Below are positions 1-64,000 of a stretch of 64,000 nt of DNA, piece after piece. Within the stretch, counting starts at the first letter, position 1. Each line of letters begins with the position of its first letter. Below the pieces are notes generated by a model, which worked only from the letters and a program-made list of their open reading frames with translations, searched no databases and was not told the DNA's origin. Origin of the DNA: Spirulina sp. (lineage in GTDB: Bacteria; Cyanobacteriota; Cyanobacteriia; Phormidesmidales; Phormidesmidaceae); assembly GCA_044070495.1 (NCBI GenBank), contig JBIPSI010000015.1, positions 83,215 through 147,214 on the forward strand, read 5' to 3'. The position numbers and the translations under genes are program-made.

Positions 1-1051
1 CGCTTGGATCGACGGGGTTTTCAATCCTGCCAAGGCTAGTTAGGGTGGCGATACTATTCTTGAGTGCATCCATTTGTACATCGCCAATGGTGGGATTAAG
101 GGCCTGCAACCCAGAGGGGCCAAGGAACATATAGACCACCTCTTTTTCAATGCCAGACCACTCTTGAATTTGGGCTGAAATTCCCTCAGGATCTTCCCGG
201 AACATTTGGTTGGCTTCTAGCACCGCCTTCAGGTAGGCCACCACAATTTCGGGATGTTCTTCGGCAAAGTCAGACCGTACGGTGATGCCATGGAGCGTGG
301 GGACGCCCGTTTGAGCACCATCAAAAATCTTCTTGGCAAAGCCCCGAAAAGGAAACAATTCACCGAAGGGGACAAAGTTGGCGTGGGCATCGATTTGCCC
401 GGTGCGTAGGCTAGATCCACCCACTTCGGGGGCTTGGCTAATCAGGTTGACATCGGTTTCGGGGTCTAGTCCGGCATCGCTAAGGGCCTTCAGCATCATC
501 CCGTGGGCGGCTGAACCAAAGGGAACTGACACCGTTCCACCCTTCAGATCCGCGAGAGATGTCACCTCGCTATCCTTGGGCACCATCACCGCATTACCTG
601 CGCCATTGGGACTGTAGGCCAAGGTGCCAATGAAAATCGCGTCGGAATCCTGGGCTTCCTGGGCAAATTTGATCAGGTTAATCACCGCCGGAAAGTCGCC
701 CATTAGGCCAATATCGATTTGATCAGCCAGCATTTTATTGGTGATCGGTGGCCCAGAGGTATAGCTAGACCATTGGATGTCGTACTCGACTCCGGCATAT
801 TCGCCATCCTTAGGCAGGTGCTTTTCTAGCAGCTCTAGTTCGCGTACAGCCGCTCCACCAACTGCTGTATTAATCACCTGATCTTGGGTGCCAATGGCGA
901 TACGAATGACCTTGCCAGAATTACCTGAAGACGCTGATTCTTCGCCTTCTGCTGGAACATTTGCTGTAGAGCAAGCACCTACAAAAAGCATAGATGCCGT
1001 TAGAAAACCAGCCGTAATTTTTTGCCGAGACCAACCCATTAAGCTCATCAT
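1..1051 (-). CDS. NitT/TauT-family ABC transporter substrate-binding lipoprotein (3' end runs off window)
   Basis: Manual translation MMSLMGWSRQKITAGFLTASMLFVGAC (lipobox), then IRIAIGTQD...FGSAAH typical of SsuA/TauA-like binding proteins; GAGGGAG RBS upstream. Confidence 0.8.
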   Translation of the reverse strand, partial: MMSLMGWSRQKITAGFLTASMLFVGACSTANVPAEGEESASSGNSGKVIRIAIGTQDQVINTAVGGAAVRELELLEKHLPKDGEYAGVEYDIQWSSYTSGPPITNKMLADQIDIGLMGDFPAVINLIKFAQEAQDSDAIFIGTLAYSPNGAGNAVMVPKDSEVTSLADLKGGTVSVPFGSAAHGMMLKALSDAGLDPETDVNLISQAPEVGGSSLRTGQIDAHANFVPFGELFPFRGFAKKIFDGAQTGVPTLHGITVRSDFAEEHPEIVVAYLKAVLEANQMFREDPEGISAQIQEWSGIEKEVVYMFLGPSGLQALNPTIGDVQMDALKNSIATLTSLGRIENPVDPS

Positions 1052-1198
1052 TAATTCATCTCCCTCAACGTTTGTCAGCCCTATTAAATCCATCGAATTT
1101 GGTGTGGGACTGTAAATAGAGATACATCTTTTGTGAATCCTGCCTTTTATCCATAAAAGTAATCTTTGGATTAATTTTATTTTTTTATCTATGGCTAA

Positions 1199-1229
1199 TA
1201 TTCGTTGATTGATGGATAATCAACGAATA
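1199..1229. promoter_or_regulatory. Perfect 12-bp inverted repeat in AT-rich upstream region, candidate operator or hairpin
   Basis: TATTCGTTGATT-N7-AATCAACGAATA. Confidence 0.4.
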
Positions 1230-1556
1230 CCTACAGTCTGCTGATCGATCAGGCCGATGGTTGAGAGGGTGCTAATACTGGAGTAGTCTGACGGCGGGGC
1301 GTGAATGAGGTCGAGGAGCCATCGTTCACGCGAGGCGACCCATGGGGCAGACCGTAGCGAGTATCAGCAAAACGGCCAAGACCAAGGAGTCGCTACGCTA
1401 GCCTATTCCTAGGGAGATAGGGCCTTGGCCTCGGCAAAATAGCCGCCCATCCCGTGGAGAAATGAGCGGCCCCCAGATCTGAGGTTTGAGTAGGCGTTTT
1501 ATACATTAGGGGCTTATCCGCACCCTATCTAAGCGGCCAAAAGCCTTGAACGTCAA

Positions 1557-1643
1557 CGGAGAGGGAGGGATTCGAACCCTCGTTAGGTTTGACCCTAAAA
1601 CAGATTTCGAGTCTGCCGCATTCAACCACTCTGCCACCTCTCC
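1557..1643 (-). tRNA. trnS: tRNA-Ser(CGA)
   Basis: Reverse complement GGAGAGGTGGCAGAGTGG...GCAGA-CTCGAAA-TCTGT, long variable arm, GGTTCGAATCC T-loop, acceptor stem GGAGAGG/CCTCTCC. Confidence 0.97.
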
Positions 1644-1771
1644 TGGTGGTGAGTGATATTTTACCCTCTGATTAGGTCTTTCCGGTGGAAATTCTGTGGG
1701 AAATTCCTATCAGAGGGCGTTGTACCCCCTGAACTTCTTGGTGTTGGCGACCTAGTTTCTATGGAGCCAGA

Positions 1772-2098
1772 TTAAAGGGCCAGCAGTTGATCGAGGGCGT
1801 CGAGGGCCTCGCAGGGAGGAGAAGAGGCCGAGGTGGTGGGCAGGCCACCGTAGACAGGGACGGTTTGGCCGTAGGTTGCTCTCCCCTCAGCCAGGGATCG
1901 TGGCGGCCAAGGGGACGGGCTAGGGCGACCATGGAGGTAGTCGTCGCAGTATTTGCGAAAGACGGCTTCCACAGCGGCACGGGCATTTTTGAGACCCCAC
2001 TCGGCGGCGATGCGCTCGGCTTTTTCCAGCACATCGGGGCTGAGTCGAACTTTGTTGTCGGCCCTAGTGGGGGCGGTTTCACGGATAACGTTGGCCAT
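1772..2098 (-). CDS. Small ParR/CorR-like protein (ribbon-helix-helix-like N-terminus, Pro-rich linker, short C-terminal helix)
   Basis: 2 nt downstream of the parM-like stop; KVRLSPDVLEKAERIAAEWGL-KNARAAVEAVF fits an RHH pattern; ends EALDALDQLLAL. Confidence 0.6.
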   Translation of the reverse strand: MANVIRETAPTRADNKVRLSPDVLEKAERIAAEWGLKNARAAVEAVFRKYCDDYLHGRPSPSPWPPRSLAEGRATYGQTVPVYGGLPTTSASSPPCEALDALDQLLAL

Positions 2099-2100
2099 GG

Positions 2101-3159
2101 CTAGATCTCTCCGGCGGTGAGCAACAAGCCGCGCACGTTGGCAAATTGGGGGTCGCCCATGACGGCAAACAGGGGGTGGCCCTGGAGGCGGTCGGCAATT
2201 AGGTGGGAGCCGCCGCCGGTGACCAAAAAGCGGGTGACGCGGGGCATGTAGGGGGTGTATTGGGCCTTCACGGTTTGGAAAATGCCCTTAAACCAGGGGT
2301 CAAGGTATTCGTCAAGCCAGTCGGCCCAAGCAAGATCAGTGTCGGCGTAGGTGTGATCGACGCGGAAGCCATCCATGACAATGCAGGGGTCGGCGCTGCT
2401 GCCCAGGACATCGGTGAGGCGACGGTCGAAGCTGATGGCAACGGCCAGTTCGTAGGTGCCGCCCCGATCTAGGATGTTTTCGTCAATCACTTCGCTGTCG
2501 GCATCCACCAATCGGGTGAGCCAAGTGCCGCCGCCAATGTCGATGACGATGGTGTAGCCGTGGTCGGGAATTTGGCCCTGAGCCTTGGCATAGTAGTAGG
2601 CTCCCATGCCTTCGCGCTCCACCGTCACGCTTTCGACGATGACGCGGAAGTCGAGGCCGTTGCGGTTAAATTCGTGCAGACCCAACAGCTCGGTCTGAAT
2701 TGCGTCCCCGTTGCGCAGGGGGTCGGGGGTGGAGGCCAGCAGGTTAAGGCCGTATTCTGTGACGCCTCCCGCCAGCGGTTCTAGGCAGGCGTAGAGGTGC
2801 AGGCGGGCCAGATCCACCTTGTTTTCGATCACCGTTTGCTGCTGCCGACGGTATTTATAGGACTGCGCTCCAAAGTGGTAGCGGCGGCCATCGGGCAGTT
2901 CAATCAACGGCGAAGCATCGGAATAGCTAACGGCATCGCGCCCCTGGGGCAGTTGGTAGCGCACGGATCGAATCGCCTTGGGATGACGCTGGCCATTGCA
3001 GAATTTGAGGTCATAGTTGCCAGCATCCAGGGCCAGAATGGGCGTGGTGGCCAAGGGTTGGACGGTGCGGGTTTTGGTGGCCGCTTTTTTGGCGGTGGTT
3101 GTACGACCGCTGGCCGCAGCGGTGGTTGAAGAAACACTGGTGGAAACAGTGGTAGTCAT
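2101..3159 (-). CDS. ParM/StbA-family actin-like ATPase
   Basis: Actin phosphate-1 motif LDAGNYDLK, phosphate-2 IDIGGGT, adenosine motif VTGGG, C-terminal PQFANVRGL; start taken at ATG 3159. Confidence 0.85.
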   Translation of the reverse strand: MTTTVSTSVSSTTAAASGRTTTAKKAATKTRTVQPLATTPILALDAGNYDLKFCNGQRHPKAIRSVRYQLPQGRDAVSYSDASPLIELPDGRRYHFGAQSYKYRRQQQTVIENKVDLARLHLYACLEPLAGGVTEYGLNLLASTPDPLRNGDAIQTELLGLHEFNRNGLDFRVIVESVTVEREGMGAYYYAKAQGQIPDHGYTIVIDIGGGTWLTRLVDADSEVIDENILDRGGTYELAVAISFDRRLTDVLGSSADPCIVMDGFRVDHTYADTDLAWADWLDEYLDPWFKGIFQTVKAQYTPYMPRVTRFLVTGGGSHLIADRLQGHPLFAVMGDPQFANVRGLLLTAGEI

Positions 3160-3259
3160 AGGGCTTGTGTTGTGGGACGACAGGGGGGACGGCTGTCCCC
3201 ATAAGTACACTTGAATTACTTTAGTTTACTTGTACTATTCTGGCAAGCCCTAAATCTTG

Positions 3260-3284
3260 CTAGGGTGGGCAGTGCCCACCCTGC
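3260..3284. repeat. REP-like palindrome (GGTGGGCA-TGCCCACC family) forming the helicase C-terminus and stop
   Basis: CTAGGGTGGGCAGTGCCCACCCTGC; related copies at 22921, 26619, 39172, 50755. Confidence 0.75.
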
Positions 3285-5692
3285 GGGGTCTGGTGCTGAT
3301 CTAGCCAGGTAGTGAGGGGAGGAATGACTGGACAGGGGCGGGCTGCTTGCAGGTTGTCGGGTTTGCTCCAGGTGAAGGGGGCTTGCTGGGCGGCGGAGAG
3401 CCACAGCAGCCGTTTGGCGCGGGTCATGGCGACGTAGAGGAGGCGGTATTCTTCGGCGGTTTTGAGGGCTTTGGCCTGATCCCAAGCGGCGAGGGTGTCG
3501 GGGATGGGGGCGTTGGTGTAGGTCGTAAGGCTGGGATCTGAGGGTGTTTGAGGGGTGCTGAATGGATTCGTGATTCCCTGATTCGTGTGGGTTTGATTTC
3601 CGTGGACAGGATCGATGTGGGATTGGTGGGCGTGGGCGCGGATTTGGGCGCGGGCCACTTCGGACAGTGAAAAGTCGCCCAGGAACTTGGTTTGGGGCGG
3701 CACCCACAGTTCGCCGGGGATGGTTTTTTCGTGCAGAAAGGGCAGAAACACCACGTCCCAATCTAGCCCCTTGGCCTTGTGCATGGTGATGATCGTGACC
3801 TGGCCGGGGCGGGTGTAGATCGAGTCGGTGTCCTCGGTTTCCACCGCCGTGAAGCGCTCGGAGCCGACGATCTCTTGCAGGACTTCGATGGCGGCGGTGA
3901 GGGTATTGTTTTGGCTAATCTGCTGGCTGACGCGGGCCGCAAGCTTGTCGGCGGTGGCCAGTTCGCTTTGGTTGTAGCCCAGGGTTAGCCCCAAAAAGGG
4001 AAACAGGCTGTAGGGCGACAGTTCCAACCGGGCGCGGAGCAGGCCCGTACAGAAGCGGCGGGCGGTGCGGGCGGCGTCGGTATTGGGGGGCGTATCCAGG
4101 GGGCCGGGGTAGAGGAACTGCTCTGGGGCTTGGGCCAAGAGGTTGAGGTCTTGGGTGGGCACCCGCTGGCGATCCACCAGTACCCGCAGGGCTTCCTTGA
4201 GGGCATCGGGGGAATGGGGCCGATCAATAAACCGCATCAGGGCCAGCATGTCCTCCGGCACTTGGGTTTGCCGATCCTGGTCGCCCACGTCGTAGATGGG
4301 CAATCCGAGGGCAGCCAAATCTACCCCTACCTCCTCCGCATCCCGCAACCGTTGGGCGACGTACTGCCCCTGGCGACCCTCCCGCACCAAAATGGCAAAG
4401 CTGAGGTCAGGATTTTCGACAAATGCCTCCTGCACCCGCTGGGCAATCAGGCGCACGGAATCCTGGATGGTGGGCGGCGTGTGAACTTCCAGGCCCGCAC
4501 CGAGGGCTTCTGGGTTGGCGTTGGGTTGGGGGTCGTCTACGGGGACGGGGTGGATAGCCTGATCTCGAAAGGGCACGATATCACCTATCACCTGGGTACG
4601 GTTGGCCCAATTCAGCAGACGGTTGGCGGCTTCCATAATCAGGGCGGTGCTGCGTCCCGCCTGATCCATGGTGACAAGGTGATCCTGGCGGCGGCAGATT
4701 TCACAAAACTGGTTAAAGAAAACCGGGTCGGCGGGGGTGAAGGTGGAGTTAATCGCCTGGTTGGGGTCGCCCACCCGCACTAGGTTCGGTTCGGCATCGG
4801 GATCGTCGGGGTTGCCCGCCAGCAGGGTCAGCAACCGAGTTTGCAGGGGCGAAGAATCCTGGGCCTCGTCCTCAAATACGGCAAACACGCGAGCCTGCCA
4901 AAAGCGCAGGGTAGTCGGATCCGCCAGGGTACGCAGGGCGGCGAGGATCATGTCGTCGTAGTCGATGAAGCTGCGCTCCTGCATCAGGGCTTGGTAGCGC
5001 TCGTAGAGTCCGGCGGCAATGGCAAGGATGTCGTAATCGACTTGGCCCTCGGTGTAACGATGGTCGAGGGATTGAGCCAATTCCATCACCTGATCAGGCA
5101 GTAGGCCAGAACTCTTGGCCTCCCGAATCACCGTATCCGCCAAGCTGGGCAACACCTCCGTCCGCAACACCGACTGCCGCCGCAGAATCTCGGTTTCCTC
5201 CCCATCCAACTGCGCCCCCTCCAGCAACCGTTGGTACAGGGCCGGATTCGCCCCAATCCACTGCTCCACGGCATGGCGAACCAGCCGATGATTTTGGGCC
5301 GGAGACACCAGGGTGAGGCTATCTAAACTGAGGTTAGATAGCTCTGGGTTGCGGGTAGCAATGGTGAGGGCCAGCCCGTGCAGAGTAGAGACCGTGAAAC
5401 TGGTCTGGGGTAGCTTCAGGCGTTTCAAATGGCCGCGCACCTTGGCCTTGAGGTTCGCCGCTGCGGAACGGGTAAAGGTCACCAACACCAACTGGCGGTT
5501 CAAATGCAGTTGATAGCGGGCGATGGTCAACGCCGCCGCCGCCGCCATCCCCGTCGATTTGCCCGAACCGGGCACCGCCGACACCGCCAAACTGCCCCCC
5601 GCCCAGTCGGCCAGTTCCCGCTGCCCCTGGCGCAGGCTGGCGTAGATATCCTGGAGGATCGTCTCTCGGTCGGGGGCATCAGTACACATCAT
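3260..5692 (-). CDS. UvrD/Rep-family ATP-dependent DNA helicase
   Basis: AVPGSGKS Walker A, EDEAQDS, VGDPNQAI, TMHKAKGLDW, YVAMTRAK motifs; start uncertain and overlaps the toxin 3' end. Confidence 0.9.
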   Translation of the reverse strand: MMCTDAPDRETILQDIYASLRQGQRELADWAGGSLAVSAVPGSGKSTGMAAAAALTIARYQLHLNRQLVLVTFTRSAAANLKAKVRGHLKRLKLPQTSFTVSTLHGLALTIATRNPELSNLSLDSLTLVSPAQNHRLVRHAVEQWIGANPALYQRLLEGAQLDGEETEILRRQSVLRTEVLPSLADTVIREAKSSGLLPDQVMELAQSLDHRYTEGQVDYDILAIAAGLYERYQALMQERSFIDYDDMILAALRTLADPTTLRFWQARVFAVFEDEAQDSSPLQTRLLTLLAGNPDDPDAEPNLVRVGDPNQAINSTFTPADPVFFNQFCEICRRQDHLVTMDQAGRSTALIMEAANRLLNWANRTQVIGDIVPFRDQAIHPVPVDDPQPNANPEALGAGLEVHTPPTIQDSVRLIAQRVQEAFVENPDLSFAILVREGRQGQYVAQRLRDAEEVGVDLAALGLPIYDVGDQDRQTQVPEDMLALMRFIDRPHSPDALKEALRVLVDRQRVPTQDLNLLAQAPEQFLYPGPLDTPPNTDAARTARRFCTGLLRARLELSPYSLFPFLGLTLGYNQSELATADKLAARVSQQISQNNTLTAAIEVLQEIVGSERFTAVETEDTDSIYTRPGQVTIITMHKAKGLDWDVVFLPFLHEKTIPGELWVPPQTKFLGDFSLSEVARAQIRAHAHQSHIDPVHGNQTHTNQGITNPFSTPQTPSDPSLTTYTNAPIPDTLAAWDQAKALKTAEEYRLLYVAMTRAKRLLWLSAAQQAPFTWSKPDNLQAARPCPVIPPLTTWLDQHQTPQGGHCPP

Positions 5693-5966
5693 CGTGGGAG
5701 CCAAGATTTAACAACAAAATTGATTGCCCTTGTGACTCTGCATCATCACCCACAAACTCAAACAAAATTCTCAGCTTGTAATCAATTGAAGCTGACCAGA
5801 TTCCAGCTAAATCTCCTGTTAATTTATGGGTCTGCAAACTAGGATGAAAAGGGTCTTCAGCGAGTTGATTTAGTGTTCTTTCAATCGCAGGACGCAAATC
5901 CGGGTTACGTTTGACTAACCGCTTCAAGGCTCTCAACGATTTGGGAGTCCAGCCAATTTGCCTCAT
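5679..5966 (-). CDS. Type II toxin, RelE/YafQ-like mRNA interferase
   Basis: DPFHPSLQTHKLTGDL...LGSHDDVY, typical of YafQ-like RelE superfamily toxins. Confidence 0.85.
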   Translation of the reverse strand: MRQIGWTPKSLRALKRLVKRNPDLRPAIERTLNQLAEDPFHPSLQTHKLTGDLAGIWSASIDYKLRILFEFVGDDAESQGQSILLLNLGSHDDVY

Positions 5967-6181
5967 TTGTCTAACTCAGCCATGAAGTCAGCAACGGTGC
6001 CAAATGTTACTTGTCCCTGAGCATATTCCTGCCGAACTTCAGTAATCTCACTCATCAATACTTTTCGTCGTTGCTCGATGAGGCGCTTTTGAAGAAGTTC
6101 GAGTAGAGCTTCCTGATCATTCAATGACAAGGTTTCAATTGTTTCAATTGCCTTCTGAAAAGTAGAGGATTGTTCAGGCAT
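5963..6181 (-). CDS. Putative antitoxin partner of the YafQ-like toxin
   Basis: 72 aa acidic protein, ATGA overlap with toxin, ends GTVADFMAELD. Confidence 0.75.
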   Translation of the reverse strand: MPEQSSTFQKAIETIETLSLNDQEALLELLQKRLIEQRRKVLMSEITEVRQEYAQGQVTFGTVADFMAELDK

Positions 6182-6205
6182 AGTAGTACTCCAAAATGCG
6201 TTAAG

Positions 6206-6289
6206 TTAATTGCACTGTTCTTGATTGACAGCAGCTAGGGTTTTGACCCGAAGTTGGGCATCATTAAGGGTAGGAGCAAAATCTGTCAT
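6206..6289 (-). pseudogene. Possible stranded former N-terminus of the UvrD helicase (27-codon ORF)
   Basis: MTDFAPTLNDAQLRVKTL aligns loosely with helicase TDAPDRETIL (AATGATGCCC vs ACTGATGCCC); similarity ends at CCCTAG. Confidence 0.4.
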
Positions 6290-6310
6290 GGGGTTTCTCT
6301 CTGCATAGAA

Positions 6311-6544
6311 TCAACCAACCTCATCTAGCTCAGGAATATATTCAGCTTCGTAATTTTCAATTAAGACACCAATCACATCCATCATTGAAGCAAGGGGATG
6401 GGTCTCATCTTCACCGACCTGATCAATTAAACCATCTAGCAATTCAACTAACTGCTCATATTGTTGCTCGGTGTGCGGAACAAAAACAGTCCTGGCAATT
6501 GAATTCCAGGCTCTAATTGTGTTGTCCAGATCGAGACTTAGCAT
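6311..6544 (-). CDS. HigA-like antitoxin, N-terminal domain only (no HTH)
   Basis: PHTEQQYEQLVELLDGLID...HPLASMMDVIGVLIENYE matches the HigA toxin-binding domain; overlaps the higB stop. Confidence 0.7.
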   Translation of the reverse strand: MLSLDLDNTIRAWNSIARTVFVPHTEQQYEQLVELLDGLIDQVGEDETHPLASMMDVIGVLIENYEAEYIPELDEVG

Positions 6545-6831
6545 AATTTCTTCCACCTCTTTTCGTCATATTCTGCATGAGTCAACACAGCCCGAATGTA
6601 AACCTTTCTTCGATTGTAGTGAATTGCTGCAATGAGCCTAACCTGATTGCCTCCAATATTGAAAACTGTCAACTTTCCAACCTGATCAGCCGATGGAAAT
6701 AATTCACGTAACTCAACAAATGACGAAAACTTGTTCTGCTTAATAAGTCTGTACCATTGAGCTAGAGCGTTCTTGACCTCTGGATGAAGTTTGGCAAATT
6801 CGTTAAGCCGCCTACGAGTAATCACATGCAT
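6538..6831 (-). CDS. higB: HigB-family toxin
   Basis: MHVITRRRLNEF...FPSADQVGKLTVFNIGGN...LTHAEYD. Confidence 0.88.
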   Translation of the reverse strand: MHVITRRRLNEFAKLHPEVKNALAQWYRLIKQNKFSSFVELRELFPSADQVGKLTVFNIGGNQVRLIAAIHYNRRKVYIRAVLTHAEYDEKRWKKLC

Positions 6832-6903
6832 ATTAATTCGTCCATATTCACTTTGCCATCGGTTCTCCCCGCCACCTTCCTATTTCCTAGCTCCTGATAC
6901 CTT

Positions 6904-8631
6904 TTATCCTTCTCCCAGCCGCAACACTTTGGGATGATAGGCATACAACGATTCTCGGTGGCCAACGCTGATGTAGGTGGTGCCTGTGTGCTGAAGGTGG
7001 TCGTAGAGCTGGGCTTCGTTGGCGAGGTCGAGGGCGCTGGTGGCTTCATCCAAAATGGCGAAGGCGGGCTGGTTCAGCAAAAGGCGGGCAAAGGTGAGCC
7101 GCTGTTGTTCCCCTAGAGACAGCACATCACCCCATTCTTCTACGGCTTCAAAGCCGCCAAAACGTTCGGCTAGGTCGGCCAGGTTAACCTTCTCTAGGGC
7201 CGCTTGCAGGGTGGTGTCGTCCACATCGGGGCTGGCGTGGGGATAGAGGAGTTGATCCCGCAGGGAACCGAGGATCATGTAGGGCTTTTGGGGCAAAAAC
7301 AGCACGTTATCTAAGTCTGGGCGCTGGATGGTGCCGCTGCCGGATTGCCACAGTCCCGCAATGGCCCGCAGGAGAGAACTTTTGCCGCAGCCGCTTGGCC
7401 CCACAATCAGCAATCCAGCTTGGGCGGGCACCTCTAGGGAGAGGTGTTGGATCAGGGTGCGCTGGTAGTTGGGGGTTTGTAGGGTGAGGTTTTCGAGGGC
7501 GATGCGGTTGCTGGGTTTTAGGGTGATGAGGGGTTTTTCGGAATGGGACGGATCTTGATGGGTGGATTCCGTTTCTGGCTCGGCCAATGGCTCTGCCTCG
7601 ACCCTCTGATCGGTGGCCAATTCTTCGTGATTGAGGGCTTCGGCAAAGCTGTATAAACGGTCGATGCCTGCGCCAAAGGAGGTCAGTTCTTGGAAACGGG
7701 CCACGATGATATTGAGGGAGAAAAACACCCGCACAAAGGCCCCCTGGGCTTCGGAGACTTTGCCTACTTCCAAATCTCCTGAAAACACCGCTGGCGCTAC
7801 GACTATGGCAGGCAGCACAAAGGGGATAAACTCGTAGGCATTGGTGAGGGCGTTAAGATTGAGTTCCCAGATAATGAGGCGCTTGAAGTTCTCAAAGGCT
7901 TCTAAAAAGCGGTTATTCACCTGGCTAGCTTCCTGGGCTTCTCCTCGATAAAAGGCGATGGCCTCAGCATTTTCACGAATGCGAACCAGGCTAAAACGAA
8001 AGTTTGCTTCCTTTTTAAGCTGCTGGAAATTTAGTCGTACTAAGGGTTGCCCGAAAATTAGCACCGTCACCAACGTACCCAGCAGGGCATAGAGCACCAA
8101 AAATCCGACTAAACTTTTAGAAATGCCCAACAGTACACCGCTGAAAGCAATTACTTGCAACACCGAACTCACCACCACCAGCAACAGGGCGAGGGATTGC
8201 TGGGTGAAGTTTTTGACGTCTTCGGCGATACGTTGGTCGGGGTTGTCAATGTCGGGTTGAAATTGCTGAATATTGTAAAAGGCGCGATCTCGAAAATAAT
8301 CTGCCACAAACCGTCCCGTCAGCCAGCGCCGCCACTCTAAGCCCAGCCGCTTTTGCAGATAGTCGTACCCGGCCAGCAGGGGCGCATAGGCCACCAGCAC
8401 CGCAATGAACACCCACACCGTTTCCCAAAAGCGGGCCTCATCCTGGGCAGAGAGGGCCGAAATTAGCACCCCCCGCTTGTTGTTGAGCACCACACTCAGT
8501 CCGGTGTAGCCCAGCAAGAAGACGGCGATCAGCAGCAGCAGCCCCCCCGCTTTCCACTTTTCTTCCCCCAGCCAGTAGGTTTTTGCAATCGTCCAAAACC
8601 GCCGAAAGCCCGTCAGGTTAAATCGTTCCAT
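6904..8631 (-). CDS. ABC transporter fused permease/ATP-binding protein (YddA/ABCD-like)
   Basis: DNPDQRIAED, ENAEAIAFY, GPSGCGKS, LSLGEQQR, LDEATSALD; AGGAGAGG RBS before ATG 8631. Confidence 0.9.
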   Translation of the reverse strand: MERFNLTGFRRFWTIAKTYWLGEEKWKAGGLLLLIAVFLLGYTGLSVVLNNKRGVLISALSAQDEARFWETVWVFIAVLVAYAPLLAGYDYLQKRLGLEWRRWLTGRFVADYFRDRAFYNIQQFQPDIDNPDQRIAEDVKNFTQQSLALLLVVVSSVLQVIAFSGVLLGISKSLVGFLVLYALLGTLVTVLIFGQPLVRLNFQQLKKEANFRFSLVRIRENAEAIAFYRGEAQEASQVNNRFLEAFENFKRLIIWELNLNALTNAYEFIPFVLPAIVVAPAVFSGDLEVGKVSEAQGAFVRVFFSLNIIVARFQELTSFGAGIDRLYSFAEALNHEELATDQRVEAEPLAEPETESTHQDPSHSEKPLITLKPSNRIALENLTLQTPNYQRTLIQHLSLEVPAQAGLLIVGPSGCGKSSLLRAIAGLWQSGSGTIQRPDLDNVLFLPQKPYMILGSLRDQLLYPHASPDVDDTTLQAALEKVNLADLAERFGGFEAVEEWGDVLSLGEQQRLTFARLLLNQPAFAILDEATSALDLANEAQLYDHLQHTGTTYISVGHRESLYAYHPKVLRLGEG

Positions 8632-8709
8632 CGGGTGGTCACCTCTCCTTAGGCCAGCAGCGTACTGGATTGATTGTACAAAGCGGCCCAGCCCTTCACC
8701 CAGAAGACT

Positions 8710-8838
8710 CTGGTGGACTGACAAAACTTGCGGGAACCCAGATTCGCCAAAGGGTCAGGAGACCTCCCCCTACATGAATCCAATAGGGTAGGGGCGCGGT
8801 TTCCGTGTCCGACGCAGGATCTCTTGTCAGTCCACCAG
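8710..8838. mobile_element. 129-bp MITE-like element, copy 1
   Basis: 14-bp terminal inverted repeats CTGGTGGACTGACA/TGTCAGTCCACCAG; homologous to 16464-16592. Confidence 0.7.
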
Positions 8839-8967
8839 CAGAAAACCTGTCGCCGTCCCCCAAAATAGGGGGATCTAGCTCAGCCAGATCCCCCCTATGC
8901 ACATCCGTCCCCGCGCCGATAGAAACGCCGTTTAGTTTGCCCGACGACGCGACTCAGCCGTGGATAG

Positions 8968-10233
8968 CTAGTCGAAGCGCTCGCGAGTTCGGATCTCGTC
9001 GAGTTGGTTAAAGATGCTGGTGATGCCCAGGATGGGATTGATAATGGCTGTAGCCGCTCCGCCCAAAAGGGTGAGGAAATCGGAGGTTTGGGTGAGGCCA
9101 GAGCGCGACACCACCACGATATCGTTCTCCCGCAGGGCCGGGTTGTTTTCGTCGCTGATGCCGGAGGCCAAATCGACCGAAATGGTGCGATTGGTAACCG
9201 TGCCATCGGCATTAAGCCGGATAAAGGCGACTTCGCCAGTCTGGGCACGGGGATCATCAAAGCCCCCCGCCGCCAAAATGGCCTGGTTTAGGGTCGCGTT
9301 GGGGCGAATGGTAACTCGGCCTGGGGCGCGTACCTCACCCACCACATCCACTTCCACCAGGTTGGGGGAGAAGTTGGCATCGGCCAGGGCTTGGGCTTCC
9401 TCAGGGTTGAGGGCCGATGCCGTGGGTACAACTACGGTATCCCCGTCCCGCAGCAGCAGGTTTTGGGCTTGGCTACCGTCCTCTAGGAGAGCAAAGAAGT
9501 CAATGGGAATGACTTGATCGGGGCCATTCAACTGGGGACGACGTACCTCAATATTGCGAATGTTGGCCAGTTGGGTAATGCCCCCTGCCGCTTGAATCGC
9601 CTGCACCACCGTACGCAGTTCGTTAGGGTTGGGCTGAATGCCGTCAGGGGCTTGCCCTGGGCCTGTGGTGTAGGCCCCCGGTCGCCGCACTTCACCCACC
9701 ACCGCCACCCGCATGGGACGAGGGGTAAACAGGGTTAACGTCACCTCCGGCTCACGGATGAATTCGGAATAACGCTGCTCCACCGCCTGGGATGCCTCCG
9801 TCAGGTCTAATCCCCGCACAGATACCCGTCCAATCCAGGGCAGGTTGATGGTGCCGTCTACTAGGACGTTGTACAGGTTGTCGGAGACGAGGCGGTTACC
9901 GCTTTGGTCGTTGGTTAACTCTGGCACATTAAAAATATCGAAGCGCACCACATCCCCTGGCCCCAGAACGTAGGCATCGTTATCGGCTTCGTTAATCAGA
10001 GCGGCATTGTTGGGCCAAGGCGATGGGGTGCCAAAGGCAGGATCCGTAGGGGAGAAGGGCTGGGAGTCTGCCGCTGAGTTGGCGGGGGAAAGGGGCTGGG
10101 AATCGGCGTTGGCAAAATCGGGAGACTCATGGGTTAGCCCCTGGGCCAACAGCGGCGTGGCATAGCTCGATAGCAGCCCCAGGGCAATCAAAGAACTCAG
10201 TGCGGCACGATAGGTAGAAAACATAGCAACCAT
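8968..10233 (-). CDS. Polysaccharide export protein (Wza/Poly_export with SLBB domains)
   Basis: Signal peptide, YVLGPGD, DGTINLPWIG, repeated VVGEVRRPG/AGG SLBB motifs. Confidence 0.88.
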   Translation of the reverse strand: MVAMFSTYRAALSSLIALGLLSSYATPLLAQGLTHESPDFANADSQPLSPANSAADSQPFSPTDPAFGTPSPWPNNAALINEADNDAYVLGPGDVVRFDIFNVPELTNDQSGNRLVSDNLYNVLVDGTINLPWIGRVSVRGLDLTEASQAVEQRYSEFIREPEVTLTLFTPRPMRVAVVGEVRRPGAYTTGPGQAPDGIQPNPNELRTVVQAIQAAGGITQLANIRNIEVRRPQLNGPDQVIPIDFFALLEDGSQAQNLLLRDGDTVVVPTASALNPEEAQALADANFSPNLVEVDVVGEVRAPGRVTIRPNATLNQAILAAGGFDDPRAQTGEVAFIRLNADGTVTNRTISVDLASGISDENNPALRENDIVVVSRSGLTQTSDFLTLLGGAATAIINPILGITSIFNQLDEIRTRERFD

Positions 10234-10598
10234 TTGAATAACGCTCTAAACACCACAAGTTAAGGACTAGAGACCGGTGCAGATCTAGCAAGCCTGTCTT
10301 AGTAAAACCCATTTGTTTTCTGGGGCAACCTCCCGGTCTAACGTCAACGTTGAATAGCTCTAGAATCAGCGTGGTCAGAGGCGGTGACCATCGCCCCTGG
10401 GTTACCGATTTGCACCGCCCCAGGCTCCCTGAAACCCGACCAACTCCGCCAAGGTGCCCAATCCCCTGGCAATGGAGGTTACGCCTTGGTCAAACAAGCT
10501 TTGCCCAGGGGCCATTTGAGGGGGTCTGTCACCACGCCGATACCGAGGCCTAAGAACGCATCTCGAAGCATCCTAGGCGATTTTGGCCGAGAAATCAC

Positions 10599-11588
10599 TT
10601 AGTTAAACTTGTAGTAAACATTATCTTTATGAAAAAGCGCCTGAATGCGACGGCTTAGGATGCCGGGAAAGCGCTGGAACAACACGGCGATAAACCCAGG
10701 GTAAGCGGAAACCTGGCCTAGGGCTTGGGCGTACTTCTTGCCTTTAAGGGGTTCAACCACGCTGTAGTAGTCTCGATATTTAGCCGTTTCCCTGAGTTTG
10801 AAGGCCAGAGCCTTGGCCAGATTGGGATGGCTGGCCAAGTACGATTGGTGCTCCGCCATGAAGCGGGTAATCGCCTCACATTCCTGGTCAAGGCGTAGGG
10901 TAATTTTCGTGCTGGAGGTCAGGGCTCCTTCGCGGCAACGATAGTAGTAGTAGGGCTTTGGCAGCAGCCAAAAATTGGCTCCATTGACGAGACAGTCGAG
11001 GGCAATCCAAAAGTCTTGACTGACGATAATTTCAGGCCGGTAGGCCACGCTGTGATCGCAGAGAAACTGGCGCTTAAATATGGGTTTACTAAAGCCTAGC
11101 TTTAGCCCTCTCTGGCTTTCCACATCAGACTTTACGAAGTCTACCGGGCGGACATAGATGGGCTGGGTGCAAGTCGTTCCGCCCCAAGCCAGCAGCGTGG
11201 TTCTGGGTTGATTATGGCCATCCTCCACGATATAAAGATCGTCGGCGACCATGTCGGCCCCTTGGGCTTGGGCAAGGTTAACGAGGCGCTCCAAACGACC
11301 GGGAGCATACCAATCATCGGAATCAAGCACCGCCACCCAATCGCCGTGGGACTCCCGGATGGCTCGATTGCGGGAGGCTCCAGCCCCCATATTGTGGTCA
11401 TTCTTAAACAGCTTTACCCGATTATCGGTAATTGACCTCACCACGGAGACGGTTTTATCGGTGGATCCATCATCCACCACCACCACCTCAAAGTTCTGCC
11501 AGGTTTGATCGAGAACGGATCGGATCGCTTTCTCAATGTAGGCCTCGGTATTGTAGGCCGGGATGATCACCGATACGACTGGATTCAT
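10599..11588 (-). CDS. Glycosyltransferase family 2
   Basis: VSVIIPAYN, VVDDGSTD, VLDSDD. Confidence 0.9.
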   Translation of the reverse strand: MNPVVSVIIPAYNTEAYIEKAIRSVLDQTWQNFEVVVVDDGSTDKTVSVVRSITDNRVKLFKNDHNMGAGASRNRAIRESHGDWVAVLDSDDWYAPGRLERLVNLAQAQGADMVADDLYIVEDGHNQPRTTLLAWGGTTCTQPIYVRPVDFVKSDVESQRGLKLGFSKPIFKRQFLCDHSVAYRPEIIVSQDFWIALDCLVNGANFWLLPKPYYYYRCREGALTSSTKITLRLDQECEAITRFMAEHQSYLASHPNLAKALAFKLRETAKYRDYYSVVEPLKGKKYAQALGQVSAYPGFIAVLFQRFPGILSRRIQALFHKDNVYYKFN

Positions 11589-12105
11589 GGTTGGTACACC
11601 CTAGGTTCGGGGAACAATTATCGATACCGGAACTGGTCACCAGATGGAACTTCCATAGGCCGTTTGGTCATCACCCTAGCGCTATTTTGGCCCAGTGCCT
11701 ACTATCTTAGGGACGACATGGTTGTTCCTAAGTGGTGTGCCCTGTGTTTACAGGTCTTGATTTAATCGTTGTGTTTTTAGTGGTGGGGCTGATTTTCTAC
11801 GCTACCAGTGCCGATGGGGGTGGGTCGGAATTCAAGCCAGAACCCCTGACCTGGATGGTGGTGGTGGTGGTGGTGGGCATGATTTTGATGTCGTTGATGT
11901 GATGCGGTGGTGGGGATGGGGCGCAGGGGGTGGCTTGAAGTTATGACAAAGCCTTAAGTTTATTGAAAAAAACAATGGGTCGTTGGCCAAGGGTGGGCTT
12001 TCCAGTACAATTGCGTCCCAAAAGCCACGCAGTTGTCCACACCCTGCTCCCGCAGCGGACTTGACAGGATAAAGCCCTTTACCTTACCCCCGTTAGGACG
12101 TTCCT

Positions 12106-13008
12106 ATGACCTCCGTTGTCCCCCGCCCCACGGATGACTCCCGCCTGAACCAACTGCCCGAGTCGGTACGGGCACACCTGCAAGAGCGCTTCCAGCTTGT
12201 GGTTCCGGCCTCGACGACTGCGACGCCCCCCCGACTTTCCCACCCTCACCCGTCTGCCCCTGTGCCCCCACGCCCCGCCAGCCCAAAAGCCAAGCCCCAT
12301 TCCCACCCCGCGACCGCCGGGGATGCCAAGGCTCCGGCCTCGGCCATAGTTAGCCTAGATAGGGTAGAAAAAATTTATCCCAACGGCAGTACAGCCCTCA
12401 CCGACGTGAGTTTAACGGTGAACCAGGGCGACTTTTTGTTTGTGACGGGGCCATCGGGATCGGGAAAATCCACTCTCCTGAAACTTCTCTACGGCTACGA
12501 GCGCCCCACGAGCGGGGAAATTTTGGTGGCCAACGAACCTATCGCCAAGCTGCGGGGCAACCAACTGGCGATGATGCGTCGCCGCATTGGGGTAGTGTTT
12601 CAAGACTACAAACTGATCCCTCGCCGCACCGTGGCCGAAAACGTGGCCTTTGTGCTGTGGGCGCAGGGCTTCACCCGCAAGGAGGTGCATCGCCGCCTGT
12701 GGCCAGCCCTGAAAATGGTGGGGCTGCAAAACAAAGCCCAGTGCTTCCCGGAGGAGCTTTCCGGGGGCGAACAACAGCGGGTTAGCATTGCCCGCGCCGT
12801 CGTCAACACACCGCCCCTGTTGCTGGCCGACGAACCCACCGGAAACCTGGATGCCGACAACTCCCTCCAGGTGATCAAGATCCTCAAAAAGCTCAACTCC
12901 ATTGGCATCACCGTCATCGTTACCACCCACGACGAGCAGTTGGTGCGGATCTCCAACCACCCCGTCGTCCAAATCAAAAACGGTCGCCTGCACCACCTAG
13001 TTCGTTAG
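12106..13008 (+). CDS. ftsE: Cell division ATP-binding protein FtsE with Pro-rich N-terminal extension
   Basis: [50 protein letters not shown]. Confidence 0.85.
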
Positions 13009-13179
13009 CCTAGGAATCTATCGAAGCACCCAACCTACTCGCCTTGGTTCCGTCAACGCAACATTCCGTAACATCTGCGGGCGTGCCCTCGCCAATCAAT
13101 AGGATAATGATCAGAGCCAAATCCAGGTGGTGTTTGTGGCCTGGATGCTTACGTTTTAGGTATCTGCGAGGAAAGTGCT

Positions 13180-14481
13180 TTGGTCAGTACAGCCCCATTA
13201 AAAACATCGAAATCCCAAGAGATTTTCACCGCCGCCCAAAACCTGATGCCGGGGGGAGTTAGTTCTCCGGTGCGGGCCTTCAAGTCGGTGGGGGGTCAGC
13301 CCATTGTCTTCGACCGGGTCAAGGGGGCGTACATCTGGGATGTGGACGGCAACCAATATATCGACTACGTGGGCACCTGGGGGCCTGCCATTTGCGGCCA
13401 TGCCCACCCCGAAGTGCTCTCAGCCCTGGCGGCGGCGCTAGAAAAGGGCACCAGCTTTGGCGCACCCTGCTATCTCGAAAACGTGCTGGCCGAGATGGTG
13501 ATCCAGGCCGTGCCCAGCATTGAAATGGTGCGCTTTGTGAACTCCGGCACCGAAGCCTGTATGGCGGTGCTGCGCTTGATGCGGGCCTACACCCAGCGCA
13601 ACAAAATTATTAAATTCTCCGGCTGCTACCACGGCCACGCCGATATGTTCCTGGTTCAGGCTGGATCAGGCGTTGCGACGCTGGGCCTACCCGATTCCCC
13701 CGGTGTACCCAAGGCCGCAACTAGCGACACCCTGACGGCTCCCTACAACGATCTCGAAGCGGTGAAAGCCCTGTTTGCCCAAAACCCAGGGGAAATTGCC
13801 GGGGTGATTTTGGAACCCGTGGTGGGTAATGCGGGCTTTATTACCCCCGATGCGGGCTTCCTAGAGGGGCTGCGCGACATCACCCGCGAAAATGATGCCC
13901 TGCTGGTGTTTGACGAAGTGATGACCGGGTTCCGCATTTCCTACGGTGGTGCCCAGGCCAAGTTCAACGTCACCCCCGACCTCACCACCATGGGTAAGGT
14001 AATCGGCGGCGGTCTGCCCGTAGGGGCCTACGGTGGTCGGCGCGAAATCATGGAAATGGTGGCCCCCGCTGGCCCGGTGTACCAGGCGGGTACCCTTTCC
14101 GGCAACCCCCTAGCCATGACCGCCGGGATCAAAACCCTGGAACTGCTCCAGCGCCCCGGCACCTACGAGGAACTGGAACGCCTCACCGCCAAGCTCAGCG
14201 AAGGTCTGCTGCAAGCGGCCCGTGAAGCAGGTCACGAAGTCTGCGGCGGCCACATCAGCGCTATGTTCGGCATGTTCTTCCACCCCGGCCCCATCACCCG
14301 CTACGAAGAGGCCAAGCTGGCCGACCTAGACAAGTTCAGCCGCTTCCACCGGGCCATGCTGGAGCGTGGGGTCTACCTCGCCCCCTCCCAGTTCGAGGCC
14401 GGATTCACCTCCCTGGCCCACACCGACGCCGACATCGAGGCCACCCTCGCCGCCGCCCGCGACGTGTTCGCCACCCTGTAG
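13180..14481 (+). CDS. hemL: Glutamate-1-semialdehyde 2,1-aminomutase
   Basis: [44 protein letters not shown]. Confidence 0.97.
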
Positions 14482-14500
14482 GGGCGGTTAGGTGTTGGAG

Positions 14501-14672
14501 ATCCCCCCTGCTCCCCTTGGGAAGGGGGCTGGTTCTTGGGTGCTTCTCAAAGTCCCCCTTCCTAAAGGGGCGACTCACGGTCACATCTCAAAGTCCCCCT
14601 TTGCAAGGGGGATTTAGGGGGATCTCCGCTTCTCAAAGTCCCCCTTTGCAAGGGGGATTTAGGGGGATCTCC
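14501..14672. repeat. Cluster of cyanobacterial CCCCCTT-N-AAGGGGG palindromic repeats
   Basis: TCTCAAAGTCCCCCTTTGCAAGGGGGATTTAGGGGGATCTCC twice in tandem plus degenerate copies. Confidence 0.8.
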
Positions 14673-14718
14673 AACGTCTGATGGCTCAATTCAATCTCTC
14701 GTACCCACCCCTAATCAC

Positions 14719-16263
14719 ATGGCTCCCTCTGACCCCACGGCTTCGGGCCTTTCCCTCAAGCGTTTGGCCCTGATTGTTGTGACAGCCCTGGTGTCTCTGG
14801 TGCTGGCACAGTCGCTATTGAATAGTCTGACCGAACCCCAGGTGGCCAGTCAGCTTCAGCTTTACCAAACCGATCTACTGCTGGAAAGTAGTGCCTGGGA
14901 CGGAGCCGGATTGCCCCCCGACCAATGGCCTATGCTGCGCCAGGGCTTGCTGGGGAACAATCCCATCGCCACCGCCCAAAAGCAGTACGAATCTGTGCGG
15001 GAGGAGGCCGCCACCCTGGCCCAGGAGGCTACACCCATTCCGGCCAACCTGGGGGAATCGGCCAACGACGGCAAACCCCTGCCCCGCCGCCAACAAAACG
15101 CCCTAGACCAACAGCAAACTCTGATCGCAGAACTGGATCTGCGTCTGGGGTTAATGGAAGCATCTCAGGACAACCTCCCTGCCGCCCTAGATCGCTGGAG
15201 CCAAGTGCGAGACAGTGAAACTGCTCCCGATACGCTCATCCGCACCGCCAACACCCTTACCCGCCTATGGCAGGAGGAAACCGCCCTGCCCGAAGACGAG
15301 GCTTGGCTGCGGCAATCTCTAAAAGGCTGGTTTGCCACCCGTGCCCTAGAACAGCTCTATCGCGTTGAAAACCGATCAGGGGATCGCCAGCAACTGCTTG
15401 ACCAAGAGCAAACCACCGCTCAAGATCAACTGGTGAAGCTGGCCCTAGTGGGCACTCTTCCCGCCCTAGGATCCGTCCTGGGAATTGGGATTATCCTGGG
15501 CCTGGGCTTTCAGTGGTTCCTCAAGGGTGAGCGATCCCTCCTGCGCCGCCCCGCCAGCCCGGAGTGGGAGATTCCCTGGGACGGCGAAACCATCTGGCAA
15601 GTCCTCATCGTGGGCTTTTTCTTTGTCGGCCAAATTCTGCTGCCCCTGCTGCTGGGCGGTTTGGGCCTTAGTGGTGCCGCCCTCAGCAGTCGCGGACGAG
15701 CGATTTTTTCCCTCAGTTACTACCTGCTGATGGCGGCCGGGGGCCTAGGGGTGCTGTGGCTGTCGGTGCGGCCCTATCGTCCTCTGTCTGAGGGGCTGTT
15801 TCGGATTCGGCTCTCCCTCCCCGGCCTGCTCTGGGGCATGGGCGGCTATCTCGTCGCCCTACCGTTGATGCTGCTGGTGGCCCTGGTGAACCAGCAAATC
15901 TGGCAAGGCCAGGGAGGCAGCAATCCCCTCCTGCAAACGGTACTGGAAGAACAAGATCCCGTCGCCCTAATTGTCTTCTTTGTCACCGCCGCCATTGCTG
16001 CCCCGCTGTTTGAGGAAACCCTGTTTCGCGGCTTTTTGCTACCATCTCTAACCAAATATATGACCGTGGGCTGGGCCGTTGGACTGAGTGGCCTCATCTT
16101 CGCCGCCGCCCACCTTAGCCTCTCGGAGGTATTGCCCCTGACGCTGCTGGGCTGCATTTTAGGGGGCGTCTACAGCCGATCCCGCAACCTGCTCTCCCCC
16201 ATGGTGCTGCACAGCCTTTGGAATAGCGCCACCATGCTAGGGCTGTTTATCCTAGGCGGCTAG
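14719..16263 (+). CDS. CPBP/CAAX (Abi) family intramembrane metalloprotease
   Basis: APLFEETLFRG, FAAAH, HSLWN motifs; multiple TM helices. Confidence 0.9.
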   Translation: MAPSDPTASGLSLKRLALIVVTALVSLVLAQSLLNSLTEPQVASQLQLYQTDLLLESSAWDGAGLPPDQWPMLRQGLLGNNPIATAQKQYESVREEAATLAQEATPIPANLGESANDGKPLPRRQQNALDQQQTLIAELDLRLGLMEASQDNLPAALDRWSQVRDSETAPDTLIRTANTLTRLWQEETALPEDEAWLRQSLKGWFATRALEQLYRVENRSGDRQQLLDQEQTTAQDQLVKLALVGTLPALGSVLGIGIILGLGFQWFLKGERSLLRRPASPEWEIPWDGETIWQVLIVGFFFVGQILLPLLLGGLGLSGAALSSRGRAIFSLSYYLLMAAGGLGVLWLSVRPYRPLSEGLFRIRLSLPGLLWGMGGYLVALPLMLLVALVNQQIWQGQGGSNPLLQTVLEEQDPVALIVFFVTAAIAAPLFEETLFRGFLLPSLTKYMTVGWAVGLSGLIFAAAHLSLSEVLPLTLLGCILGGVYSRSRNLLSPMVLHSLWNSATMLGLFILGG

Positions 16264-16334
16264 CACCACCGCCAGGATTTCGCCATAGATACCAAACTCT
16301 AAGCCCACCTTTGCTATACTAATAAACCAAAGGT

Positions 16335-16406
<72 letters not shown>

Positions 16407-16463
16407 TTGATAGTCATGTAATTGTCTGAAGCTTTCCTAAAGGCTCAATTGGGTTACTAAGAC

Positions 16464-16592
16464 CTGGTTGACTGACAGAGCTTACCAAAACCCAGATCCG
16501 TCAGCGAGCTAGGGGATCCTGCCTCCTACATGATCCAAATGCCGTAGGGGCATGGTTGCCGTGCCCAGCGCAATCTTTGGTTAGTCAACCAG
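16464..16592. mobile_element. 129-bp MITE-like element, copy 2
   Basis: TIRs CTGGTTGACTGAC/GTTAGTCAACCAG; internal AACCCAGAT...CCTACATGA...GTAGGGGC shared with 8710-8838. Confidence 0.7.
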
Positions 16593-16824
16593 AATCCATC
16601 CTGTGGACTGACTGCCCTAGCGTCTAGGTCAAGCCTCGGATCATTTAGGGGCTACTGTTTCTGCTGTGAAAAGCTTTAGCGTCATAGCGCTAGCTCATTC
16701 AGCGGGGTGTGACGGCAACCCGCATGGAGATCGGGGGGAACACCGATCCTGTTAACAATCCCTAACTTTCTACAATGCAACCATAGTGAATTTTGTAGAA
16801 AAACACCTAGCCGGAGCAATTCCT

Positions 16825-19440
16825 ATGCAACCTACCCAAGGTCAATTTACGGAAAAAGCCTGGGAAGCGATTATCCAGTCCCAGGATCTGACCAAACAGT
16901 CTCAGCATCAGCAGATTGAGAGCGAACATTTACTGCTGGCCTTGCTGAATCAAGAAGGACTCGCTGCCAGCATTTTTACCAAGCTGGGGGCCGATGTGTC
17001 GCGCCTGCGGGAACGCGCCGAAGCCTTTATCAACAGTCAGCCTAAGGTTTCTGGGGCCGGATCCTCGGTGTATTTGGGCAAATCCCTAGACAGTCTGTTA
17101 GATCGGGCCGATACTTACAAAAAAGACTACGGCGACGAGTTTATTTCCATCGAGCACTTGATTTTGGCCTACGCCAACGATTCGCGTTTTGGCAAGGGGC
17201 TATTTCAAGAACTGGGCATTACCGAAGCTAACTTAAAACAAGCGATCCAATCCATTCGAGGCACCCAAAAAGTGACCGACCAAAACCCTGAAGGCAAATA
17301 TCAATCCCTGGAGAAATACGGGCGCGACCTGACGGAAGCCGCCAGCCAGGGCAAACTCGACCCGGTGATTGGCCGCGATGATGAAATTCGCCGCACCATC
17401 CAAATTCTCTCCCGCCGCACCAAAAATAACCCGGTGCTAATTGGGGAACCTGGCGTGGGCAAAACCGCCATTGCCGAAGGATTGGCCCAGCGGATTGTAA
17501 AGGGTGATGTGCCGGAATCGCTACAAAACCGCAAGCTGATTACCCTGGATATGGGGTCGCTAATTGCCGGGGCCAAATACCGGGGTGAATTTGAAGAACG
17601 GCTGAAAGCGGTACTAAAAGAGGTCACTGATTCCGCCGGACAAATTATTCTCTTTATCGACGAAATTCACACCGTCGTTGGGGCTGGGGCCACCCAGGGG
17701 GCAATGGATGCGGGTAACCTGCTGAAGCCCATGCTGGCGCGGGGCGAACTGCGCTGTATTGGCGCAACCACGCTGGATGAGTACCGCAAATACATCGAAA
17801 AAGATGCCGCCCTAGAACGACGTTTCCAGCAGGTTTATGTGGATCAGCCCAGCGTGGAGGATACCATCTCCATTCTGCGGGGGCTGAAGGATCGCTACGA
17901 AACCCACCACAACGTCAAAATTTCCGACAGCGCCCTAGTGGCCGCTGCGACCCTTTCTACGCGGTATATTTCTGACCGATTTTTGCCGGATAAAGCTATC
18001 GATCTAGTCGATGAAGCCGCCGCCAAACTGAAGATGGAGGTCACCTCTAAACCTGAGGAACTGGACGAGGTGGATCGCAAGATCTTGCAACTAGAAATGG
18101 AGCGGCTATCTCTCCAAAAGGAAAGCGACAATGCCTCTAAGGAACGGCTGGATCGCCTAGATCGGGAACTGGCCGACCTGAAGGAACAGCAAACCACCTT
18201 CAATGCCCTCTGGCAGTCGGAAAAGGACATGCTGGAAGAGCGCAAGGCGGTGAAAAGCAAGATCGATCAGGTGGAGGTGGAAATCCAGCAGGCGGAACGC
18301 GCCTATGACCTGAACAAAGCCGCCGAATTGAAGTACGGCAAATTGACGGAACTGCAACGCCAATTGGAAGCCGCCGAGCAGAAAATGGCGGAGATGCAGG
18401 AGTCTGGTCGTTCCCTCACCCGTGAAGAGGTGATTGAGTCGGACATTGCCGAGATTATCTCCAAATGGACGGGCATTCCGGTTAGCAAATTGGTGCAGTC
18501 GGAAATGCAGAAACTGCTGCTGCTGGAGGACGAACTCCATCAGCGGGTGGTGGGTCAAGACGAGGCCGTCACCGCCGTGGCCGATGCCATCCAGCGTTCC
18601 CGGGCCGGACTGGCCGACCCCAACCGTCCCATCGCCAGCTTCATTTTCCTTGGCCCCACCGGGGTCGGCAAAACCGAGCTAGCCAAAGCCCTCGCCGCCT
18701 ACCTGTTCGACACCGAAGAGGCCATGGTGCGCATCGATATGTCCGAATATATGGAGAAGCACGCCGTTTCTCGGTTAATTGGGGCACCTCCCGGCTACGT
18801 GGGCTACGACGAAGGGGGCCAACTGACAGAGGCCATCCGCCGCCGCCCCTTTGCGGTAATTCTGTTCGACGAAATCGAAAAAGCCCACCCCGACGTGTTC
18901 AACGTCATGCTGCAAATTTTGGATGATGGCCGCGTCACCGATGCCCAGGGCCGCACGGTGGACTTCAAAAACACCATCATCATCATGACCAGCAACATCG
19001 GATCCCAGTACATCCTGGATCTGGCGGGCGAAGATGAGCAGTACGACGAAATGAAATCCCGCGTCATGGAAGCTCTGCGCGGCAACTTCCGGCCCGAATT
19101 CCTCAACCGGGTGGATGAGATGATCATCTTCCACGGGCTGCGGAAATCCCAACTGCGGGAGATCGTCAAGCTGCAAGTGGTGCGGTTGGAACAGCGCTTG
19201 GCCGACCGCAAGATGGCCGTCAAACTCTCGGAAGCCGCCCTCGACTTCCTGGCCGAAGTGGGCTACGACCCCGTCTACGGTGCCCGTCCCCTGAAGCGGG
19301 CGATCCAGCGGGAACTGGAAACCCAGATCGCCAAATCCATCCTGCGGGGCGAATTTGGCGAAGGCGACACCATCTTCGTGGATGTAGAGAACGAGCGGCT
19401 CTCCTTCAAGCGTCTGCCCGCCGAACTGGTGACCACCTAG
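16825..19440 (+). CDS. clpB: ATP-dependent chaperone ClpB
   Basis: Two AAA+ modules ([16 protein letters not shown]), middle coiled-coil, [10 protein letters not shown]. Confidence 0.97.
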
Positions 19441-19458
19441 GCACGATCCTGTGTCTTT

Positions 19459-19580
19459 AGATCCCAGGGTTCTATCAGGTGTTGTGACCCTAGGTTCATG
19501 CCCTGCATCAAGAACCCTGGGATCTTGCGTCAGGTGTTGTGACCCTAGGTTTATGCCCTGCATCAAGAACCCTGGGATCT
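19459..19580. repeat. Two ~51-bp direct repeats (period 55) bracketed by a 15-bp inverted repeat
   Basis: TCAGGTGTTGTGACCCTAGGTTYATGCCCTGCATCAAGAACCCTGGGATCT at 19475 and 19530; AGATCCCAGGGTTCT at 19459. Confidence 0.85.
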
Positions 19581-19619
19581 CTGTACTGGGCTGTGCTACC
19601 CTAGTAAAGTTGTCAAAAT

Positions 19620-19690
19620 CGCACATCCGAAATTTCGGGTCTCCCAACTTGGGAGCAGATTCGGATGGTGGCTAAACCCGAAAGGAGAAA
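19620..19690 (+). promoter_or_regulatory. Structured rpsB leader (S2 autoregulatory/t44-like)
   Basis: CATCCGAA...TTCGGATG stem, TTCGGGT/ACCCGAA pairing, directly before the rpsB RBS. Confidence 0.55.
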
Positions 19691-19695
19691 ACCCA

Positions 19696-20475
19696 ATGCC
19701 CGTGATTACGCTCCCTGAGCTACTAGAATCTGGCGTCCATTTTGGGCACCAAACCCGTCGCTGGAACCCGAAGATGGATCAATACATCTTCACCTCCCGC
19801 AACGGCGTCCACATTATTGACCTGGTGCAAACCGCCCAGCTCATCGAAGAAGCCTACGCCTTCACCCGTTCCGCCGCTGAAAAGGGCCAAAAGTTTCTGT
19901 TCATCGGCACCAAGCGCCAAGCCGCTGGCATCGTTGCCCAAGAGGCGGCTCGTTGCGGCTCCCACTACGTGAACCAGCGCTGGCTGGGTGGGATGCTGAC
20001 CAACTGGGCTACCATCAAATCCCGTGCCGACCGCCTGAAAGAGCTGGAGCGCATGGAGGAAACCGGGGCCATTGAACTGCGCCCCAAAAAAGAGGCCGCT
20101 GTGCTGCGTCGGGAACTGGAAAAGCTGCAAAAGTATCTGGGCGGCATTAAAACCATGCGTCGCGTCCCTGATGTAGCCATCATCGTAGACATCAAGCGGG
20201 AATATAACGCCGTTTCCGAGTGCCACAAGCTGGGCATTCCCATCATCTCCCTGCTGGATACCAACTGCGACCCCGACCTGGTGGATGTGCCCATTCCCGG
20301 CAACGACGATGCCATTCGCTCCATCAAGCTGATCCTGGGCAAACTGGCCGATGCTATCTACGAAGGCTCCCACGGGGGCCAAGCCGTCAGCGACTACGAT
20401 GACGAAGACTACGATGGTGCCGAGGACGAGGACTACGGCTACGATGCCCCCTCTGCCGATAGCGACGACGCCTAG
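19696..20475 (+). CDS. rpsB: 30S ribosomal protein S2
   Basis: [29 protein letters not shown]. Confidence 0.98.
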
Positions 20476-20777
20476 GATCTCCTATTCCGGCAAGATTCGG
20501 CATGGCGGATCGAATCTTGCTGGTTTAATCAACCTATCGCTCAGCCTGGAAAGGGATAGAGAGTAGGTGCGGGAGAGGCCATCTCTTCCCTCTCCCGCTA
20601 CGGTTAGCGGGTTGAACGTCTCCTTAGCCGCATGACAGTTTGAGCCGCTGGCTGGGTAGAAAAACTGACAGGAAGATTCCCCTGGGGTTTAAGCTGAGTA
20701 AGGGCAGTGCCCAGGGTTTGCATTTGCCCAGGGTTTGTATTTGATAGTTGAAGAGCGCGTTAGGACGTTAAATCACC

Positions 20778-21548
20778 ATGGCAGACATTTCTGCAAAACT
20801 GGTTAAAGAGCTGCGCGATAAGACTGGCGCAGGCATGATGGACTGCAAAAAAGCCCTGAAGGAAAACGATGGCGACATCGAAAAATCCATCGAGTGGCTG
20901 CGACAAAAGGGCATCGCCTCTGCCTCTAAGAAGGCGGGTCGGGTGGCCGCTGAGGGTATCATTGGCCAATACATCCACACTGGCGACCGCATCGGCATCC
21001 TGGTAGAAGTGAACTGCGAAACCGACTTTGTGGCCCGCCGGGAGGAATTCAGAACCCTGGTGCGCGACATTGCCATGCAAATCGCTGCCTGCCCTAATGT
21101 GGAATACGTGAAGGTGGATGAGATTCCGGCGGACATTATCGCCAAGGAAAAGTCCATCGAAATGGGCCGCGATGACTTGGCGAACAAGCCCGAAGCCATG
21201 CGCGAGAAAATTGTCGAAGGCCGCATTCAAAAGCGCCTAAAAGAGCTGGCCCTGATGGATCAGCCCTACATTAAAGACCAAAACATCTCCGTAGAAGAGC
21301 TGGTTAAGCAAACCATTTCTCAACTGGGCGAAAACATCCAGGTACGTCGCTTTGTGCGCTTTATCCTCGGCGAAGGCATCGAGAAGGAAGAGGTGGACTT
21401 TGCCGCTGAGGTAGCAGCCCAGACTGGGGCCAACAAAAAAGAAGAACCTGCCCCTGCTCCCGCCGCAGAAAAAGCTGAGGAAAAGCCCGCCGAAGCGAAG
21501 AAGGCTCCCGCAGCCTCTAGCGCCGCTAAGAAAAAGAAAAAGAAGTAG
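20778..21548 (+). CDS. tsf: Translation elongation factor Ts
   Basis: [29 protein letters not shown]; follows rpsB. Confidence 0.98.
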
Positions 21549-21595
21549 TGTCCTCTAACGGATGAAAGCTTCATCCCAAGACTAGACACTACCCT

Positions 21596-21628
21596 AAAAA
21601 AGGAGTAGCAATCCGCTACTCCTTTTTT
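21596..21628. terminator. Bidirectional rho-independent terminator
   Basis: AAAAAAGGAGTAGC-AATCC-GCTACTCCTTTTTT between convergent tsf and the CsbD-family gene. Confidence 0.85.
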
Positions 21629-21727
21629 GTATGTTTGAAGCCTAAACTGTTGCGGCTCAACTAGATTGCGGCTCAACTAAATCAAACCGTATCTAGGTCA
21701 GCAAATGCCTTTAGCTAAAGCTAGGAT

Positions 21728-21910
21728 CTAATCAATCACATCCTTGAGCTTATCCTTGGCATCTTCTTCGGCATGGGTAATGCGGGCTTCCGCCTGTTTG
21801 GCCTTACCCTCGGCCTGATCCTTAGGATCGCCAGTAATTTCGCCAACGGCAGCTTGAACCTTGCCTTCAATGTTTTTAGCCGTCGCCTGTACACGATCTT
21901 CAATAGCCAT
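21728..21910 (-). CDS. CsbD-family stress protein
   Basis: AKNIEGKVQAAVGEITGD...EGKAKQAE. Confidence 0.85.
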   Translation of the reverse strand: MAIEDRVQATAKNIEGKVQAAVGEITGDPKDQAEGKAKQAEARITHAEEDAKDKLKDVID

Positions 21911-22086
21911 AATCAGTCAGTTCCTTGGTTTGAACGTCCCTTACACCTTAGGCGTTCATTCCCTGGTTTCTCCTCTGCACAGCGATAGAAGCCTAGGTCT
22001 ACCCAACTGTATAGATTGAATGCATGGTTTTCCCAAAGTCCATTGATAACGCTCTAAAAAACGGTGCTCTATTCCCAATATAGGAG

Positions 22087-22455
22087 CTAGTCAACTCCAG
22101 AGTTCAGCAATCTGAAGCGATGGCCATCTTTGGTCACAACCACAAAGGCCTTCTGCAACGCTTCCATCGAGTATTGGGTGATGACTCGGCTCAACTCCCG
22201 GTGTACGGCATCCATTGTGGATGGCACCATCCGTAGGTAAATAACTCCTGTGCCCTGGGATCGCACAAAAACCAAAGTGCCATAGTCTCGATCCCGAGTG
22301 ATCAAGATTCGCCCTTGGGCTTGAGCTAAACTGAGGATGGTTTCATCTGTGGCTCGTGCCATTCCCAGGGATGAAACACGAACTAGGTCGTAGCCCTTGT
22401 CTTGCAAAAATCGTTCTGTCTTGGCATAGACATCTTGATCCAATAAAAACCTCAT
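22087..22455 (-). CDS. DUF5615/Mut7-C-like PIN-domain toxin
   Basis: MRFLLDQDV...ATDETIL...RILITRDRDYG. Confidence 0.8.
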   Translation of the reverse strand: MRFLLDQDVYAKTERFLQDKGYDLVRVSSLGMARATDETILSLAQAQGRILITRDRDYGTLVFVRSQGTGVIYLRMVPSTMDAVHRELSRVITQYSMEALQKAFVVVTKDGHRFRLLNSGVD

Positions 22456-22682
22456 ACCGCAGACGGAACAAGATTGATGTCCTCAGCCGCAATTAAAGCA
22501 ATGGCATAACGTAGACAAGCTTGGATATCTTCAACGGATAAGTCTGGATAGTAGTCGGTGGTAATTTCCCCAAAGGAAAGCCCTTCAGTCAACAGTTCCA
22601 GCACGTTTTGTACCGTAATGCGCGTCCCTGCCACACAGGGTTTTCCAAAGTGAATCTGGGAATCAACTGAGATTCTATTCAT
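22452..22682 (-). CDS. DUF433 antitoxin
   Basis: RISVDSQIHFGKPCVAGTRITV...YPDLSVEDIQACLRYA; ATGA overlap with PIN gene. Confidence 0.88.
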   Translation of the reverse strand: MNRISVDSQIHFGKPCVAGTRITVQNVLELLTEGLSFGEITTDYYPDLSVEDIQACLRYAIALIAAEDINLVPSAV

Positions 22683-22920
22683 ATCAGTACCCAATCCTAT
22701 TGAAAGAAACGTCTTCAAGCCGTTGGATTTAATCAAAAAAACTGAATACTGAAACCGTGGGTTTTAGGAAAGGAGAATGCTCCATTGGTCACTATCCAGC
22801 GGGTTTGCGATGCATGTAGTTTAGCGTAGGGTACAGGGCTTAAACTACAGATGCGATTCAAGGTCTTGCAGAAGACTCTGAGTGCGGCTTTCCTCGTCGT
22901 GAAACCTCGGTTCTGCTGAT

Positions 22921-22941
22921 GGTGGGCAGTGCCCACCCTAC
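22921..22941. repeat. REP-like palindrome
   Basis: GGTGGGCAGTGCCCACCCTAC (GTAG foot on minus strand). Confidence 0.75.
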
Positions 22942-22955
22942 AGGAACTCGGTGAT

Positions 22956-23741
22956 TTAATACTCCACAATCACCGGGGTATGGTCGCTGGGTTTTTCGAG
23001 GCGGCGGGGTTCGAGGTCGATGGTGCAGGCGGTAGCCCGCTCATACAGCGGGGGCGAAAGATAGTGATGGTCGATTCGCCAGCCCAGGTTGCGGCGGAAG
23101 GACGCGGCGCGATAATCCCACCAGCTAAAGTGTCCGCCCTCGTCGGTGAACTTGCGAAAGGCATCGGCCAAGCCCACGGAAAGCACATCCCGCAGGGTCT
23201 CCCGTTCCACCGGGGAGGACATAATGTGTTTCTCCTTGCCCTCTGGGTTATAGATATCTTTGTCCTCTAGGGCAATGTTGAAATCGCCGCAGACGTTGAG
23301 GTTGGGGTATTCCTGAAGTAAGGCCGCTAGGTACTCCTTCAAACAGGCCAGCCACTTCAATTTGTACTCATATTTTTCGCTGCCGATGGAACTGCCGTTG
23401 GGCACATAGAGGTTCACCACGTAGGTGTCGCCCCATTGTCCGGCAATGACGCGCTTCTGATCGTCCAAATCACCGACCCGGTCTTCCCCCAACACGGCGG
23501 CAAATCCCCGCTGCACATTTTCCATGGGCTGACGGCTGATCAGGGCCACGCCGTTGTAGGATTTTTGGCCATAGATATAGGTGTGGTAGCCCAAGGCCTC
23601 AAAGGCCGCCGCCGGAAAATCGGTGTCCACCACCTTGGTTTCCTGTAAACACAGCACCTCCACCGGGTTCGCCTGGAGCCACTGCACGGCATGGTCGAGG
23701 CGAGAGCGAATGGAATTGACGTTCCAGGTGGCAACTTTCAT
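22956..23741 (-). CDS. xth: Exodeoxyribonuclease III
   Basis: MKVATWNVNSIR, LCLQETK, GDFNIA, GWRIDH, SDHTPV. Confidence 0.95.
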   Translation of the reverse strand: MKVATWNVNSIRSRLDHAVQWLQANPVEVLCLQETKVVDTDFPAAAFEALGYHTYIYGQKSYNGVALISRQPMENVQRGFAAVLGEDRVGDLDDQKRVIAGQWGDTYVVNLYVPNGSSIGSEKYEYKLKWLACLKEYLAALLQEYPNLNVCGDFNIALEDKDIYNPEGKEKHIMSSPVERETLRDVLSVGLADAFRKFTDEGGHFSWWDYRAASFRRNLGWRIDHHYLSPPLYERATACTIDLEPRRLEKPSDHTPVIVEY

Positions 23742-23885
23742 GGCAGGCAGGGCGCAGAATCACAGTCTTCTAGCTTAAAGGGCTAATTGACCTAAAGGAA
23801 ATAAGAGTCTTTAGGGTGGTTTAAAAATTGGCCTCTATGCTAGGAGCATGCCGTACTGCGGTGTCCTGTCTTGAGGAAGTAGGCG

Positions 23886-25520
23886 ATGGCGAGTGTTTTT
23901 CGGCAATTGAAGGAAACCTTTGGTGGCTTTGGCACCGCGCTCACGGAGGAGGTGCGGGAGTCGGTGCGGGACACGCTGCGGGAGTGGTTAGAGGCCCATG
24001 GGGATAGCCTGCGACCCAAGCAGGGCGGCTTTAACGGCACCATGATGCAGTACTTCCATTGGTATACCCCCGCCGATGGCGAGCATTGGAATCGGGTGCG
24101 GGAAGAAGCTCCGGCCTTGGCGGAGGTGGGGATTTCGGCGTTGTGGTTGCCCCCGGCCTACAAGGGCATTGGCGGTGGCTACGATGTGGGCTATGGGGCC
24201 TACGACCTGTTTGATTTGGGCGAATTTAACCAGCAGGGCACCGTTCGCACCAAGTACGGCACTAAGGATGAGTATTTGGCCGCTGTGAAGACCTGCCGCG
24301 ACCTAGGGATTAATATCTATGCCGATGTGGTGTTTAACCACAAAATGGCGGCGGATTTTGAGGAAGAATTCAACGCCACGCCGATGGATCCCCAGAATCG
24401 CCATCGTCCTCTGGGGGACATGCGGCGGATTAAATCCTGGACGGGGTTTAACTTTCCGGGGCGGGGCAGCACCCATTCCAGCATGGCTTGGCACTGGTAC
24501 CACTTCGATGCCGTTGACTACAACAGCTACGATCCGAACTACAGGGCCGTATGGCTGATGGAGGGCAAAGCCTTTGAGGATAAGGTGGGCTTGGAATTAG
24601 GCAGCTACGACTATTTGATGGGCTGCGATTTGGATATCGACCATCCCCAGGTGCGGGGCGAGTTGAAATACTGGGGCGAGTGGCTGCTGGATACCGTGGG
24701 GGTGGATGGCTTCCGGCTGGATGCCATTAAGCACATCTGCGGCGACTTTTTTGTGGACTGGATCGACCACCTAGAAGCCTATGCCCAGCGGGATTTGTTC
24801 TGCGTGGGGGAATACTGGACCTACGACCTGAACACCCTGCGATGGTATGCGGGCAATTCTGGCGGGCACCTGAACCTGTTTGATGCGCCGCTGCACAACA
24901 ATTTCCACAGGGCCAGCAAATCCGGCGACCGCTACGACATGCGTACTATTTTCGACAACACCGTGGTGCAGGACATGCCCTTGCTGGCCGTCACCCTCGT
25001 CGAAAACCACGATACTCAGCCGCTACAGGCGTTGGAATCGGTGGTAGAAGCCTGGTTTAAGCCCCTGGCCTATGCCCTAATTTTGCTGCGGGCGGAGGGC
25101 TATCCCTGCATTTTCTACCCCGACTACTACGGTGCCCACTACAAAGACAAAGGCCGCGACGGCAACGAGTACGAAATTTGGCTAGATTCCCACCGAGCAA
25201 TCCTCGACCGCCTGCTGAAGGCCCGTCAGCACTTTGCCCATGGCCCCCAGTACGACTATTTCGATCATCCCAATCGGGTGGGCTGGACGCGGCTGGGCAC
25301 CGAAGCCAACCCCCGCGCCATGGCGGTGATGCTCAGCAATGGCCCCGGCGGCGGCAAGTGGATGGAGGTGGGGCGACCCAACACCACCTTCTACGACCTC
25401 ACGGGCCACATCCCAGATACCATCACCACCAACAACGACGGCTGGGCCGAATTCCGCTGCAACGGCGGTTCTGTCTCCGTCTGGGTGGAAGATCACCCCA
25501 TCCTGCGGGCATTTCGGTAG
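23886..25520 (+). CDS. Alpha-amylase (GH13, cytoplasmic AmyA type)
   Basis: NGTMMQYFHW, DVVFNH, GFRLDAIKH, GEYW, VENHDT. Confidence 0.93.
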   Translation: MASVFRQLKETFGGFGTALTEEVRESVRDTLREWLEAHGDSLRPKQGGFNGTMMQYFHWYTPADGEHWNRVREEAPALAEVGISALWLPPAYKGIGGGYDVGYGAYDLFDLGEFNQQGTVRTKYGTKDEYLAAVKTCRDLGINIYADVVFNHKMAADFEEEFNATPMDPQNRHRPLGDMRRIKSWTGFNFPGRGSTHSSMAWHWYHFDAVDYNSYDPNYRAVWLMEGKAFEDKVGLELGSYDYLMGCDLDIDHPQVRGELKYWGEWLLDTVGVDGFRLDAIKHICGDFFVDWIDHLEAYAQRDLFCVGEYWTYDLNTLRWYAGNSGGHLNLFDAPLHNNFHRASKSGDRYDMRTIFDNTVVQDMPLLAVTLVENHDTQPLQALESVVEAWFKPLAYALILLRAEGYPCIFYPDYYGAHYKDKGRDGNEYEIWLDSHRAILDRLLKARQHFAHGPQYDYFDHPNRVGWTRLGTEANPRAMAVMLSNGPGGGKWMEVGRPNTTFYDLTGHIPDTITTNNDGWAEFRCNGGSVSVWVEDHPILRAFR

Positions 25521-25564
25521 ATCGACGTCACTCTGAAGCCAAATTTCAAGCTGGATCTGAGGGG

Positions 25565-26050
25565 CTAGGGCTGGGATGGCAAAGGTAGCTCAATTCCTAA
25601 CTTGCCGCTCAGAACAACCACGTTATCCACAAAGTCGTTGGTGGCCGCTACCCCGCCTGCCACCCCACCTAACGCGAGGGTAGCCGCTGTGGCCAAAGCC
25701 GTCAGACGCTTTTTAAGTTTGGGCAAACTGCGCTGATCTTCGGGCTTCTGGATTTCAGCTTCCACATCGTCAATGTCGATGATGAGATCCTCTTGCACCG
25801 CTGGGGGAAACTGGGTGGCCATTTGACGCAAGCTAGCGATGATGGTCAACAATTCTGCGGTAGAAACGCCACTGCTTTGGTTCACCCCTGCCGCCACCAC
25901 CTGGGCCTGATCCTTGGCCTCGTTGACCACGTTGGCGATGTTACCCCCGTTAATCTGCGTGCCGATTTTATGGCCCGCTACCTTGTCGCCCATCACCTTG
26001 TCTCCAGCAATATTGTCGCCGCTGCCGTGTTGATAAATTGTGTTGGCCAT
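25565..26050 (-). CDS. Hypothetical protein, probable detached C-terminal domain of the Roco protein
   Basis: GAGGAGG RBS; starts NTIYQHGSGDNIAGDKVMGDK, matching the Roco C-terminus NTHQHGKGDNVAGDLVQGDK. Confidence 0.7.
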   Translation of the reverse strand: MANTIYQHGSGDNIAGDKVMGDKVAGHKIGTQINGGNIANVVNEAKDQAQVVAAGVNQSSGVSTAELLTIIASLRQMATQFPPAVQEDLIIDIDDVEAEIQKPEDQRSLPKLKKRLTALATAATLALGGVAGGVAATNDFVDNVVVLSGKLGIELPLPSQP

Positions 26051-26102
26051 GGTTAAGTCCTCCTCAGAAATCGTATGGCTAGGACAAGGTTGTGTTAAAG
26101 GA

Positions 26103-26369
26103 CTACGGAAAATAACGATAAAATTCGCGACGGTGCATAACACGCACAAAAAACACGATATCTTCTTCTAAAAACAATCCAATTCGATAGTCGCCTACCC
26201 GGATACGAAAGTAATTATCACCACCTTTTAGCTTCTTGAGGTTAGAGATCTCATCTAGACGCTCTGTCCGCTCTACAGACTCAATGACTTCTTTGATCTT
26301 TCTGAACAAGATCTTGTCGCTAGCCTTTCTCAGATCTTTCTCAAAGGTCTTGCGAAATTCAACCTTCAC
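26103..26369 (-). CDS. RelE/ParE-family toxin
   Basis: LKKLKG...YFRIRVGDYRIG...HRREFYRYFP. Confidence 0.9.
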   Translation of the reverse strand: MKVEFRKTFEKDLRKASDKILFRKIKEVIESVERTERLDEISNLKKLKGGDNYFRIRVGDYRIGLFLEEDIVFFVRVMHRREFYRYFP

Positions 26370-26575
26370 TCGTCAGACTCCAGGATGCTAAAAATAGCTT
26401 CCCGACTAACCGCATCAGAGTCTTTACCCTCATCAATGGCTTTAACCAAGGCCAAATCTTCCAGAGCTTCGGCCACCAGATCTTGAAATAAGTCGCGACG
26501 CTCCTGAAAAATCTCAAGAATTGCAGATTTAATCAACTCCTTGATTTGAGTTTCACTAAGGCTTGACTCCAGCAT
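26366..26575 (-). CDS. Putative antitoxin
   Basis: 69 aa acidic, EDLALVKAIDEG...VSREAIF; GTGA overlap with toxin. Confidence 0.8.
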   Translation of the reverse strand: MLESSLSETQIKELIKSAILEIFQERRDLFQDLVAEALEDLALVKAIDEGKDSDAVSREAIFSILESDE

Positions 26576-26618
26576 GGGATCTTGCTCCTTCAGTGTTGAT
26601 GGTGTTTAGCGTTTAGAT

Positions 26619-29291
26619 CTAGGGTGGGCCGTGCTTATCACCCTGTACCAGGTCGCCAGCTACATTATCGCCCTTACCATGCTGGTGGGTGTTGTCTTGC
26701 TTGATGTTGACGTGGATTCCCCCATAGCGTTCTTCAATGTCAATGCCGCGTTCTTTCATGTCGCGTTGGCGGCGGGCTTCCACAGATTCGTAGCCATCGA
26801 GGAGTTGGCGCAGATTTACCTTAATCCGCAGTTTGCCGATGGGGTAATCGACAATGCCCATGCCCTCTAATCCCAAAAGCTCTTGGTAATCCAGGGGCGG
26901 ATGGTCGGGATGGTTGGGGACGGGTACCCATTCGGTGACTTCTAAATCGGCGAAGCTCTTGTGGATGCGGGTGAAGGTGTCGCGGATGAGGGAGAGGAAG
27001 ACGCGGCGGGTGGTGTCTCGTCCGGCGATGGCGATGAAGATTTTTTTGTCTTCGGGGTCGGCTTTGATGCGGGCCATGTTGTAGACCTCGTCGCCCTCGC
27101 GGTAGGCCAGCATGACACCGCTGCGCCAGTGGATGTGGTTGTGGATTTTGTCGTGGCTGAGGACGATGAACCGCGACAGCACGCTCTCCGGCAGGATGCG
27201 GTAGTGGTACTGAAATTCTAGGGTGTCGCCCTCTAGGCGGATGTCTTCCGGTTCTTCCTTGGGCAGCAGACCGGGGATGAGGAAGCGAGGGCAGGGGCAA
27301 TCGGGCAGCGCAAAGCAGAGCTGAAATTCCTGCATCAGTTCGGTGAGGTAGCGGTGGCGTTCGGGGGGGTAGCGCTCTGGAGGCAGTACGCGGCTGAGGT
27401 CATCGTAATCGAGGAGGCCTTTGCCCTGGGTTTTGAGGGTGTCGTCGCTGAGTAGGGCGTAGATGCCCGTGGTCACCCAGTCGGGGTTGAGGACGTTGGT
27501 GTTTTGCAAAAAGGAATGGTTGCGAAAATTGAGCACCAGGCCCAAATTGTGCAGCAGGTCGATCAGTTGGGTTTGGTTCTGTTCTTCGGGAATTTGGTTT
27601 TGGTAGCAGATGCCGATGTATTCGCCGTAGCTAATAAAGTCTTTATCCAGGGCTTCAAGCTGTTCTTTGACCTGGAACCAGGAGAGGGGCAGCAGGTTAT
27701 AGACTTCTCGCAGTTTGCCGACTTCTGCGGTAATGGTGGCCCGCAGTTCTTCAATGCCTTGGCCACTCTGGCAGGAGGTTTCTAGGATGGCGCAAATGTT
27801 GGGATATTTTTGCCGCAGGGCTTTGCGGTTGATGTCTAGGGGTTGTTCGTCGCTTTTGTTGCCGACGATGATGACGGGCGATTCGCCGCCAAAGCTTTGG
27901 ATGAGTTTGAGCCAATATTCAATGCGGTTTTCTTCTTCGCTGGTGCGGCAGTTGCAGACGAGAATGTAGAGGCTGCGTTTGGTGAGAAAAAACTGGTGGG
28001 TGGCGTGGTAAATTTCTTGGCCGCCAAAGTCCCACACGTTGAGGCGCACGTCTTTGCTGTTGACATGAACGCCCCACTCTCGAACAGCAAGCCCATCGGT
28101 TTGAGATTCGTTGGGATTAAAGGCTCCCTCCATAAGTTGTTTGATTAGAGAAGTTTTGCCCACACTGCCTTGACCAACCAGCAGCATTTTAGCTTCGTTA
28201 AGAGGCTTAACTTCACCACTGCGGAGCTGGCGCAGATAGCCAAAGATGTCCTCCACAGAGCCGGGATCTTCATGCAGTTTCGACGATCCTAAAATTTCTG
28301 GGGAAATAGGCAGCGGATTTCGCCTTACATCTAAAGTTTTGAGCTTAGGTAGAGTTTCAAGCCATTCAGGACACTCAGAGATGTGGTTGATTTTTAAGTC
28401 GAGATTCTCCAGCCTAGAAAGTTGTCTAAGGCAGTCCGGAATTGTCGTTATTTGATTACCATAAAGTCGAAGACCAGTCAGATTAGAGAGAGATGTGATG
28501 CAATTTGGAATGGCCGTAATTTGATTATTTTCAAGCCAAAGTTCAGTCAGATAGTTGAGTTCGCCTATACAATTTGGAATTATCTTGATTTGATTGCCAC
28601 CGAGCCAAAGCATCTTCAGACTTTTGAGTTCACCTATAAAATTCGGAATCATTTCAATTTGATTACCATATAGCCAAAGTGTCGTCAGACTTTTGAGTTC
28701 ACTAATACAATCTGGAATTGTCTTGATTGGATTACCACTCAGCCAAAGTGTCATCAGGCTTTTGAGTTCACTAATGCAATTCGGAGTTGTCGTGATTTGA
28801 TTGCCACTCAGCCCAAGCATCGTCAGACTTGTGAGTTCACCAATACAATTCGGAATCGTCGTGATTTGGTTAAGATCAAGTCTGAGCGCTGTCAGATTTG
28901 TGAGATCACTAATGCAATTCGGAATCATCTTGATTTGATTGCCATGGAGCAAAAGTGTCGTCAGACTTGTGAGTTCACCAATGCAATTCGGAATCGTCGT
29001 GATTTGGTTAAGATCAAGTCTGAGTACTGTCAGATTTGTGAGTTTACTGATGCAATCTGGAATTATTGCTATTTGATTTCTCTCGAGCCTGAGTAACATC
29101 AGTTTTTTTAGTTCGCTAATGCCATCCGGAATTGTCGCGATTTGATTGCTACTGAGGTTGAGCTTTTGGAGATGAGTAAGTTTGCCAATTTCGGGGGGCA
29201 GTTCCGTCAACCCTTGGCCAGAAAGGTCTAGCTCTGTCCAGCCCTCGGCGGCGGCTTGGTCAATCAGTTGCAGCAGCTCATCTTGGGTCAT
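26619..29291 (-). CDS. LRR-Roc-COR (Roco) GTPase
   Basis: About 13 LRRs of 23 aa, P-loop GQGSVGKTS, WDFGGQE, VGNKSD, COR motifs LHNLG..VLNPDW; alternative ATG at 29300. Confidence 0.93.
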   Translation of the reverse strand: MTQDELLQLIDQAAAEGWTELDLSGQGLTELPPEIGKLTHLQKLNLSSNQIATIPDGISELKKLMLLRLERNQIAIIPDCISKLTNLTVLRLDLNQITTIPNCIGELTSLTTLLLHGNQIKMIPNCISDLTNLTALRLDLNQITTIPNCIGELTSLTMLGLSGNQITTTPNCISELKSLMTLWLSGNPIKTIPDCISELKSLTTLWLYGNQIEMIPNFIGELKSLKMLWLGGNQIKIIPNCIGELNYLTELWLENNQITAIPNCITSLSNLTGLRLYGNQITTIPDCLRQLSRLENLDLKINHISECPEWLETLPKLKTLDVRRNPLPISPEILGSSKLHEDPGSVEDIFGYLRQLRSGEVKPLNEAKMLLVGQGSVGKTSLIKQLMEGAFNPNESQTDGLAVREWGVHVNSKDVRLNVWDFGGQEIYHATHQFFLTKRSLYILVCNCRTSEEENRIEYWLKLIQSFGGESPVIIVGNKSDEQPLDINRKALRQKYPNICAILETSCQSGQGIEELRATITAEVGKLREVYNLLPLSWFQVKEQLEALDKDFISYGEYIGICYQNQIPEEQNQTQLIDLLHNLGLVLNFRNHSFLQNTNVLNPDWVTTGIYALLSDDTLKTQGKGLLDYDDLSRVLPPERYPPERHRYLTELMQEFQLCFALPDCPCPRFLIPGLLPKEEPEDIRLEGDTLEFQYHYRILPESVLSRFIVLSHDKIHNHIHWRSGVMLAYREGDEVYNMARIKADPEDKKIFIAIAGRDTTRRVFLSLIRDTFTRIHKSFADLEVTEWVPVPNHPDHPPLDYQELLGLEGMGIVDYPIGKLRIKVNLRQLLDGYESVEARRQRDMKERGIDIEERYGGIHVNIKQDNTHQHGKGDNVAGDLVQGDKHGPP

Positions 29292-29303
29292 GGGTGGCAT
29301 CTC

Positions 29304-29732
29304 TTAGACAATCAGATGAATCCAGGCGTAGGCATTACCCACAGAATTAACAAGGCGACGATCTGCCGTCCATAACTCAGCAGTTAATGTTTCAGCCAAG
29401 GCCAAATAGTGAGCGTCATAGGTCGCTGGCAGTGAGAATTGGTTTGCGATTTACCAAGCTCGCTTGTGTAAACTGGCATCACCATAAAGCTCAATATTTA
29501 AGCCAAGAGCAATCTCTAAGAACCCATGGGCAATCTCTAGAGAAAACTGCCCTGCTTTTGCCAGTCTATACAGGGCATTTGTAACTTTATAGAGAATAAG
29601 ACTAGGCGCTGAAATGCTTGTTCCAGCTTCTATCCAGCCATTCCAAAGAACATGATAGGGAGATTCTTCTGGATCTGAAATCAACAGCCGTACCACAAAG
29701 CTGGCATCCACACACACGTTATCTAGGCTCAT
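29304..29732 (-). pseudogene. VapC/PIN toxin pseudogene
   Basis: VDAS...; in-frame TAA at 29451-29453, after which the frame continues IANQFSLPATYDAHYLALAE...LWTADRRL to TAA 29304. Confidence 0.85.
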
Positions 29733-29992
29733 AGGATTGGAGGGTTCGACAAGATGCCGCTGAGAACAGTTTTATCGCGCTGCTCCCGTTCTTGGTGAAT
29801 CAACTCTGCGACGGGTAGGTCAGCCATGTCGGCTTCGTTAGATTGGCGCAGGCGTCGATGGAGGCTGCGTAGACGCTTTTGGCTGACTTTCCAGGCGGCT
29901 TTGCGATCCAGCTTGGTATACAGCAAGCTCCGTTCCGCCTCAGAAAGGGACTCGATGACCTGAAGAAGGGAGTCTACTAACTTTGTGTTCAT
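29729..29992 (-). CDS. Putative antitoxin (cassette 4)
   Basis: MNTKLVDSLLQVIESLSEAER...ELIHQEREQRD; overlaps the PIN start. Confidence 0.7.
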   Translation of the reverse strand: MNTKLVDSLLQVIESLSEAERSLLYTKLDRKAAWKVSQKRLRSLHRRLRQSNEADMADLPVAELIHQEREQRDKTVLSGILSNPPIL

Positions 29993-30006
29993 GGCCAAAG
30001 GTGCAG

Positions 30007-30180
30007 TGACTAAACCTATTGTAAGCTCCCTAGATAGTTAAGCTCCGTCCAGCCCTCGGCGGCGGCTTGGTCAATCAGTTGCAGCAGCTCGTCTTGGGTC
30101 ATGGGCGTGGGGGTGGCGGGTGTTTTTCCATTTATAGCGGCGTTTAGGGGCTGTTGGCGAGGTCAGAAACCCGGTTTCTT
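30007..30180 (-). repeat. Array repeat D: Roco promoter, stranded Roco 5' end and cassette head
   Basis: ATG 30102 reads MTQDELLQLIDQAAAEGWTEL, identical in protein to the Roco start; followed by ACTATCTAGGGAGCTTACAAT. Confidence 0.92.
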
Positions 30181-30195
30181 GAGCAGGTGCACTAC

Positions 30196-30594
30196 CTACC
30201 AGAGAACCTTGATGATTTCCGCGTCTCGCAGCATGGTGTCGCGGCTAATCAGGGTTGCTTCATAGAGTTTTGCGGTGGCCGCAATGATGCGGTCATGGAT
30301 ATCCCAGTGGCTAGGTAGCTCCAAAAGGCGTTGAAACGTGGGCAAATCGAATGGCACAATCGCGAAACCGTCGCCAGCTTCCAGACGAGCCATGACCTCT
30401 TCTATGCCAACCGGGACTCTCTGTCGCTGGGCAATGTATGTCAGTTCAGCCAGAACTAGCGTGGATACCAACACCTGAGCATCCCCTACCTCCGCAGCAC
30501 TCAGTACCTCGTGGGCCAAAGGTGAAAGCCGTGAGTCTTCAGCAATGAACCACGCTAGCGCATGGGTATCTGCAACAAAGGTATCCATGGACAA
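30196..30594 (-). CDS. VapC/PIN toxin (cassette 3)
   Basis: VADTHALAW...LAEL...DIHDRIIAATA...LISRD. Confidence 0.88.
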   Translation of the reverse strand: MSMDTFVADTHALAWFIAEDSRLSPLAHEVLSAAEVGDAQVLVSTLVLAELTYIAQRQRVPVGIEEVMARLEAGDGFAIVPFDLPTFQRLLELPSHWDIHDRIIAATAKLYEATLISRDTMLRDAEIIKVLW

Positions 30595-30599
30595 ATGGG

Positions 30600-30794
30600 C
30601 TATTCCTCGTAGGCATGGCTAAAAACGGCTCGCTGTGCCGCTGCAAAGTCATCCTCTGAAAAATCCACCCCTCGCCACAGCCCTTGAAGCTGAGTGGAGC
30701 GCGGCCCCACCTGGGTTTGCTGGAGAACCGTCTGCCGTAGATGTTCCAACTCTTGCTGCAAAGCCTCGATGCGGATAAGGAGGTAATGACTCAT
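30600..30794 (-). CDS. Putative antitoxin (cassette 3)
   Basis: 64 aa directly upstream of PIN; LQGLWRGVDFSEDDF. Confidence 0.7.
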   Translation of the reverse strand: MSHYLLIRIEALQQELEHLRQTVLQQTQVGPRSTQLQGLWRGVDFSEDDFAAAQRAVFSHAYEE

Positions 30795-30832
30795 ATCACG
30801 TCTGGCCCACGAATATTCTGAAAAAGCTGGCT

Positions 30833-31016
30833 CTATTGTAAGCGCCCTAGACCGCTTTGCCGGAAAGGTCTAGCTCTGTCCAGCCCTCGGCGGCGGCTTG
30901 GTCAATTAGTTGCAGCAGATCAGCTCATCTTGGGGCATGGGCGTGGGGGTGGCGGGTGTTTTCCCAGTTATAGTGGCGTTTAGGGGCTGTTGGCGAGGCC
31001 AGAAACGGGGCTTCTT
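30833..31016 (-). repeat. Array repeat C: Roco promoter, frameshifted Roco 5' end and cassette head
   Basis: ATG 30938, 5-bp CTGAT insertion; homology through GAGCTAGACCTTTCCGGC, then TCTAGGGCGCTTACAAT. Confidence 0.92.
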
Positions 31017-31023
31017 GGTAAAG

Positions 31024-31290
31024 CTAGGCTGTTTGGGCAATGGGTTGACCGAGATCATACAGAAACTCTGGTGCAAAGTCTGCCCCGTTGGGCCATTCAA
31101 TAGTGCTGGTCTCAGGATTTAGAAAGACCTGCTTAAAGTATTCGACATCCTTCAGGGGTGCAAAAATTTCGCCGTACAGTTCTTGGGCTAGATCAACATC
31201 CACGATGGCCTGGTTGTTAAACGTTAGTCTAAGTTTGTAGTTATCTAAATACTCAACCGTCTCAACATGAAGAAACATCGTTAACCTCAT
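31024..31290 (-). CDS. DUF2442 protein (cassette 2)
   Basis: YKLRLTFNN...GEIFAPLKD...TIEWPNGADFAPEFLY. Confidence 0.88.
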   Translation of the reverse strand: MRLTMFLHVETVEYLDNYKLRLTFNNQAIVDVDLAQELYGEIFAPLKDVEYFKQVFLNPETSTIEWPNGADFAPEFLYDLGQPIAQTA

Positions 31291-31548
31291 TTACTGCAAA
31301 GGCTCTACTTCATTCAGTGCTTTTCTCTGCCGTGCCAGTTCCCAATTTGCTAGAAGTTCTGTCTGGTGTAAGTCTAGCCATTCCAACACCATCCGCAAAG
31401 CCCGCTTAGACATTCTGCCTTCAACCACCCCAGTTTCTATTTCCACAATAATTTCCTGTTCCTGATAACGAGCATGAAAATGAGGTGGTTGATGATCGTT
31501 ATAGTTCATAAAAATAACGATGCCGTAGAATCGGCTAATGGTCGGCAT
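31291..31548 (-). CDS. DUF4160 protein (cassette 2)
   Basis: MPTISRFYGIVIFMNYNDHQPPHFHARY...ELLANW. Confidence 0.9.
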   Translation of the reverse strand: MPTISRFYGIVIFMNYNDHQPPHFHARYQEQEIIVEIETGVVEGRMSKRALRMVLEWLDLHQTELLANWELARQRKALNEVEPLQ

Positions 31549-31563
31549 AGCTAATGCCTCAAA

Positions 31564-31682
31564 TGACTAAGTCCATTGTAGGCTCTCTAGATAGTCCTGC
31601 CAGAAAGGTCTAGCTCTGTCCAGCCCTCGGCGGCGGCTTGGTCAATTAGTTGCAGCAGCTCATCTTGGGTCATGGGTGTGGG
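31564..31682 (-). repeat. Array repeat B: stranded Roco 5' end and cassette head
   Basis: ATG 31673 reads MTQDELLQLIDQAAAEGWTELDLSG; then ACTATCTAGAGAGCCTACAAT. Confidence 0.92.
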
Positions 31683-31709
31683 CAAATGAAGAGGTGGAAA
31701 TTGGAAAAA

Positions 31710-32147
31710 CTAAGACAAATTTTCAAGATCTGCTAAGTCTTGAAGTCGGCCTGAGGCACGCTTATTAAGCTTGAGATTTTCTAGGTCGATAAAGTTAACC
31801 ACAATGCCATCCATCTCCACCGTCAAACGATTGGTATAGCAGGTGGCAAAGTCAACACCATCTGGCGTTGTAATAAGATCAATAAGACTCGGAGGATAAC
31901 CTAATTGAATCACCTGATCTGGAGTCAAAAAGTCCTCTGCTTGAAGGTTCAGTGATGCGAATCCAAACTGCTTTAGAGCTTTTAGCATATTGGCAGCATT
32001 CTCAGGCGTCATCTCAACCCAAATATCAATATCTTTGGTGTAGCGAGGATAGCCATGCAAAGCCACAGCATAACCGCCGATTACCAAGTAATTAACCTGA
32101 TTATCGTTTAGTGACTGTATAAACTCTTTGAAATCTTGGTTCAGCAC
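31710..32147 (-). CDS. Nucleotidyltransferase-family protein (cassette 1)
   Basis: YLVIGGYAVALHGYPRYTKDIDIW...KRASGRLQDLADLE. Confidence 0.85.
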   Translation of the reverse strand: MLNQDFKEFIQSLNDNQVNYLVIGGYAVALHGYPRYTKDIDIWVEMTPENAANMLKALKQFGFASLNLQAEDFLTPDQVIQLGYPPSLIDLITTPDGVDFATCYTNRLTVEMDGIVVNFIDLENLKLNKRASGRLQDLADLENLS

Positions 32148-32304
32148 CGTATTTCCAGCAATGATACTGTTGGCGAAGATTTTCTAGCGCCCCAATTCTA
32201 TCGATATAGGGCTGTGTTCGCCAGTAAGTGGCCTCTTGCTTAGGCGCATGAAGGCTAGCCTTAGTTACGACGGCTTGTATAGTACGCCGTTCGGATTCTG
32301 TCAC
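32101..32304 (-). CDS. Small partner protein of the nucleotidyltransferase (cassette 1)
   Basis: GGAGGA RBS before GTG; YWRTQPYIDRIGALENLRQ...FQRVY; overlaps the NTase start. Confidence 0.65.
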   Translation of the reverse strand: MTESERRTIQAVVTKASLHAPKQEATYWRTQPYIDRIGALENLRQQYHCWKYGAEPRFQRVYTVTKR

Positions 32305-32320
32305 GGTCAATCCTCCATAC

Positions 32321-32474
32321 AGTACCTAAGACCTATCTTAATCCACCGCCTCGGCGGCGGCTTGGTCAATCAGTTTCAGCGGCTCATCTTGGGTCATGGG
32401 CGTGGGGTGGCGGATGTTTTCCCAGTTATGGCGGTATTTAGAGGCTGTTGGCGAGGTCAGAAGCCCGGTTCCTT
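32321..32474 (-). repeat. Array repeat A: Roco promoter, decayed Roco 5' end and head
   Basis: ATG 32397 reads MTQDEPLKLIDQAAAEAVD*; upstream 80 bp homologous to repeats C and D. Confidence 0.9.
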
Positions 32475-32486
32475 GGGTAAGCGGGT

Positions 32487-32536
32487 CTACCAGAGAACCT
32501 TGATGATTTCCGAGTCTCGCAGCATGGTGTCGCGGC
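32487..32536 (-). pseudogene. 50-bp remnant of the cassette-3 PIN gene 3' end
   Basis: 49/50 identical to 30196-30245 (RDTMLRD(A/S)EIIKVLW*). Confidence 0.9.
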
Positions 32537-32652
32537 ACGGATCTAGCCCCACGTAGCCTGCGTCGAATCCGCCCCCTACCCCGTGAAACTTTAGTTCGCC
32601 CATGTACGTCCAGATAACTCTAATCTTGAAAGATAGGTCTTTGGCAGCCACC

Positions 32653-33210
32653 ATGAAGCGATCACCCCTGTTCTCCCTAGCCCTAGCGAGTGTGGCGCTG
32701 ATGGGCGCTGTCCCCACAGCCTTTGCCGCCGAGGAGGTGGAGTTGCGGTATCGGGGGCTGAGCCGCACCGTAGCCGTAGCGGATTTGGCGACCCTAGCGG
32801 AAACCGGGGAAGCTCCGGCGAGGCTGGAGGGAATTTTGCAGATGGCCGGACAGTCGCCAGAAACCCTGCAAACGGTGCTCAACCACAGGCTCGAAACCGA
32901 TGCGGTGGTCTTAGACAAAGCCCTCAACAGCCTGCCGGGAGAATGGTTGCTCGATCAATTAGGGCAAACCCTGCGTCCGGTCAGTGGGGAGGCCAGTCGG
33001 CAGGCGTTGCGGTCGGCACTGGTGCTGTCGGCCAGCGACGATGGTGATGTGACCCTGCTGGAGGTGTTGCAAGCCTACCCCACCGAAACCGTCGTCCTTG
33101 AAGTCGATCAGCTTCAGTCGGCCTTTGAACGGATAACCACCTTCCTAGAGCCAATTTCGCGGGTGCTGGGCGAGAACATCCTAGAAATTATTCTCCGGGG
33201 CGGATTTTGA
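32653..33210 (+). CDS. DUF1400-type secreted alpha/beta hydrolase-associated protein
   Basis: Signal peptide AFA-AE, ALRSALVLSA, TLLEVLQAYP. Confidence 0.8.
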   Translation: MKRSPLFSLALASVALMGAVPTAFAAEEVELRYRGLSRTVAVADLATLAETGEAPARLEGILQMAGQSPETLQTVLNHRLETDAVVLDKALNSLPGEWLLDQLGQTLRPVSGEASRQALRSALVLSASDDGDVTLLEVLQAYPTETVVLEVDQLQSAFERITTFLEPISRVLGENILEIILRGGF

Positions 33211-33346
33211 ACCCCCAGGGGGCTGCGGTAGGATGATGACCTAGAAAAATGCAGAAAATACGGTTTTGTCCGGGTTTAGGGTCAGCGGTCGGGCGTCAGC
33301 ATGGGCCAACCCTAGGGCGGATGGTGTTCTTTTAAGTCGGTGCCCT

Positions 33347-34579
33347 ATGGTTTCCCAACGTCAACGGCTGGTGCCCTGCCCCCTTGGCCCGCTTCAGGTG
33401 GCGGCATTGCCCCCAGCCAATGCCCTAGCCGATCCACCGATCACCCTATCCCTGGTGATTCCCACCTACAACGAGGGCCAAAACCTAGGGCCGCTGATCA
33501 ACGCCTTGGTGACGATCCTCGATCCGGTGCTGCCCAACGACTACGAATTGATCGTGGTCGATGATGATAGTCCCGACCTCACCTGGCGGCAGGGGTTGGC
33601 CCTAGGGGAGCATATTCCCCAACTGCGGGTGATGCGTCGCCAGGAGGAACGGGGTCTCTCTTCGGCGGTGATTCGCGGCTGGCAGGTAGCCCAGGGGCAG
33701 ATATTAGGGGTGATAGATGCCGACCTGCAACATCCCCCAGAAGTCCTGCTAGGCTTACTGGAAGCGATTCAGTCTGGGGCAGATTTAGCCGTGGCCAGCC
33801 GCCATGTGGAAGGGGGCGGCGTCAGTGAATGGAGCCTTGCCCGCCGCCTTCTGTCGCGGGGTGCCCAAACCCTAGGGCTGCTGATTTTACCGGGCGTCGT
33901 AGGCCAAGTCAGCGACCCCATGAGCGGCTTCTTTATGGTGCGGCGACAGGCCATCGCGGGGCCATTGCTCAACCCCAAGGGCTACAAAATTTTGCTAGAG
34001 GTGCTGGGCCGAGGCACCATCGACACCATCACCGAAGTCGGCTACGTCTTCCAGGAACGCCAGGAGGGCAGCAGCAAAGTCACCTGGCGGCAATACCTCG
34101 ACTACATCCACCACCTGCTACGGCTGCGGGCCGGAGGTCGCCTGTCCCACTGGCATCGACGCTTTCCCTGGCGGCGGTTTGTGCGCTTTGGCCTAGTGGG
34201 GCTGAGCGGCGTGGTGGTGGATATGGCCATCCTTTATTTGATGCACACCGCCCTAGGATTTCCCCTCACCCGAAGCAAAATTGTGGCGGCGGAAATCGCC
34301 ATCCTCAACAACTTTATTTGGAACGATTTGTGGACCTTTGCCGATGTCAGCCTGCACCAACGGGGTGGATCGGCTCGATTCAAGCGGTTCCTTAAGTTCA
34401 ACTTAATTTGTTTGGCCGGACTGGTGCTCAACGTCCTGGTGCTGAACCTGGTGTACAACCTGATCTTTGGCCAGCGCTGGGCCTACCTCGCCAACCTGAT
34501 CGCTATCGGTCTGGTGACCATTTGGAACTTCTGGCTCAACCTCAAACTGAGCTGGCGGGTTACCCAGGTGAAATCGTAA
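33347..34579 (+). CDS. GT2 polyprenol-phosphate glycosyltransferase fused to a GtrA domain
   Basis: LVIPTYNE, VVDDDSPD, IDADLQHPPE, SDPMSGFF; C-terminal RFVRFGLVG...NNFIWNDLWTF. Confidence 0.88.
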   Translation: MVSQRQRLVPCPLGPLQVAALPPANALADPPITLSLVIPTYNEGQNLGPLINALVTILDPVLPNDYELIVVDDDSPDLTWRQGLALGEHIPQLRVMRRQEERGLSSAVIRGWQVAQGQILGVIDADLQHPPEVLLGLLEAIQSGADLAVASRHVEGGGVSEWSLARRLLSRGAQTLGLLILPGVVGQVSDPMSGFFMVRRQAIAGPLLNPKGYKILLEVLGRGTIDTITEVGYVFQERQEGSSKVTWRQYLDYIHHLLRLRAGGRLSHWHRRFPWRRFVRFGLVGLSGVVVDMAILYLMHTALGFPLTRSKIVAAEIAILNNFIWNDLWTFADVSLHQRGGSARFKRFLKFNLICLAGLVLNVLVLNLVYNLIFGQRWAYLANLIAIGLVTIWNFWLNLKLSWRVTQVKS

Positions 34580-34605
34580 CCTCGCCGACGCTGGTTGAGC
34601 CACAA

Positions 34606-34632
34606 AAGCCTTGGACTCGAAGTCCAAGGCTT
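34606..34632. terminator. Hairpin/terminator between convergent genes
   Basis: AAGCCTTGGACT-CGA-AGTCCAAGGCTT. Confidence 0.65.
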
Positions 34633-34766
34633 AAAGCGGAAATCCTCTGAAGAGGATTGGGGTATGGGCACAGGTTTTCCTGCCTCGCATCAAGTTTCCC
34701 CTTCAAAATGACCTGGTTGTCCCTAAAACCCGTGGTTGGGGACAGTTGGGAACGTGGGACGGCGGC

Positions 34767-35165
34767 CTAGGACGGCTGATCCGGGGAAGGGGTGGCCAAA
34801 AACTGACGCAGGCGTACCATCACCAAACTTTGGCCAAAGCTGATGGGCAGTGCTGAAACCCCCTCCAGTTGGGACTGCACCCAGCGATCCCCCCAGTACC
34901 ACTCGTGGAAGCCGTCAATGCCACCGGAGAGCACCAGGCGCAGGTGATTTTGCGACAGTTCCTGAACTTCGTGGCGGATTTCCACAGGGCCGAAGTAGCT
35001 GTGGAAAACGAGATCACTGTGGAGGGCATCGGGCAATCCAATCTCGAAGCGCTGGGGCCACAGCCATTGCCGAAACTGATCGGGCTGGAGCAAGCTGGCC
35101 TGAATTTGCCCAGCGGCGGCATCAACTTCAATACGGAGGCGGCTTTGCTGAAAGGTGCCAATCAT
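34767..35165 (-). CDS. Conserved cyanobacterial hypothetical protein
   Basis: MIGTFQQSRLRIEV...GIDGFHEWYWG, coding-like composition. Confidence 0.7.
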   Translation of the reverse strand: MIGTFQQSRLRIEVDAAAGQIQASLLQPDQFRQWLWPQRFEIGLPDALHSDLVFHSYFGPVEIRHEVQELSQNHLRLVLSGGIDGFHEWYWGDRWVQSQLEGVSALPISFGQSLVMVRLRQFLATPSPDQPS

Positions 35166-35301
35166 AAACCGTTGGGAAAAACCGCAACAACACCTCCCAG
35201 TATGCCAAAAGTCCATCCAAGCTTCAGCCCAACCCACTAGGCAAAGGAATCACGCCCCTACCCACCGACTCCCCAAGCGAGGAGACCTCGCCCCTACCGA
35301 T

Positions 35302-35400
35302 CCATCACCGTCCCACCTTCCCACCCCATCACCGTCCCACCTCCCCACCCCATCACCGTCCCACCTTCCCACCTCCCCACCTTCCCACCTTCCCACCTGT
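35302..35400. repeat. Short tandem repeat tract (8/24-bp units)
   Basis: CCATCACCGTCCCACC(T/C)TCCCACC x3 plus TCCCACCT units. Confidence 0.75.
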
Positions 35401-35472
35401 CACCCCACCCACCCACACTGAACCCCTTGTTTGCTATAACTGTCCATTGATCCCACCGGATATGAGGCGTCC

Positions 35473-36453
35473 ATGATTGAAGTTGAGCACCTCGGTAAAA
35501 CCTATGGCTCCACCCCGGCCATTCGCGATGTCACCTTTGAGGCCCAGCCGGGGGAGATTCTAGGCTTTTTGGGGCCAAACGGGGCAGGCAAAACCACCAC
35601 CATGCGGATTTTGTCGGGCTATCTGCCAGCCTCCGAAGGTACGGCCCGGATCGCGGGCTACGATGTCCACACCGATTCCATGGCGGTGCGGCAGCGGATT
35701 GGTTATTTGCCAGAATCGCCGCCGCTGTATCCGCAGATGACGGTGGAGGGGTATTTGAACTTTGTGGCAAAAATTAAGGGCGTTCCGGCGGGAATGCGGC
35801 CCCAGCGTGCCCAAATTGCCATGGAGCGCTGTGGGTTGTTGGATCGGCGGACGACGCTGATTCGTAAGCTGTCGAAAGGCTATCGGCAGCGGGTGGGCAT
35901 TGCCCAGGCCATCATCCACGACCCGCCTGTGATCATTCTGGACGAACCTACCGTGGGCTTGGATCCTCGCCAAATCAACGAAGTCCGCCAGTTGATAAAA
36001 AGCCTCGCCGGAAGCCACACCATCATCCTCTCCACCCACATTCTGCCGGAGGTGAGTATGACCTGCGACCGGGTGACGATCATCAACCGAGGTCAGGTGG
36101 TGGCGACGGATACGCCGGATAACCTGACGGCTCGCCTCGCCGGAGAAATGGCCTACGAGGTGGAAATTAAGGGCGACGTGAACCAGGCCCAACCCCTGCT
36201 GACCCATTTGGCCGAGGTGCGCCAGGTGGAAATCCTCAGTCCCGATCATTTGCCCGAGCATCATCATCGTTTGCGGGTGACGGGAAATCAGGACGCTGGA
36301 CTGGGCCAAGCCATTGCCGCTAGCCTCGTCCATGCGGGCCTAGAACTGCACGAACTGCGCCGCCAGCAGGCCACCCTAGAGGACGTGTTCCTCAACCTGA
36401 CCACCACCGAACCCAGTGCCCCCCCAGTGCCCTCCGTGGAGGCGACCCGATGA
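35473..36453 (+). CDS. ABC transporter ATP-binding protein (GldA-like)
   Basis: GPNGAGKTT, LSKGYRQRVG, LDEPTVGLDP. Confidence 0.92.
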   Translation: MIEVEHLGKTYGSTPAIRDVTFEAQPGEILGFLGPNGAGKTTTMRILSGYLPASEGTARIAGYDVHTDSMAVRQRIGYLPESPPLYPQMTVEGYLNFVAKIKGVPAGMRPQRAQIAMERCGLLDRRTTLIRKLSKGYRQRVGIAQAIIHDPPVIILDEPTVGLDPRQINEVRQLIKSLAGSHTIILSTHILPEVSMTCDRVTIINRGQVVATDTPDNLTARLAGEMAYEVEIKGDVNQAQPLLTHLAEVRQVEILSPDHLPEHHHRLRVTGNQDAGLGQAIAASLVHAGLELHELRRQQATLEDVFLNLTTTEPSAPPVPSVEATR

Positions 36454-37310
36454 CGAACGCAAACCCGAATTTGAATCCACCCTTAAAGAACAACTTGAAC
36501 AATCTGATTTTCAAAAACATCCTGGCCATCTACCAGCGGGAGTTGCAAAGCTACTTCACCTCGCCCCTGTCCTACGTGATTGCGGCGGTGTTTTGGCTGC
36601 TGGGAGGCTTTTTTCTAGTGGCGATTTTGCTAGGGCCGCAGGGCCTCATTGCCCAGGCCGCCATGGCCGACCAAGCAGCTCAGATGGGCATGGCCCCGCC
36701 GCCCCCCTTTGATGTGGCCTACGAATTCAACAAAGCCTACGTGGGTCTGCTGGGTTCGCTGTCGATGTTTGTGCTGCCGATGCTCTCCATGGGTCTTTAT
36801 ACCGACGAACGCAAGCAGGGCACCCTAGAACTGCTGGCCACCTCTCCCATCCCCAACTGGGCCGTCGCCCTGGGCAAACTGCTGGCGGTGGTGACGTTCT
36901 ACATCGGCATGGTGCTGCCGTTGATGGTCAGCCAGTCCGTAGCCTTGGGGGCGGCCACTCCGGCGGTGGGTTCGGCGGGGTTTGTGCTGTCCTATGTAGG
37001 GCTGGTGCTGATGGCCGCGAGCCTGCTGGCCCTGGGCATGTTCGTCTCCTCCCTCACCGATAGCACCGTGCTGGCGGCGATTATGACCTTTGCCCTCATC
37101 TTGCTGCTGTGGCTGGTGGATGCCGTGGCCCAGGGGTTGCCCGGTGCTCTGGGGGAAGCCTTCAGCCATCTCTCCCTGCTGCGCCACTTCACCACCTTTA
37201 CCGAGGGCGTGTTTGACTCCAGCAGTTTGGTGCTGTTTTTGTCCTTCATCGGCCTCGGCATTTTTCTCACCGCCCAATCCGTCGAAGCCCTGCGGTTCCA
37301 ACGCTCCTAG
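36450..37310 (+). CDS. ABC-2 permease (GldF-like)
   Basis: RELQSYFTSP, ERKQGTLELLATSP, six TM segments. Confidence 0.88.
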   Translation: MTNANPNLNPPLKNNLNNLIFKNILAIYQRELQSYFTSPLSYVIAAVFWLLGGFFLVAILLGPQGLIAQAAMADQAAQMGMAPPPPFDVAYEFNKAYVGLLGSLSMFVLPMLSMGLYTDERKQGTLELLATSPIPNWAVALGKLLAVVTFYIGMVLPLMVSQSVALGAATPAVGSAGFVLSYVGLVLMAASLLALGMFVSSLTDSTVLAAIMTFALILLLWLVDAVAQGLPGALGEAFSHLSLLRHFTTFTEGVFDSSSLVLFLSFIGLGIFLTAQSVEALRFQRS

Positions 37311-37430
37311 CTAGGGGGGAGGATCCCCCTAAATCCCCCTTAATAAGGGGGACTTTGATGTCGATTCTCTCTTTGAAAAGGGGAGTTTGACTCCGGTTCC
37401 CCCCTTACGAAGGGGGGCTAGGGGGGATCC
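37311..37430. repeat. CCCCCTT-N-AAGGGGG palindromic repeat cluster
   Basis: GGATCCCCCTAAATCCCCCTTAATAAGGGGGACTTTG, reverse orientation of the 14.6 kb repeat family. Confidence 0.75.
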
Positions 37431-37486
37431 ACTAACGCCTCCTTTACTGTCAATTTCCCCTGACCCGTCCCTTTTGGTGTAGCTCC

Positions 37487-39166
37487 ATGAACGTTAAGGT
37501 GGCCTATCAGAAGTATCTCAAGTACCTGGCCCTGCCCGGTTTGGCCCTGGCTACGGCGGGGTTGATTGCGGGCTTTGTGGCGGGGTGGACGCCCCTACCC
37601 TCGGCCCTGCTGTTGGGCGGCCTGGGTCTGATGGTGGTGGGCCTAGGCTTTAGCGAGTATGGCCGCAACCGCTTCTGGAGTCAGCGTTCCACCGAGGCGG
37701 GGGCCAATGCCCTAGTGTCGGTGCTGGCGGTGCTGGTAATTTTGGGCCTGGTGAACTTTCTGGCGGTGCGCTACTCCAGTCGGGTGGATCTGACCGAAAA
37801 CCAGATCTTCACCCTGGCCCCAGAGTCTCAGCAGGTGGTGCAAGCCCTGGCCGAACCGACGCGGGTGCTGGTGTTTGACCCCAACCAAAATCCCCAGGAT
37901 CGGCAGCTTTTGGAGAGCTATCGACGGGCCGGGGATAACTTCGCCTTCGAGTTTGTCAACCCCTACGACAACCCCCGGTTAGCCCAGGACTTTAACGTCA
38001 CCCAGCCGGGGATGGTGTTTGTGGAACAGGGAGAAACCCGCCGCCCGGTGCAGACGCTCACGCCATCAGATCGGCTGTCGGAACGCACCCTCACCAATAC
38101 CCTGGCGCAGTTAGGTACCGAAAACGCCCTCAAGGCCTACTTCACCCAGGGGCACCAGGAATTTGCCATCGACGGCAGCGAAACCGGATTTCTCCAGGCC
38201 GCCACTGCCCTAGGGGAAAAGGGCTTCATGGTAGAGCCGCTGGACTTTGCCACCACCCCCACCGTGCCGGAGGATGCCAGCGTCGTCATCGTGGCGGGGC
38301 CAGCGACGGAATTCTTTGATGCCGAAGTCAATGCTCTGAAGACCTACCTAGATCAGGGGGGCAGCCTGATGCTGCTGATCGACCCGCGCACCAACCCCAA
38401 TTTGGGCAGTTTGTTGGATCCCTGGGGCGTTACCCTCGACAACCGAATTGTGCTGGATACCTCCGGCGCAGGGCAACTGGTCGGCCTTGGCCCCGCCGCC
38501 CCCCTCGTCACCGACTACGGCGATCACCCCATCACCCGAGACTTTGGCACCGGGCGATCCTTCTTTCCCTTGGTGCGGCCCATCAATGTGGAAGAGGTGC
38601 CGGACGTAACCGCTGTCTCGATTCTCAACAGCAACGCCCAAAGCCGCGCCGAAGCTCTCTCTGCCGAAGGGGAACTTCAGTTCGACGAAAACGCGCCCCC
38701 CTCCGGCCCCTACAGCCTCGGCGTGGCCCTCAGCCGTCCGATTAGCAAAGACAATGTAGCGGATTCTCAGCCAGAGGAAGCTGCCGCTGAAGACGGGGCC
38801 ACCGACGAGGAGAATCCTGACGCTGAAGCGGAGGAGGATACCCTCCTAGAGGACTTAGTAGAGCCAGGGTCGTCCGCCGACAGCGACCGCACCGCCCAAG
38901 AAGCCCGCCTAGTGGTAATCGGCAACGCCTCCTTTGCCACCGATGGCCTGTTCGAGCAGCAGCTTAACGGCGATGTCTTTCTCAACTCCGCAAGCTGGCT
39001 GGGCCAAGCCGATGACGCCACCCTCTCCATTCGCCCCCGCGAAGTCACCAACCGTCGCATTACGATGACGGTACAGCAACAGATTGGCCTTGGGGTATTT
39101 GCCCTGCTGATTTTGCCCCTAGTGGGCGTCATCCTGGCCGTGCTGCTATGGCTGAAACGACGCTAG
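37487..39166 (+). CDS. GldG-family ABC transporter auxiliary component
   Basis: DLTENQIFTL, YFTQGHQE, NGDVFLNSASWL, C-terminal TM ending WLKRR. Confidence 0.88.
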   Translation: MNVKVAYQKYLKYLALPGLALATAGLIAGFVAGWTPLPSALLLGGLGLMVVGLGFSEYGRNRFWSQRSTEAGANALVSVLAVLVILGLVNFLAVRYSSRVDLTENQIFTLAPESQQVVQALAEPTRVLVFDPNQNPQDRQLLESYRRAGDNFAFEFVNPYDNPRLAQDFNVTQPGMVFVEQGETRRPVQTLTPSDRLSERTLTNTLAQLGTENALKAYFTQGHQEFAIDGSETGFLQAATALGEKGFMVEPLDFATTPTVPEDASVVIVAGPATEFFDAEVNALKTYLDQGGSLMLLIDPRTNPNLGSLLDPWGVTLDNRIVLDTSGAGQLVGLGPAAPLVTDYGDHPITRDFGTGRSFFPLVRPINVEEVPDVTAVSILNSNAQSRAEALSAEGELQFDENAPPSGPYSLGVALSRPISKDNVADSQPEEAAAEDGATDEENPDAEAEEDTLLEDLVEPGSSADSDRTAQEARLVVIGNASFATDGLFEQQLNGDVFLNSASWLGQADDATLSIRPREVTNRRITMTVQQQIGLGVFALLILPLVGVILAVLLWLKRR

Positions 39167-39171
39167 CCCCC

Positions 39172-39190
39172 GTAGGGTGGGCACTGCCCA
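39172..39190. repeat. REP-like palindrome
   Basis: GTAGGGTGGGCACTGCCCA. Confidence 0.7.
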
Positions 39191-39208
39191 TAACTCAACT
39201 AAGCGCCA

Positions 39209-39436
39209 TTAAGCGCCATGCACCTCTTCTTCCCCCCGCTCAAGCATGGATTCCTGGACATGCTCCTGCTCATGGAGCTTATTGGCCATGGCTAAGCGGG
39301 CTTTTTCTTCCACGGTGGAAGGCGCGTCTTCATGCAGTTCTTCGGCGCTGCGCTCTAGCATGGCGTCCTGGCGGAGTTCCTCCTGCTGACGTTGCTGGGC
39401 CAAGAGTTCGCGGGCTTGTTCGGTTTGCTTATCCAT
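39209..39436 (-). CDS. Small protein with two glutamine synthetase inactivating factor (IF7-like) motifs
   Basis: AGGAGAG RBS; repeats QARELL..RQDAMLERSAEE and KARLAM..VQESMLERGEEE. Confidence 0.6.
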   Translation of the reverse strand: MDKQTEQARELLAQQRQQEELRQDAMLERSAEELHEDAPSTVEEKARLAMANKLHEQEHVQESMLERGEEEVHGA

Positions 39437-39777
39437 AGGATCTAGCCTCTCCTAAAGGTCTTTGGGCGGTTTAAGCCCTGGGTCAACAACCCTACTAACC
39501 ATGCAGGGAAACGGCATCATCCCGAAGCCATACCGCCTTGGCTTTCGTGATCTCCTGCATGATCTATCGTGATCCCTATTCCATTGTTAAAGGTGTGGGG
39601 TCTGGTTCGTAGGGTTGATACTATTCTTAAATACCCCTCAACCCTGCCTTGCTTGGGTCGCCCCTAGAGGACATAGTCTTGGGGAAGGGTGAGCATCGGC
39701 AAGACTGAGCCCCATCTCAACCCAGGCTGGCAACAACCAGAGCCCTTCAGGCCCTCCAGGCCATCCCCCCTAGGGGC

Positions 39778-40536
39778 ATGTTATGTTACAACTATGTTAA
39801 CTTGCCTCTAAGGTTTCCATTGAGTCTCTCCCCTGGCCTAACCCCGAGTAAAAGTCTGTTGCTGTGGCTCTCTGCGGCCCAGGACTGGCTTAGTCATTCC
39901 CAACGCCAGCTACAGGTTTTTGGGGCTTCCTTAGGTTTAGTGATTTTACCAGTGTTTGTGCAGGCTCCCCTAGTTCGCTATTTTCCCTGGGTGAGTTTGG
40001 CCATCACGCCCCTGTGGATCTGGCTGGGGGCTGCGATGATGAAGCGCCCTCGCTGGGAGGTTTGGGGTGATCTGATCGTCGGTTTTGGGTGGATTTGGCT
40101 GACCGGATCTCTCTACTGGGGCTGGTTTCGGTGGGAACCCGTCATGCACCTACCCATCGAAGCCCTAGGAATGCCCATTGCCGTCCTGTGTTTATACAAG
40201 GGCTGCGGACGGGTGGGCAGCTATTTCTTCTTAGGTTCCTTGCTGGGTACCGCCATTACCGATCTCTACATCAACTGGATGCATTTGTTCCCCAGTTGGC
40301 GACAGCTCATGCAGGTGGAACCCGATGTGGCTCCGGTGGTGTTACAGGCCGCAGCGGTGGCCTTAGAAACCGATATTGCCGCCTGCCGGGCGGTGGTGCT
40401 AGCTATTTTTCTACTGGTGGCCACAGCCATTGCCCTATTCACGTCGCGCCAACTGGCTTGGTGGGCCTTTGGGGGAGCGGTACTCAGCACCTTAATTGTG
40501 GATGGGCTGTTTTTCCTCGGCGCGATGCTGGCTTAA
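39778..40536 (+). CDS. DUF3120 membrane protein (start uncertain)
   Basis: PVFVQAPLVRYFPW, GSLYWGWFRWEP, HLPIEA, GSLLGTAITD. Confidence 0.85.
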   Translation: MLCYNYVNLPLRFPLSLSPGLTPSKSLLLWLSAAQDWLSHSQRQLQVFGASLGLVILPVFVQAPLVRYFPWVSLAITPLWIWLGAAMMKRPRWEVWGDLIVGFGWIWLTGSLYWGWFRWEPVMHLPIEALGMPIAVLCLYKGCGRVGSYFFLGSLLGTAITDLYINWMHLFPSWRQLMQVEPDVAPVVLQAAAVALETDIAACRAVVLAIFLLVATAIALFTSRQLAWWAFGGAVLSTLIVDGLFFLGAMLA

Positions 40537-40878
40537 TCCCCAACGTCTGTCTCAGCGGCTAGCCCTGTTTCTCGATTGGCCCTAAGTCCTTAAGTACCTA
40601 TGGACCCAACGTTCAGGTGTTTCCTCAGCCATTGAGAAGATCGGCCATAATAGGGCTATTCATCATGGCTATTCATAATTAATAGATCGGGTGATACCTA
40701 CCCCTTAGGTAGGCAAGTTCGTCTATCGTTGAACCTGAGCCCATGGTTTAACCGACGATTCCTACCCCATCCCAGCGATCTGCGCTGTACCATAGCTCCA
40801 GTATCCTAACCAAGGCTGGTGTGCTCCAAGAGGTGTGCCTAGGAGGTAACGCCCCCTCACCTCCTCACGGGCTGCGGC

Positions 40879-41913
40879 TTGGGATTGCTGCTTGCGTTCA
40901 TCATCGTGTCCTCAGATTGTCAGTTAGCTGCGGTGAACACCCCCGAATCTGGCCCTTACCTTACCCTGAAAACTCAGTCTAGCCCTCGGTATCTGTCCTT
41001 GGCTGGGCTGGCCTGTTGGACAGTGGGACGTAGCGACGACAACAACCTGGTTTTGCCGGATCGCTGGATTTCTCGCAACCATGCCATGCTTCAGGGCATG
41101 GAGGATGGCTCCTTTTATCTGATTGATTTAGGCAGCCGCAATGGCACCTTCATCAATGGGCAACGGGTGACGGTACCCGTGACGCTAAAGGATGGCGACT
41201 CAATTATCTTTGGCCAAACGGAGCTGACCTTTTCCCATCCCAAGGCCAAGTCCCAGTCCATCGAGGCTACGGCTACCGGCACCGATTCCACCGCCACCGC
41301 CATGCTCCATGTGCGGCGGTTAATTTCAGTCATGGTGGTGGATATCCGCGACTTCACCGTTCTAGCCCGCCAAATGGATGAAAAAATCCTCTCGGAGGCC
41401 ATTGGCACCTGGTTTCGACGGGCGGGAGAAATTATCACCCAGTACGGCAGTGGGGTGGATAAATACATTGGCGATGCCGTCATGGCCGTGTGGGTGCATG
41501 GTTCGGGCGGGGCTAACAACGACGAAATGCTGCACATTCTCCAGGCCGTCAGCACCCTGGCGACCATGACCAGTCGCCTCCATGAGCAGTTTCCCCTCCC
41601 CTTTCCCCTGCGCATCGGGGCCGGGCTGAATACGGGCTATGCCATGGTGGGCAACACCGGATCGGCTAATCGCCCCGACTACACGGCCCTAGGCGACACC
41701 GTCAATGCCGCCTTTCGCCTAGAGTCTGCCACGAAGGCCCTAGGGATAGACCTAGCCATGGGCGAAACCACCTACGACTACCTCCAGCTCCTCGGAGCCA
41801 GCGAACCCTACTTCCAGCGCCATACGGTCTTACTGAAGGGCTACGACAGCCCCATTACGGCCTACGGCGGCACCTTTACCCACCTCAATCAATTTCTAGT
41901 GCGCCAGGAATAA
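40879..41913 (+). CDS. FHA-domain adenylate/guanylate cyclase (start uncertain)
   Basis: FHA GR..SRNHA..DLGSRNGT; cyclase DIRDFT, DKYIGDA, GDTVNAAFRLES. Confidence 0.9.
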   Translation: MGLLLAFIIVSSDCQLAAVNTPESGPYLTLKTQSSPRYLSLAGLACWTVGRSDDNNLVLPDRWISRNHAMLQGMEDGSFYLIDLGSRNGTFINGQRVTVPVTLKDGDSIIFGQTELTFSHPKAKSQSIEATATGTDSTATAMLHVRRLISVMVVDIRDFTVLARQMDEKILSEAIGTWFRRAGEIITQYGSGVDKYIGDAVMAVWVHGSGGANNDEMLHILQAVSTLATMTSRLHEQFPLPFPLRIGAGLNTGYAMVGNTGSANRPDYTALGDTVNAAFRLESATKALGIDLAMGETTYDYLQLLGASEPYFQRHTVLLKGYDSPITAYGGTFTHLNQFLVRQE

Positions 41914-42020
41914 CGAGCGAGGGTTGGGCGTAGCAGAAAGCCGGGGATGGGCTAGGCTACTGTCTATAGTCATTGCCCTAGGGAACACCCTGAGGCCCCT
42001 AACCTAGGATCCGTAATACC

Positions 42021-43067
42021 GTGGTCGATAGCCTTTCCCCCTCAGAGCGTCGCCTGTTTCGTGTGGGCACCTTTAACCTCTCAAACCTGGCCTTGCCGGA
42101 GCGCGACTTTTACCCCGGCGAGTCCTACAGCCGCGACGACTACCTGAAAAAGCTCACCTGGATCGGTCGTCAGCTCGACCGCATGAAGGTGGATATTGTG
42201 GGCTTTCAGGAGGTGTTTCACCAGGGAGCCCTCAAGGAAGCCCTGCACCGCAGTGAGTATCACCGTCAGCACACCATTGTCATGGCCGAGGGGGCAGGGC
42301 GTGGCCCTGGGTTGGCCCTGGCCACTCGGTTCCCGGTGCTAGATCAGCGGGTCTATGAGGACTTCCCCCCCGGCAGCGCCCTAGAACTCGATGGATCCGA
42401 ACTGCCCATTAGCCAATTTTCCCATCCGGTGCTGGCGGTGGATTTGGCCCTCACCGAAGCGATTCAATGTACGGTCTTTGTGATTCACCTCAAATCTAAG
42501 CGTCCCACCCTGGCCGATGGCGTAGACCGGGGGGATCCGGTGGAGGTGGCCAAGGGCTATGCTCGGTCGCTGATTCGGCGGGCAGCGGAGGCCACGGCCC
42601 TGCGCTGCATTCTCATGGAAGTGCTGCAAGATCGGCGCTATCCGGTGATTGTGATGGGGGATGTGAACGACAACCACACGGCGGTAACCACCCAAATTGT
42701 GGCCGGGCAGCCCCCCTGGGAATGCTGGCCCTACCGCAAAAAGGCCCCGGTGTGGGATGTACTGCTCTACCAGGTGAAGGATATCCAGGCCCGCCTGGGC
42801 TACGGTGACCACTACTACACCCACATCCACAACGGCCACTACGACAGCCTCGATCACATCATGGTGAGCGAAGAATTTGCCGCCCAAAACCGAGATCGCA
42901 TTGGCCGCGTCACCTATGTCTCGGTCTATAACGACCACCTTTTCGACCAAACCCTCCTCGACGAAACCATCGAGCCGTGGAAATCCGACCATGGCCAAGT
43001 GGTCGCCACCATCGAGCTGGATCCACCCCCTTCGCCGCTGCCCAATGTTCCCGTGCGGCGGGGGTAG
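42021..43067 (+). CDS. Endonuclease/exonuclease/phosphatase family protein
   Basis: TFNLSN, GFQEV, HLKSK, GDVND, LDHI, SDHG. Confidence 0.88.
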   Translation: MVDSLSPSERRLFRVGTFNLSNLALPERDFYPGESYSRDDYLKKLTWIGRQLDRMKVDIVGFQEVFHQGALKEALHRSEYHRQHTIVMAEGAGRGPGLALATRFPVLDQRVYEDFPPGSALELDGSELPISQFSHPVLAVDLALTEAIQCTVFVIHLKSKRPTLADGVDRGDPVEVAKGYARSLIRRAAEATALRCILMEVLQDRRYPVIVMGDVNDNHTAVTTQIVAGQPPWECWPYRKKAPVWDVLLYQVKDIQARLGYGDHYYTHIHNGHYDSLDHIMVSEEFAAQNRDRIGRVTYVSVYNDHLFDQTLLDETIEPWKSDHGQVVATIELDPPPSPLPNVPVRRG

Positions 43068-43073
43068 TTACCG

Positions 43074-44735
43074 TTAATGGGTCCAGCGGGCACGGTCAGG
43101 GCGGGCATCGATATGCACCAGGTGCGGATAGCGGTGATAACGCCCCAACCCTCCGGGCCACCAGGGATCGAGGAACCAGTAAACCTGGCTACCCGTGAGA
43201 CCGGCGCAGTAAACATCGATGGCGTCACCGATGCCATGGCGACTATGGAAGGGGCGGCCCTGCGGAGGACTAACCTCGAACGGGTGATACCAACGGGTAA
43301 CCATGAAGGGACGACCTAGGCGGTCACGGGCCTGCTGGGCCAACTGGGCAATGCGGATCATGGCATCTACGGTAGCCTGGTTCGGGGGCATATGCACCCC
43401 GCCACGGGTCGCCTCGGCCCAGGTGAAATGACCATTGGACACAATGCTGGCTGCTAGTTGAATATTCTGGGGTGTCCAGTGCGGAGGCCGAGGCGGGGCC
43501 AAGGTCGGCAGAGGCATCGGCATTGCGTCGGGGGAGGTGGGGGCGGCCCGTTCCATCCGTCGCACATCCTCCAGCAAGGCTTGCACGGTGGCGGTGCGGT
43601 TCTCCAGCCCGCGCCAAAGCTGCACCAGACCAATTAGGGTTTCCCGCTGGGCCTCCGTTTCGTCGTAGGTAGTGGGCAGGGTTTGGACAAAATCCACCAA
43701 GGCTCGATCTAGGGTTTGGGCGGTGGCCATCAGGGCATCGGGATGATCGGCCTGGGCCACCAGATCATCGGGGTTCACCCCCAGTCGTTGCAGGGCCACA
43801 TTGCGAGACTCTAGGCCGTACCATTGCCGATAACCCTCGGTGAGGGCAAGGCGTTGATTCCCCTGCCCCCGATAGCGAGGGGGGATGGTCTGTACGACCG
43901 CCATCAGAGCCGCATCAAGCACGGGCAGATTGATGGCGTGGGCAAAGGGATCGCGGGCCAGCAACATCCCAATAGCGGCCTCGCGGGAGTCGCACCTATG
44001 CCAAAGCTGCACGAGGCGAAGCAGGGCCTCGCGCTGGTGAGGATAGCCCCCATAGTCGCGCAGGGCCACCAGGGTAAACGCCAGCAGGGCTTGATCTAGG
44101 GCGGTTTCGTCCGGCACCTGATCTACCACGGGCACCTGCATCATCCCGTAAACATCATGGACGTCATCCCCCTGCCGCCAGATCCGCGCTGCCTCCACGA
44201 GGGCCTGCCGCTGTGTTTCTAGCCGACTATAGTTGGGGGGCACCCGCTCCACAAAGGCGAGCAGGGTAGGGTCTAGCTGGGCCATCTTCTGGGGCATGGG
44301 GGCACCGCCATAGTCCGCCGCCCAGTCCTCTAAATACGCCTGACGCAGGGCAGCCTCATCACAGGACTCAAGCTGAGCCGCATCCTGTTCGTGGGCAGAG
44401 GGGGTATAACCCTGGGCCACCTGCCCTAGGAAGCGGTCGGCGTAGCGTCCGGCGGCAGCATCCCAGAGATCGGTGCTCGGCCAACCCTGATCAATCAATC
44501 GCAGAGTGAGGCGACGCAAGGTATTGGCGGCAAAGCGCACCTGCCCCATAAAGGTGTCCACCTGGGCCAGATCAATCTGATGAATCGGCACAAGGCCCAA
44601 CCCCGTTTCCCCATCCGTCAGGGGGGACGGCCTCTGCACCCTGTGGAGAGCCGCCAATAAAGGCTTGTGAATCCCCGTGCGGCCCGCCTCAATGAGATAG
44701 TAGTGATTGCGCTGATCCGGTGCTAGCTTGTCCAT
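43074..44735 (-). CDS. Peptidase M15A (D-Ala-D-Ala carboxypeptidase family) with repeated helical N-terminal domains
   Basis: C-terminal FTWAEATRGG...SRHGIGDAID...HIDAR; repeats LD.ALL.FV...QREAL. Confidence 0.8.
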   Translation of the reverse strand: MDKLAPDQRNHYYLIEAGRTGIHKPLLAALHRVQRPSPLTDGETGLGLVPIHQIDLAQVDTFMGQVRFAANTLRRLTLRLIDQGWPSTDLWDAAAGRYADRFLGQVAQGYTPSAHEQDAAQLESCDEAALRQAYLEDWAADYGGAPMPQKMAQLDPTLLAFVERVPPNYSRLETQRQALVEAARIWRQGDDVHDVYGMMQVPVVDQVPDETALDQALLAFTLVALRDYGGYPHQREALLRLVQLWHRCDSREAAIGMLLARDPFAHAINLPVLDAALMAVVQTIPPRYRGQGNQRLALTEGYRQWYGLESRNVALQRLGVNPDDLVAQADHPDALMATAQTLDRALVDFVQTLPTTYDETEAQRETLIGLVQLWRGLENRTATVQALLEDVRRMERAAPTSPDAMPMPLPTLAPPRPPHWTPQNIQLAASIVSNGHFTWAEATRGGVHMPPNQATVDAMIRIAQLAQQARDRLGRPFMVTRWYHPFEVSPPQGRPFHSRHGIGDAIDVYCAGLTGSQVYWFLDPWWPGGLGRYHRYPHLVHIDARPDRARWTH

Positions 44736-44872
44736 AGCCCTGTTTCTGCCTCCCCAAACCTTGTCAAACAGCCGTCTGGGCTGTCTTTGTGGCAGGCCAG
44801 ATGCCTACCCTACAATGACCTTGTTGATTGATTGATGACTCAGCCTTGCAGCCGTCACTTAGTGTAGAACCG

Positions 44873-45655
44873 ATGGACAAATCCCAACCATTAACTACTG
44901 CCGAGTTTGTGCATCGGTTTCGGGAATGCTGTCCTCAGCCTGGGTTGATCGCCACCGACATGGACGGCACCCTCACTCGCCAGGGTGAGTTTACGGCGGA
45001 TCTGCTGGAGGGATTGGCCCAATGGCAGCGGGCGGGGTGGACGGTGCTCGTGGTTACTGGACGTTCGGCGGGGTGGGTGCAGGGCATTGCCCATTATTTG
45101 CCCATTGCCGGGGCCATGGCGGAAAACGGCGGCGTTTATTTCCCCGGCAGCGACCGTCCCGAATACCTTAGCGACATTCCGAATCTCTCCCACCATCGCG
45201 AGTCCCTAGCTGAGGTCTTTCGTCACCTGTGTCAGCATGGGTTTGATATCGCCACCGCTGAGGACAACGCCTTTCGCCTTACCGACTGGACATTTTCCAC
45301 GGAGGGACTGACCCCAACCGATCTCACCCGCATGGCCGAAATTTGCCACACCCTCGATTGGGGATTTACCTATAGCACGGTGCAGTGTCACATTTTCCCG
45401 GTCGATCAATCCAAAGCGGCAGGGCTACAACGGGTTCTGAACACCCACTTTCCCCAGTTTGGCTCTCACCAGGTAATCACCATCGGCGACAGCCCCAACG
45501 ACGTCAGTATGTTTGACCCTGGCCTTTTTCCGCAATCCGTAGGCGTGGCCAATGTGAAACACTACTGGCCCCACCTCGCCCACCATCCCCGCTGCGTTAC
45601 CCATCAGCCCGAAGTGGATGGCTTTCTAGAACTCACCCAAGCGCTCTTGGGCTAA
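44873..45655 (+). CDS. HAD-IIB family hydrolase
   Basis: TDMDGTLT, VTGR, GDSPND. Confidence 0.88.
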   Translation: MDKSQPLTTAEFVHRFRECCPQPGLIATDMDGTLTRQGEFTADLLEGLAQWQRAGWTVLVVTGRSAGWVQGIAHYLPIAGAMAENGGVYFPGSDRPEYLSDIPNLSHHRESLAEVFRHLCQHGFDIATAEDNAFRLTDWTFSTEGLTPTDLTRMAEICHTLDWGFTYSTVQCHIFPVDQSKAAGLQRVLNTHFPQFGSHQVITIGDSPNDVSMFDPGLFPQSVGVANVKHYWPHLAHHPRCVTHQPEVDGFLELTQALLG

Positions 45656-45674
45656 ACCTTGCATAACTACAAAA

Positions 45675-45700
45675 GGGGGTTAGCCCAAAGACTAACCCCC
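45675..45700. terminator. Hairpin/terminator between convergent genes
   Basis: GGGGTTAG-CCCAAAGA-CTAACCCC preceded by an A-run. Confidence 0.55.
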
Positions 45701-45902
45701 GATTACCCGATTGGTGTAGCGCTGGAGCCAAGCCTGTTACCCCTGGCTGAAGCGCTATCCCAAATCCGAATTAGGCCACCCCGATTTCCAACCCAGAACG
45801 CCGTAGGGGTGAGGTTTCCTCACCCGTGGAACCGGGGTAAGCCAGCCAGATTTAGCATGACCCAATGGAGAAGCGACTCTTAGAGCAACGCTAGGACAAA
45901 CC

Positions 45903-46613
45903 CTAGAAGAACGCAGGCTGGTGACGGATCAGGCTGAGGAACTCTTCGCGGGTTTTTTGGTCATCCCGGAAAGAACCCAGCATGGCGCTGGTTACCGTCC
46001 AAGAACCGGGCTTTTGCACGCCGCGCATGACCATGCACATGTGGCTGGCTTCCACCACCACAGCCACCCCACGGGGTTCCAGAATTTCCTGAATCGCTTC
46101 GGCCACCTGGCGGGTGAGGCGTTCCTGCACCTGAAGGCGGCGGGAATACATTTCTACGATGCGGGCCAGTTTGCTGAGACCGACGACGCGCTGGTTAGGG
46201 ATGTAGGCGACGTGGGCGCGGCCCATGAAGGGCAGCATGTGGTGCTCGCACATGCTAAATAGGTCGATGTCACGCACCAGCACCATTTCGTTGTGGCCTT
46301 CATCAAAAATGGCCCCGTTGACCAGTTCTTCCAGGGATTGTTGATAGCCGCTGGTCAGAAATCGCATGGCATCGGCCACCCGCTTGGGCGTCTTCAGTAG
46401 CCCCTCCCGGTCGGGGTCTTCGCCCACGGAGAGCAGCATGGTGCGCACGGCCTCCTTCATGTCGTCGTGGCTGGTTTCGGGAATGCTGTAGGGCTTGGCC
46501 TCAGCACCGTGGCTGAGGGAACGGTCGGGCAGAACCGTCGGAGAAATGCCCGTGGTGCTCAGGCCAGTGGGGGTAACTTTGTCATTGATGCCATTTGAGG
46601 ATGCGATAGTCAT
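45903..46613 (-). CDS. folE: GTP cyclohydrolase I
   Basis: [45 protein letters not shown]. Confidence 0.97.
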
Positions 46614-46709
46614 AGGGTTTCACTAAACTCCAGGTGTTCAACAAAATTGAGACCGCTCTCTGAGACGGCCAAACTGCACAGACGGTGAAAAACTTCAGGG
46701 CTAAGCCCG

Positions 46710-47447
46710 CTACAAGGCACCCCCAGCGGGCAGCAGCACAATATCCTCGATCACAGCTTGGGGAGGTAGCAGCACGGTGCTCAGGATCGTTTGGGCGACA
46801 ATTTCAGGGGTCAACATTTGATTTCGATCAAAATCAGCATTAACGGTGTCGGTATCCCACAGAGGAGTGTTTACCGCGCCCGGGGTAACCATCACCACCC
46901 GGATGCCGTTGGCCCGCTCCTCCACCGCCAGCACCTTGGAAAGGGCGACCAAAGCAGCCTTGCTGGCGGTGTAGGCACCCCAGTCTGGGAAGGCCGATTT
47001 CGCGGCAATGGAAGAAATGTTGACGATGGTACCTCCACCTCCAGCCCTAAAGGTGGGAATCGCCGCCTGGATGCACTGAAACACGCTGGTGAGATTGAGA
47101 TCCATAACCTGCTGCCAATGGTGCAGGGGCATGGTGGCGAGGGATCCGGTGTAGCCCATACCGGCGTTATTAATCAGGACGCTGAAGGCCCCAAAATCTT
47201 GGATGATTTCGGCCAAGCGGGCTTGCAAACCGGATTGATCCGCCAGTTCAACGACATAGCCCTTGGCCACCACGTCGTACTCCGCCAGTTCATCAATAAC
47301 GGGCTGCAACCGCTCTAGGGAACGACCCAACAGGGCAACGTCGAACCCGGCCTGGGCAAGGGCGTGGGCCGTGGCTCTACCGATACCGCGACTAGCTCCC
47401 GTGATCAGGGCGCGACGCGGCAGGCCGGAACGGGGGGAATTGTCCAA
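46710..47447 (-). CDS. SDR oxidoreductase co-located with folE
   Basis: TGASRGIG, INNAG, YTASK. Confidence 0.88.
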   Translation of the reverse strand: MDNSPRSGLPRRALITGASRGIGRATAHALAQAGFDVALLGRSLERLQPVIDELAEYDVVAKGYVVELADQSGLQARLAEIIQDFGAFSVLINNAGMGYTGSLATMPLHHWQQVMDLNLTSVFQCIQAAIPTFRAGGGGTIVNISSIAAKSAFPDWGAYTASKAALVALSKVLAVEERANGIRVVMVTPGAVNTPLWDTDTVNADFDRNQMLTPEIVAQTILSTVLLPPQAVIEDIVLLPAGGAL

Positions 47448-47683
47448 TGCTGAATACCAAAAACCAACAACTAACGAACCAGGAGCTAGGCAAGACCTAT
47501 GGGTTGAGGGCTGCTAAGCTCGCTTCCTTAAGCGTTCCCGGATCGGGGTGGTTAGGCAAACAAGGTCAGGCCCACTTACATGTTAACAAACGTAAAGCAC
47601 TTCTCTCAGGAATAGTCACCATAAAAGTCTTTGATGGCTATTCCCTCAGACATCCTATTATTGCACCCCCGTCTCCCTTGAAC

Positions 47684-48667
47684 CTAGGCCGCTGCCTCCG
47701 CAAAAACGCCAATTTTTCGATATTTCTGATAACGCATCTGCTGGAGCGCTTCAGGGGTCAGGCAAGAGAGTTCCGTCAGGTGGTCTACAAGGGCCTGCTT
47801 GAGAATTTCTGCCGCCTGGATAGGGTCGGAATGGGCACCGCCCACCGGTTCCGGCAAGAGCTGATCCAAAATACCCAGGTTTTTCAAATCCCAGGAGGTG
47901 ATCTTCAGGGCTTCGGCGGCTTCGGCGGAACGTCCGGCATCCTTCCACAGAATGGCGGCACAGGCTTCGGGGCTGGCCACGGTGTACACGGAATGCTCAA
48001 ACATCATCAGCCGATCTCCCACGCCAATGCCCAGGGCACCGCCAGAACCGCCCTCGCCAATGATGGTGCAGATAATCGGCACCCGCAGGCCAAACATTTC
48101 CCGCAGGTTGTAGGCGATGGCTTCACCTTGTCCCATTTCCTCGGCCTCGTAGCCGGGATAGGCACCGGGGGTATCAATAAAGGTAATGATCGGCATAGAA
48201 AACCGATCGGCATGGCGCATCAACCGCATAGCTTTGCGGTAGCCGCCGGGGGAGGCCATGCCAAAATTGCGGGCCACATTGTCCTTGGTGTCGCGGCCTT
48301 TTTGGTGGCCCAAAATCACCACGGGTCGCCCCTCCAACCGGGCCACGCCCCCTACCAAGGCCGGGTCGTCTTTGCCGGAGCTGCGGTCTCCGTGCAGCTC
48401 AATCCATTCATCAGTGATGGACTGGATATAGTCTAGGGTGCTGGGGCGGCGGGGATGGCGGGCCACCTGCAACCGCTGGGCTGGGGTGAGGCTAGAAAAA
48501 ATTTCCTGGCGCAAATGGGTGGCCCTGGCCTCTAGCTGGCGCAACTGGGCCGATACGTCTACATCATTTTTTTCCGCTAATTCGCGGATTTGGGCAATGC
48601 GTCCCTCCAGCTCCGCCAGGGGCTTTTCAAAGGACAGCAAAATTGACTTGCGCTCGTTAGGGGCCAT
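47684..48667 (-). CDS. accA: Acetyl-CoA carboxylase carboxyltransferase alpha subunit
   Basis: [39 protein letters not shown]. Confidence 0.97.
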
Positions 48668-48865
48668 GGCCAGCAGGTACAGCGATAGAAAAACAAGGCC
48701 CAAGCCGCAGCGAATGCAAAAATTGGGCCTTTCCCAGAATACCAAGCCAGGTTCCCCTTCCCGCCGCCCATGGGGGTAGGGAATTTACCCCATGACCTGG
48801 GGGCATGGATGAATAAGGGTTCGAGACGATGGCGGGGTCGGGTCGGCCCCCCGACTCCTAACGTC

Positions 48866-49810
48866 CTAATCGTAAATGTTGGCCGCCTTCAGCATGTGGT
48901 AAGTGATCAACAACTGGGTCAGCGCTAGGGGATAGCTTCGCAGGGTTTCTCCAGTGGTGCCGATCACGGTGCCAATGTCGGTGTTGCCTTCAATGCTGCA
49001 AAAACGTCCCAGGTAGGGAATTTCGCCGCACAGGGTGCGCTCCAGTTCTTGGACAGGTTGCTCGGTGGCGTGGCAGTCAATTTCGAGCACATCCACGGGT
49101 TTGCCCATGTCGCGATCCAGTTCTAGGCGCACGGCATCGCTGAGGGTACCGCCGTGCTTGGTTTCTAGCAGGTGGCTAAAGTCGGGGTGGGGGATGGTAG
49201 GCCGCATCACCAGGCGCACGTTGAGCATTAGTTCATCGGTGCTTTGCTCATTGCTGGGGGGATAGAAGGAGACCACCACATCGGCCCATTGGCGCTGGGG
49301 GCGGATGTAGGCTTCGGAGTCTTCCTCGCGGGCCTTGATCTGTTCGATCACCTCTTCTGGGGTGTAGCCACGCTTGCGGGTGTCGCGCTTAATTTTCCAG
49401 TTGGCGCGTAGGTCTTCCGGCGGGGCAAGGTAGACCTTCACATCGTAGGCATCGCGGCAGGCGCGGGTGGAATAGCCCAGCAGTCCCTCCACGATCACAA
49501 AGCGGCGGGGTTCGATGTATTCCGGGGCGTCAAATTCGCCGCTGCTGTGGTTGTAGATGGGTTTGAGGATAGACTGCCCAGTACGCAGCAAGCCCAAGTG
49601 CTGCTGGATAATGTCGATGTAGTTGCAGTCGGGGTGAAGGGCAGAGATACCCATTTCCTTGCGCTGTTTGCGGTCGTAGCGGTGGTAGTCGTCCGTGCAG
49701 ATGGTGGTAACTTGGTCTTCGCCTAGAATTTGAGCAATGCCTCGCGTGAGGGTGGTTTTGCCAGCGGCGCTATCGCCCACAATGCCAAGAATAATCGGAC
49801 GGCCTACCAT
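48866..49810 (-). CDS. Phosphoribulokinase/uridine kinase family protein (non-canonical PRK paralogue)
   Basis: GIVGDSAAGKTT, CTDDYHRYDR, KPIYNH, WKIKRD. Confidence 0.85.
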   Translation of the reverse strand: MVGRPIILGIVGDSAAGKTTLTRGIAQILGEDQVTTICTDDYHRYDRKQRKEMGISALHPDCNYIDIIQQHLGLLRTGQSILKPIYNHSSGEFDAPEYIEPRRFVIVEGLLGYSTRACRDAYDVKVYLAPPEDLRANWKIKRDTRKRGYTPEEVIEQIKAREEDSEAYIRPQRQWADVVVSFYPPSNEQSTDELMLNVRLVMRPTIPHPDFSHLLETKHGGTLSDAVRLELDRDMGKPVDVLEIDCHATEQPVQELERTLCGEIPYLGRFCSIEGNTDIGTVIGTTGETLRSYPLALTQLLITYHMLKAANIYD

Positions 49811-49878
49811 ATATTCCTCCAGGGTTGTATAACCAATAGTTAATCATTCCATTGTAGGAACCAATGGGGCGCAATCCG

Positions 49879-50652
49879 ATGATTGATTTAGAGAAGCAGA
49901 CAATTTTAGTGACGGGCGGATCTCGCGGCATCGGGAAGGCCATCGTAGAAACCCTGCACCAGGCTGGGGCCTCGGTGGTGCTGCACTATGGCCAGGGCCA
50001 AGCCGAAGCCGAAGCCATCGCCGCTAACCTCGGTTCCGATGGGGTGCCCTCCGACCGGCTGTATTTGGTTCAAGCGGATTTGGCCCAGCCCGGTGCGGCC
50101 AAGGATCTGTGGGCTAAAGCCTTAGCGTGGCGCGGGTCAATCGCTACGGTGGTCAACAATGCCGCCACCATGCCCGCCGCGCCCATCGAGGGAGATTGGG
50201 ACACCTGGGCGAGCGCTTGGCAGATCACCCTCCAGATCAATCTCATCGCCGTGGCAGATGTGTGTCGTGAAGCCGTCCTCCACTTCCAAACCCAGGGCGG
50301 CGGCACGTTGGTGAACATTGCCAGCCGTGCCGCCTTTCGGGGCGATGGCCCAGAATTTACCCCCTACGCTGCTTCCAAGGGGGGCATCATCAGCCTCACC
50401 CGCACCCTAGCCAGAGGCTTGGCCAAGGACGGTATCTTGGCCTACGCCATTGCCCCCGGATTCGTCCGCACCGACCGCATTGAACAGGTGATGGCCGAAC
50501 GGGGAGCCGACTACGTCACCCGCGACATCCCCATGGGTGCCCCCGCCGACCCCCAAGACATCGCCAACCTCGTCGCCTTCCTCGCCGGTGGCCTCGCCCC
50601 CCACGCCACCGGGGCCACCTTCGACGTCAACGGTGCTTCCTATTTTCACTAA
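49879..50652 (+). CDS. SDR family oxidoreductase
   Basis: TGGSRGIG, VNNAA, YAASK. Confidence 0.88.
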   Translation: MIDLEKQTILVTGGSRGIGKAIVETLHQAGASVVLHYGQGQAEAEAIAANLGSDGVPSDRLYLVQADLAQPGAAKDLWAKALAWRGSIATVVNNAATMPAAPIEGDWDTWASAWQITLQINLIAVADVCREAVLHFQTQGGGTLVNIASRAAFRGDGPEFTPYAASKGGIISLTRTLARGLAKDGILAYAIAPGFVRTDRIEQVMAERGADYVTRDIPMGAPADPQDIANLVAFLAGGLAPHATGATFDVNGASYFH

Positions 50653-50754
50653 GGGATCCGCAAAGGAAGAAGGTACCGATGGCTAGCTTCCCTGTTGGTG
50701 CATTGCTTCACGTTGGCGCAGCCTCGCCTCGGCGTTATGCACCCTTGTATGTAA

Positions 50755-50820
50755 GTAAGGTGGGCACGGCCCACCTCACAACGCCCGCATGGAAAAAATG
50801 GTGGGCAATGCCCACCCTAC
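50755..50820. repeat. REP doublet (REPIN-like)
   Basis: GTAAGGTGGGCACGGCCCACC...GGTGGGCAATGCCCACCCTAC. Confidence 0.7.
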
Positions 50821-50875
50821 TAATCTTGATTTTGCCCAAACCCCCACGCCACAATAAAAGTAACGCCCCCAATAA

Positions 50876-50910
50876 ACCAATCACCAATCACCAACAACCA
50901 ATCACCAACC
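50876..50910. repeat. Heptamer tandem repeat (STRR-like)
   Basis: ACCAATC/ACCAACA units x5. Confidence 0.7.
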
Positions 50911-50912
50911 CC

Positions 50913-52178
50913 ATGACCGCCACCCACCCTTCACCCACCCACCCTTCACCCACCCACCCCTCCCTCACCGTCGATGTGGCGATTGTGGGCGGCGGCATTG
51001 TGGGGCTAACCCTAGCGGCGGCATTGCGACCCTCTGGGTTACGGGTAGCGGTAATTGAGTCCCAAAGCTCGGAGAGGGCAGCGTCTCGGCAACGGGCCTA
51101 TGCCTTTTCTCCCACCTCAGCAGACATTATCAAGGGTCTAGGACTATGGCCACAGGTGGGGCCAAGGATTTGCCACTTTCAGCAGGTGCGCCTGTCCGAT
51201 GGCGATCATCCCGAAGTGGTACGGTTCTCGCCCCAGGATTTAGGGGCCAAATCAGTCTTCTACGGAGCCGAGCATGGGGTGTTGATGGAGGCGCTGCAAG
51301 GGGCGGTGCAGGCGGCAGCGAATATCCACTATCTCAGTGAGTCCACCCTAGCGGTATCCGAACGCCACGGAGATCGTGTCATCGGCACCCTGACCACCCC
51401 AGACGGAATCCGCACTCTGGATGCGGCCCTAGTCGTCGCTGCCGATGGCAAACAGTCGCCCCTGCGGCGGCAGGCCAATATTGATGCCTTTGGCTGGCAG
51501 TACTGGCAGTCCTGCATCACCACGGTTTTGGAACCAGAGGGCGACCATCAACACACCGCCTACGAACGGTTTTGGCCGAGCGGCCCCTTTGCCATTCTGC
51601 CCCTGCCCGGTGGCCGCTGCCAGGTGGTGTGGACATCGCCCCACGAGGAAGCCCAGGCCATCCTCAACCTGCCCGAAGCGGAATTTATGGCGGAACTCGA
51701 ACGGCGCTACGGCTCCCACATGGGCAAGTTGAAGCGCCTCACCTCGCCCGCCCTGTTCCCGGTGCAGTTGATGCAGTGTGACCGCTACATCCAGCCCCGT
51801 CTTGCCCTGGTAGGGGATGCGGCCCACAGTTGTCACCCCGTCGGGGGGCAAGGGCTAAACATGGGCCTGAGAGATGCGGCGGCTCTCGCAGAAGTCCTCA
51901 CCGCCGCCCACCAAAAAGGTGAAGACCTGGGTGCTGTTAACGTGTTGCGCCGCTACGAAAGCTGGCGACGGTGGGAAAATTGGGTCATCCTCACCTTTAC
52001 CGACACCCTCACCCGCAGTTTCTCAAACCAAATTGCCCCCATCGTGGCCCTGCGCCGCACGGGGTTGTGGATGCTGAGCCATGTCTCCCCGCTGCGCCAC
52101 CTGGCCCTGCGATTGATGACCGGACGCCTAGGCCGCGTGCCCAAACTGGCTTTGGAAGGTCGGCAGATTAGGGACTAG
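50913..52178 (+). CDS. UbiH/Coq6-family FAD-dependent hydroxylase
   Basis: VGGGIVG, AADG, GDAAHSCHPVGGQGLNMGLRD. Confidence 0.9.
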   Translation: MTATHPSPTHPSPTHPSLTVDVAIVGGGIVGLTLAAALRPSGLRVAVIESQSSERAASRQRAYAFSPTSADIIKGLGLWPQVGPRICHFQQVRLSDGDHPEVVRFSPQDLGAKSVFYGAEHGVLMEALQGAVQAAANIHYLSESTLAVSERHGDRVIGTLTTPDGIRTLDAALVVAADGKQSPLRRQANIDAFGWQYWQSCITTVLEPEGDHQHTAYERFWPSGPFAILPLPGGRCQVVWTSPHEEAQAILNLPEAEFMAELERRYGSHMGKLKRLTSPALFPVQLMQCDRYIQPRLALVGDAAHSCHPVGGQGLNMGLRDAAALAEVLTAAHQKGEDLGAVNVLRRYESWRRWENWVILTFTDTLTRSFSNQIAPIVALRRTGLWMLSHVSPLRHLALRLMTGRLGRVPKLALEGRQIRD

Positions 52179-52260
52179 GGATTGGGGATTACTAGGAAAA
52201 GCCTGTACAACATCACCACGGCGGAGCATAACGCCAAGGGCAGGATTAGGCTGGGCTGAG

Positions 52261-53628
52261 TCAGCGGCGGGCGCTGAGGCTAATTTCTAAGCTGCGGTCT
52301 AGAATATCTAGCCCCTGGTGCATTTCGTCGGGGGTAATGATTAGCGGCGGGGCCAAGATCAAGATATTTCCCATGGAAACCTTGAGACTGAGTCCCTGGG
52401 CTAGGGCTTGGTACATGACCGCATCAGCGAGATCATAGGCCGGTTCTCGGGTAGCCGGATTAACGACCAGTTCCACCCCCAAGAGGCAGCCACGCCCCCG
52501 CACATCGCCAATGGCAGGGTATTTCGCCATCATCTGTCGGAGTCTAGCGAGGGCCAGATCGCCAACGACCTGGGCATTGTGGGCCAGGTTCTCATCCTGA
52601 AGAATCTGTAGGGTGGTGAGGGCGGCGCGGGTGGTGACGGGGTTCTTTTCGTGGGTGTAGTGGCCGTAGGCATAGTCGCCACAAACATCCAGGTCAGGAT
52701 GGCAAAGAATAGCCGCAATGGGCAGCACCCCGCCACCTAGGGCCTTGCCCAAGACCAAAATATCGGGCACCACCTGGTCGTGTTCACAGGCAAATAGCCG
52801 CCCCGTACGGCCCAGCCCGGTGGGAATTTCATCAAAAATGAGCAGCGTCCCGTGGTGGTGACAGGCCGCTTTAACCTGCTGCCAAAAGCCAGGGGGAGCA
52901 GGAACTGGATTGGTGGCCCGCATCGGTTCAGCCACTAGGGCGCAGATGTCGCCTTCCTTTTCGAGCACGTAGCGAATTTGGTTAAGGCACAGGTCGGCGC
53001 TGTTGGCTGTCACGCCCCAGGCATTGCGGTAGTCCCCAAGGGGAGGCACATGTTCGCTACCGGGCAGCAGAGGACCGATGGGACCGCTGCGAAACATCGC
53101 CTCGCCGCCAATGCTGCGCGCCCCAAACCCGGCACCATGGTAAGCATCCCAAAACGAGAGGGTCTTAAACCGTCCGGTGGCGGCACGGGCATAGGCCAAG
53201 GCCATTTCAATGGCGTCGGATCCCCCCGTGGCAAACAGCACCTTGCTGAGCGCCCCTGGGGCGAGGGCAGCTAGGGTTTCCGCCAGTTCCACCGCTGGCT
53301 CGCAGGTGTAGCGCCGGGGCACGAAGGACAGGCTTTGAAGTTGAGCCTGAAGAGCGGCAATCAGCCGGGGATGACCGTAGCCCAAATTGTGGGCGCTGTT
53401 GCCGTGAAAATCCATGAAACGACGGCCCTGCATATCCTCCAGCCAGATTCCCAGCGCCGAACGCAGGGCCGAAAGACAGGGAGTAGAGGCGGATTGGTGT
53501 AGAAACACCGCAGCGTCACGGTGCAGCCAAGACCGTAGATCTGCATTCTGGTGAGAGCGATTCCAATGCTGTCGCCGAGGGGAACCATTTAGGTCACTTT
53601 CTGCGGCGGCGGGGGGGACGTGGGTCAT
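52261..53628 (-). CDS. pbfA: Class III PLP enzyme, probable (R)-1-hydroxy-2-aminoethylphosphonate ammonia-lyase
   Basis: FLHQSASTPCL, MDFHGN, GHYTHEK motifs as recalled for PbfA; divergent from the AEP transporter. Confidence 0.75.
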   Translation of the reverse strand: MTHVPPAAAESDLNGSPRRQHWNRSHQNADLRSWLHRDAAVFLHQSASTPCLSALRSALGIWLEDMQGRRFMDFHGNSAHNLGYGHPRLIAALQAQLQSLSFVPRRYTCEPAVELAETLAALAPGALSKVLFATGGSDAIEMALAYARAATGRFKTLSFWDAYHGAGFGARSIGGEAMFRSGPIGPLLPGSEHVPPLGDYRNAWGVTANSADLCLNQIRYVLEKEGDICALVAEPMRATNPVPAPPGFWQQVKAACHHHGTLLIFDEIPTGLGRTGRLFACEHDQVVPDILVLGKALGGGVLPIAAILCHPDLDVCGDYAYGHYTHEKNPVTTRAALTTLQILQDENLAHNAQVVGDLALARLRQMMAKYPAIGDVRGRGCLLGVELVVNPATREPAYDLADAVMYQALAQGLSLKVSMGNILILAPPLIITPDEMHQGLDILDRSLEISLSARR

Positions 53629-54060
53629 TGAAGCACTGGCTCGCTAAAGTCGGACACGGTCTGGGGCGATGAATGTCTAGGGCCATTTAGCCGGTCAGCG
53701 GAATCTGGCGTCGGTCGGTCGGCGGCCCCTTAAGTAGGATGCCTAGGTGCCGCTATAACGCATCAAAGCCTTGGTCAGCGTGGGTTACGCTGCGCCAACC
53801 CATCCTAGGGGGCCTTACCTTTAATCCGCCCCACCGATCTAGGACGCTTTAGGCTGTCGTCATGCAGCATTAGCCTGCCTAGGGTACGCGGTGCGCCCCA
53901 TCTCACGATAGGTTTATAAGCCCGTTTTATCGTCGAAGCAAAAATAATATTTAATGATGGCAGCATGATTTTTCAACCCATCAAAGCCAAACTTAAAGAA
54001 AGTTCTTATCCAAACAAAAGCCTTGCTGTATCTACATTGTTGTTATCAGGATAATCTAGA

Positions 54061-54135
54061 CTAAATCTCTCCATAACTTTCCAGGAATTTCCATAAGCAT
54101 TTCTTTACCCAAACGACGACTCTTTCCCCTAGGAT
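54061..54135 (+). promoter_or_regulatory. Possible Pho boxes and -10 upstream of the phosphonate operon
   Basis: CTAAATCT/CATAACTT and CATAAGCA/CTTTACCC pairs at 11-bp spacing (loose match to CTTAACCT); TAGGAT at 54130. Confidence 0.35.
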
Positions 54136-54166
54136 TGCGGTGGAATTTTTTGGCTAAGGTTGAGCG

Positions 54167-55294
54167 ATGGTCGGCGATTTAGTGAGTCCTATTCTGCGCT
54201 TTTTATCGAAACGACGATGGCAGCGCTTTGTCTCCATGGCCGCAGCCTCCTGCGCCATGGTTTGGATGGTGGCCGCCTGTGCGGTCTCCCAGGAAGACCT
54301 AGCGTCCTCGACGGGCGGCGCTACGGAAACATCTAGCGATTCTAGTATTACGGTCTATACCGCCCTAGAGGATGATCAAATTAGCGGATATCTAGAGTCT
54401 TTTCAAACTCAGTATCCCGACATTAACGTTAATATCGTGCGGGATTCAACGGGTATTATTACGGCCAAATTATTAGCCGAAGCCGATAATCCCCAGGCCG
54501 ATGTGGTATGGGGAACGGCGGCATCCAGCCTCCTCGTGGCCGAAGAAAAAGGTCTGCTCGAGCCCTATGCCCCTGTTGGTCTAGAGGCGGTTAACCCTAA
54601 GTTTCGTGATGATGCTAACCCACCTCGATGGGTCGGCATTGACGTTTGGATGTCAGCCTTTTGTGTCAACACCATCGAATCTGAAAAGCTTGGATTGCCC
54701 ATTCCTAAGGGCTGGGCTGACCTAACCAATCCGGTGTATAAGGGGCACATTGTGATGTCTAATCCTGCCTCTTCGGGGACGGGATTTCTATCCGTCTCGA
54801 CGATTCTGCAAAATTCTCCGACCGAAGACGAGGGCTGGGCTTATTTGGATAAGCTCCACGAAAATATTGCCCAGTACATGCACTCTGGTTCTCGCCCCTG
54901 TAAGGCGGCGGGGGCTGGGGAATATCCCATCGGCATTTCCTTTGGCTATCGGGCGGTGAAGCAAAAGAACGATGGCGAACCCCTGGAAGCGGTCTTCCCG
55001 GCGGAGGGATCGGGTTGGGATGTCGAAGCCAATGCCCTGATTAAAAAGCCTGAGATTAAGGCGGCGGCCAAGACCTTTTTAGACTGGGCGATTTCCCCTG
55101 AGGTTTCTGAGAAATACGCTGAGAGTTTTGCCATTACAGCGGTGAAAACAGATGTCCCTCCACCGGCGGGATTTCCTGAAGATCCGGTGGCACAGCTAGC
55201 GGACAATGACCTGCGCTGGGCCGCCGCAAACCGTGAGCGCATCTTGGCAGAATGGACGAAGCGCTACGACACGAAATCTGAACCGAAGAGCTAG
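54167..55294 (+). CDS. 2-aminoethylphosphonate ABC transporter substrate-binding protein (AepX/PhnS2-like)
   Basis: Lipobox [40 protein letters not shown]. Confidence 0.85.
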
Positions 55295-55437
55295 GGTGCT
55301 CCCCCATCCCTCACCTGGCCTCGGCTCTGCGGAAGCCATCCCCTGTGAGCAGGGGGGCCTATTGGGGAAAGTCCATGGGCTTTCCCCACTCGTTTCCTTC
55401 ATCCTTACTTGATCCTTAGATGTAGTGGGCTGGCACC

Positions 55438-56637
55438 ATGACCTATTCAGACCCTTCCGCTTCTCAGTCCTTAGAGGATCCGTCCCTAGCTCAGGACGTC
55501 GCAGCCCAGCCTAGCCACGCCCCTGGGGTCGCCGCCGAAACGGCGGCTCGTACCATTCGGCAACCCTACTTACAAATTGAGAACATCCACAAGCGCTTTG
55601 GCAGTTTTGCGGCCCTCAAGGATATTTTCTTGAATGTGTATCCCGGTGAGTTTGTCTGCCTTTTGGGGCCAAGCGGCTGCGGCAAAACCACGCTGCTGCG
55701 CATTATTGCCGGCCTAGAACAACAAACCCAGGGGCGGGTGATTCAGGGAGGGCAAGATGTCTCGCACCTGCCCCCCTCCAAACGCGACTTTGGCATTGTG
55801 TTCCAGTCCTATGCCCTCTTCCCCAACCTAACCGCCCACCAAAACGTTGCCTACGGTCTACAGAACCAAAAGCTCCCAAAGGCCGACATTGATACCCGTG
55901 TTGGTGAACTCCTCGACATGGTGGGGCTAGGGGGCATGGGCCAGAAGTATCCCTCCCAAATGTCTGGGGGTCAGCAGCAGCGGGTTGCCCTCGCCCGTGC
56001 CCTCGCCCTCTCCCCCGGTTTGTTACTGCTGGATGAACCCCTTTCGGCCCTGGATGCCCAAGTGCGGGTCAAACTGCGGGCCGAGATTGCCAATCTTCAG
56101 CGGCGGCTGGGGATTACCACCGTCATGGTGACCCACGACCAAGCCGAAGCCCTAGCCATGGCCGACCGCATTGTCGTGATGGACAAGGGGTATATTGCCC
56201 AGGTCGGCACCCCCCACAGCGTGTATCAAAGCCCCGGCAGCCCCTTTGTCGCCAATTTTATTGGGGTGATGAACTTTTTAGACGGCATGGTCGAAGCCAA
56301 GGACACCGTGCGCTGCGGCAACCTTGTGCTGCACGCCCCTAGCAACACCGTTCCCGTGGGGCAAAGGATTTCCATCGCCATTCGTCCTGAAGATATTCGA
56401 GTCATGGATAGTGCGGCTACCCCAGATTCCAACGTTGCCGAAGCCGAGGTGCTGGGCACCGAGTTTCTGGGGTCTGGCTATCGGCTAGAACTGAGTATTT
56501 CTGGAAACGCCCGTCAGCCCATGACCCTAGATATTTCCTCCCACCGGGCTCGCGCCATGGCCATTGAGACCCTAGAATCCCTGGCGATTCAACTGCCCCC
56601 AGAGATGATCCGTGTTTTCCCCAGAGAAGCCTCCTAG
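55438..56637 (+). CDS. 2-aminoethylphosphonate ABC transporter ATP-binding protein
   Basis: GPSGCGKTT, RDFGIVFQSYALFPNL, SGGQQQRVA, TOBE-like C-terminus. Confidence 0.88.
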   Translation: MTYSDPSASQSLEDPSLAQDVAAQPSHAPGVAAETAARTIRQPYLQIENIHKRFGSFAALKDIFLNVYPGEFVCLLGPSGCGKTTLLRIIAGLEQQTQGRVIQGGQDVSHLPPSKRDFGIVFQSYALFPNLTAHQNVAYGLQNQKLPKADIDTRVGELLDMVGLGGMGQKYPSQMSGGQQQRVALARALALSPGLLLLDEPLSALDAQVRVKLRAEIANLQRRLGITTVMVTHDQAEALAMADRIVVMDKGYIAQVGTPHSVYQSPGSPFVANFIGVMNFLDGMVEAKDTVRCGNLVLHAPSNTVPVGQRISIAIRPEDIRVMDSAATPDSNVAEAEVLGTEFLGSGYRLELSISGNARQPMTLDISSHRARAMAIETLESLAIQLPPEMIRVFPREAS

Positions 56638-56687
56638 GTTCACGCCCCCTCAATGTCCCGCCAACCCTTCCCCACAGCCCAAGTCCT

Positions 56688-58442
56688 ATGACCACTACCA
56701 CCCGTCGTCCCATTGCGGCCCCCCGCGCTAAAGCCTTCGACCTCGAAGCCTGGGTGATGCGCAGTCTCCTGGGCCTGGGTGCCCTGTGGCTGGTGGTGGG
56801 CGTCGTGCTGCCCCTGTTCCCCATGGTGGGCCGCAGTTTTCAGAACACTAATGGGGAATGGGTGGGATGGGCCAACTACGTGCAATACCTCACCACCCCG
56901 TCGTTGGTGCAGTCGTTTTTGAATAGTGTGGGCGTGGCGCTGACCACCACCCTCTTCTCTGTGGGCTTGGGGTTTATCTATGCCTACGGCCTTACCCGCA
57001 CCGCCATGAAGGGCAAGACCTTCTTTCGTACCCTAGGGCTGCTGTCGCTTTATATTCCTCCCCTGGCCAACGCCATTGGGCTGATTTATCTGTTTGGCAA
57101 TCAGGGACTAGTCACCACCGGATTTTTTGGGCTATGGCCAGGGGTTAACATCAATCTCTATGGCTTTAATGGCATTGTGCTGGGGGAGTTTCTCTACTGC
57201 TTTCCCCAGGCCGTAATTCTGTTAGTCACCGCCCTAAATTTAACCGATGCCCGTCTGTACGAGGCCGCAGAGGTACTGGGAGCCTCGACCGCCAAGACCT
57301 TTTTTACGGTGACTTTACCTAGCGTAAAATACGGGTTAATTAGCGCCTTATTTGTGTGCTTTATTCTCGCCTTTACCGATTTCGGAGTACCGAAGGTAGT
57401 CGGTGGCAACTTTAACGTACTGGCCACCGATATTTACAAGCAGGTGATTGGCCAGCAGAACTTTTCCATGGGGGCGACCATCAGTGTGTTCTTGCTGGTG
57501 CCCTCGGTGCTGGCCTTTGGACTAGATCGCATCGTGCAGCGGCGGCAAAATGCTCTAATTAGCGCCAAATCCGTCCCCCTACAGCCCAAGCCTAACCCGA
57601 TTTTAGACTGGGCTATGTTTGGCTTCTGTACTTTGGTTTTCGCCTTTATTTTTACGGTATTTGGCACCATTATTCTGGCTTCTTTAGTCAAAGTTTGGCC
57701 CTACGACTTTTCCCTGAGTCTAAAGAACTACAACTTTAGTAGCGTGGGCGGTGGTGGCTATGGGGCCTACTGGAACAGCCTGCGTATGTCCTTCTATACG
57801 GCAATTTTTGGCACGGCTATCGTATTTACCGGAGCCTACCTGGTGGAAAAGGGGCGGGGGCTGAACTGGTTGCGTTCCCTCACCTACCTGTTGTCTACCA
57901 TTCCCCTAGCCTTGCCCGGTCTGGTACTGGGTTTGGCCTATGTCTTCTTCTTTAACAACCCCATCTGGCGCATCCCTTTCACAGGGTTAGCTATCTACAA
58001 TCCCTTCCACGGGCTCTACGGCACCATGGCGCTGTTGGTAATAGCCAACATCATCCACTTCTACACCGTTTGTTTCCTGACAGGCACCACCGCCCTCAAG
58101 CAAATTGATGCAGAATTTGAGTCGGTTTCGGCCTCCATGGCCGTCCCTTTTTACAAAACCTTCTGGCGGGTCACGGTACCCCTATCACTACCCGCCATTT
58201 TAGAGATTGGCATCTACTTTTTTGTCAATGCCATGGTCACCATTTCGGCCATTATCTTTTTATACCCAGCCAACCTGCCCCTAGCCGCCGTTGCCATTGT
58301 CAATATGGACGATGCTGGGGACATTGCCGCCGCCGCCGCCATGTCTACCCTGATTGTGTTAACTAGCCTGGGAGTACGGGTAATTTACTCCTGGCTCACC
58401 AAGGGTCTGCGTCAGCGATCAGAGGCATGGCTCAAGCGCTAG
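56688..58442 (+). CDS. 2-aminoethylphosphonate ABC transporter permease (two TM domains)
   Basis: DARLYEAA, TDFGVPKVVGG, KQIDAEFESVS, MDDAGD. Confidence 0.85.
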   Translation: MTTTTRRPIAAPRAKAFDLEAWVMRSLLGLGALWLVVGVVLPLFPMVGRSFQNTNGEWVGWANYVQYLTTPSLVQSFLNSVGVALTTTLFSVGLGFIYAYGLTRTAMKGKTFFRTLGLLSLYIPPLANAIGLIYLFGNQGLVTTGFFGLWPGVNINLYGFNGIVLGEFLYCFPQAVILLVTALNLTDARLYEAAEVLGASTAKTFFTVTLPSVKYGLISALFVCFILAFTDFGVPKVVGGNFNVLATDIYKQVIGQQNFSMGATISVFLLVPSVLAFGLDRIVQRRQNALISAKSVPLQPKPNPILDWAMFGFCTLVFAFIFTVFGTIILASLVKVWPYDFSLSLKNYNFSSVGGGGYGAYWNSLRMSFYTAIFGTAIVFTGAYLVEKGRGLNWLRSLTYLLSTIPLALPGLVLGLAYVFFFNNPIWRIPFTGLAIYNPFHGLYGTMALLVIANIIHFYTVCFLTGTTALKQIDAEFESVSASMAVPFYKTFWRVTVPLSLPAILEIGIYFFVNAMVTISAIIFLYPANLPLAAVAIVNMDDAGDIAAAAAMSTLIVLTSLGVRVIYSWLTKGLRQRSEAWLKR

Positions 58443-58506
58443 TTCGAGTGTTTTGACGAAGGACTGTGCCCATTGGCTTCCTTTTTCTATTTCCCTGAGG
58501 TTCCCT

Positions 58507-59241
58507 ATGGCTAACATTAAGCTCATCGTCTTTGATATGGCAGGCACCACCGTAAAAGACGACAACGAAGTACTGCACTGTTTTTTTGAAGCGGCCAAAC
58601 ACACGGGACTGATAGCCGACGCAGATCGGGTCAATGCTATGATGGGACTCCCCAAAAAGGTGGTGTTTCAAACCCTGTGGGCCGACCAAATTGGAGCCGC
58701 GAGCGAAGACTACTTTGCTAATGTCGAAGCCTCCTACGATTGTTTTCGCACCGTCCTAGAAACCCACTACCGCACCCAACCCGTAGCACCCACGGAGGGT
58801 TGCCTAGCCCTCTTTGACTGGCTGAGAGCCCGCTCCATCGCCATTGCCCTCACCACCGGGTTCTATCGGGAAGTAACCCAGATTATCCTCAACCGCCTGG
58901 GCTGGGAGGTGGGGCTAGATCCCACCTCCTACGTGGGATCAGCGCAATCCACGATTCAGATTTCCGTCACCCCCTCTGAAATCTATGGCAACGAGGGCCG
59001 TCCGGCTCCTTTTATGATCCAAAAAGCGATGTACCGCCTGGGCGTTGATGACCCTAAAACGGTGGTCGCCATTGGGGATACCCCCTCCGATCTGGCGTCG
59101 GCCCGCCACGCGGGTTGCCTCTACGCCTGTGGGGTGACCAACGGCACGCACACCCAGGCCCAGTTAGCCCAGCATTCTAACGATGGGCTCTTTGACTCCA
59201 TGGCGCATTTTCAGCGCCAGTTAGACCAATGGCTCAGCTAG
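58507..59241 (+). CDS. Phosphonatase-like HAD hydrolase (PhnX-like)
   Basis: FDMAGTTV, MMGLPK (candidate Schiff-base Lys), TTGF, GRPAPFMI, GDTPSD. Confidence 0.8.
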   Translation: MANIKLIVFDMAGTTVKDDNEVLHCFFEAAKHTGLIADADRVNAMMGLPKKVVFQTLWADQIGAASEDYFANVEASYDCFRTVLETHYRTQPVAPTEGCLALFDWLRARSIAIALTTGFYREVTQIILNRLGWEVGLDPTSYVGSAQSTIQISVTPSEIYGNEGRPAPFMIQKAMYRLGVDDPKTVVAIGDTPSDLASARHAGCLYACGVTNGTHTQAQLAQHSNDGLFDSMAHFQRQLDQWLS

Positions 59242-59275
59242 GGCTTGACCATTTCGTTCATAGGAATCTTTGCCG

Positions 59276-60427
59276 ATGACAACCATGTCTCTGGCCCACT
59301 CCACCGAAGTTGCCATTGTGGGTGCGGGCATTGTGGGTTTAGCCCATGCTCTGGCGGCGGCTCGTCGAGGCCATCGGGTGACGGTGTTCGAGCGCAGTGA
59401 GCGGGCCGTGGGAGCGTCGATTCGCAACTTTGGCATGGTGTGGCCCATTGGCCAGCCGCCGGGGCCACTGCGAGATCGGGCCATGCAATCGCGTCAGATT
59501 TGGATCGACATGGCGACCAAGGGCGGCTTCTTTTACGACCCCGTCGGCTCCCTGCATTTGGCTTACCACTCCGACGAACTGGCTGTGATTGAGGAATTCG
59601 TCGCCCTGGCCAACCCCGCAGGCTATGCCGTGCAGCTCCTCACCGCTGAGGAGGTCGCCACCAAGAGCCCCGCTGCCGTTACCCCTGGGCTACTGGGTGC
59701 CCTGTGGAGTGAAACTGAGGTGATTGTGGATGCACGGGAAGCCATCGCCACCCTTCCCCAGGTCTTGCAAACGGTCTTTAACGTCGAGTTTCGGTTTGGG
59801 GCCACCGTCACCGCCATCGACTCGCCCCAGTTCACCGTAAACGGCGAAACCTGGACAGCGGATCACATTTTTGTCTGTTCTGGGGCCGATTTTGAAACCT
59901 TATACCCCGATCTTTACCAAAACAGCGGCATCACCAAATCTAAACTGCAAATGATGCGCACTAGCCCCCAACCCCAGGGCTATCGAATTGGGCCAGCCCT
60001 CTGTGGCGGACTCACCCTAACTCACTATGCGGCCTTTGCCGATTGTCCCTCTCTACCGACCCTGAAGCAGCGCATCCAGGCCGAGTTACCCTTCGCGGTA
60101 GACTGGCACATCCATGTCATGATGTCCCAAAATGGGCTAGGGGAGTTGATCTTGGGCGATTCCCATGAATATGCCCTCACCTTTGACCCCTTTGATCGCG
60201 CCGACATTAACCAGTTTGTCCTGAATTATCTCAAGGGATTTGCCCAGGTACCCTGCCTAGACATCGCCGCCACCTGGCACGGCATCTACGCCAAACTGCC
60301 GGATAAGACCGAGTTCGTGGCCCACCCAGCCCCTGGGGTCACCATCGTCAACGGCCTCAGTGGGGCCGGCATGACCCTCTCCTTTGGTCTAGCCGAGGAA
60401 ATTGTCTCCACCGTACTAAACAGCTGA
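59276..60427 (+). CDS. FAD-dependent oxidoreductase of phosphonate clusters (TIGR03364/Pbf-type)
   Basis: VGAGIVGLAHA, GASIRNFGMVW, KLQMMR, ILGDSHEY, GAGMTLSFG. Confidence 0.82.
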   Translation: MTTMSLAHSTEVAIVGAGIVGLAHALAAARRGHRVTVFERSERAVGASIRNFGMVWPIGQPPGPLRDRAMQSRQIWIDMATKGGFFYDPVGSLHLAYHSDELAVIEEFVALANPAGYAVQLLTAEEVATKSPAAVTPGLLGALWSETEVIVDAREAIATLPQVLQTVFNVEFRFGATVTAIDSPQFTVNGETWTADHIFVCSGADFETLYPDLYQNSGITKSKLQMMRTSPQPQGYRIGPALCGGLTLTHYAAFADCPSLPTLKQRIQAELPFAVDWHIHVMMSQNGLGELILGDSHEYALTFDPFDRADINQFVLNYLKGFAQVPCLDIAATWHGIYAKLPDKTEFVAHPAPGVTIVNGLSGAGMTLSFGLAEEIVSTVLNS

Positions 60428-60562
60428 GTCAGTCGGCGGAATCCTATATCGCTCGATCACCGACATCAGCCGCCATGCCCCGCCCAAGAATCGGAGATCG
60501 CCAAACAGGATTGGGGATCAGGCCAGTTGCGTGATGGCAACCTACTCCGAAAAGCTAGGATC

Positions 60563-61747
60563 CTACGGTTCAGCACCGGGCGGCAAGCCCAAGGCCAAGA
60601 CCGCATTTTGCCCGCCAAAGCCAAAGCTCATGCAGAGAACCGTTTCCAGCTTAGCGGCGCGACTGTGTCTGACTATATGGGGGTAAATGGGATCGCCCGC
60701 AAGACCCACATTAGGCGGCAATTGCTGATGTCGCAGCGCCAATAAACCCAGGACAGATCCGATAGCCCCCGATGCCCCCAAGGTGTGGCCCGTGGCTCCC
60801 TTGGTAGAGCTGATCGGCGGTAGGTGGGGGAGGCATTGCTGGATCAAGGCCGCTTCGTGGGCATCGTTGAGAATAGTTCCGGTGCCGTGGGCGTGAACGT
60901 AGTGGATGTCTTCAGCCCTGAGTCCACTACGACGAAGACACTGCTCCAAGGCCAAACGACTACCCACTTGGTCTGGCTCAGGGGCCGTTAGGTGGTGGGC
61001 GTCGGCGCTGAGTCCGGCTCCTAAAATGCAGCCGTAGGGCTTGATATGGGGACGCTGAGCCAGGGAAGAGGCCGATTCCAGCACTAAAATAGCGGCTCCA
61101 GCCCCCAAGGCCAAGCCTTCTCGCTGGGGAGAGAAGGGATAGCAGCCCGTTGAGGCCAAGGCTCCAAGACGTTCAAATCCAGCCAGGGTCAGAGGCGTGA
61201 TGGGGTTCTCCCCTGCCCCGACAATCACCCGCTGGCAGTGGCCCTGCCGAATCAACTCTGCCCCCTGAACAATCGCCCACAGCCCCGTGGCACAGGCCGC
61301 CATGGGCGCTAGCACTGGCCCACGGGTTCCCAAACACTGCGCGACCTCCCTAGAGGCCATGGCGGGTAGGGTGTTCAGCCAAGCCTGAGGGGGAATGTTC
61401 TGGGTGAGATAATCCTTCGCCAGAGTTTCCCACTGGGCCTGAAAGCCACGACTGGAGCCAATCACCACACCGCAATCGGCAGCGGGCAGGGTCATTTGGG
61501 CATCCCTAACGGCTTCCATGGCGGTCTGCTGGAGCAGATCGCTTAAGGGAATGATGGCCCCTTCCACCATCCCTAAAGGTAGGGGTAAAAATTCGGGGAA
61601 GGGCTGCTGCGGGGTCAGTCCCGACTTCCCCAATAGCAAGCATTCCCAAGTTTCCGACACGGAACAACCTAGGGCTGTGACTAACCCTAGGCCCGTGACG
61701 AAGACCGGGGCAGATGGCCTAGGGCTGGGCGTCGGGCTGGAGATTAT
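60563..61747 (-). CDS. Beta-ketoacyl-ACP synthase (FabF-like paralogue); start codon unclear
   Basis: VFVTGLGLVTALG, AACATG, HAHGTGT, KGATGHTLGASG, SFGFGGQN. Confidence 0.85.
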   Translation of the reverse strand: MISSPTPSPRPSAPVFVTGLGLVTALGCSVSETWECLLLGKSGLTPQQPFPEFLPLPLGMVEGAIIPLSDLLQQTAMEAVRDAQMTLPAADCGVVIGSSRGFQAQWETLAKDYLTQNIPPQAWLNTLPAMASREVAQCLGTRGPVLAPMAACATGLWAIVQGAELIRQGHCQRVIVGAGENPITPLTLAGFERLGALASTGCYPFSPQREGLALGAGAAILVLESASSLAQRPHIKPYGCILGAGLSADAHHLTAPEPDQVGSRLALEQCLRRSGLRAEDIHYVHAHGTGTILNDAHEAALIQQCLPHLPPISSTKGATGHTLGASGAIGSVLGLLALRHQQLPPNVGLAGDPIYPHIVRHSRAAKLETVLCMSFGFGGQNAVLALGLPPGAEP

Positions 61748-62495
61748 CTAAGCCCTCAACCACACGCGCCGATTCGATGCGATCCCCCTGCTGGATGGCG
61801 TCCACCGCATCCATGCCTTCGGTGACGTAGCCGAATACCGCATAGCTACCGTCCAAAAAGGGTAGATCCGCTAGGGCAAAGTAAAACTGCGCCGAGGCCG
61901 AATCGGGAGCTTGGGAACGAGCCATGGCCACCGCCCCACGGGTGTGGGTTAGACGGGGATTCGTATTGATGCCAGCCTCCTCAAAAGTTTGGCCATAGAG
62001 GGGCTCTTCGCGATCCGTGGCCTTAATTTCCAGGGGAATGTAACGGGGGGCATTCGTATCCGGATTCACAAAGCTGCCAGTACCCAGCATCTGAGCCGGA
62101 ATGCTGGCATCCTTGCTTTGGGGGTCGCCACCTTGCACCACGAAGGGCTCAGGTTCTCGCACCACCCGATGAAAAGAAGTGCCATCGTAAACGCCCCGGT
62201 TCACCAAATCCACAAAGTTGCCAGCGGTGATGGGGGCTTCCTCGCCATTCACCTCAATCACAATAGTGGATCCATTCACCACCATTTCCACCGTGGCCGT
62301 ACCGTTCAGGACAGGGAGACCCGCCGTAGAGGGCGTCGCCGCCGTAGTCTCCGCTGGTGCAGGAGCCGCACTCTCCGAAGTGCCTGACTCCGGAGCCGAG
62401 GGAGCCGTGCAGGCCCCAGTTCCTAACATCAGCAGGGCGACAAGGGTCATTGAAACGAAACGGGTGTTCAATCCCATTGAAATGTTTAACTCCAT
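61719..62495 (-). CDS. Cyclophilin-type peptidyl-prolyl isomerase (lipoprotein)
   Basis: APITAGNFVDLV, FHRVV, FVVQGGDP, GAVAMARS, YAVFGYV. Confidence 0.92.
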   Translation of the reverse strand: MELNISMGLNTRFVSMTLVALLMLGTGACTAPSAPESGTSESAAPAPAETTAATPSTAGLPVLNGTATVEMVVNGSTIVIEVNGEEAPITAGNFVDLVNRGVYDGTSFHRVVREPEPFVVQGGDPQSKDASIPAQMLGTGSFVNPDTNAPRYIPLEIKATDREEPLYGQTFEEAGINTNPRLTHTRGAVAMARSQAPDSASAQFYFALADLPFLDGSYAVFGYVTEGMDAVDAIQQGDRIESARVVEGLDNLQPDAQP

Positions 62496-62571
62496 GAATA
62501 GATATTGACCAGCTTCCCATCTTAAAAAGTTTGGCCGGAGTTGTGGGGCGGGTCAGTGCCCACATCAGAAT

Positions 62572-63138
62572 CTACAGGCCCTCTAGGGGCACCTGCAAAA
62601 AGCGAGCCAGTTCAGCCCCCTGGTTTTCTAACTCAGATAGGGGAATGGGCTGACCCACACGGGTGAGGGGAATGTCGGGACGGCCCTTGAGGCGTAGGTA
62701 AAGCGACCGTTTGGGGTTTAGTCCCTCCTTAATGTCTACCCGAATAGCGGTGACATCGGCGAGGGACTGCTCGATTTCGATGCGACGGTTTTTACCGAAG
62801 AATCCGCTACGCACAATCCGTACCTGATTGCTGGCCTTGTCAAATTCGTTATAGCCGCCGCCCACATCCAAGCTAATCACCACCCACAGATAGGTGGCCA
62901 ACCCTAGGGCAGCGAAGCCATAGAACCCCATGGCAATGCCCTGGGGAATGAAGATCAGTTGGGTCGGGTCGGAGAAGGGCAGCAGGTTGATCTGGAGATA
63001 GCTCGACAGCCCCGCCAGCAGGAACCCAGCCCCGCCCCCCGTAAGGACAATGGCCCAAAAAATATTGCTAGGCCGACGGGCTCCCAGAACAGTTCGCTTC
63101 AGGGATTGCGAGGCGCGAGAAGACGCAGAGGCAGTCAT
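62572..63138 (-). CDS. ycf4: Photosystem I assembly protein Ycf4
   Basis: GARRPSN, FIPQGIAMGFYG, VGGGYNEFD, ELARFLQVPLEG. Confidence 0.95.
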   Translation of the reverse strand: MTASASSRASQSLKRTVLGARRPSNIFWAIVLTGGGAGFLLAGLSSYLQINLLPFSDPTQLIFIPQGIAMGFYGFAALGLATYLWVVISLDVGGGYNEFDKASNQVRIVRSGFFGKNRRIEIEQSLADVTAIRVDIKEGLNPKRSLYLRLKGRPDIPLTRVGQPIPLSELENQGAELARFLQVPLEGL

Positions 63139-63479
63139 GGTTTTCAACGGGTAAGGGGGTCTACAGGCAAAAATCCTAAACTTTAGCCATTCCCAGCATA
63201 GATCGATAGGCTTCCTGAGAATTTACGTATCAGATTGTAAAAAAATGGAACACTCCTTATCATAAATAGAAACCTGGCCCTGAAGCCTGGCTTCGCGGGG
63301 CAGAGTTTATCTCAGGCAAGGGATAACGGCGACGAGTAAAGATTTATTCTCTCTAAGCCCTAATATCTGGAATACTGATAACTATTACCTTGCCCTGAGG
63401 AACGCTCTCTCAAGGATTCCTACGGATCCGAACAGAGTCGAACCCGTATGGACTAGATGTCATAGAAAGAGGATTTGAC

Positions 63480-64000
63480 ATGACCATAGCAATGGGGCGC
63501 GCTCAGGCTCAAAGAGGATGGTTCGACGTCCTCGATGACTGGCTGAAGCGCGATCGCTTTGTCTTTATTGGTTGGTCCGGCCTACTGCTGTTCCCCTGCG
63601 CCTACATGGCCGTTGGGGGCTGGCTTACCGGCACCACCTTCGTCACCTCCTGGTACACCCACGGCCTCGCGTCGTCCTACCTGGAAGGGGCTAACTTTTT
63701 GACCGTGGCCGTTTCTACCCCCGCCAACAGCCTGGGTCACTCCCTGCTGCTGCTGTGGGGTCCCGAAGCCCAGGGCGATTTCGTCCGCTGGTGCCAACTG
63801 GGTGGCCTGTGGAGCTTTGTGGCTCTGCACGGGGCCTTTGGTTTGATTGGCTTCATGCTGCGTCAGTTTGAGGTGGCTCGTCTGGTCGGTCTGCGGCCCT
63901 ACAACGCCATTGCCTTCTCTGCGCCGATTGCGGTGTTCGTCAGCGTCTTTCTGATGTACCCCCTCGGCCAAAGTAGCTGGTTCTTTGCCCCCAGCTTCGG
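63480..64000 (+). CDS. psbD: Photosystem II D2 protein (partial, runs off window)
   Basis: [34 protein letters not shown]...[15 protein letters not shown]. Confidence 0.98.

Follow-up and report, generated by a model that had tools for sequence, protein, structure and literature searches.

A split Roco GTPase gene, its detached four-helix module and an exchangeable toxin-antitoxin cassette in cyanobacteria

Results

The window, the whole 64,000-nucleotide stretch of Spirulina sp. contig JBIPSI010000015.1 that was analyzed, contains on its minus strand a Roco gene, a toxin-antitoxin pair and a small gene that we call X (Table 1). This is the layout that the earlier note had described, and every part was found in place. 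The Roco protein carries N-terminal LRRs followed by the Roc GTPase domain (residues 371-484), COR-A (538-679), COR-B (692-836) and a 57-aa tail, and is hence a Roco (LRR-Roc-COR) GTPase. Pfam matches are strong for LRR_8 (2e-46), Roc (6.2e-32), COR-A (8.6e-40, profile positions 1-143 of 143) and COR-B (1.8e-32, positions 2-145 of 145), the translation shows the P-loop GQGSVGKTS, DFGGQ and NKSD, and no other COR-B match is found in the genome. Human LRRK2 is a relative of these bacterial proteins. The C-terminus reads ...HQHGKGDNVAGDLVQGDKHGPP up to the stop codon, or, further extended, ...NTHQHGKGDNVAGDLVQGDKHGPP with CCACCCTAG.

Table 1. Features of the split Roco locus, in positions of the window
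Feature	Position	Strand	Description
Roco gene	26619-29300	minus	893 aa; LRR, Roc, COR-A and COR-B all complete
Tail-type motif HQHGKGDNVAGDLVQGDK	26634-26687	minus	4 residues ahead of the Roco stop codon
Variable cassette segment	26072-26618	minus	bounded by blastn homology to relatives
RelB-like antitoxin gene	26366-26575	minus	69 aa; PF25734 RelB_like_antitoxin, E 3.1e-17, 62.6 bits (cut-off 27)
ParE/RelE-family toxin gene	26103-26369	minus	88 aa; PF05016 ParE_toxin, E 4.5e-10, 40.4 bits (cut-off 23)
GAGGAGG, Shine-Dalgarno-like site	26059-26065	minus	8 nt upstream of the X ATG
Gene X	25565-26050	minus	161 aa; N-terminal arm with motif, four-helix core
X-type motif YQHGSGDNIAGDKVMGDK	25982-26035	minus	followed by more five-residue units (GDKVA GHKIG TQING GNIAN)
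Four-helix core of X	25586-25870	minus	residues 61-155; AlphaFold2

The GTG start of the toxin gene and the stop codon of the antitoxin gene overlap by 4 nt (26366-26369), and with a small overlapping antitoxin gene upstream of the toxin the two have the make-up of a putative type II pair of the RelE/ParE kind. As the toxin's match to NCBIfam TIGR02385 RelE_StbE (E 0.0013, 19.1 bits) lies below the cut-off of 27.9, its sub-type is left as RelE/ParE. No terminator-like site was found on the minus strand of the Roco-X interval, and the genes of the split locus would be co-transcribed. The 5' end of the Roco gene has cassettes of its own: about 80 nt of the Roco start are present as three near-identical, sharply bordered direct repeats, each followed by a small-gene cassette; the repeats differ by four single bases, three of which fall within the first 70 nt from CCCATG.

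Gene X encodes a protein that begins with MANTIYQHGSGDNIAGDKV (MANTIYQHGSGDNIAGDKVMGDK as quoted with its coordinates) and matches no family of Pfam or NCBIfam at E < 0.01. Its residues 1-60, the motif included, are predicted to be disordered (pLDDT about 43 in the motif region), and AlphaFold2 places helices at residues 64-78, 83-101, 109-128 and 134-150, with block pLDDT values of 66-89 across residues 61-160. The helical domain of about 140 aa in the earlier note is indeed helical, with four helices, and shrinks to a folded part of about 95 aa. Helix 3 is Ala/Gly-rich (ALATAATLALGGVAGGVAA) and hydrophobicity peaks at residue 118 (Kyte-Doolittle 19-residue mean of 1.64). Foldseek returned no PDB match for X at E 0.001 or better.

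That X might be a C-terminal domain turned into a separate protein was suggested in the earlier note, and its homologues bear this out: 84 of 85 longer ones carry LRR, Roc and/or COR domains of Pfam with X at the C-terminus, and many full-length Roco proteins of cyanobacteria thus have X as their C-terminal domain, so that X is not a gene found only standalone. Identity of X to the fused proteins is 48-66% over 63-99% of the query. Its wider family shows X to be a reusable C-terminal module, found also behind pentapeptide-repeat and AbiTii proteins: the family comprises 344 cluster representatives, and the 69 that were scanned comprise 16 Roco-type, 31 pentapeptide-repeat, 3 AbiTii, 1 DUF4926 and 18 unassigned proteins. 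The PADLOC model PDC-M14B, a term not found in the literature searched, matches X weakly (residues 41-126 to model positions 164-244 of 261, E 7.6e-5, 20.6 bits); the alignment spans the C-terminal third of the model only, and P0008 and a pentapeptide-X protein match the model much as X does.

The tail of Roco and the arm of X carry two copies of one motif, identical at 13 of 18 residues and 36 of 54 nt (67%). When the whole 5.3-Mb genome was scanned in six frames, in open segments of at least 60 aa, the pattern G[DN]N[IVFLM].G[DN] occurs in just three segments and the stricter [QH][HYFQ]G.GDN in the Roco tail and X only; tblastn of X against its own genome likewise retrieves the Roco tail (54% identity over X residues 4-31, E 0.006). 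The resemblance of the two copies exceeds chance, and the motif is not the promiscuous repeat that the earlier note had allowed for. Across the phylum the DNA pattern of the motif was matched 37 times, in 25 of 301 genomes, compared with 4 control matches, and six genomes have two matches on the same strand, 292-655 nt apart. The motif is modular, standing at L123 and L131 ahead of a different helical domain.

Fused and split forms of the gene both occur among 80 related loci: a single open frame spans COR-B and X in 38, and 29 are split at a common point, in Nostocaceae, Pseudanabaenaceae, Nodosilineaceae, Leptolyngbyaceae and others (Nostoc, Pseudanabaena, Nodosilinea and Leptolyngbya included), with gene order and strand conserved throughout the 29. 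Judged by this distribution, the split is an old and widespread alternative to a fused Roco-X gene. X carries the motif in all 29 split loci versus two of the 38 fused loci, and as these two genes (L050 and L071, each with a single motif) do carry it, the motif is not strictly limited to the split state. Upstream of X a protein ends in the motif in 28 of the 29 split loci; in 23 this is the Roco tail, and in the other five a separate protein of 269-296 aa directly upstream bears it while Roco does not. Fused and split forms intermingle in the COR tree and in the X tree alike, with at least four forced changes, so the history may be either one old split with homogenisation between paralogues or a series of repeated conversions. 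The link of the motif to the split state comes from few independent events: four independent pairs lie on well-supported branches, with a change in the same direction in two to three and in the opposite direction in none (sign test, p 0.25).

In 22 aligned split-type Roco tails the residues Q, G, D, N, G, D and K are invariant, and the linker ahead of them varies in both length and sequence. Among 60 aligned homologues of X, D12 of the motif is invariant and I5, Q7, G9, G11, N13, G16, D17 and K18 are conserved in at least 90%. As invariant residues persist despite variable linkers and two to four synonymous codons each, we conclude from these alignments that selection acts on the motif peptide. 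Between lineages the two types of copy keep a consistent difference, with GD[LRE]V in the tail type and GDK[VI] in the X type, and no clear co-variation of the paired copies was seen by eye in 20 loci.

This conservation bears on whether Roco and X are still partners. If the split had ended the partnership, X would be an independent small gene and the motifs leftovers, a reading consistent with the closest relative, L024/L032 (X 93% identical), in which Roco is broken, DUF4926-X is intact and the gap holds IS-like and lectin-domain ORFs; binding of one motif to the other is, moreover, something that we infer. However, a leftover right at a stop codon would decay, whereas the seven tail positions are held in distant lineages; order and strand are maintained at the split loci, and where Roco is motif-less another motif-bearing protein takes its place directly upstream of X. 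We therefore consider a severed partnership highly improbable.

The earlier note had suggested the RelE cassette as the cause of the split, yet all 29 loci are split alike, with the same motif pair and other cassettes. DUF4926 is fused in frame to X in 25 of the 29, and 17 have an ORF of 111-113 aa like one that Pfam calls DUF6883 (1.9e-27 for the single ORF scanned). Loci of the same genus hold DUF6883 with DUF4926-X (L025 and L027), a DUF4258-like gene with DUF4926-X (L026) or a DUF4258-like gene with DUF2283 and a free X (L028), and in L150 BrnT (9.2e-27) is followed by a segment without assigned family that is fused to X. The junction thus hosts at least four toxin families (DUF6883, DUF4258, BrnT and ParE/RelE) and, with the three repeats at the 5' end, both ends of the gene attract cassettes, as the earlier note had it.

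Mapping of breakpoints by blastn (window positions 25300-27300 against 11 related loci) showed that DNA homology stops at 26619-26635 and restarts at 26054-26071, the first break falling precisely on the Roco stop and the second 4-21 nt upstream of the X ATG. About 20 nt around the GAGGAGG site retain homology to the linker of DUF4926-X in relatives (reading ISEEDLT in the window and ISLEALT in L037); Shine-Dalgarno-like sites ahead of the X Met are present inside 4 of 29 DUF4926-X genes. Homologous RelB/ParE-RelE pairs with 69-74% nucleotide identity occur in other contexts in five genomes of the genus, and in a search of 52 other genomes of the genus none of nine other loci adjoins Roco/COR or X. 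As the split is shared by loci with other cassettes and homology breaks at the junction, the sequence comparison identifies the RelBE pair as a later replacement at a swap site and not as the maker of the split.

A fresh target-site duplication by RelBE, the insert-and-duplicate scar of the earlier note, was also considered as the source of the motif pair and rejected: the two copies are as divergent as given above, the tail and X types are each conserved, a copy is absent from 36 of 38 fused alleles and single in the other two, and the same pair flanks other cassettes in the split loci. An older event of a similar kind would make the motif segments chiefly DNA handles, in that homologous recombination of the Campbell type would have brought a cassette, on a circle or fragment that bore one copy of the segment, into a fused gene and duplicated the segment around the insert, and later cassettes would have swapped via the conserved flanks with the peptide as a by-product. 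Such repeats do stand ahead of cassettes at the gene's 5' end, the breaks in homology to relatives fall precisely on the motif-bearing ends of the genes, the X-motif DNA of the window is 77-82% identical to the Roco-tail motif DNA of relatives over 51-52 nt, and the two fused genes with a single motif are as an unsplit or re-fused allele would be. Yet identity within the locus is too low for efficient homologous recombination today, the tail-type and X-type copies stay distinct across lineages, varied codons behind invariant residues point to peptide selection, and nearly all fused genes (36 of 38) are without the motif. Handles as the chief role of the motifs are thus rather unlikely; they may account for the origin of the pair, though not for its upkeep, and to that extent are compatible with the docking that we propose below.

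Another reading makes the toxin-antitoxin pair the working part: the antitoxin would be tethered to X and via the motif to Roco, whose activation would free the RNase toxin and halt growth of an infected cell, the RelBE pair of the window being an exchanged output pair. All four toxin types at the junction have RNase-type folds, DUF6883 being BECR-Tox3 and DUF4258 colicin-like BECR in the available text of a preprint (bioRxiv 10.64898/2026.08.28.747851), and the names BrnT and ParE/RelE coming from Pfam. Two unrelated cassette types (the 25 DUF4926-X loci and L150) have X joined in frame to the gene that occupies the place of the antitoxin, and X also stands behind AbiTii, a domain from abortive-infection proteins according to the accessible part of PMC3710099. 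Against this, the 38 fused loci have Roco-X without any toxin-antitoxin pair, the antitoxin is not fused to X in the window or in L028, a free DUF6883-DUF4926 pair is present elsewhere in the genome of the window, and in-frame fusion would equally be needed by an insertion just to keep X translated, internal Shine-Dalgarno-like sites being rare. We regard it as unlikely that the pair is the working part. Very doubtful, too, is the bolder notion of a gap that is a dedicated dock for wired-in RNase-type pairs, in which a swappable toxin is set free under the control of the GTPase switch and cassettes are exchanged through repeats at the gene ends. If true, the motif would tether antitoxin-X to the Roco tail and strains would diversify their output at both ends of the gene, a recombination-based analogue of the integron around one immune sensor gene.

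Discussion

Based on these comparisons we propose that the locus encodes a two-piece Roco system, in which an LRR-Roc-COR sensor and switch has its usual C-terminal module, the four-helix X, encoded by a separate gene. The upstream protein of the split form ends in a motif with a five-residue period, QHGxGDNxAGDxVxGDK, of which X has a sister copy on a flexible arm, and pairing of the two copies, or of their arms, may re-dock X on Roco, following the adaptor logic described for effector-associated domains (EADs). For the docking itself, which we propose from conserved motif peptides and by analogy, the chance is close to even, if not slightly below. The interval between the motif-coding segments is a swap site for RNase-type toxin-antitoxin pairs, with DUF6883 and DUF4926 (fused in frame to X) as its common and probably original occupant; in the lineage of the window a RelB/ParE-RelE pair took the place of this occupant, X keeping about 20 nt of the old linker, a remnant that now supplies a ribosome-binding site of its own. 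X is probably the output module: its position in AbiTii proteins is that of effector domains, and its Gly/Ala helix is borderline hydrophobic. The explanation as a whole, with two-piece Roco-X, docking, swap site and output taken together, we consider as evenly balanced between right and wrong.

Many cyanobacterial Roco proteins thus carry an extra C-terminal four-helix module that occurs naturally in fused and detached forms, and the detached form with its matched short motifs offers an experimental handle on how X is recruited and what it does. A gene with cassettes at both ends, and at least four toxin families at one junction, is also tractable for the study of how cassettes move and settle.

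The nearest known counterparts are the fused cyanobacterial LRR-Roc-COR-X proteins, such as P0167 (1096 aa) of Nostoc sp. PCC 7120 (= FACHB-418), which likewise consist of LRR, Roc, COR-A, COR-B and the four-helix X. They are single polypeptides without a cassette, whereas the window has split genes with one, and their linker (for example ...IVNQIYNSNQQGDFKPMTENTNNFQGANIANF...) lacks QHGxGDNxAGD in 84 of 85, one fused protein having the motif, in contrast to the split forms, which carry it. In the available text of a review (PMC6337361) all known prokaryotic Roco proteins consist of LRR-RocCOR only, and an extra C-terminal module is not described there.

Short terminal elements that re-join split multidomain proteins are familiar from the docking domains of NRPS and PKS systems. 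In the accessible part of the work of Kaur, Burroughs, Iyer and Aravind (2020, eLife, PMC7159879), which describes EAD coupling in vWA-MoxR and GAP1 systems, the EADs comprise 10 named families of globular domains, and Roc-COR GTPases are mentioned in such cyanobacterial systems. As far as that text describes them, the likeness is that the element is present twice, once in the core NTPase protein and once in the protein of the neighbouring gene (28 of 29 split loci), and that the downstream domain is fused straight to the core in other genomes (38 of 80 loci; 84 of 85 longer proteins). Unlike the globular EADs, the element of the window is a repeat-like motif of 18-20 residues on an arm predicted to be disordered, and a toxin-antitoxin pair stands between its two genes; Pfam EAD families gave no match to Roco or X. 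The Roco-X motif pair would be EAD-like in logic only and is not a member.

Loci of the CDI and Rhs type contain orphan toxin-immunity modules, and repeated pieces of the host gene flank exchangeable cassettes. What is exchanged there is the large protein's own toxic tip, whereas here an independent toxin-antitoxin pair is swapped and the flanked module X is constant. DUF6883 (BECR-Tox3) and DUF4926 are a toxin-immunity pair in the part of bioRxiv 10.64898/2026.08.28.747851 that was available, and the same pair in the same order, toxin and then DUF4926, fills the Roco-X gap in most split loci. There it is a free pair or is found in Phage_Mu_F fusions, and that text mentions neither a DUF4926-X fusion nor a position within a split Roco gene, which is where DUF4926 stands in most of our split loci and where the window has RelB/ParE-RelE instead.

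Organization of the locus

Four genes, Roco, antitoxin, toxin and X, are tightly packed on the minus strand of the window (see the table), and the gene past X is convergent with it. Roco, an LRR-Roc-COR GTPase gene, encodes after COR-B a 57-aa tail whose last residues are ...NTHQHGKGDNVAGDLVQGDKHGPP, and X, which opens with MANTIYQHGSGDNIAGDKVMGDK, matched no family in Pfam or NCBIfam. The toxin matches NCBIfam RelE_StbE below the cut-off. The Roco-X interval carries no terminator-like site on the minus strand, and 5% of sampled words were present in one soil metatranscriptome run. The layout described in the earlier note, in which an antitoxin and RelE pair (RelBE) lies between the end of Roco and an X gene with its own GAGGAGG, with a short peptide motif of the QHGxGDNxAGD type on both sides, is confirmed.

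Features of the locus in the window (positions are those of the window)
Feature	Position	Strand	Description
Roco	26619-29300	-	893 aa: LRRs, Roc, COR-A and complete COR-B to residue 836
RelB-like antitoxin	start 43 nt downstream of Roco	-	69 aa; PF25734, 3.1e-17
ParE/RelE-family toxin	4-nt overlap with antitoxin	-	88 aa; PF05016, 4.5e-10, above cut-off
X	25565-26050; start 52 nt past toxin	-	161-aa ORF behind GAGGAGG
Three direct repeats of ~80 nt	about 29205-29290, 30015-30100 and 31585-31670	-	hold the Roco start (CCCATGACCCAAGA..., MTQDELLQLIDQAAAEGWTEL)
Two small ORFs	29451-29998	-	89 and 93 aa; no Pfam match

X as a C-terminal module of Roco proteins

At E <=0.001, 175 near-length homologues of X were found; among the 120 matches listed, 30 are standalone proteins of about 155 aa and 90 are proteins of 223-251 aa with an N-terminal DUF4926 domain. 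Since 84 of the 85 longer proteins matching X belong to the LRR/Roc/COR type and carry X at their C-terminal end, for example in Nostoc sp. PCC 7120, the check proposed in the earlier note, a protein search with X for C-terminal domains of full-length Roco, is positive, and X is a Roco domain that has become detached. In a profile search covering 1.84 billion cluster representatives, X turned up in 344 proteins, always at or very near the C-terminus; the partners in the 69 that were scanned are pentapeptide repeats (31), Roco-type domains (16), AbiTii (3) and DUF4926 (1), and 18 are without assignment. The genome itself holds one pentapeptide-X protein and only one COR-B gene.

As the C-terminal place in AbiTii proteins is usually occupied by HEPN effector domains (PMC3710099), X would by analogy stand in the output position. 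That X is itself a HEPN domain was considered and rejected, no Rx4-6H motif being visible by eye after the invariant R75. The AlphaFold2 model of X has a four-helix bundle at residues 64-150 and a disordered arm at residues 1-60. A Foldseek search of the PDB with this model gave no match at E <=0.001 and returned generic four-helix bundles only, and in the ESM Atlas the best scores for residues 55-161, 0.86-0.89, are below the meaningful level, so that TCAD2 (0.87) is a lead only. There is also a weak match (7.6e-5) of X to PDC-M14B, a PADLOC candidate, over its C-terminal third. Elsewhere in the genome (L003, G000:C13:124561-124674), a short stretch in a 52-aa open frame resembles the C-terminal 20-44 residues of X (85% across 20 aa) and may be the remnant of a second copy.

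Split and fused loci

Eighty loci from named genomes were sorted by the arrangement of Roco and X. COR-B and X share one frame in 38 (fused), a Roco ORF is followed by a separate X ORF in 29 (split), and in 13 Roco was not seen upstream, owing to contig ends, broken genes or other contexts. Split loci come from Nostocaceae, Tolypothrichaceae, Pseudanabaenaceae, Nodosilineaceae, Leptolyngbyaceae and others. The proposal that the RelE cassette caused the split fails on these counts, with 29 of 80 loci split and other cassettes lying at the junction in relatives; judged from the loci compared, the split is old and RelBE is the late arrival. On the COR tree as well as on the X tree, split and fused forms are intermixed and a minimum of four changes is forced, a mixture that would reflect either one old split with homogenisation between paralogues or repeated conversions.

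In the fused loci L044-L110 a Met is conserved at the start of the X arm even within the fused genes, and, by a permissive pattern, a Shine-Dalgarno-like site precedes it in 28 of 36 fused loci (e.g. CAAGGAGATTTTAAACCCATG) compared with 4 of 29 DUF4926-X genes; an internal start in fused genes may yield a separate X as well. In L024 (= L032), which holds the closest relative of X (93% identity), Roco is cut after its LRR part, and the gap before an intact DUF4926-X contains a transposase-like fragment ORF and an ORF with a ricin-type lectin domain (PF14200, 1.4e-14). In L041 (Pseudanabaena mucicola FACHB-723) the Roco ORF runs into a truncated fused-type X arm (...GANIGNMANTMSDDARLSASQFTQ... 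to the stop) that is followed by a complete DUF4926-motif-X, as though a fused gene had taken in a split-type module by recombination.

Cassette turnover at the junction

DUF4926 is fused in frame ahead of X in 25 of the 29 split loci, and in 17 of the 29 a DUF6883-type ORF of 111-113 aa separates Roco from DUF4926-X (1.9e-27 for the one representative scanned; the remaining ORFs were assigned by sequence similarity). A 2026 preprint (bioRxiv 10.64898/2026.08.28.747851) assigns DUF6883 to the RNase toxins of BECR fold, names DUF4926 as the immunity partner downstream of it, and counts DUF4258 among colicin-like BECR toxins. Within the genus of the window the junction carries DUF6883 and DUF4926-X at two loci (L025, L027), a DUF4258-like gene and DUF4926-X at L026, a DUF4258-like gene (match below its cut-off), DUF2283 and a free X at L028, and a partly deleted DUF4926 at L043. 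A further type, found by pattern search (L150), has BrnT followed by a segment of ~75 aa of no assigned family fused to X. There (L150:1-1482) a motif-ending non-Roco protein precedes the BrnT toxin (PF04365, 9.2e-27), and the protein after it, of 191 aa, consists of the N-terminal part without assigned family, a degenerate motif and X.

Compared with 11 relatives, the window loses DNA homology at 26619-26635, at the Roco stop, and regains it at 26054-26071, which is 4-21 nt ahead of the X ATG. The in-frame codons ahead of this ATG read ISEEDLT, still similar to the linker between DUF4926 and X in relatives (ISLEALT, FSAEDLAQGST). Pairs homologous to RelBE, at 69-74% nucleotide identity, occur in 5 of 52 other genomes of the genus, and none of nine fetched loci carrying them has COR-B or X nearby. 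From the homology breakpoints, the linker remnant and the RelBE homologues that lie elsewhere away from COR-B and X, we conclude that the ancestor of the window probably carried DUF6883/DUF4926-X, that RelBE replaced everything up to ~20 nt before X, and that the linker remnant now appears to provide the ribosome-binding site.

The toxin-antitoxin pairs might instead be working parts of the Roco-X system: each of the four toxin types has an RNase fold, and two unrelated cassette types have X fused to whichever gene occupies the antitoxin position. Yet 38 of the 80 loci are without any pair, and the in-frame fusion may simply serve to keep X translated.

The motif pair

Across the entire 5.3-Mb genome the strict motif is confined to the end of Roco and the start of X, and these two copies agree at 13 of 18 amino acids and at 36 of 54 nucleotides. 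It is missing in 36 of 38 fused loci and in 84 of 85 fused proteins, in which the linkers read, for example, ...IVNQIYNSNQQGDFKPMTENTNNFQGANIANFANEV... or ...RPIINKAEANAMSENPQFTNNLQGANIANF.... Both the divergence of the copies and the motif's absence from most fused loci run against the view that the pair is a simple insert-and-duplicate scar of the RelE insertion. The pair may go back to the duplication of a handle in recombination-based insertion, a mechanism supported by the 5' end of Roco, where three near-identical direct repeats are accompanied by small-gene cassettes, but as handles in their present role the 3' copies, 67% alike, are too diverged. The 5' repeats lie at about 29282, 30093 and 31664, have sharp borders with unrelated sequence upstream, and are identical but for four single-base differences, of which three fall within 70 nt from CCCATG. 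Of the copies, the two lying upstream are brief stubs that end in stop codons, with small-gene cassettes following each. An NTP_transf_2 protein (6.8e-12) in L024 opens with the same MTQDELLQLIDQ as these repeats. The two small ORFs directly upstream of Roco have no Pfam match and resemble by eye a pair of 122 and 142 aa upstream of Roco in L026; the second looks cut short, with its continuation (...LVNSVGNAYAWIHLIV to the stop) in another frame, which suggests a frameshift.

All 29 split loci carry the motif in X. In 23 of them it also stands at the end of Roco, 2-9 residues from the stop (22 by pattern and a variant in L039); in five more, Roco is without it and a separate protein of 269-296 aa, inserted after Roco, ends in it, which leaves L041 as the sole split locus without a motif-ending upstream protein. 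The inserted protein matched no Pfam family; a model of the 272-aa form (5-row alignment, pLDDT 66.6) has a generic Rossmann/flavodoxin-like sandwich in its N-terminal half, and its best structure matches, SIS/RpiR domains (3.5e-4, TM 0.3-0.45), are not specific.

In an alignment of 22 tails, the linker that follows COR-B ranges from ~20 to ~50 residues and shows little similarity, whereas the motif residues Q, G, D, N, G, D and K are invariant, with two to four synonymous codons in use for each. Invariance amid variable linkers and varied codons is the signature of selection on the motif as a peptide. Tail-type copies read GD[LREQG][VI]x[GH][DNH]K and then stop, X-type copies read GDK[VI]xGDK and go on in five-residue units, and the two types are distinct, each conserved across lineages. 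The same motif precedes a different helical C-terminal domain (...SQNLxxAAxDIxxL...) at two loci, placed after DUF4926 and a Roco tail motif in one (L123:1880-2467) and forming a standalone 119-aa protein beside a Roc-COR gene in the other (L131:1468-1827).

Searched with a DNA pattern of the motif, 301 genomes of the phylum gave 37 matches, compared with 4 when the reversed pattern served as control, and six genomes have two same-strand matches 292-655 nt apart; the other matches are bare heptads (GDNxxGD) occurring by chance in unrelated ORFs. The case that would speak against a split, X homologues being only standalone and the motif a promiscuous low-complexity repeat, does not hold, given the Roco-type longer matches (84 of 85) and a full motif found only in Roco/X-type loci (8 distinct places among 30 fetched loci). 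A word search with the Roco tail (residues 850-893) among shorter proteins gave four candidates, all Roco fragments.

As both partners bear the motif if they are separate, and hardly ever otherwise, and as the motif is under selection and sits on another upstream protein when Roco is without it, it could be a coupling element that would return X to its partner. With belief and doubt nearly balanced, we propose that the motifs dock X onto the Roco partner. Complex prediction of Roco COR-B and tail with X, run twice without controls, gave a score of 0.00 and no verdict, and counts neither for nor against docking. Independent evolutionary events give thin support: in four independent pairs the motif changed the same way in 2-3 and never the opposite way (n=4, p 0.25). 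Against the alternative that Roco and X are no longer linked speaks the conserved Roco tail.

Comparison with known systems

Adaptor coupling, like Roco genes and RelE/ParE pairs, is known from earlier work. The literature searched, together with PMC6337361, PMC7159879, PMC3710099 and bioRxiv 10.64898/2026.08.28.747851, yielded no description of the four-helix X module of cyanobacterial Roco, of a natural Roco/X split with matched short motifs, of in-frame antitoxin-X fusions or of orderly toxin-antitoxin cassette turnover at one junction, although the supplements of these papers may list such architectures. By titles and abstract openings, the arrangement was likewise not found in the literature on gene fission with toxin-antitoxin insertion in cyanobacteria or on Roco with anti-phage. 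The same coupling logic was proposed by Kaur et al. for effector-associated domains (PMC7159879). Those are globular domains, whereas the Roco/X motif is a short peptide, repeat-like and carried on a predicted disordered arm, and the likeness is therefore one of coupling logic and not of membership.

Follow-up and report, generated by a model that had tools for sequence, protein, structure and literature searches.

Toxin-antitoxin cassettes in front of a cyanobacterial Roco gene: a probable case of repeated insertion with long target duplication

How can four two-gene cassettes come to lie in front of a signalling gene, separated by copies of that gene's own start, while the gene itself stays intact? 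The question is raised by a locus of Spirulina sp. (contig JBIPSI010000015.1 of a 74-contig draft genome), of which we analysed a stretch of 64,000 nucleotides, referred to here as the window. In a preliminary description the cassettes had been taken for mobile units, each bringing a replacement start of the target gene and inserting again and again into its first codons. Repeated insertion with long target duplication (ILTD) is, in our view, the probable origin of the array, with no enzyme encoded in the cassettes or nearby.

The array and its separators

The Roco gene (LRR-Roc-COR-A-COR-B; Pfam LRR_8, Roc, COR-A and COR-B) is an intact open reading frame at 26619..29300 on the minus strand, which also carries all features given below. 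It encodes 893 aa from the ATG at 29300, and the conserved start MTQDE, which sequence comparison finds kept in relatives, corresponds to the ATG at 29291. The 5' end of the gene is present in five copies, the intact one (ATG 29291) and four stranded ones (ATGs 30102, 30938, 31673 and 32397), and these separate the four cassettes; repeat alignment confirmed that each cassette is preceded by such a copy.

The left end of the array is module A (32349..32546), made up of the final 50-60 nt of a PIN gene (32487-32546), a copy of the native promoter region, termed up95 (32398-32486), and a stranded leader of 49 nt (32349-32397). It is followed by cassette 1 (31710..32310), in which Pfam recognises a DUF6036-type nucleotidyltransferase (31710-32147) next to a 69-aa ORF (32101-32310). 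Module B (31559..31673) consists of a stranded leader of ~76 nt (31598-31673) and a junction motif (31559-31597). It is without up95, only ~9 nt being alike 5' of the ATG, and its leader is 98.75% identical to the intact copy over 80 nt, upstream bases included; it also holds the sole promoter-like consensus match in the array, CTGGCA-17-TACAAT. Cassette 2 (31024..31548) encodes DUF4160 (31291-31548) and DUF2442 (31024-31290) proteins by Pfam. Module C (30833..31020) has an up95 copy (30939-31020), a stranded leader whose 5-nt insertion shifts the frame (30858-30938), and the motif to TACAATAG (30833-30857). Cassette 3 (30196..30794) pairs a putative antitoxin of 64 aa (30600-30794) with a PIN toxin (30196-30594; Pfam PIN, E 1e-15). 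Module D (30005..30195) comprises an up95 copy (30103-30195), which aligns with the native Roco upstream region of relative G024, a stranded leader of 62 nt (30041-30102), and the junction motif jD with TACAAT (30005-30040). Cassette 4 (29304..29998) consists of a putative antitoxin of 89 aa (29729-29998) and a PIN toxin pseudogene (29304-29732), the translation of which is interrupted at codon 94 by a single in-frame TAA; the orthologue in relative G012 is intact, with 142 aa and the PIN domain PF01850. Only ~12 nt lie between the cassette 4 stop and the intact leader L, the first 122 nt of Roco (29170..29291).

Each cassette has two small adjacent or overlapping genes, one of them with a toxin or antitoxin domain, and is on this gene content a predicted type II toxin-antitoxin (TA) module. 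The cassettes had been described as richer in AT than the core genes; this is true only in part, cassettes 1, 2 and 4 having 42-50% GC and cassette 3 ~54%, compared with 56-62% in the flanks. A further pair, a RelB-like antitoxin and a ParE toxin (26103..26575; Pfam), lies outside the 5' array, between the Roco stop and a conserved downstream gene. This is a second variable slot at Roco, where relatives carry other small genes.

The stretch alike to the intact gene measures 49 nt in A, ~76 in B, ~81 in C and 62 in D. This amounts to 16 to ~27 codons, compared with the 16-25 first given. As had been noticed, three copies (A, C and D) also have the upstream promoter region of the native gene in common, over ~80-95 nt, and A and D in addition share 50-60 nt from the end of a PIN gene, at 98% identity. 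The repeat copies are 85-99% identical, and chance cannot account for repeats of 50-200 nt at such identity within 3.3 kb. The limits vary between events: the leader breaks off at +35, +49, +62, ~+76, ~+81 or ~+88, and the upstream limit of the duplication lies at ~-3/-12, -9 or ~-90. When the five copies were compared with the whole 5.3-Mb genome by blastn, all matches fell within the locus except one of 32 nt on another contig (E 3e-4); the leader is thus not dispersed. After each of copies B, C and D stands the motif TCTAGRGNGCYTACAATRG, and its three matches in the genome are these three places only. This shared motif had been missed in the preliminary description.

The locus in relatives and metagenomes

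Relatives present the locus in empty, single and multiple states. In G007 and G024 the Roco gene follows its native upstream DNA, with zero cassettes. In G012 and G018 the native upstream DNA is followed by a stranded start (alike to ~+80), the TACAAT motif, cassette 4, and a new start ~12 nt after the PIN stop. The repeat at cassette 4 is thus single-copy at the empty site of G007 and G024 and duplicated at the occupied site of G012 and G018. The cassette 4 block is collinear, is common to the distant relatives G012 and G018, and shows genome-typical divergence; the cassette adjoining Roco is the oldest. Cassettes 2 and 3 are common only to the closest relative, G005 (cassette 3 at ~91%), and are sited upstream, within copies of the module that had been stranded earlier. 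This order does not support the proposal that each insertion struck the opening codons of the intact Roco gene. Roco is no more diverged between G012 and G007 (79%) than its flanks are (78%), which gives no sign of import and speaks against the capture route considered below.

Array content is not identical in divergent relatives, and even G005 carries a different cassette set at Roco. There, a 408-nt duplication (95% identical) surrounds a 2.4-kb insert, and a segment of cassette 2, module and cassette 3 antitoxin is present in duplicate. Among metagenome contigs, one from a near-identical strain has 711 other letters in place of cassette 3, and others omit cassette 3 or join the cassette 4 antitoxin to cassette 2, several of these joints resting on short sides of 26-36 nt. 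Cassettes are thus replaced at the level of strains, and the earlier view of an expandable, strain-variable array anchored on the start of a host gene is borne out, as number and content differ while the junction modules are conserved. Because independent metagenome contigs at 99-100% identity span several junctions, the array is not an assembly artefact. For cassettes 1-3 we found no exact pre-insertion state among the relatives, only the partial states of G005 and the metagenome contigs.

Homologues of cassettes 1 and 2 occur in G005, G003, G019, G016, G023, G028 and G022, where all or part of the ORF pair is matched but never the leader; homology between loci extends only 2-4 nt ahead of the first start codon and 1-2 nt past the last stop. 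The cassette 1 homologue in G005 (86% identical) is at another locus and is bracketed by a different 80-nt repeat. For these reasons the repeats are duplicated target and not cargo, contrary to the view that the cassettes carry a replacement Roco start.

The same scar at other genes

Nor is the scar specific to Roco: it is also found at the 3' ends of other genes of the genome. A self-blast returned 38 loci with short-range direct repeats, and at 12 of the 21 that we examined repeats of 54-351 nt enclose a cassette of the TA, restriction-modification, NACHT or nuclease kind. At several of the 12 the repeat is a copy of the start or stop region of a neighbouring gene. Apart from Roco, at least 11 loci have TA or defence cassettes between duplicates. 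The repeats measure 175 nt at the uvrA 3' end and 104 nt at the 3' ends of dnaE-N and of an ABC transporter gene, and a TPR gene has three copies at its 3' end; at locus C51 an Eco29kI restriction enzyme and a C5 methylase lie between such repeats. The uvrA and dnaE-N hotspots vary among relatives, their repeats holding one boundary and varying at the other. At uvrA the copies, termed H (41-186 nt), all end at the stop and enclose different cassettes in the genome analysed here (G000), G005, G132 and G019; at dnaE-N, 2.26 kb lie between the repeats in G000 and ~0.66 kb in G132.

Origin of the array

Could a dedicated site-specific system, in which mobile units carry a replacement 5' end of the target and a recombinase such as an integron-type or Xer-type enzyme acts in trans, have built the array? 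The cassettes are compact and co-oriented, a motif of 19-35 nt unique to the locus (3/3 matches in the genome) is conserved at the 5' boundary, the arrays vary among strains as integron arrays do, and an integron-type (IntI) integrase, scoring 466.7 bits where the cut-off is 265, is encoded on another contig, C33. Closer to the array, domain searches of 14 ORFs and of 28 others, each 90 aa or longer, found no integrase or transposase between 6.9 and 52 kb of the window, nor is there an IntI with attI beside the array in that range. Six single-strand DNA folds of the modules gave no attC-type hairpin, with z-scores of +0.5 to +1.3 against shuffles and thus no better than these, and Rfam offers no matching family. 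The earlier statement that no integrase or transposase is visible near the array is borne out. With no recombinase within 20 kb and modules devoid of attC-type hairpins, the site-specific system also has to contend with leader breakpoints from +35 to ~+88; because these differ between events there is no single core, and no fixed crossover core is found at every junction. The cassettes do not carry a copy of the target gene wherever they are found, their homologues lying between other repeats, and other hotspots use unrelated gene ends. Descent explains the conserved motif: in G012 and G018 it belongs to the DNA upstream of cassette 4, and the stranded module took it along when copied. We regard a site-specific system as unlikely; a trans-acting enzyme may nevertheless play a part, given the integrase elsewhere in the genome.

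The tight limits of homology, 2-4 nt before the start and 1-2 nt after the stop, look as if a unit the size of a transcript had moved, and the target duplications are variable. Both would fit a retro-insertion akin to target-primed reverse transcription, in which DNA copied from transcripts of TA operons enters at staggered nicks and leaves variable, sometimes long duplications. The genome holds reverse transcriptases, one of them, of a diversity-generating retroelement, on the same contig. However, neither poly-A nor another 3' signature is present, duplications reach 350-410 nt, multi-cassette and 2-4-kb inserts exist too, and tight boundaries are equally expected from the fast decay of non-coding flanks. 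We know of no bacterial enzyme for retro-insertion of this kind and consider it very improbable. Slighter still is the chance that no insertion took place and that the array reflects mis-assembly of a draft genome or local tandem copies of a promoter-leader-TA unit that later diverged or had their genes replaced. Tandem duplications are common, as the duplicated segment in G005 illustrates. This explanation is largely refuted: the four cassettes belong to unrelated families and hence are not diverged copies, relatives with zero and one cassette show the polarity of insertion, and the assemblies of G005, G012 and G018 bridge the junctions, as do the metagenome contigs.

Under the preferred reading, ILTD, each entry of a promoter-poor TA cassette would leave 35-410 nt of target on both sides. 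The first event would be that of cassette 4, duplicating ~-3 to +88 of Roco; the native promoter and the old start would have been stranded upstream, with Roco directly behind the TA operon. Later cassettes would have entered the stranded promoter-leader-TACAAT module and duplicated it, so that every operon and Roco would retain a start and a promoter. Only events sparing the target gene and the promoter of the resident antitoxin would survive, the others being selected against, and the duplicated modules would serve as substrates for homologous recombination, by which cassettes may be deleted, duplicated, reordered and exchanged between strains. The step that we infer is the making of the duplication. 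Our favoured route, to which we give roughly an even chance, is homology-anchored capture of DNA from relatives, in which a fragment with a gene end and its neighbouring cassette would integrate either through a single crossover or through two joins, one homologous and the other illegitimate. Alternatively, the duplication might be made within the cell, through a staggered break with fill-in or replicative template switching. All events are old (copies 85-99% identical), and the junctions are therefore no longer pristine. Extra events are required to account for the PIN-gene end in module A and for the missing up95 in module B. In A, B and D the leader is 96-99% identical to the intact gene, above the expectation for the age of cassette 4; gene conversion or selection would have to explain such high identity. 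The scattered occurrence of cassette 4 among lineages calls for either several transfers or several precise losses.

ILTD of restriction-modification gene units was reportedly described by Nobusato et al. 2000 (Gene 259:99). The architecture, not known at first as a named system, has a published counterpart: in Furuta, Abe & Kobayashi 2010, ILTD of restriction-modification units involves repeats of more than 30 bp (46 to ~420 bp in the tables), which often span a translation start or stop and so leave the target gene intact (PMC2853133). The same text describes units without mobility genes, a repeat that is single-copy at the empty site of a relative, occasional gene fusions, one cyanobacterial case (Microcystis), and a mechanism so far without explanation, for which its authors propose DNA breakage by the restriction enzyme itself as trigger (PMC2853133). 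A later review, Mruk & Kobayashi 2014, ascribes this mode to restriction-modification systems only (PMC3874152). Set against this literature, the Roco cassettes are alike in being addictive units without mobility genes, with an empty site and long direct repeats of variable length: 49 to ~200 nt bracket each of the four cassettes, the duplications measure 58 to 408 nt across events, and the inserts, at 0.6-0.8 kb, lie well below the 20 kb allowed for ILTD without a linked mobility gene. They differ in that the cargo consists of type II TA pairs and other small defence or selfish genes, with no restriction-modification cargo at the Roco array, that insertion is iterated at one site to give arrays of up to at least four cassettes, that later events duplicate the scar of earlier ones, and that many loci (at least 12) are affected in one genome. 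Since PIN and RelE-type toxins act on RNA, breakage by a restriction enzyme is inapplicable as a trigger here. Our literature search found no report of ILTD for toxin-antitoxin cassettes or of iterated arrays.

Other systems resemble the array in part. Integron arrays, and attC clusters without integrase, hold co-oriented, compact, promoter-poor cassettes, frequently TA, that are expressed from an upstream promoter, and they vary among strains. The Roco cassettes are likewise co-oriented, compact, promoter-poor, strain-variable and stacked at one site, but their separators are a host promoter and first codons instead of attC hairpins, no IntI is adjacent, breakpoints vary, and other arrays of the genome use the ends of other genes. 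In the orphan toxin-immunity modules downstream of rhs and cdiA, too, an array of toxin/antidote pairs is interrupted by displaced, stranded pieces of the anchor gene's end, and accretion probably proceeds via homologous recombination on the conserved part of the gene. There, the C-terminal domain of the anchor protein itself is the toxin, and the pieces are 3' ends; here, the anchors (Roco, uvrA, dnaE) are unrelated to the free-standing operon cassettes, and Roco has its 5' end stranded. Elements that bring a replacement gene end, such as prophages at icd, SCC composite islands at rlmH and integrase-less cis-mobilisable elements, also keep the target intact, strand the displaced end on the far side and accrete in tandem, punctuated by a repeat. 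Their integration depends on a recombinase of the tyrosine or serine type and on a fixed core, neither of which was found here, and the Roco units measure only 0.6-0.8 kb. The scar, recurring at many genes, shows the entry of selfish TA pairs into chromosomes without a known mobile-element enzyme.

The cassette array upstream of the Roco gene

The intact Roco gene lies on the minus strand of the window and encodes 893 aa with LRR, Roc, COR-A and COR-B domains (ORF call and Pfam); the ATG of its conserved start, MTQDELLQLIDQAAAEGW, is at 29291. Four stranded copies of this start are found upstream on the same strand. Copy D (ATG 30102) is alike to the gene for 62 nt, copy C (ATG 30938) for about 81 nt with a 5-nt insertion, copy B (ATG 31673) for about 76 nt, and copy A (ATG 32397) for 49 nt. 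Between the Roco-start copies lie four mutually unrelated cassettes, all on the minus strand and assigned by Pfam: from the outermost inwards, cassette 1 comprises a small ORF and a DUF6036 nucleotidyltransferase, cassette 2 DUF4160 and DUF2442, cassette 3 a 64-aa ORF and a PIN gene, and cassette 4, which adjoins Roco, an 89-aa ORF and a PIN gene with one in-frame TAA. The layout proposed in the preliminary description, unrelated cassettes punctuated by Roco starts, is borne out by the four ATGs and the Pfam assignments. The cassettes had also been described as AT-richer than the core genes; this holds for cassettes 1, 2 and 4 relative to their flanks, but not for cassette 3.

The separators (modules A to D) extend beyond the leader itself. 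Copies A, C and D have in common the roughly 80-95 nt upstream of the ATG (up95), and A and D also the last 50-60 nt of a PIN gene. The TACAAT motif (TCTAGRGNGCYTACAATRG) directly follows copies B, C and D, and its three occurrences in the 5.3-Mb genome are all in the array; leader and up95 are confined to the Roco locus genome-wide, save for one 32-nt match at chance level. This rejects the explanation that the leader is a generic dispersed repeat. No integrase or transposase domain was found in the 14 ORFs at the array or in 28 further ORFs of at least 90 aa (window 6.9-52 kb), and the modules, folded as single-stranded DNA in search of attC-like structure, did no better than shuffled sequence, in agreement with what had first been noted for integrase, transposase and attC-like sites. 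Rfam gave no family matches in window 24-35 kb at E up to 0.1. A consensus scan found no terminator-like sites where 4.0 were expected, so the array is without any, and three promoter-like sites where 4.1 were expected, the sole one in the array being the TACAAT of module B. Given this count, the TACAAT motif is best called a putative promoter.

We infer the insertion steps from module alignments and from relatives. Cassette 1 appears to be bracketed by leader from about -9 to +49 (A on its left, B on its right), and module B would lack up95 because the duplication covers only this stretch. The brackets of cassette 4 probably run from about -3/-12 to about +88. Those of cassette 3 seem to consist of up95, leader and motif up to TACAATAG (modules C and D), which suggests that this cassette entered upstream of cassette 4, directly behind its likely -10 box, and that some 200 nt of the stranded module were duplicated in the process. 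The motif of module B runs on like that of D past TACAATAG, which suggests that cassette 2 probably entered before cassette 3. The inferred order does not account for the PIN-gene end on the extreme left of the array. The insertion events are old.

Other small genes occupy the surroundings. A pair of RelB-like antitoxin and ParE toxin (26103-26575, minus strand) lies between the Roco stop and a conserved downstream gene (encoding MANTIYQHGSGDN...). Since relatives carry other small genes in this slot, Roco has a further site of cassette variation on its 3' side; the pair at 26103-26575 showed no flanking long repeat. A DUF433 and DUF5615 pair (22087-22736, minus strand) is located between the EF-Ts gene and an Exo_endo_phos gene, and the self-blast gave no flanking repeat of at least 40 nt there. 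Units of CCCACC type, 8 nt and 24 nt long, are repeated in tandem at 35278-35421, between an ORF (34767-35237) and an ABC-transporter ATPase gene at 35473.

The Roco locus in relatives and metagenomes

The 122-nt leader is the ordinary start of a Roco orthologue in 16 of the 38 other genus genomes drawn, and likewise in 62 of 151 family genomes, the present one counted; all but two of the genomes compared are drafts. A truncated extra leader beside a full copy is found only in 'Phormidium' sp. FACHB-1136 (G005), Nodosilinea sp. LEGE 06152 (G012) and a further relative, G018. In 'Phormidium tenue' FACHB-1052 (G007) and in G024, native upstream DNA precedes Roco and there are no cassettes. The native upstream region of G024 aligns with up95, so the stranded copies hold Roco's own promoter region. 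In G012 and G018 the native upstream DNA is followed by a decayed stranded start (alike to about +80), the TACAAT motif, cassette 4 and, about 12 nt past the PIN stop, a fresh Roco start; PIN is intact in G012. Module D, cassette 4 and Roco of the window have a collinear counterpart in G012, 76% identical over 961 nt, which is the genome-wide level of divergence for this pair (amylase gene 79%, Roco body 76%). Cassette 4 is therefore the oldest cassette. In G018, a 332-aa ORF with, by eye, the look of an IS110-family transposase lies directly upstream of the stranded leader (L015, contig C1, about 1929350-1930350), and the Roco gene is split into three ORFs.

The closest relative, G005 (amylase 86%), has cassette 2, module C and the antitoxin of cassette 3 in common with the window and is without cassette 4. 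Two copies of the shared segment, a 408-nt duplication of 95% identity, enclose a 2.4-kb insert. Directly before Roco (locus L013 on contig C179, 8683-9018, minus strand), an ORF for an MNT-type nucleotidyltransferase (NTP_transf_2) begins in frame with the first 35 nt (12 codons) of the leader, a fusion of genes that lies at the border of a long duplication.

The comparison with sequencing runs rests on Logan contigs; no RNA run was among those listed, and none of the runs contains more than 0.21 of the sampled words. A metagenome strain that is 99-100% identical elsewhere has 711 other letters where cassette 3 sits, contigs from two other runs skip cassette 3 (weakly, their sides being short), and one contig joins the antitoxin of cassette 4 to cassette 2. 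A scan of metagenome contigs gave two, both from sediment (L060 and L061), in which an MNT/HEPN-like pair is followed by 68 nt of leader and this by the beginning of cassette 4; neither contig contains Roco, and in both the MNT ORF is headed by a diverged version of the leader (MTHDKFLQQIVQ...). A degenerate leader pattern, too strict to survey arrays, matched only six stretches in genome contigs, namely four known records together with single copies in Leptolyngbya sp. FACHB-60 and a Shackletoniella MAG. The differences at Roco among G005, G007, G012, G018, G024 and the metagenome contigs show an array that varies in cassette number, content and order while its modules persist, which is what the preliminary description had proposed to look for in related strains.

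The same scar at other genes

When the genome was compared with itself by blast, 77 pairs of direct repeats (40-500 nt long, with 85% or more identity and a spacing of 0.3-6 kb) turned up at 38 loci. Twenty-one of these were annotated (20 by Pfam, and Roco) and two more by ORF lists only; the remaining 15, judged by coordinates, are mostly tandem or paralogous repeats. At 12 of the 21 a TA, restriction-modification, NACHT or nuclease cassette lies between the copies of the repeat, which at several loci duplicates the end of a neighbour gene. Three are complex TA islands (contigs C20, C16 and C34), three show the same scar with other cargo (a GT2 glycosyltransferase, a CN hydrolase, unknown ORFs), and three are something else (retroelement template/variable repeats, C38, C13). 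The genome thus holds at least 11 loci beside Roco with cassettes bracketed in this way; the preliminary description had proposed a search for TA pairs flanked by duplicated gene starts. The clear loci, beside the four-cassette array at the Roco 5' end, are the 3' ends of uvrA (175 nt, 95%; RHH/DUF433 and DUF5615), dnaE-N (104 nt; XisH/XisI, UPF0175/DUF3368), an ABC transporter (104 nt; antitoxin and RelE) and a TPR gene (three copies; a ParE-like pair and DUF433/DUF5615), together with loci on C1, C30, C46, C5 (a whole MNT gene, 342 nt), C51 (PIN, and Eco29kI with methylase), C18 (HTH-NACHT) and C7 (PD-(D/E)XK endonuclease, 351 nt).

The uvrA gene was matched in 38 of 41 genus genomes, nearly all of which align only from the stop codon inward and are cassette-free. 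In our genome the gene is followed by one cassette and then the stranded 175-nt end. In G005 and two further relatives, G132 and G019, this cassette lies farther out, with 3-4 kb of different cassettes intervening. The stranded ends in G005 and G132 measure 41 to 186 nt and all end at the stop codon, with differing start points; the stretch fetched from G019 contains no second copy of the gene end. One duplication in G132 extends into the first 105 nt of an RHH antitoxin, and the cassette that G132 has in common with our genome thus encodes an RHH-DUF433 hybrid. This hotspot antitoxin, a FitA-like RHH joined to DUF433, is found at L031 on C44 (2106-2489, minus strand) and at L056 in G132, where a neighbouring RHH and PIN cassette begins with this RHH N-terminus too, the duplication boundary falling at the domain junction. 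At dnaE-N the copies are 2.26 kb apart in our genome and about 0.66 kb apart in G132, and the G012 alignment stops at the stop codon. The ABC-transporter orthologues of G005, G132 and G019 match in the gene only, the downstream flank being unconserved. At the TPR gene (L030; C9:10144-10160), the present last codons differ from the tail in its two stranded 3' copies, as though the stop codon and roughly the last 14 nt of the gene had been exchanged in the most recent insertion.

The repeats belong to the target and not to the cassette, because in G005 a homologue of cassette 1 (86%) is found at an unrelated locus, where a different 80-nt sequence flanks it on both sides. The leaders are duplication scars, and the earlier proposal that cassettes carry a replacement Roco start is to be given up; the finding is real and richer than first described, and its mechanism needs correction. 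In G028, from another genus, four TA-type cassettes in a row, one of them a cassette 1 homologue, are separated by three copies of an 86-nt sequence.

Two candidates were set aside. On C3 (53890-58749), a repeat of about 90 nt with a tRNA T-arm-like hairpin (GGGCGGGAATCGAACCCGCCC) occurs five times, each copy directly upstream of a gene in a co-oriented row that by eye resembles phage or plasmid genes; it is an intergenic element of that region, distinct from the scars. On C15, the window's contig, outside the window (500-4500), an RVT_1 reverse transcriptase adjoins a gene of FGE-sulfatase fold, and the 122-nt pair of 90% identity at 1942-2063 and 2995-3116 has the appearance of a diversity-generating retroelement's template and variable repeats.

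Origin and meaning of the scars

Few bacterial genes are more mobile than TA and other small defence modules, and to our knowledge most of their chromosomal copies have no known vehicle. The puzzle of insertion with long target duplication is 25 years old; its founding paper is reportedly that of Nobusato et al. in 2000. The architecture had been thought to lack a name, but this little-known precedent is published, under the term given by Kobayashi's group to restriction-modification units without mobility genes (PMC2853133). The passages of that account on the scar describe direct repeats of more than 30 bp and variable length, single-copy at the empty site of a relative, which "in many cases" span a translation start or stop so that the target gene survives; gene fusions occur occasionally, and one case is in Microcystis (PMC2853133). 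Its authors suspect DNA breakage by the restriction enzyme, leave the mechanism open, and outline a virus-like cycle in which units insert, amplify by way of the repeats and are released (PMC2853133). A 2014 review, in its passage on the subject, ascribes such insertion to restriction-modification systems only (PMC3874152). The scars of our array have the same footprint, whereas their cargo is TA cassettes, iterated, rather than restriction-modification units. Since TA cassettes show this scar, a restriction enzyme cannot be its general cause. The full texts searched, with subscription journals mostly outside coverage, contain no description of TA cassettes with long target duplication or of gene-end-anchored, iterated TA arrays.

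We observe target-derived duplications of variable extent at gene starts and stops, their iteration, remodelling between strains, and no enzyme in the cassettes or nearby. A dedicated site-specific system could draw on an IntI-type gene in this genome (C33:338-1309; TIGR02249, 466.7 bits against a cut-off of 265, with one TGA inside the match); however, the breakpoints vary, hairpin sites are absent and the other loci use unrelated gene ends, and we disfavour this explanation. Truncated copies of the first 150-185 nt of the integrase gene (79-94% identical) are found at both ends of C28, at C60:1-672 and at C23:35092-35346, and at least six contigs carry dispersed copies of about 300 nt from upstream of the gene; C33 begins 337 nt upstream of the gene, and a cassette array there would lie outside view. 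Selection would explain the geometry: an insertion would have to spare the start or stop of its target and leave the resident antitoxin joined to a promoter, and the survivors would duplicate exactly those parts.

For the duplication step we give much the same weight to homology-anchored capture and to duplication within the cell. In capture, DNA of a relative comprising a conserved gene end and a neighbouring cassette would enter either as a circle, through a single crossover, or through two joins of which one is homologous and the other illegitimate; this predicts one boundary at the natural end of homology and the other at a random fragment end. The uvrA copies, with their fixed stop boundary and variable start, fit this prediction, and capture also fits the published link to natural competence. 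Within the cell, a staggered break with fill-in or template switching could produce the duplication, a route that agrees more readily with the new C-terminal tail that the TPR gene has after one of the insertions. Comparison of the Roco body with its flank around cassette 4 (79% and 78% for G012/G007; 88% and 84% for G018/G024) gave no signal of imported DNA either way in these two genome pairs. After entry, the modules would be plain substrates for RecA-type recombination, which would explain the precise losses in G007, G024 and G005, the duplications in G005 and the swaps in metagenomes.

Roco and at least 11 other loci keep entry scars of 35-410 nt of duplicated target, which span a gene start or stop at the best-mapped sites, and within one genus the hotspots at Roco 5', uvrA 3' and dnaE-N 3' occur as alleles with no, one or several cassettes. 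The scars carry insertion with long target duplication beyond restriction-modification genes to TA cassettes, indicate that the process can iterate into integron-like arrays, and make the locus a natural system for tests of mechanism. For the host, the consequences include a Roco gene behind a terminator-free row of TA operons, a Roco leader fused in frame to an MNT-type antitoxin in relatives, and the RHH-DUF433 hybrid antitoxin at a duplication edge at uvrA. We offer tentatively, as an idea that we consider rather unlikely to hold in full, that conserved gene ends serve filamentous cyanobacteria as recombinase-free docking sites, a "poor man's integron", in which DNA of relatives bearing a gene end and an adjacent addictive cassette would be taken up by homology and leave the long duplication, and duplicates would allow cassettes to be excised, stacked and exchanged among strains, while TA addiction would enforce retention and filter for promoter-duplicating insertions. 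If true, docking sites would provide one general, testable mechanism for insertion with long target duplication and would explain how chromosomal TA and defence genes travel without a vehicle; leader-antitoxin fusions, and TA promoters placed in front of host genes such as Roco, would be side effects.
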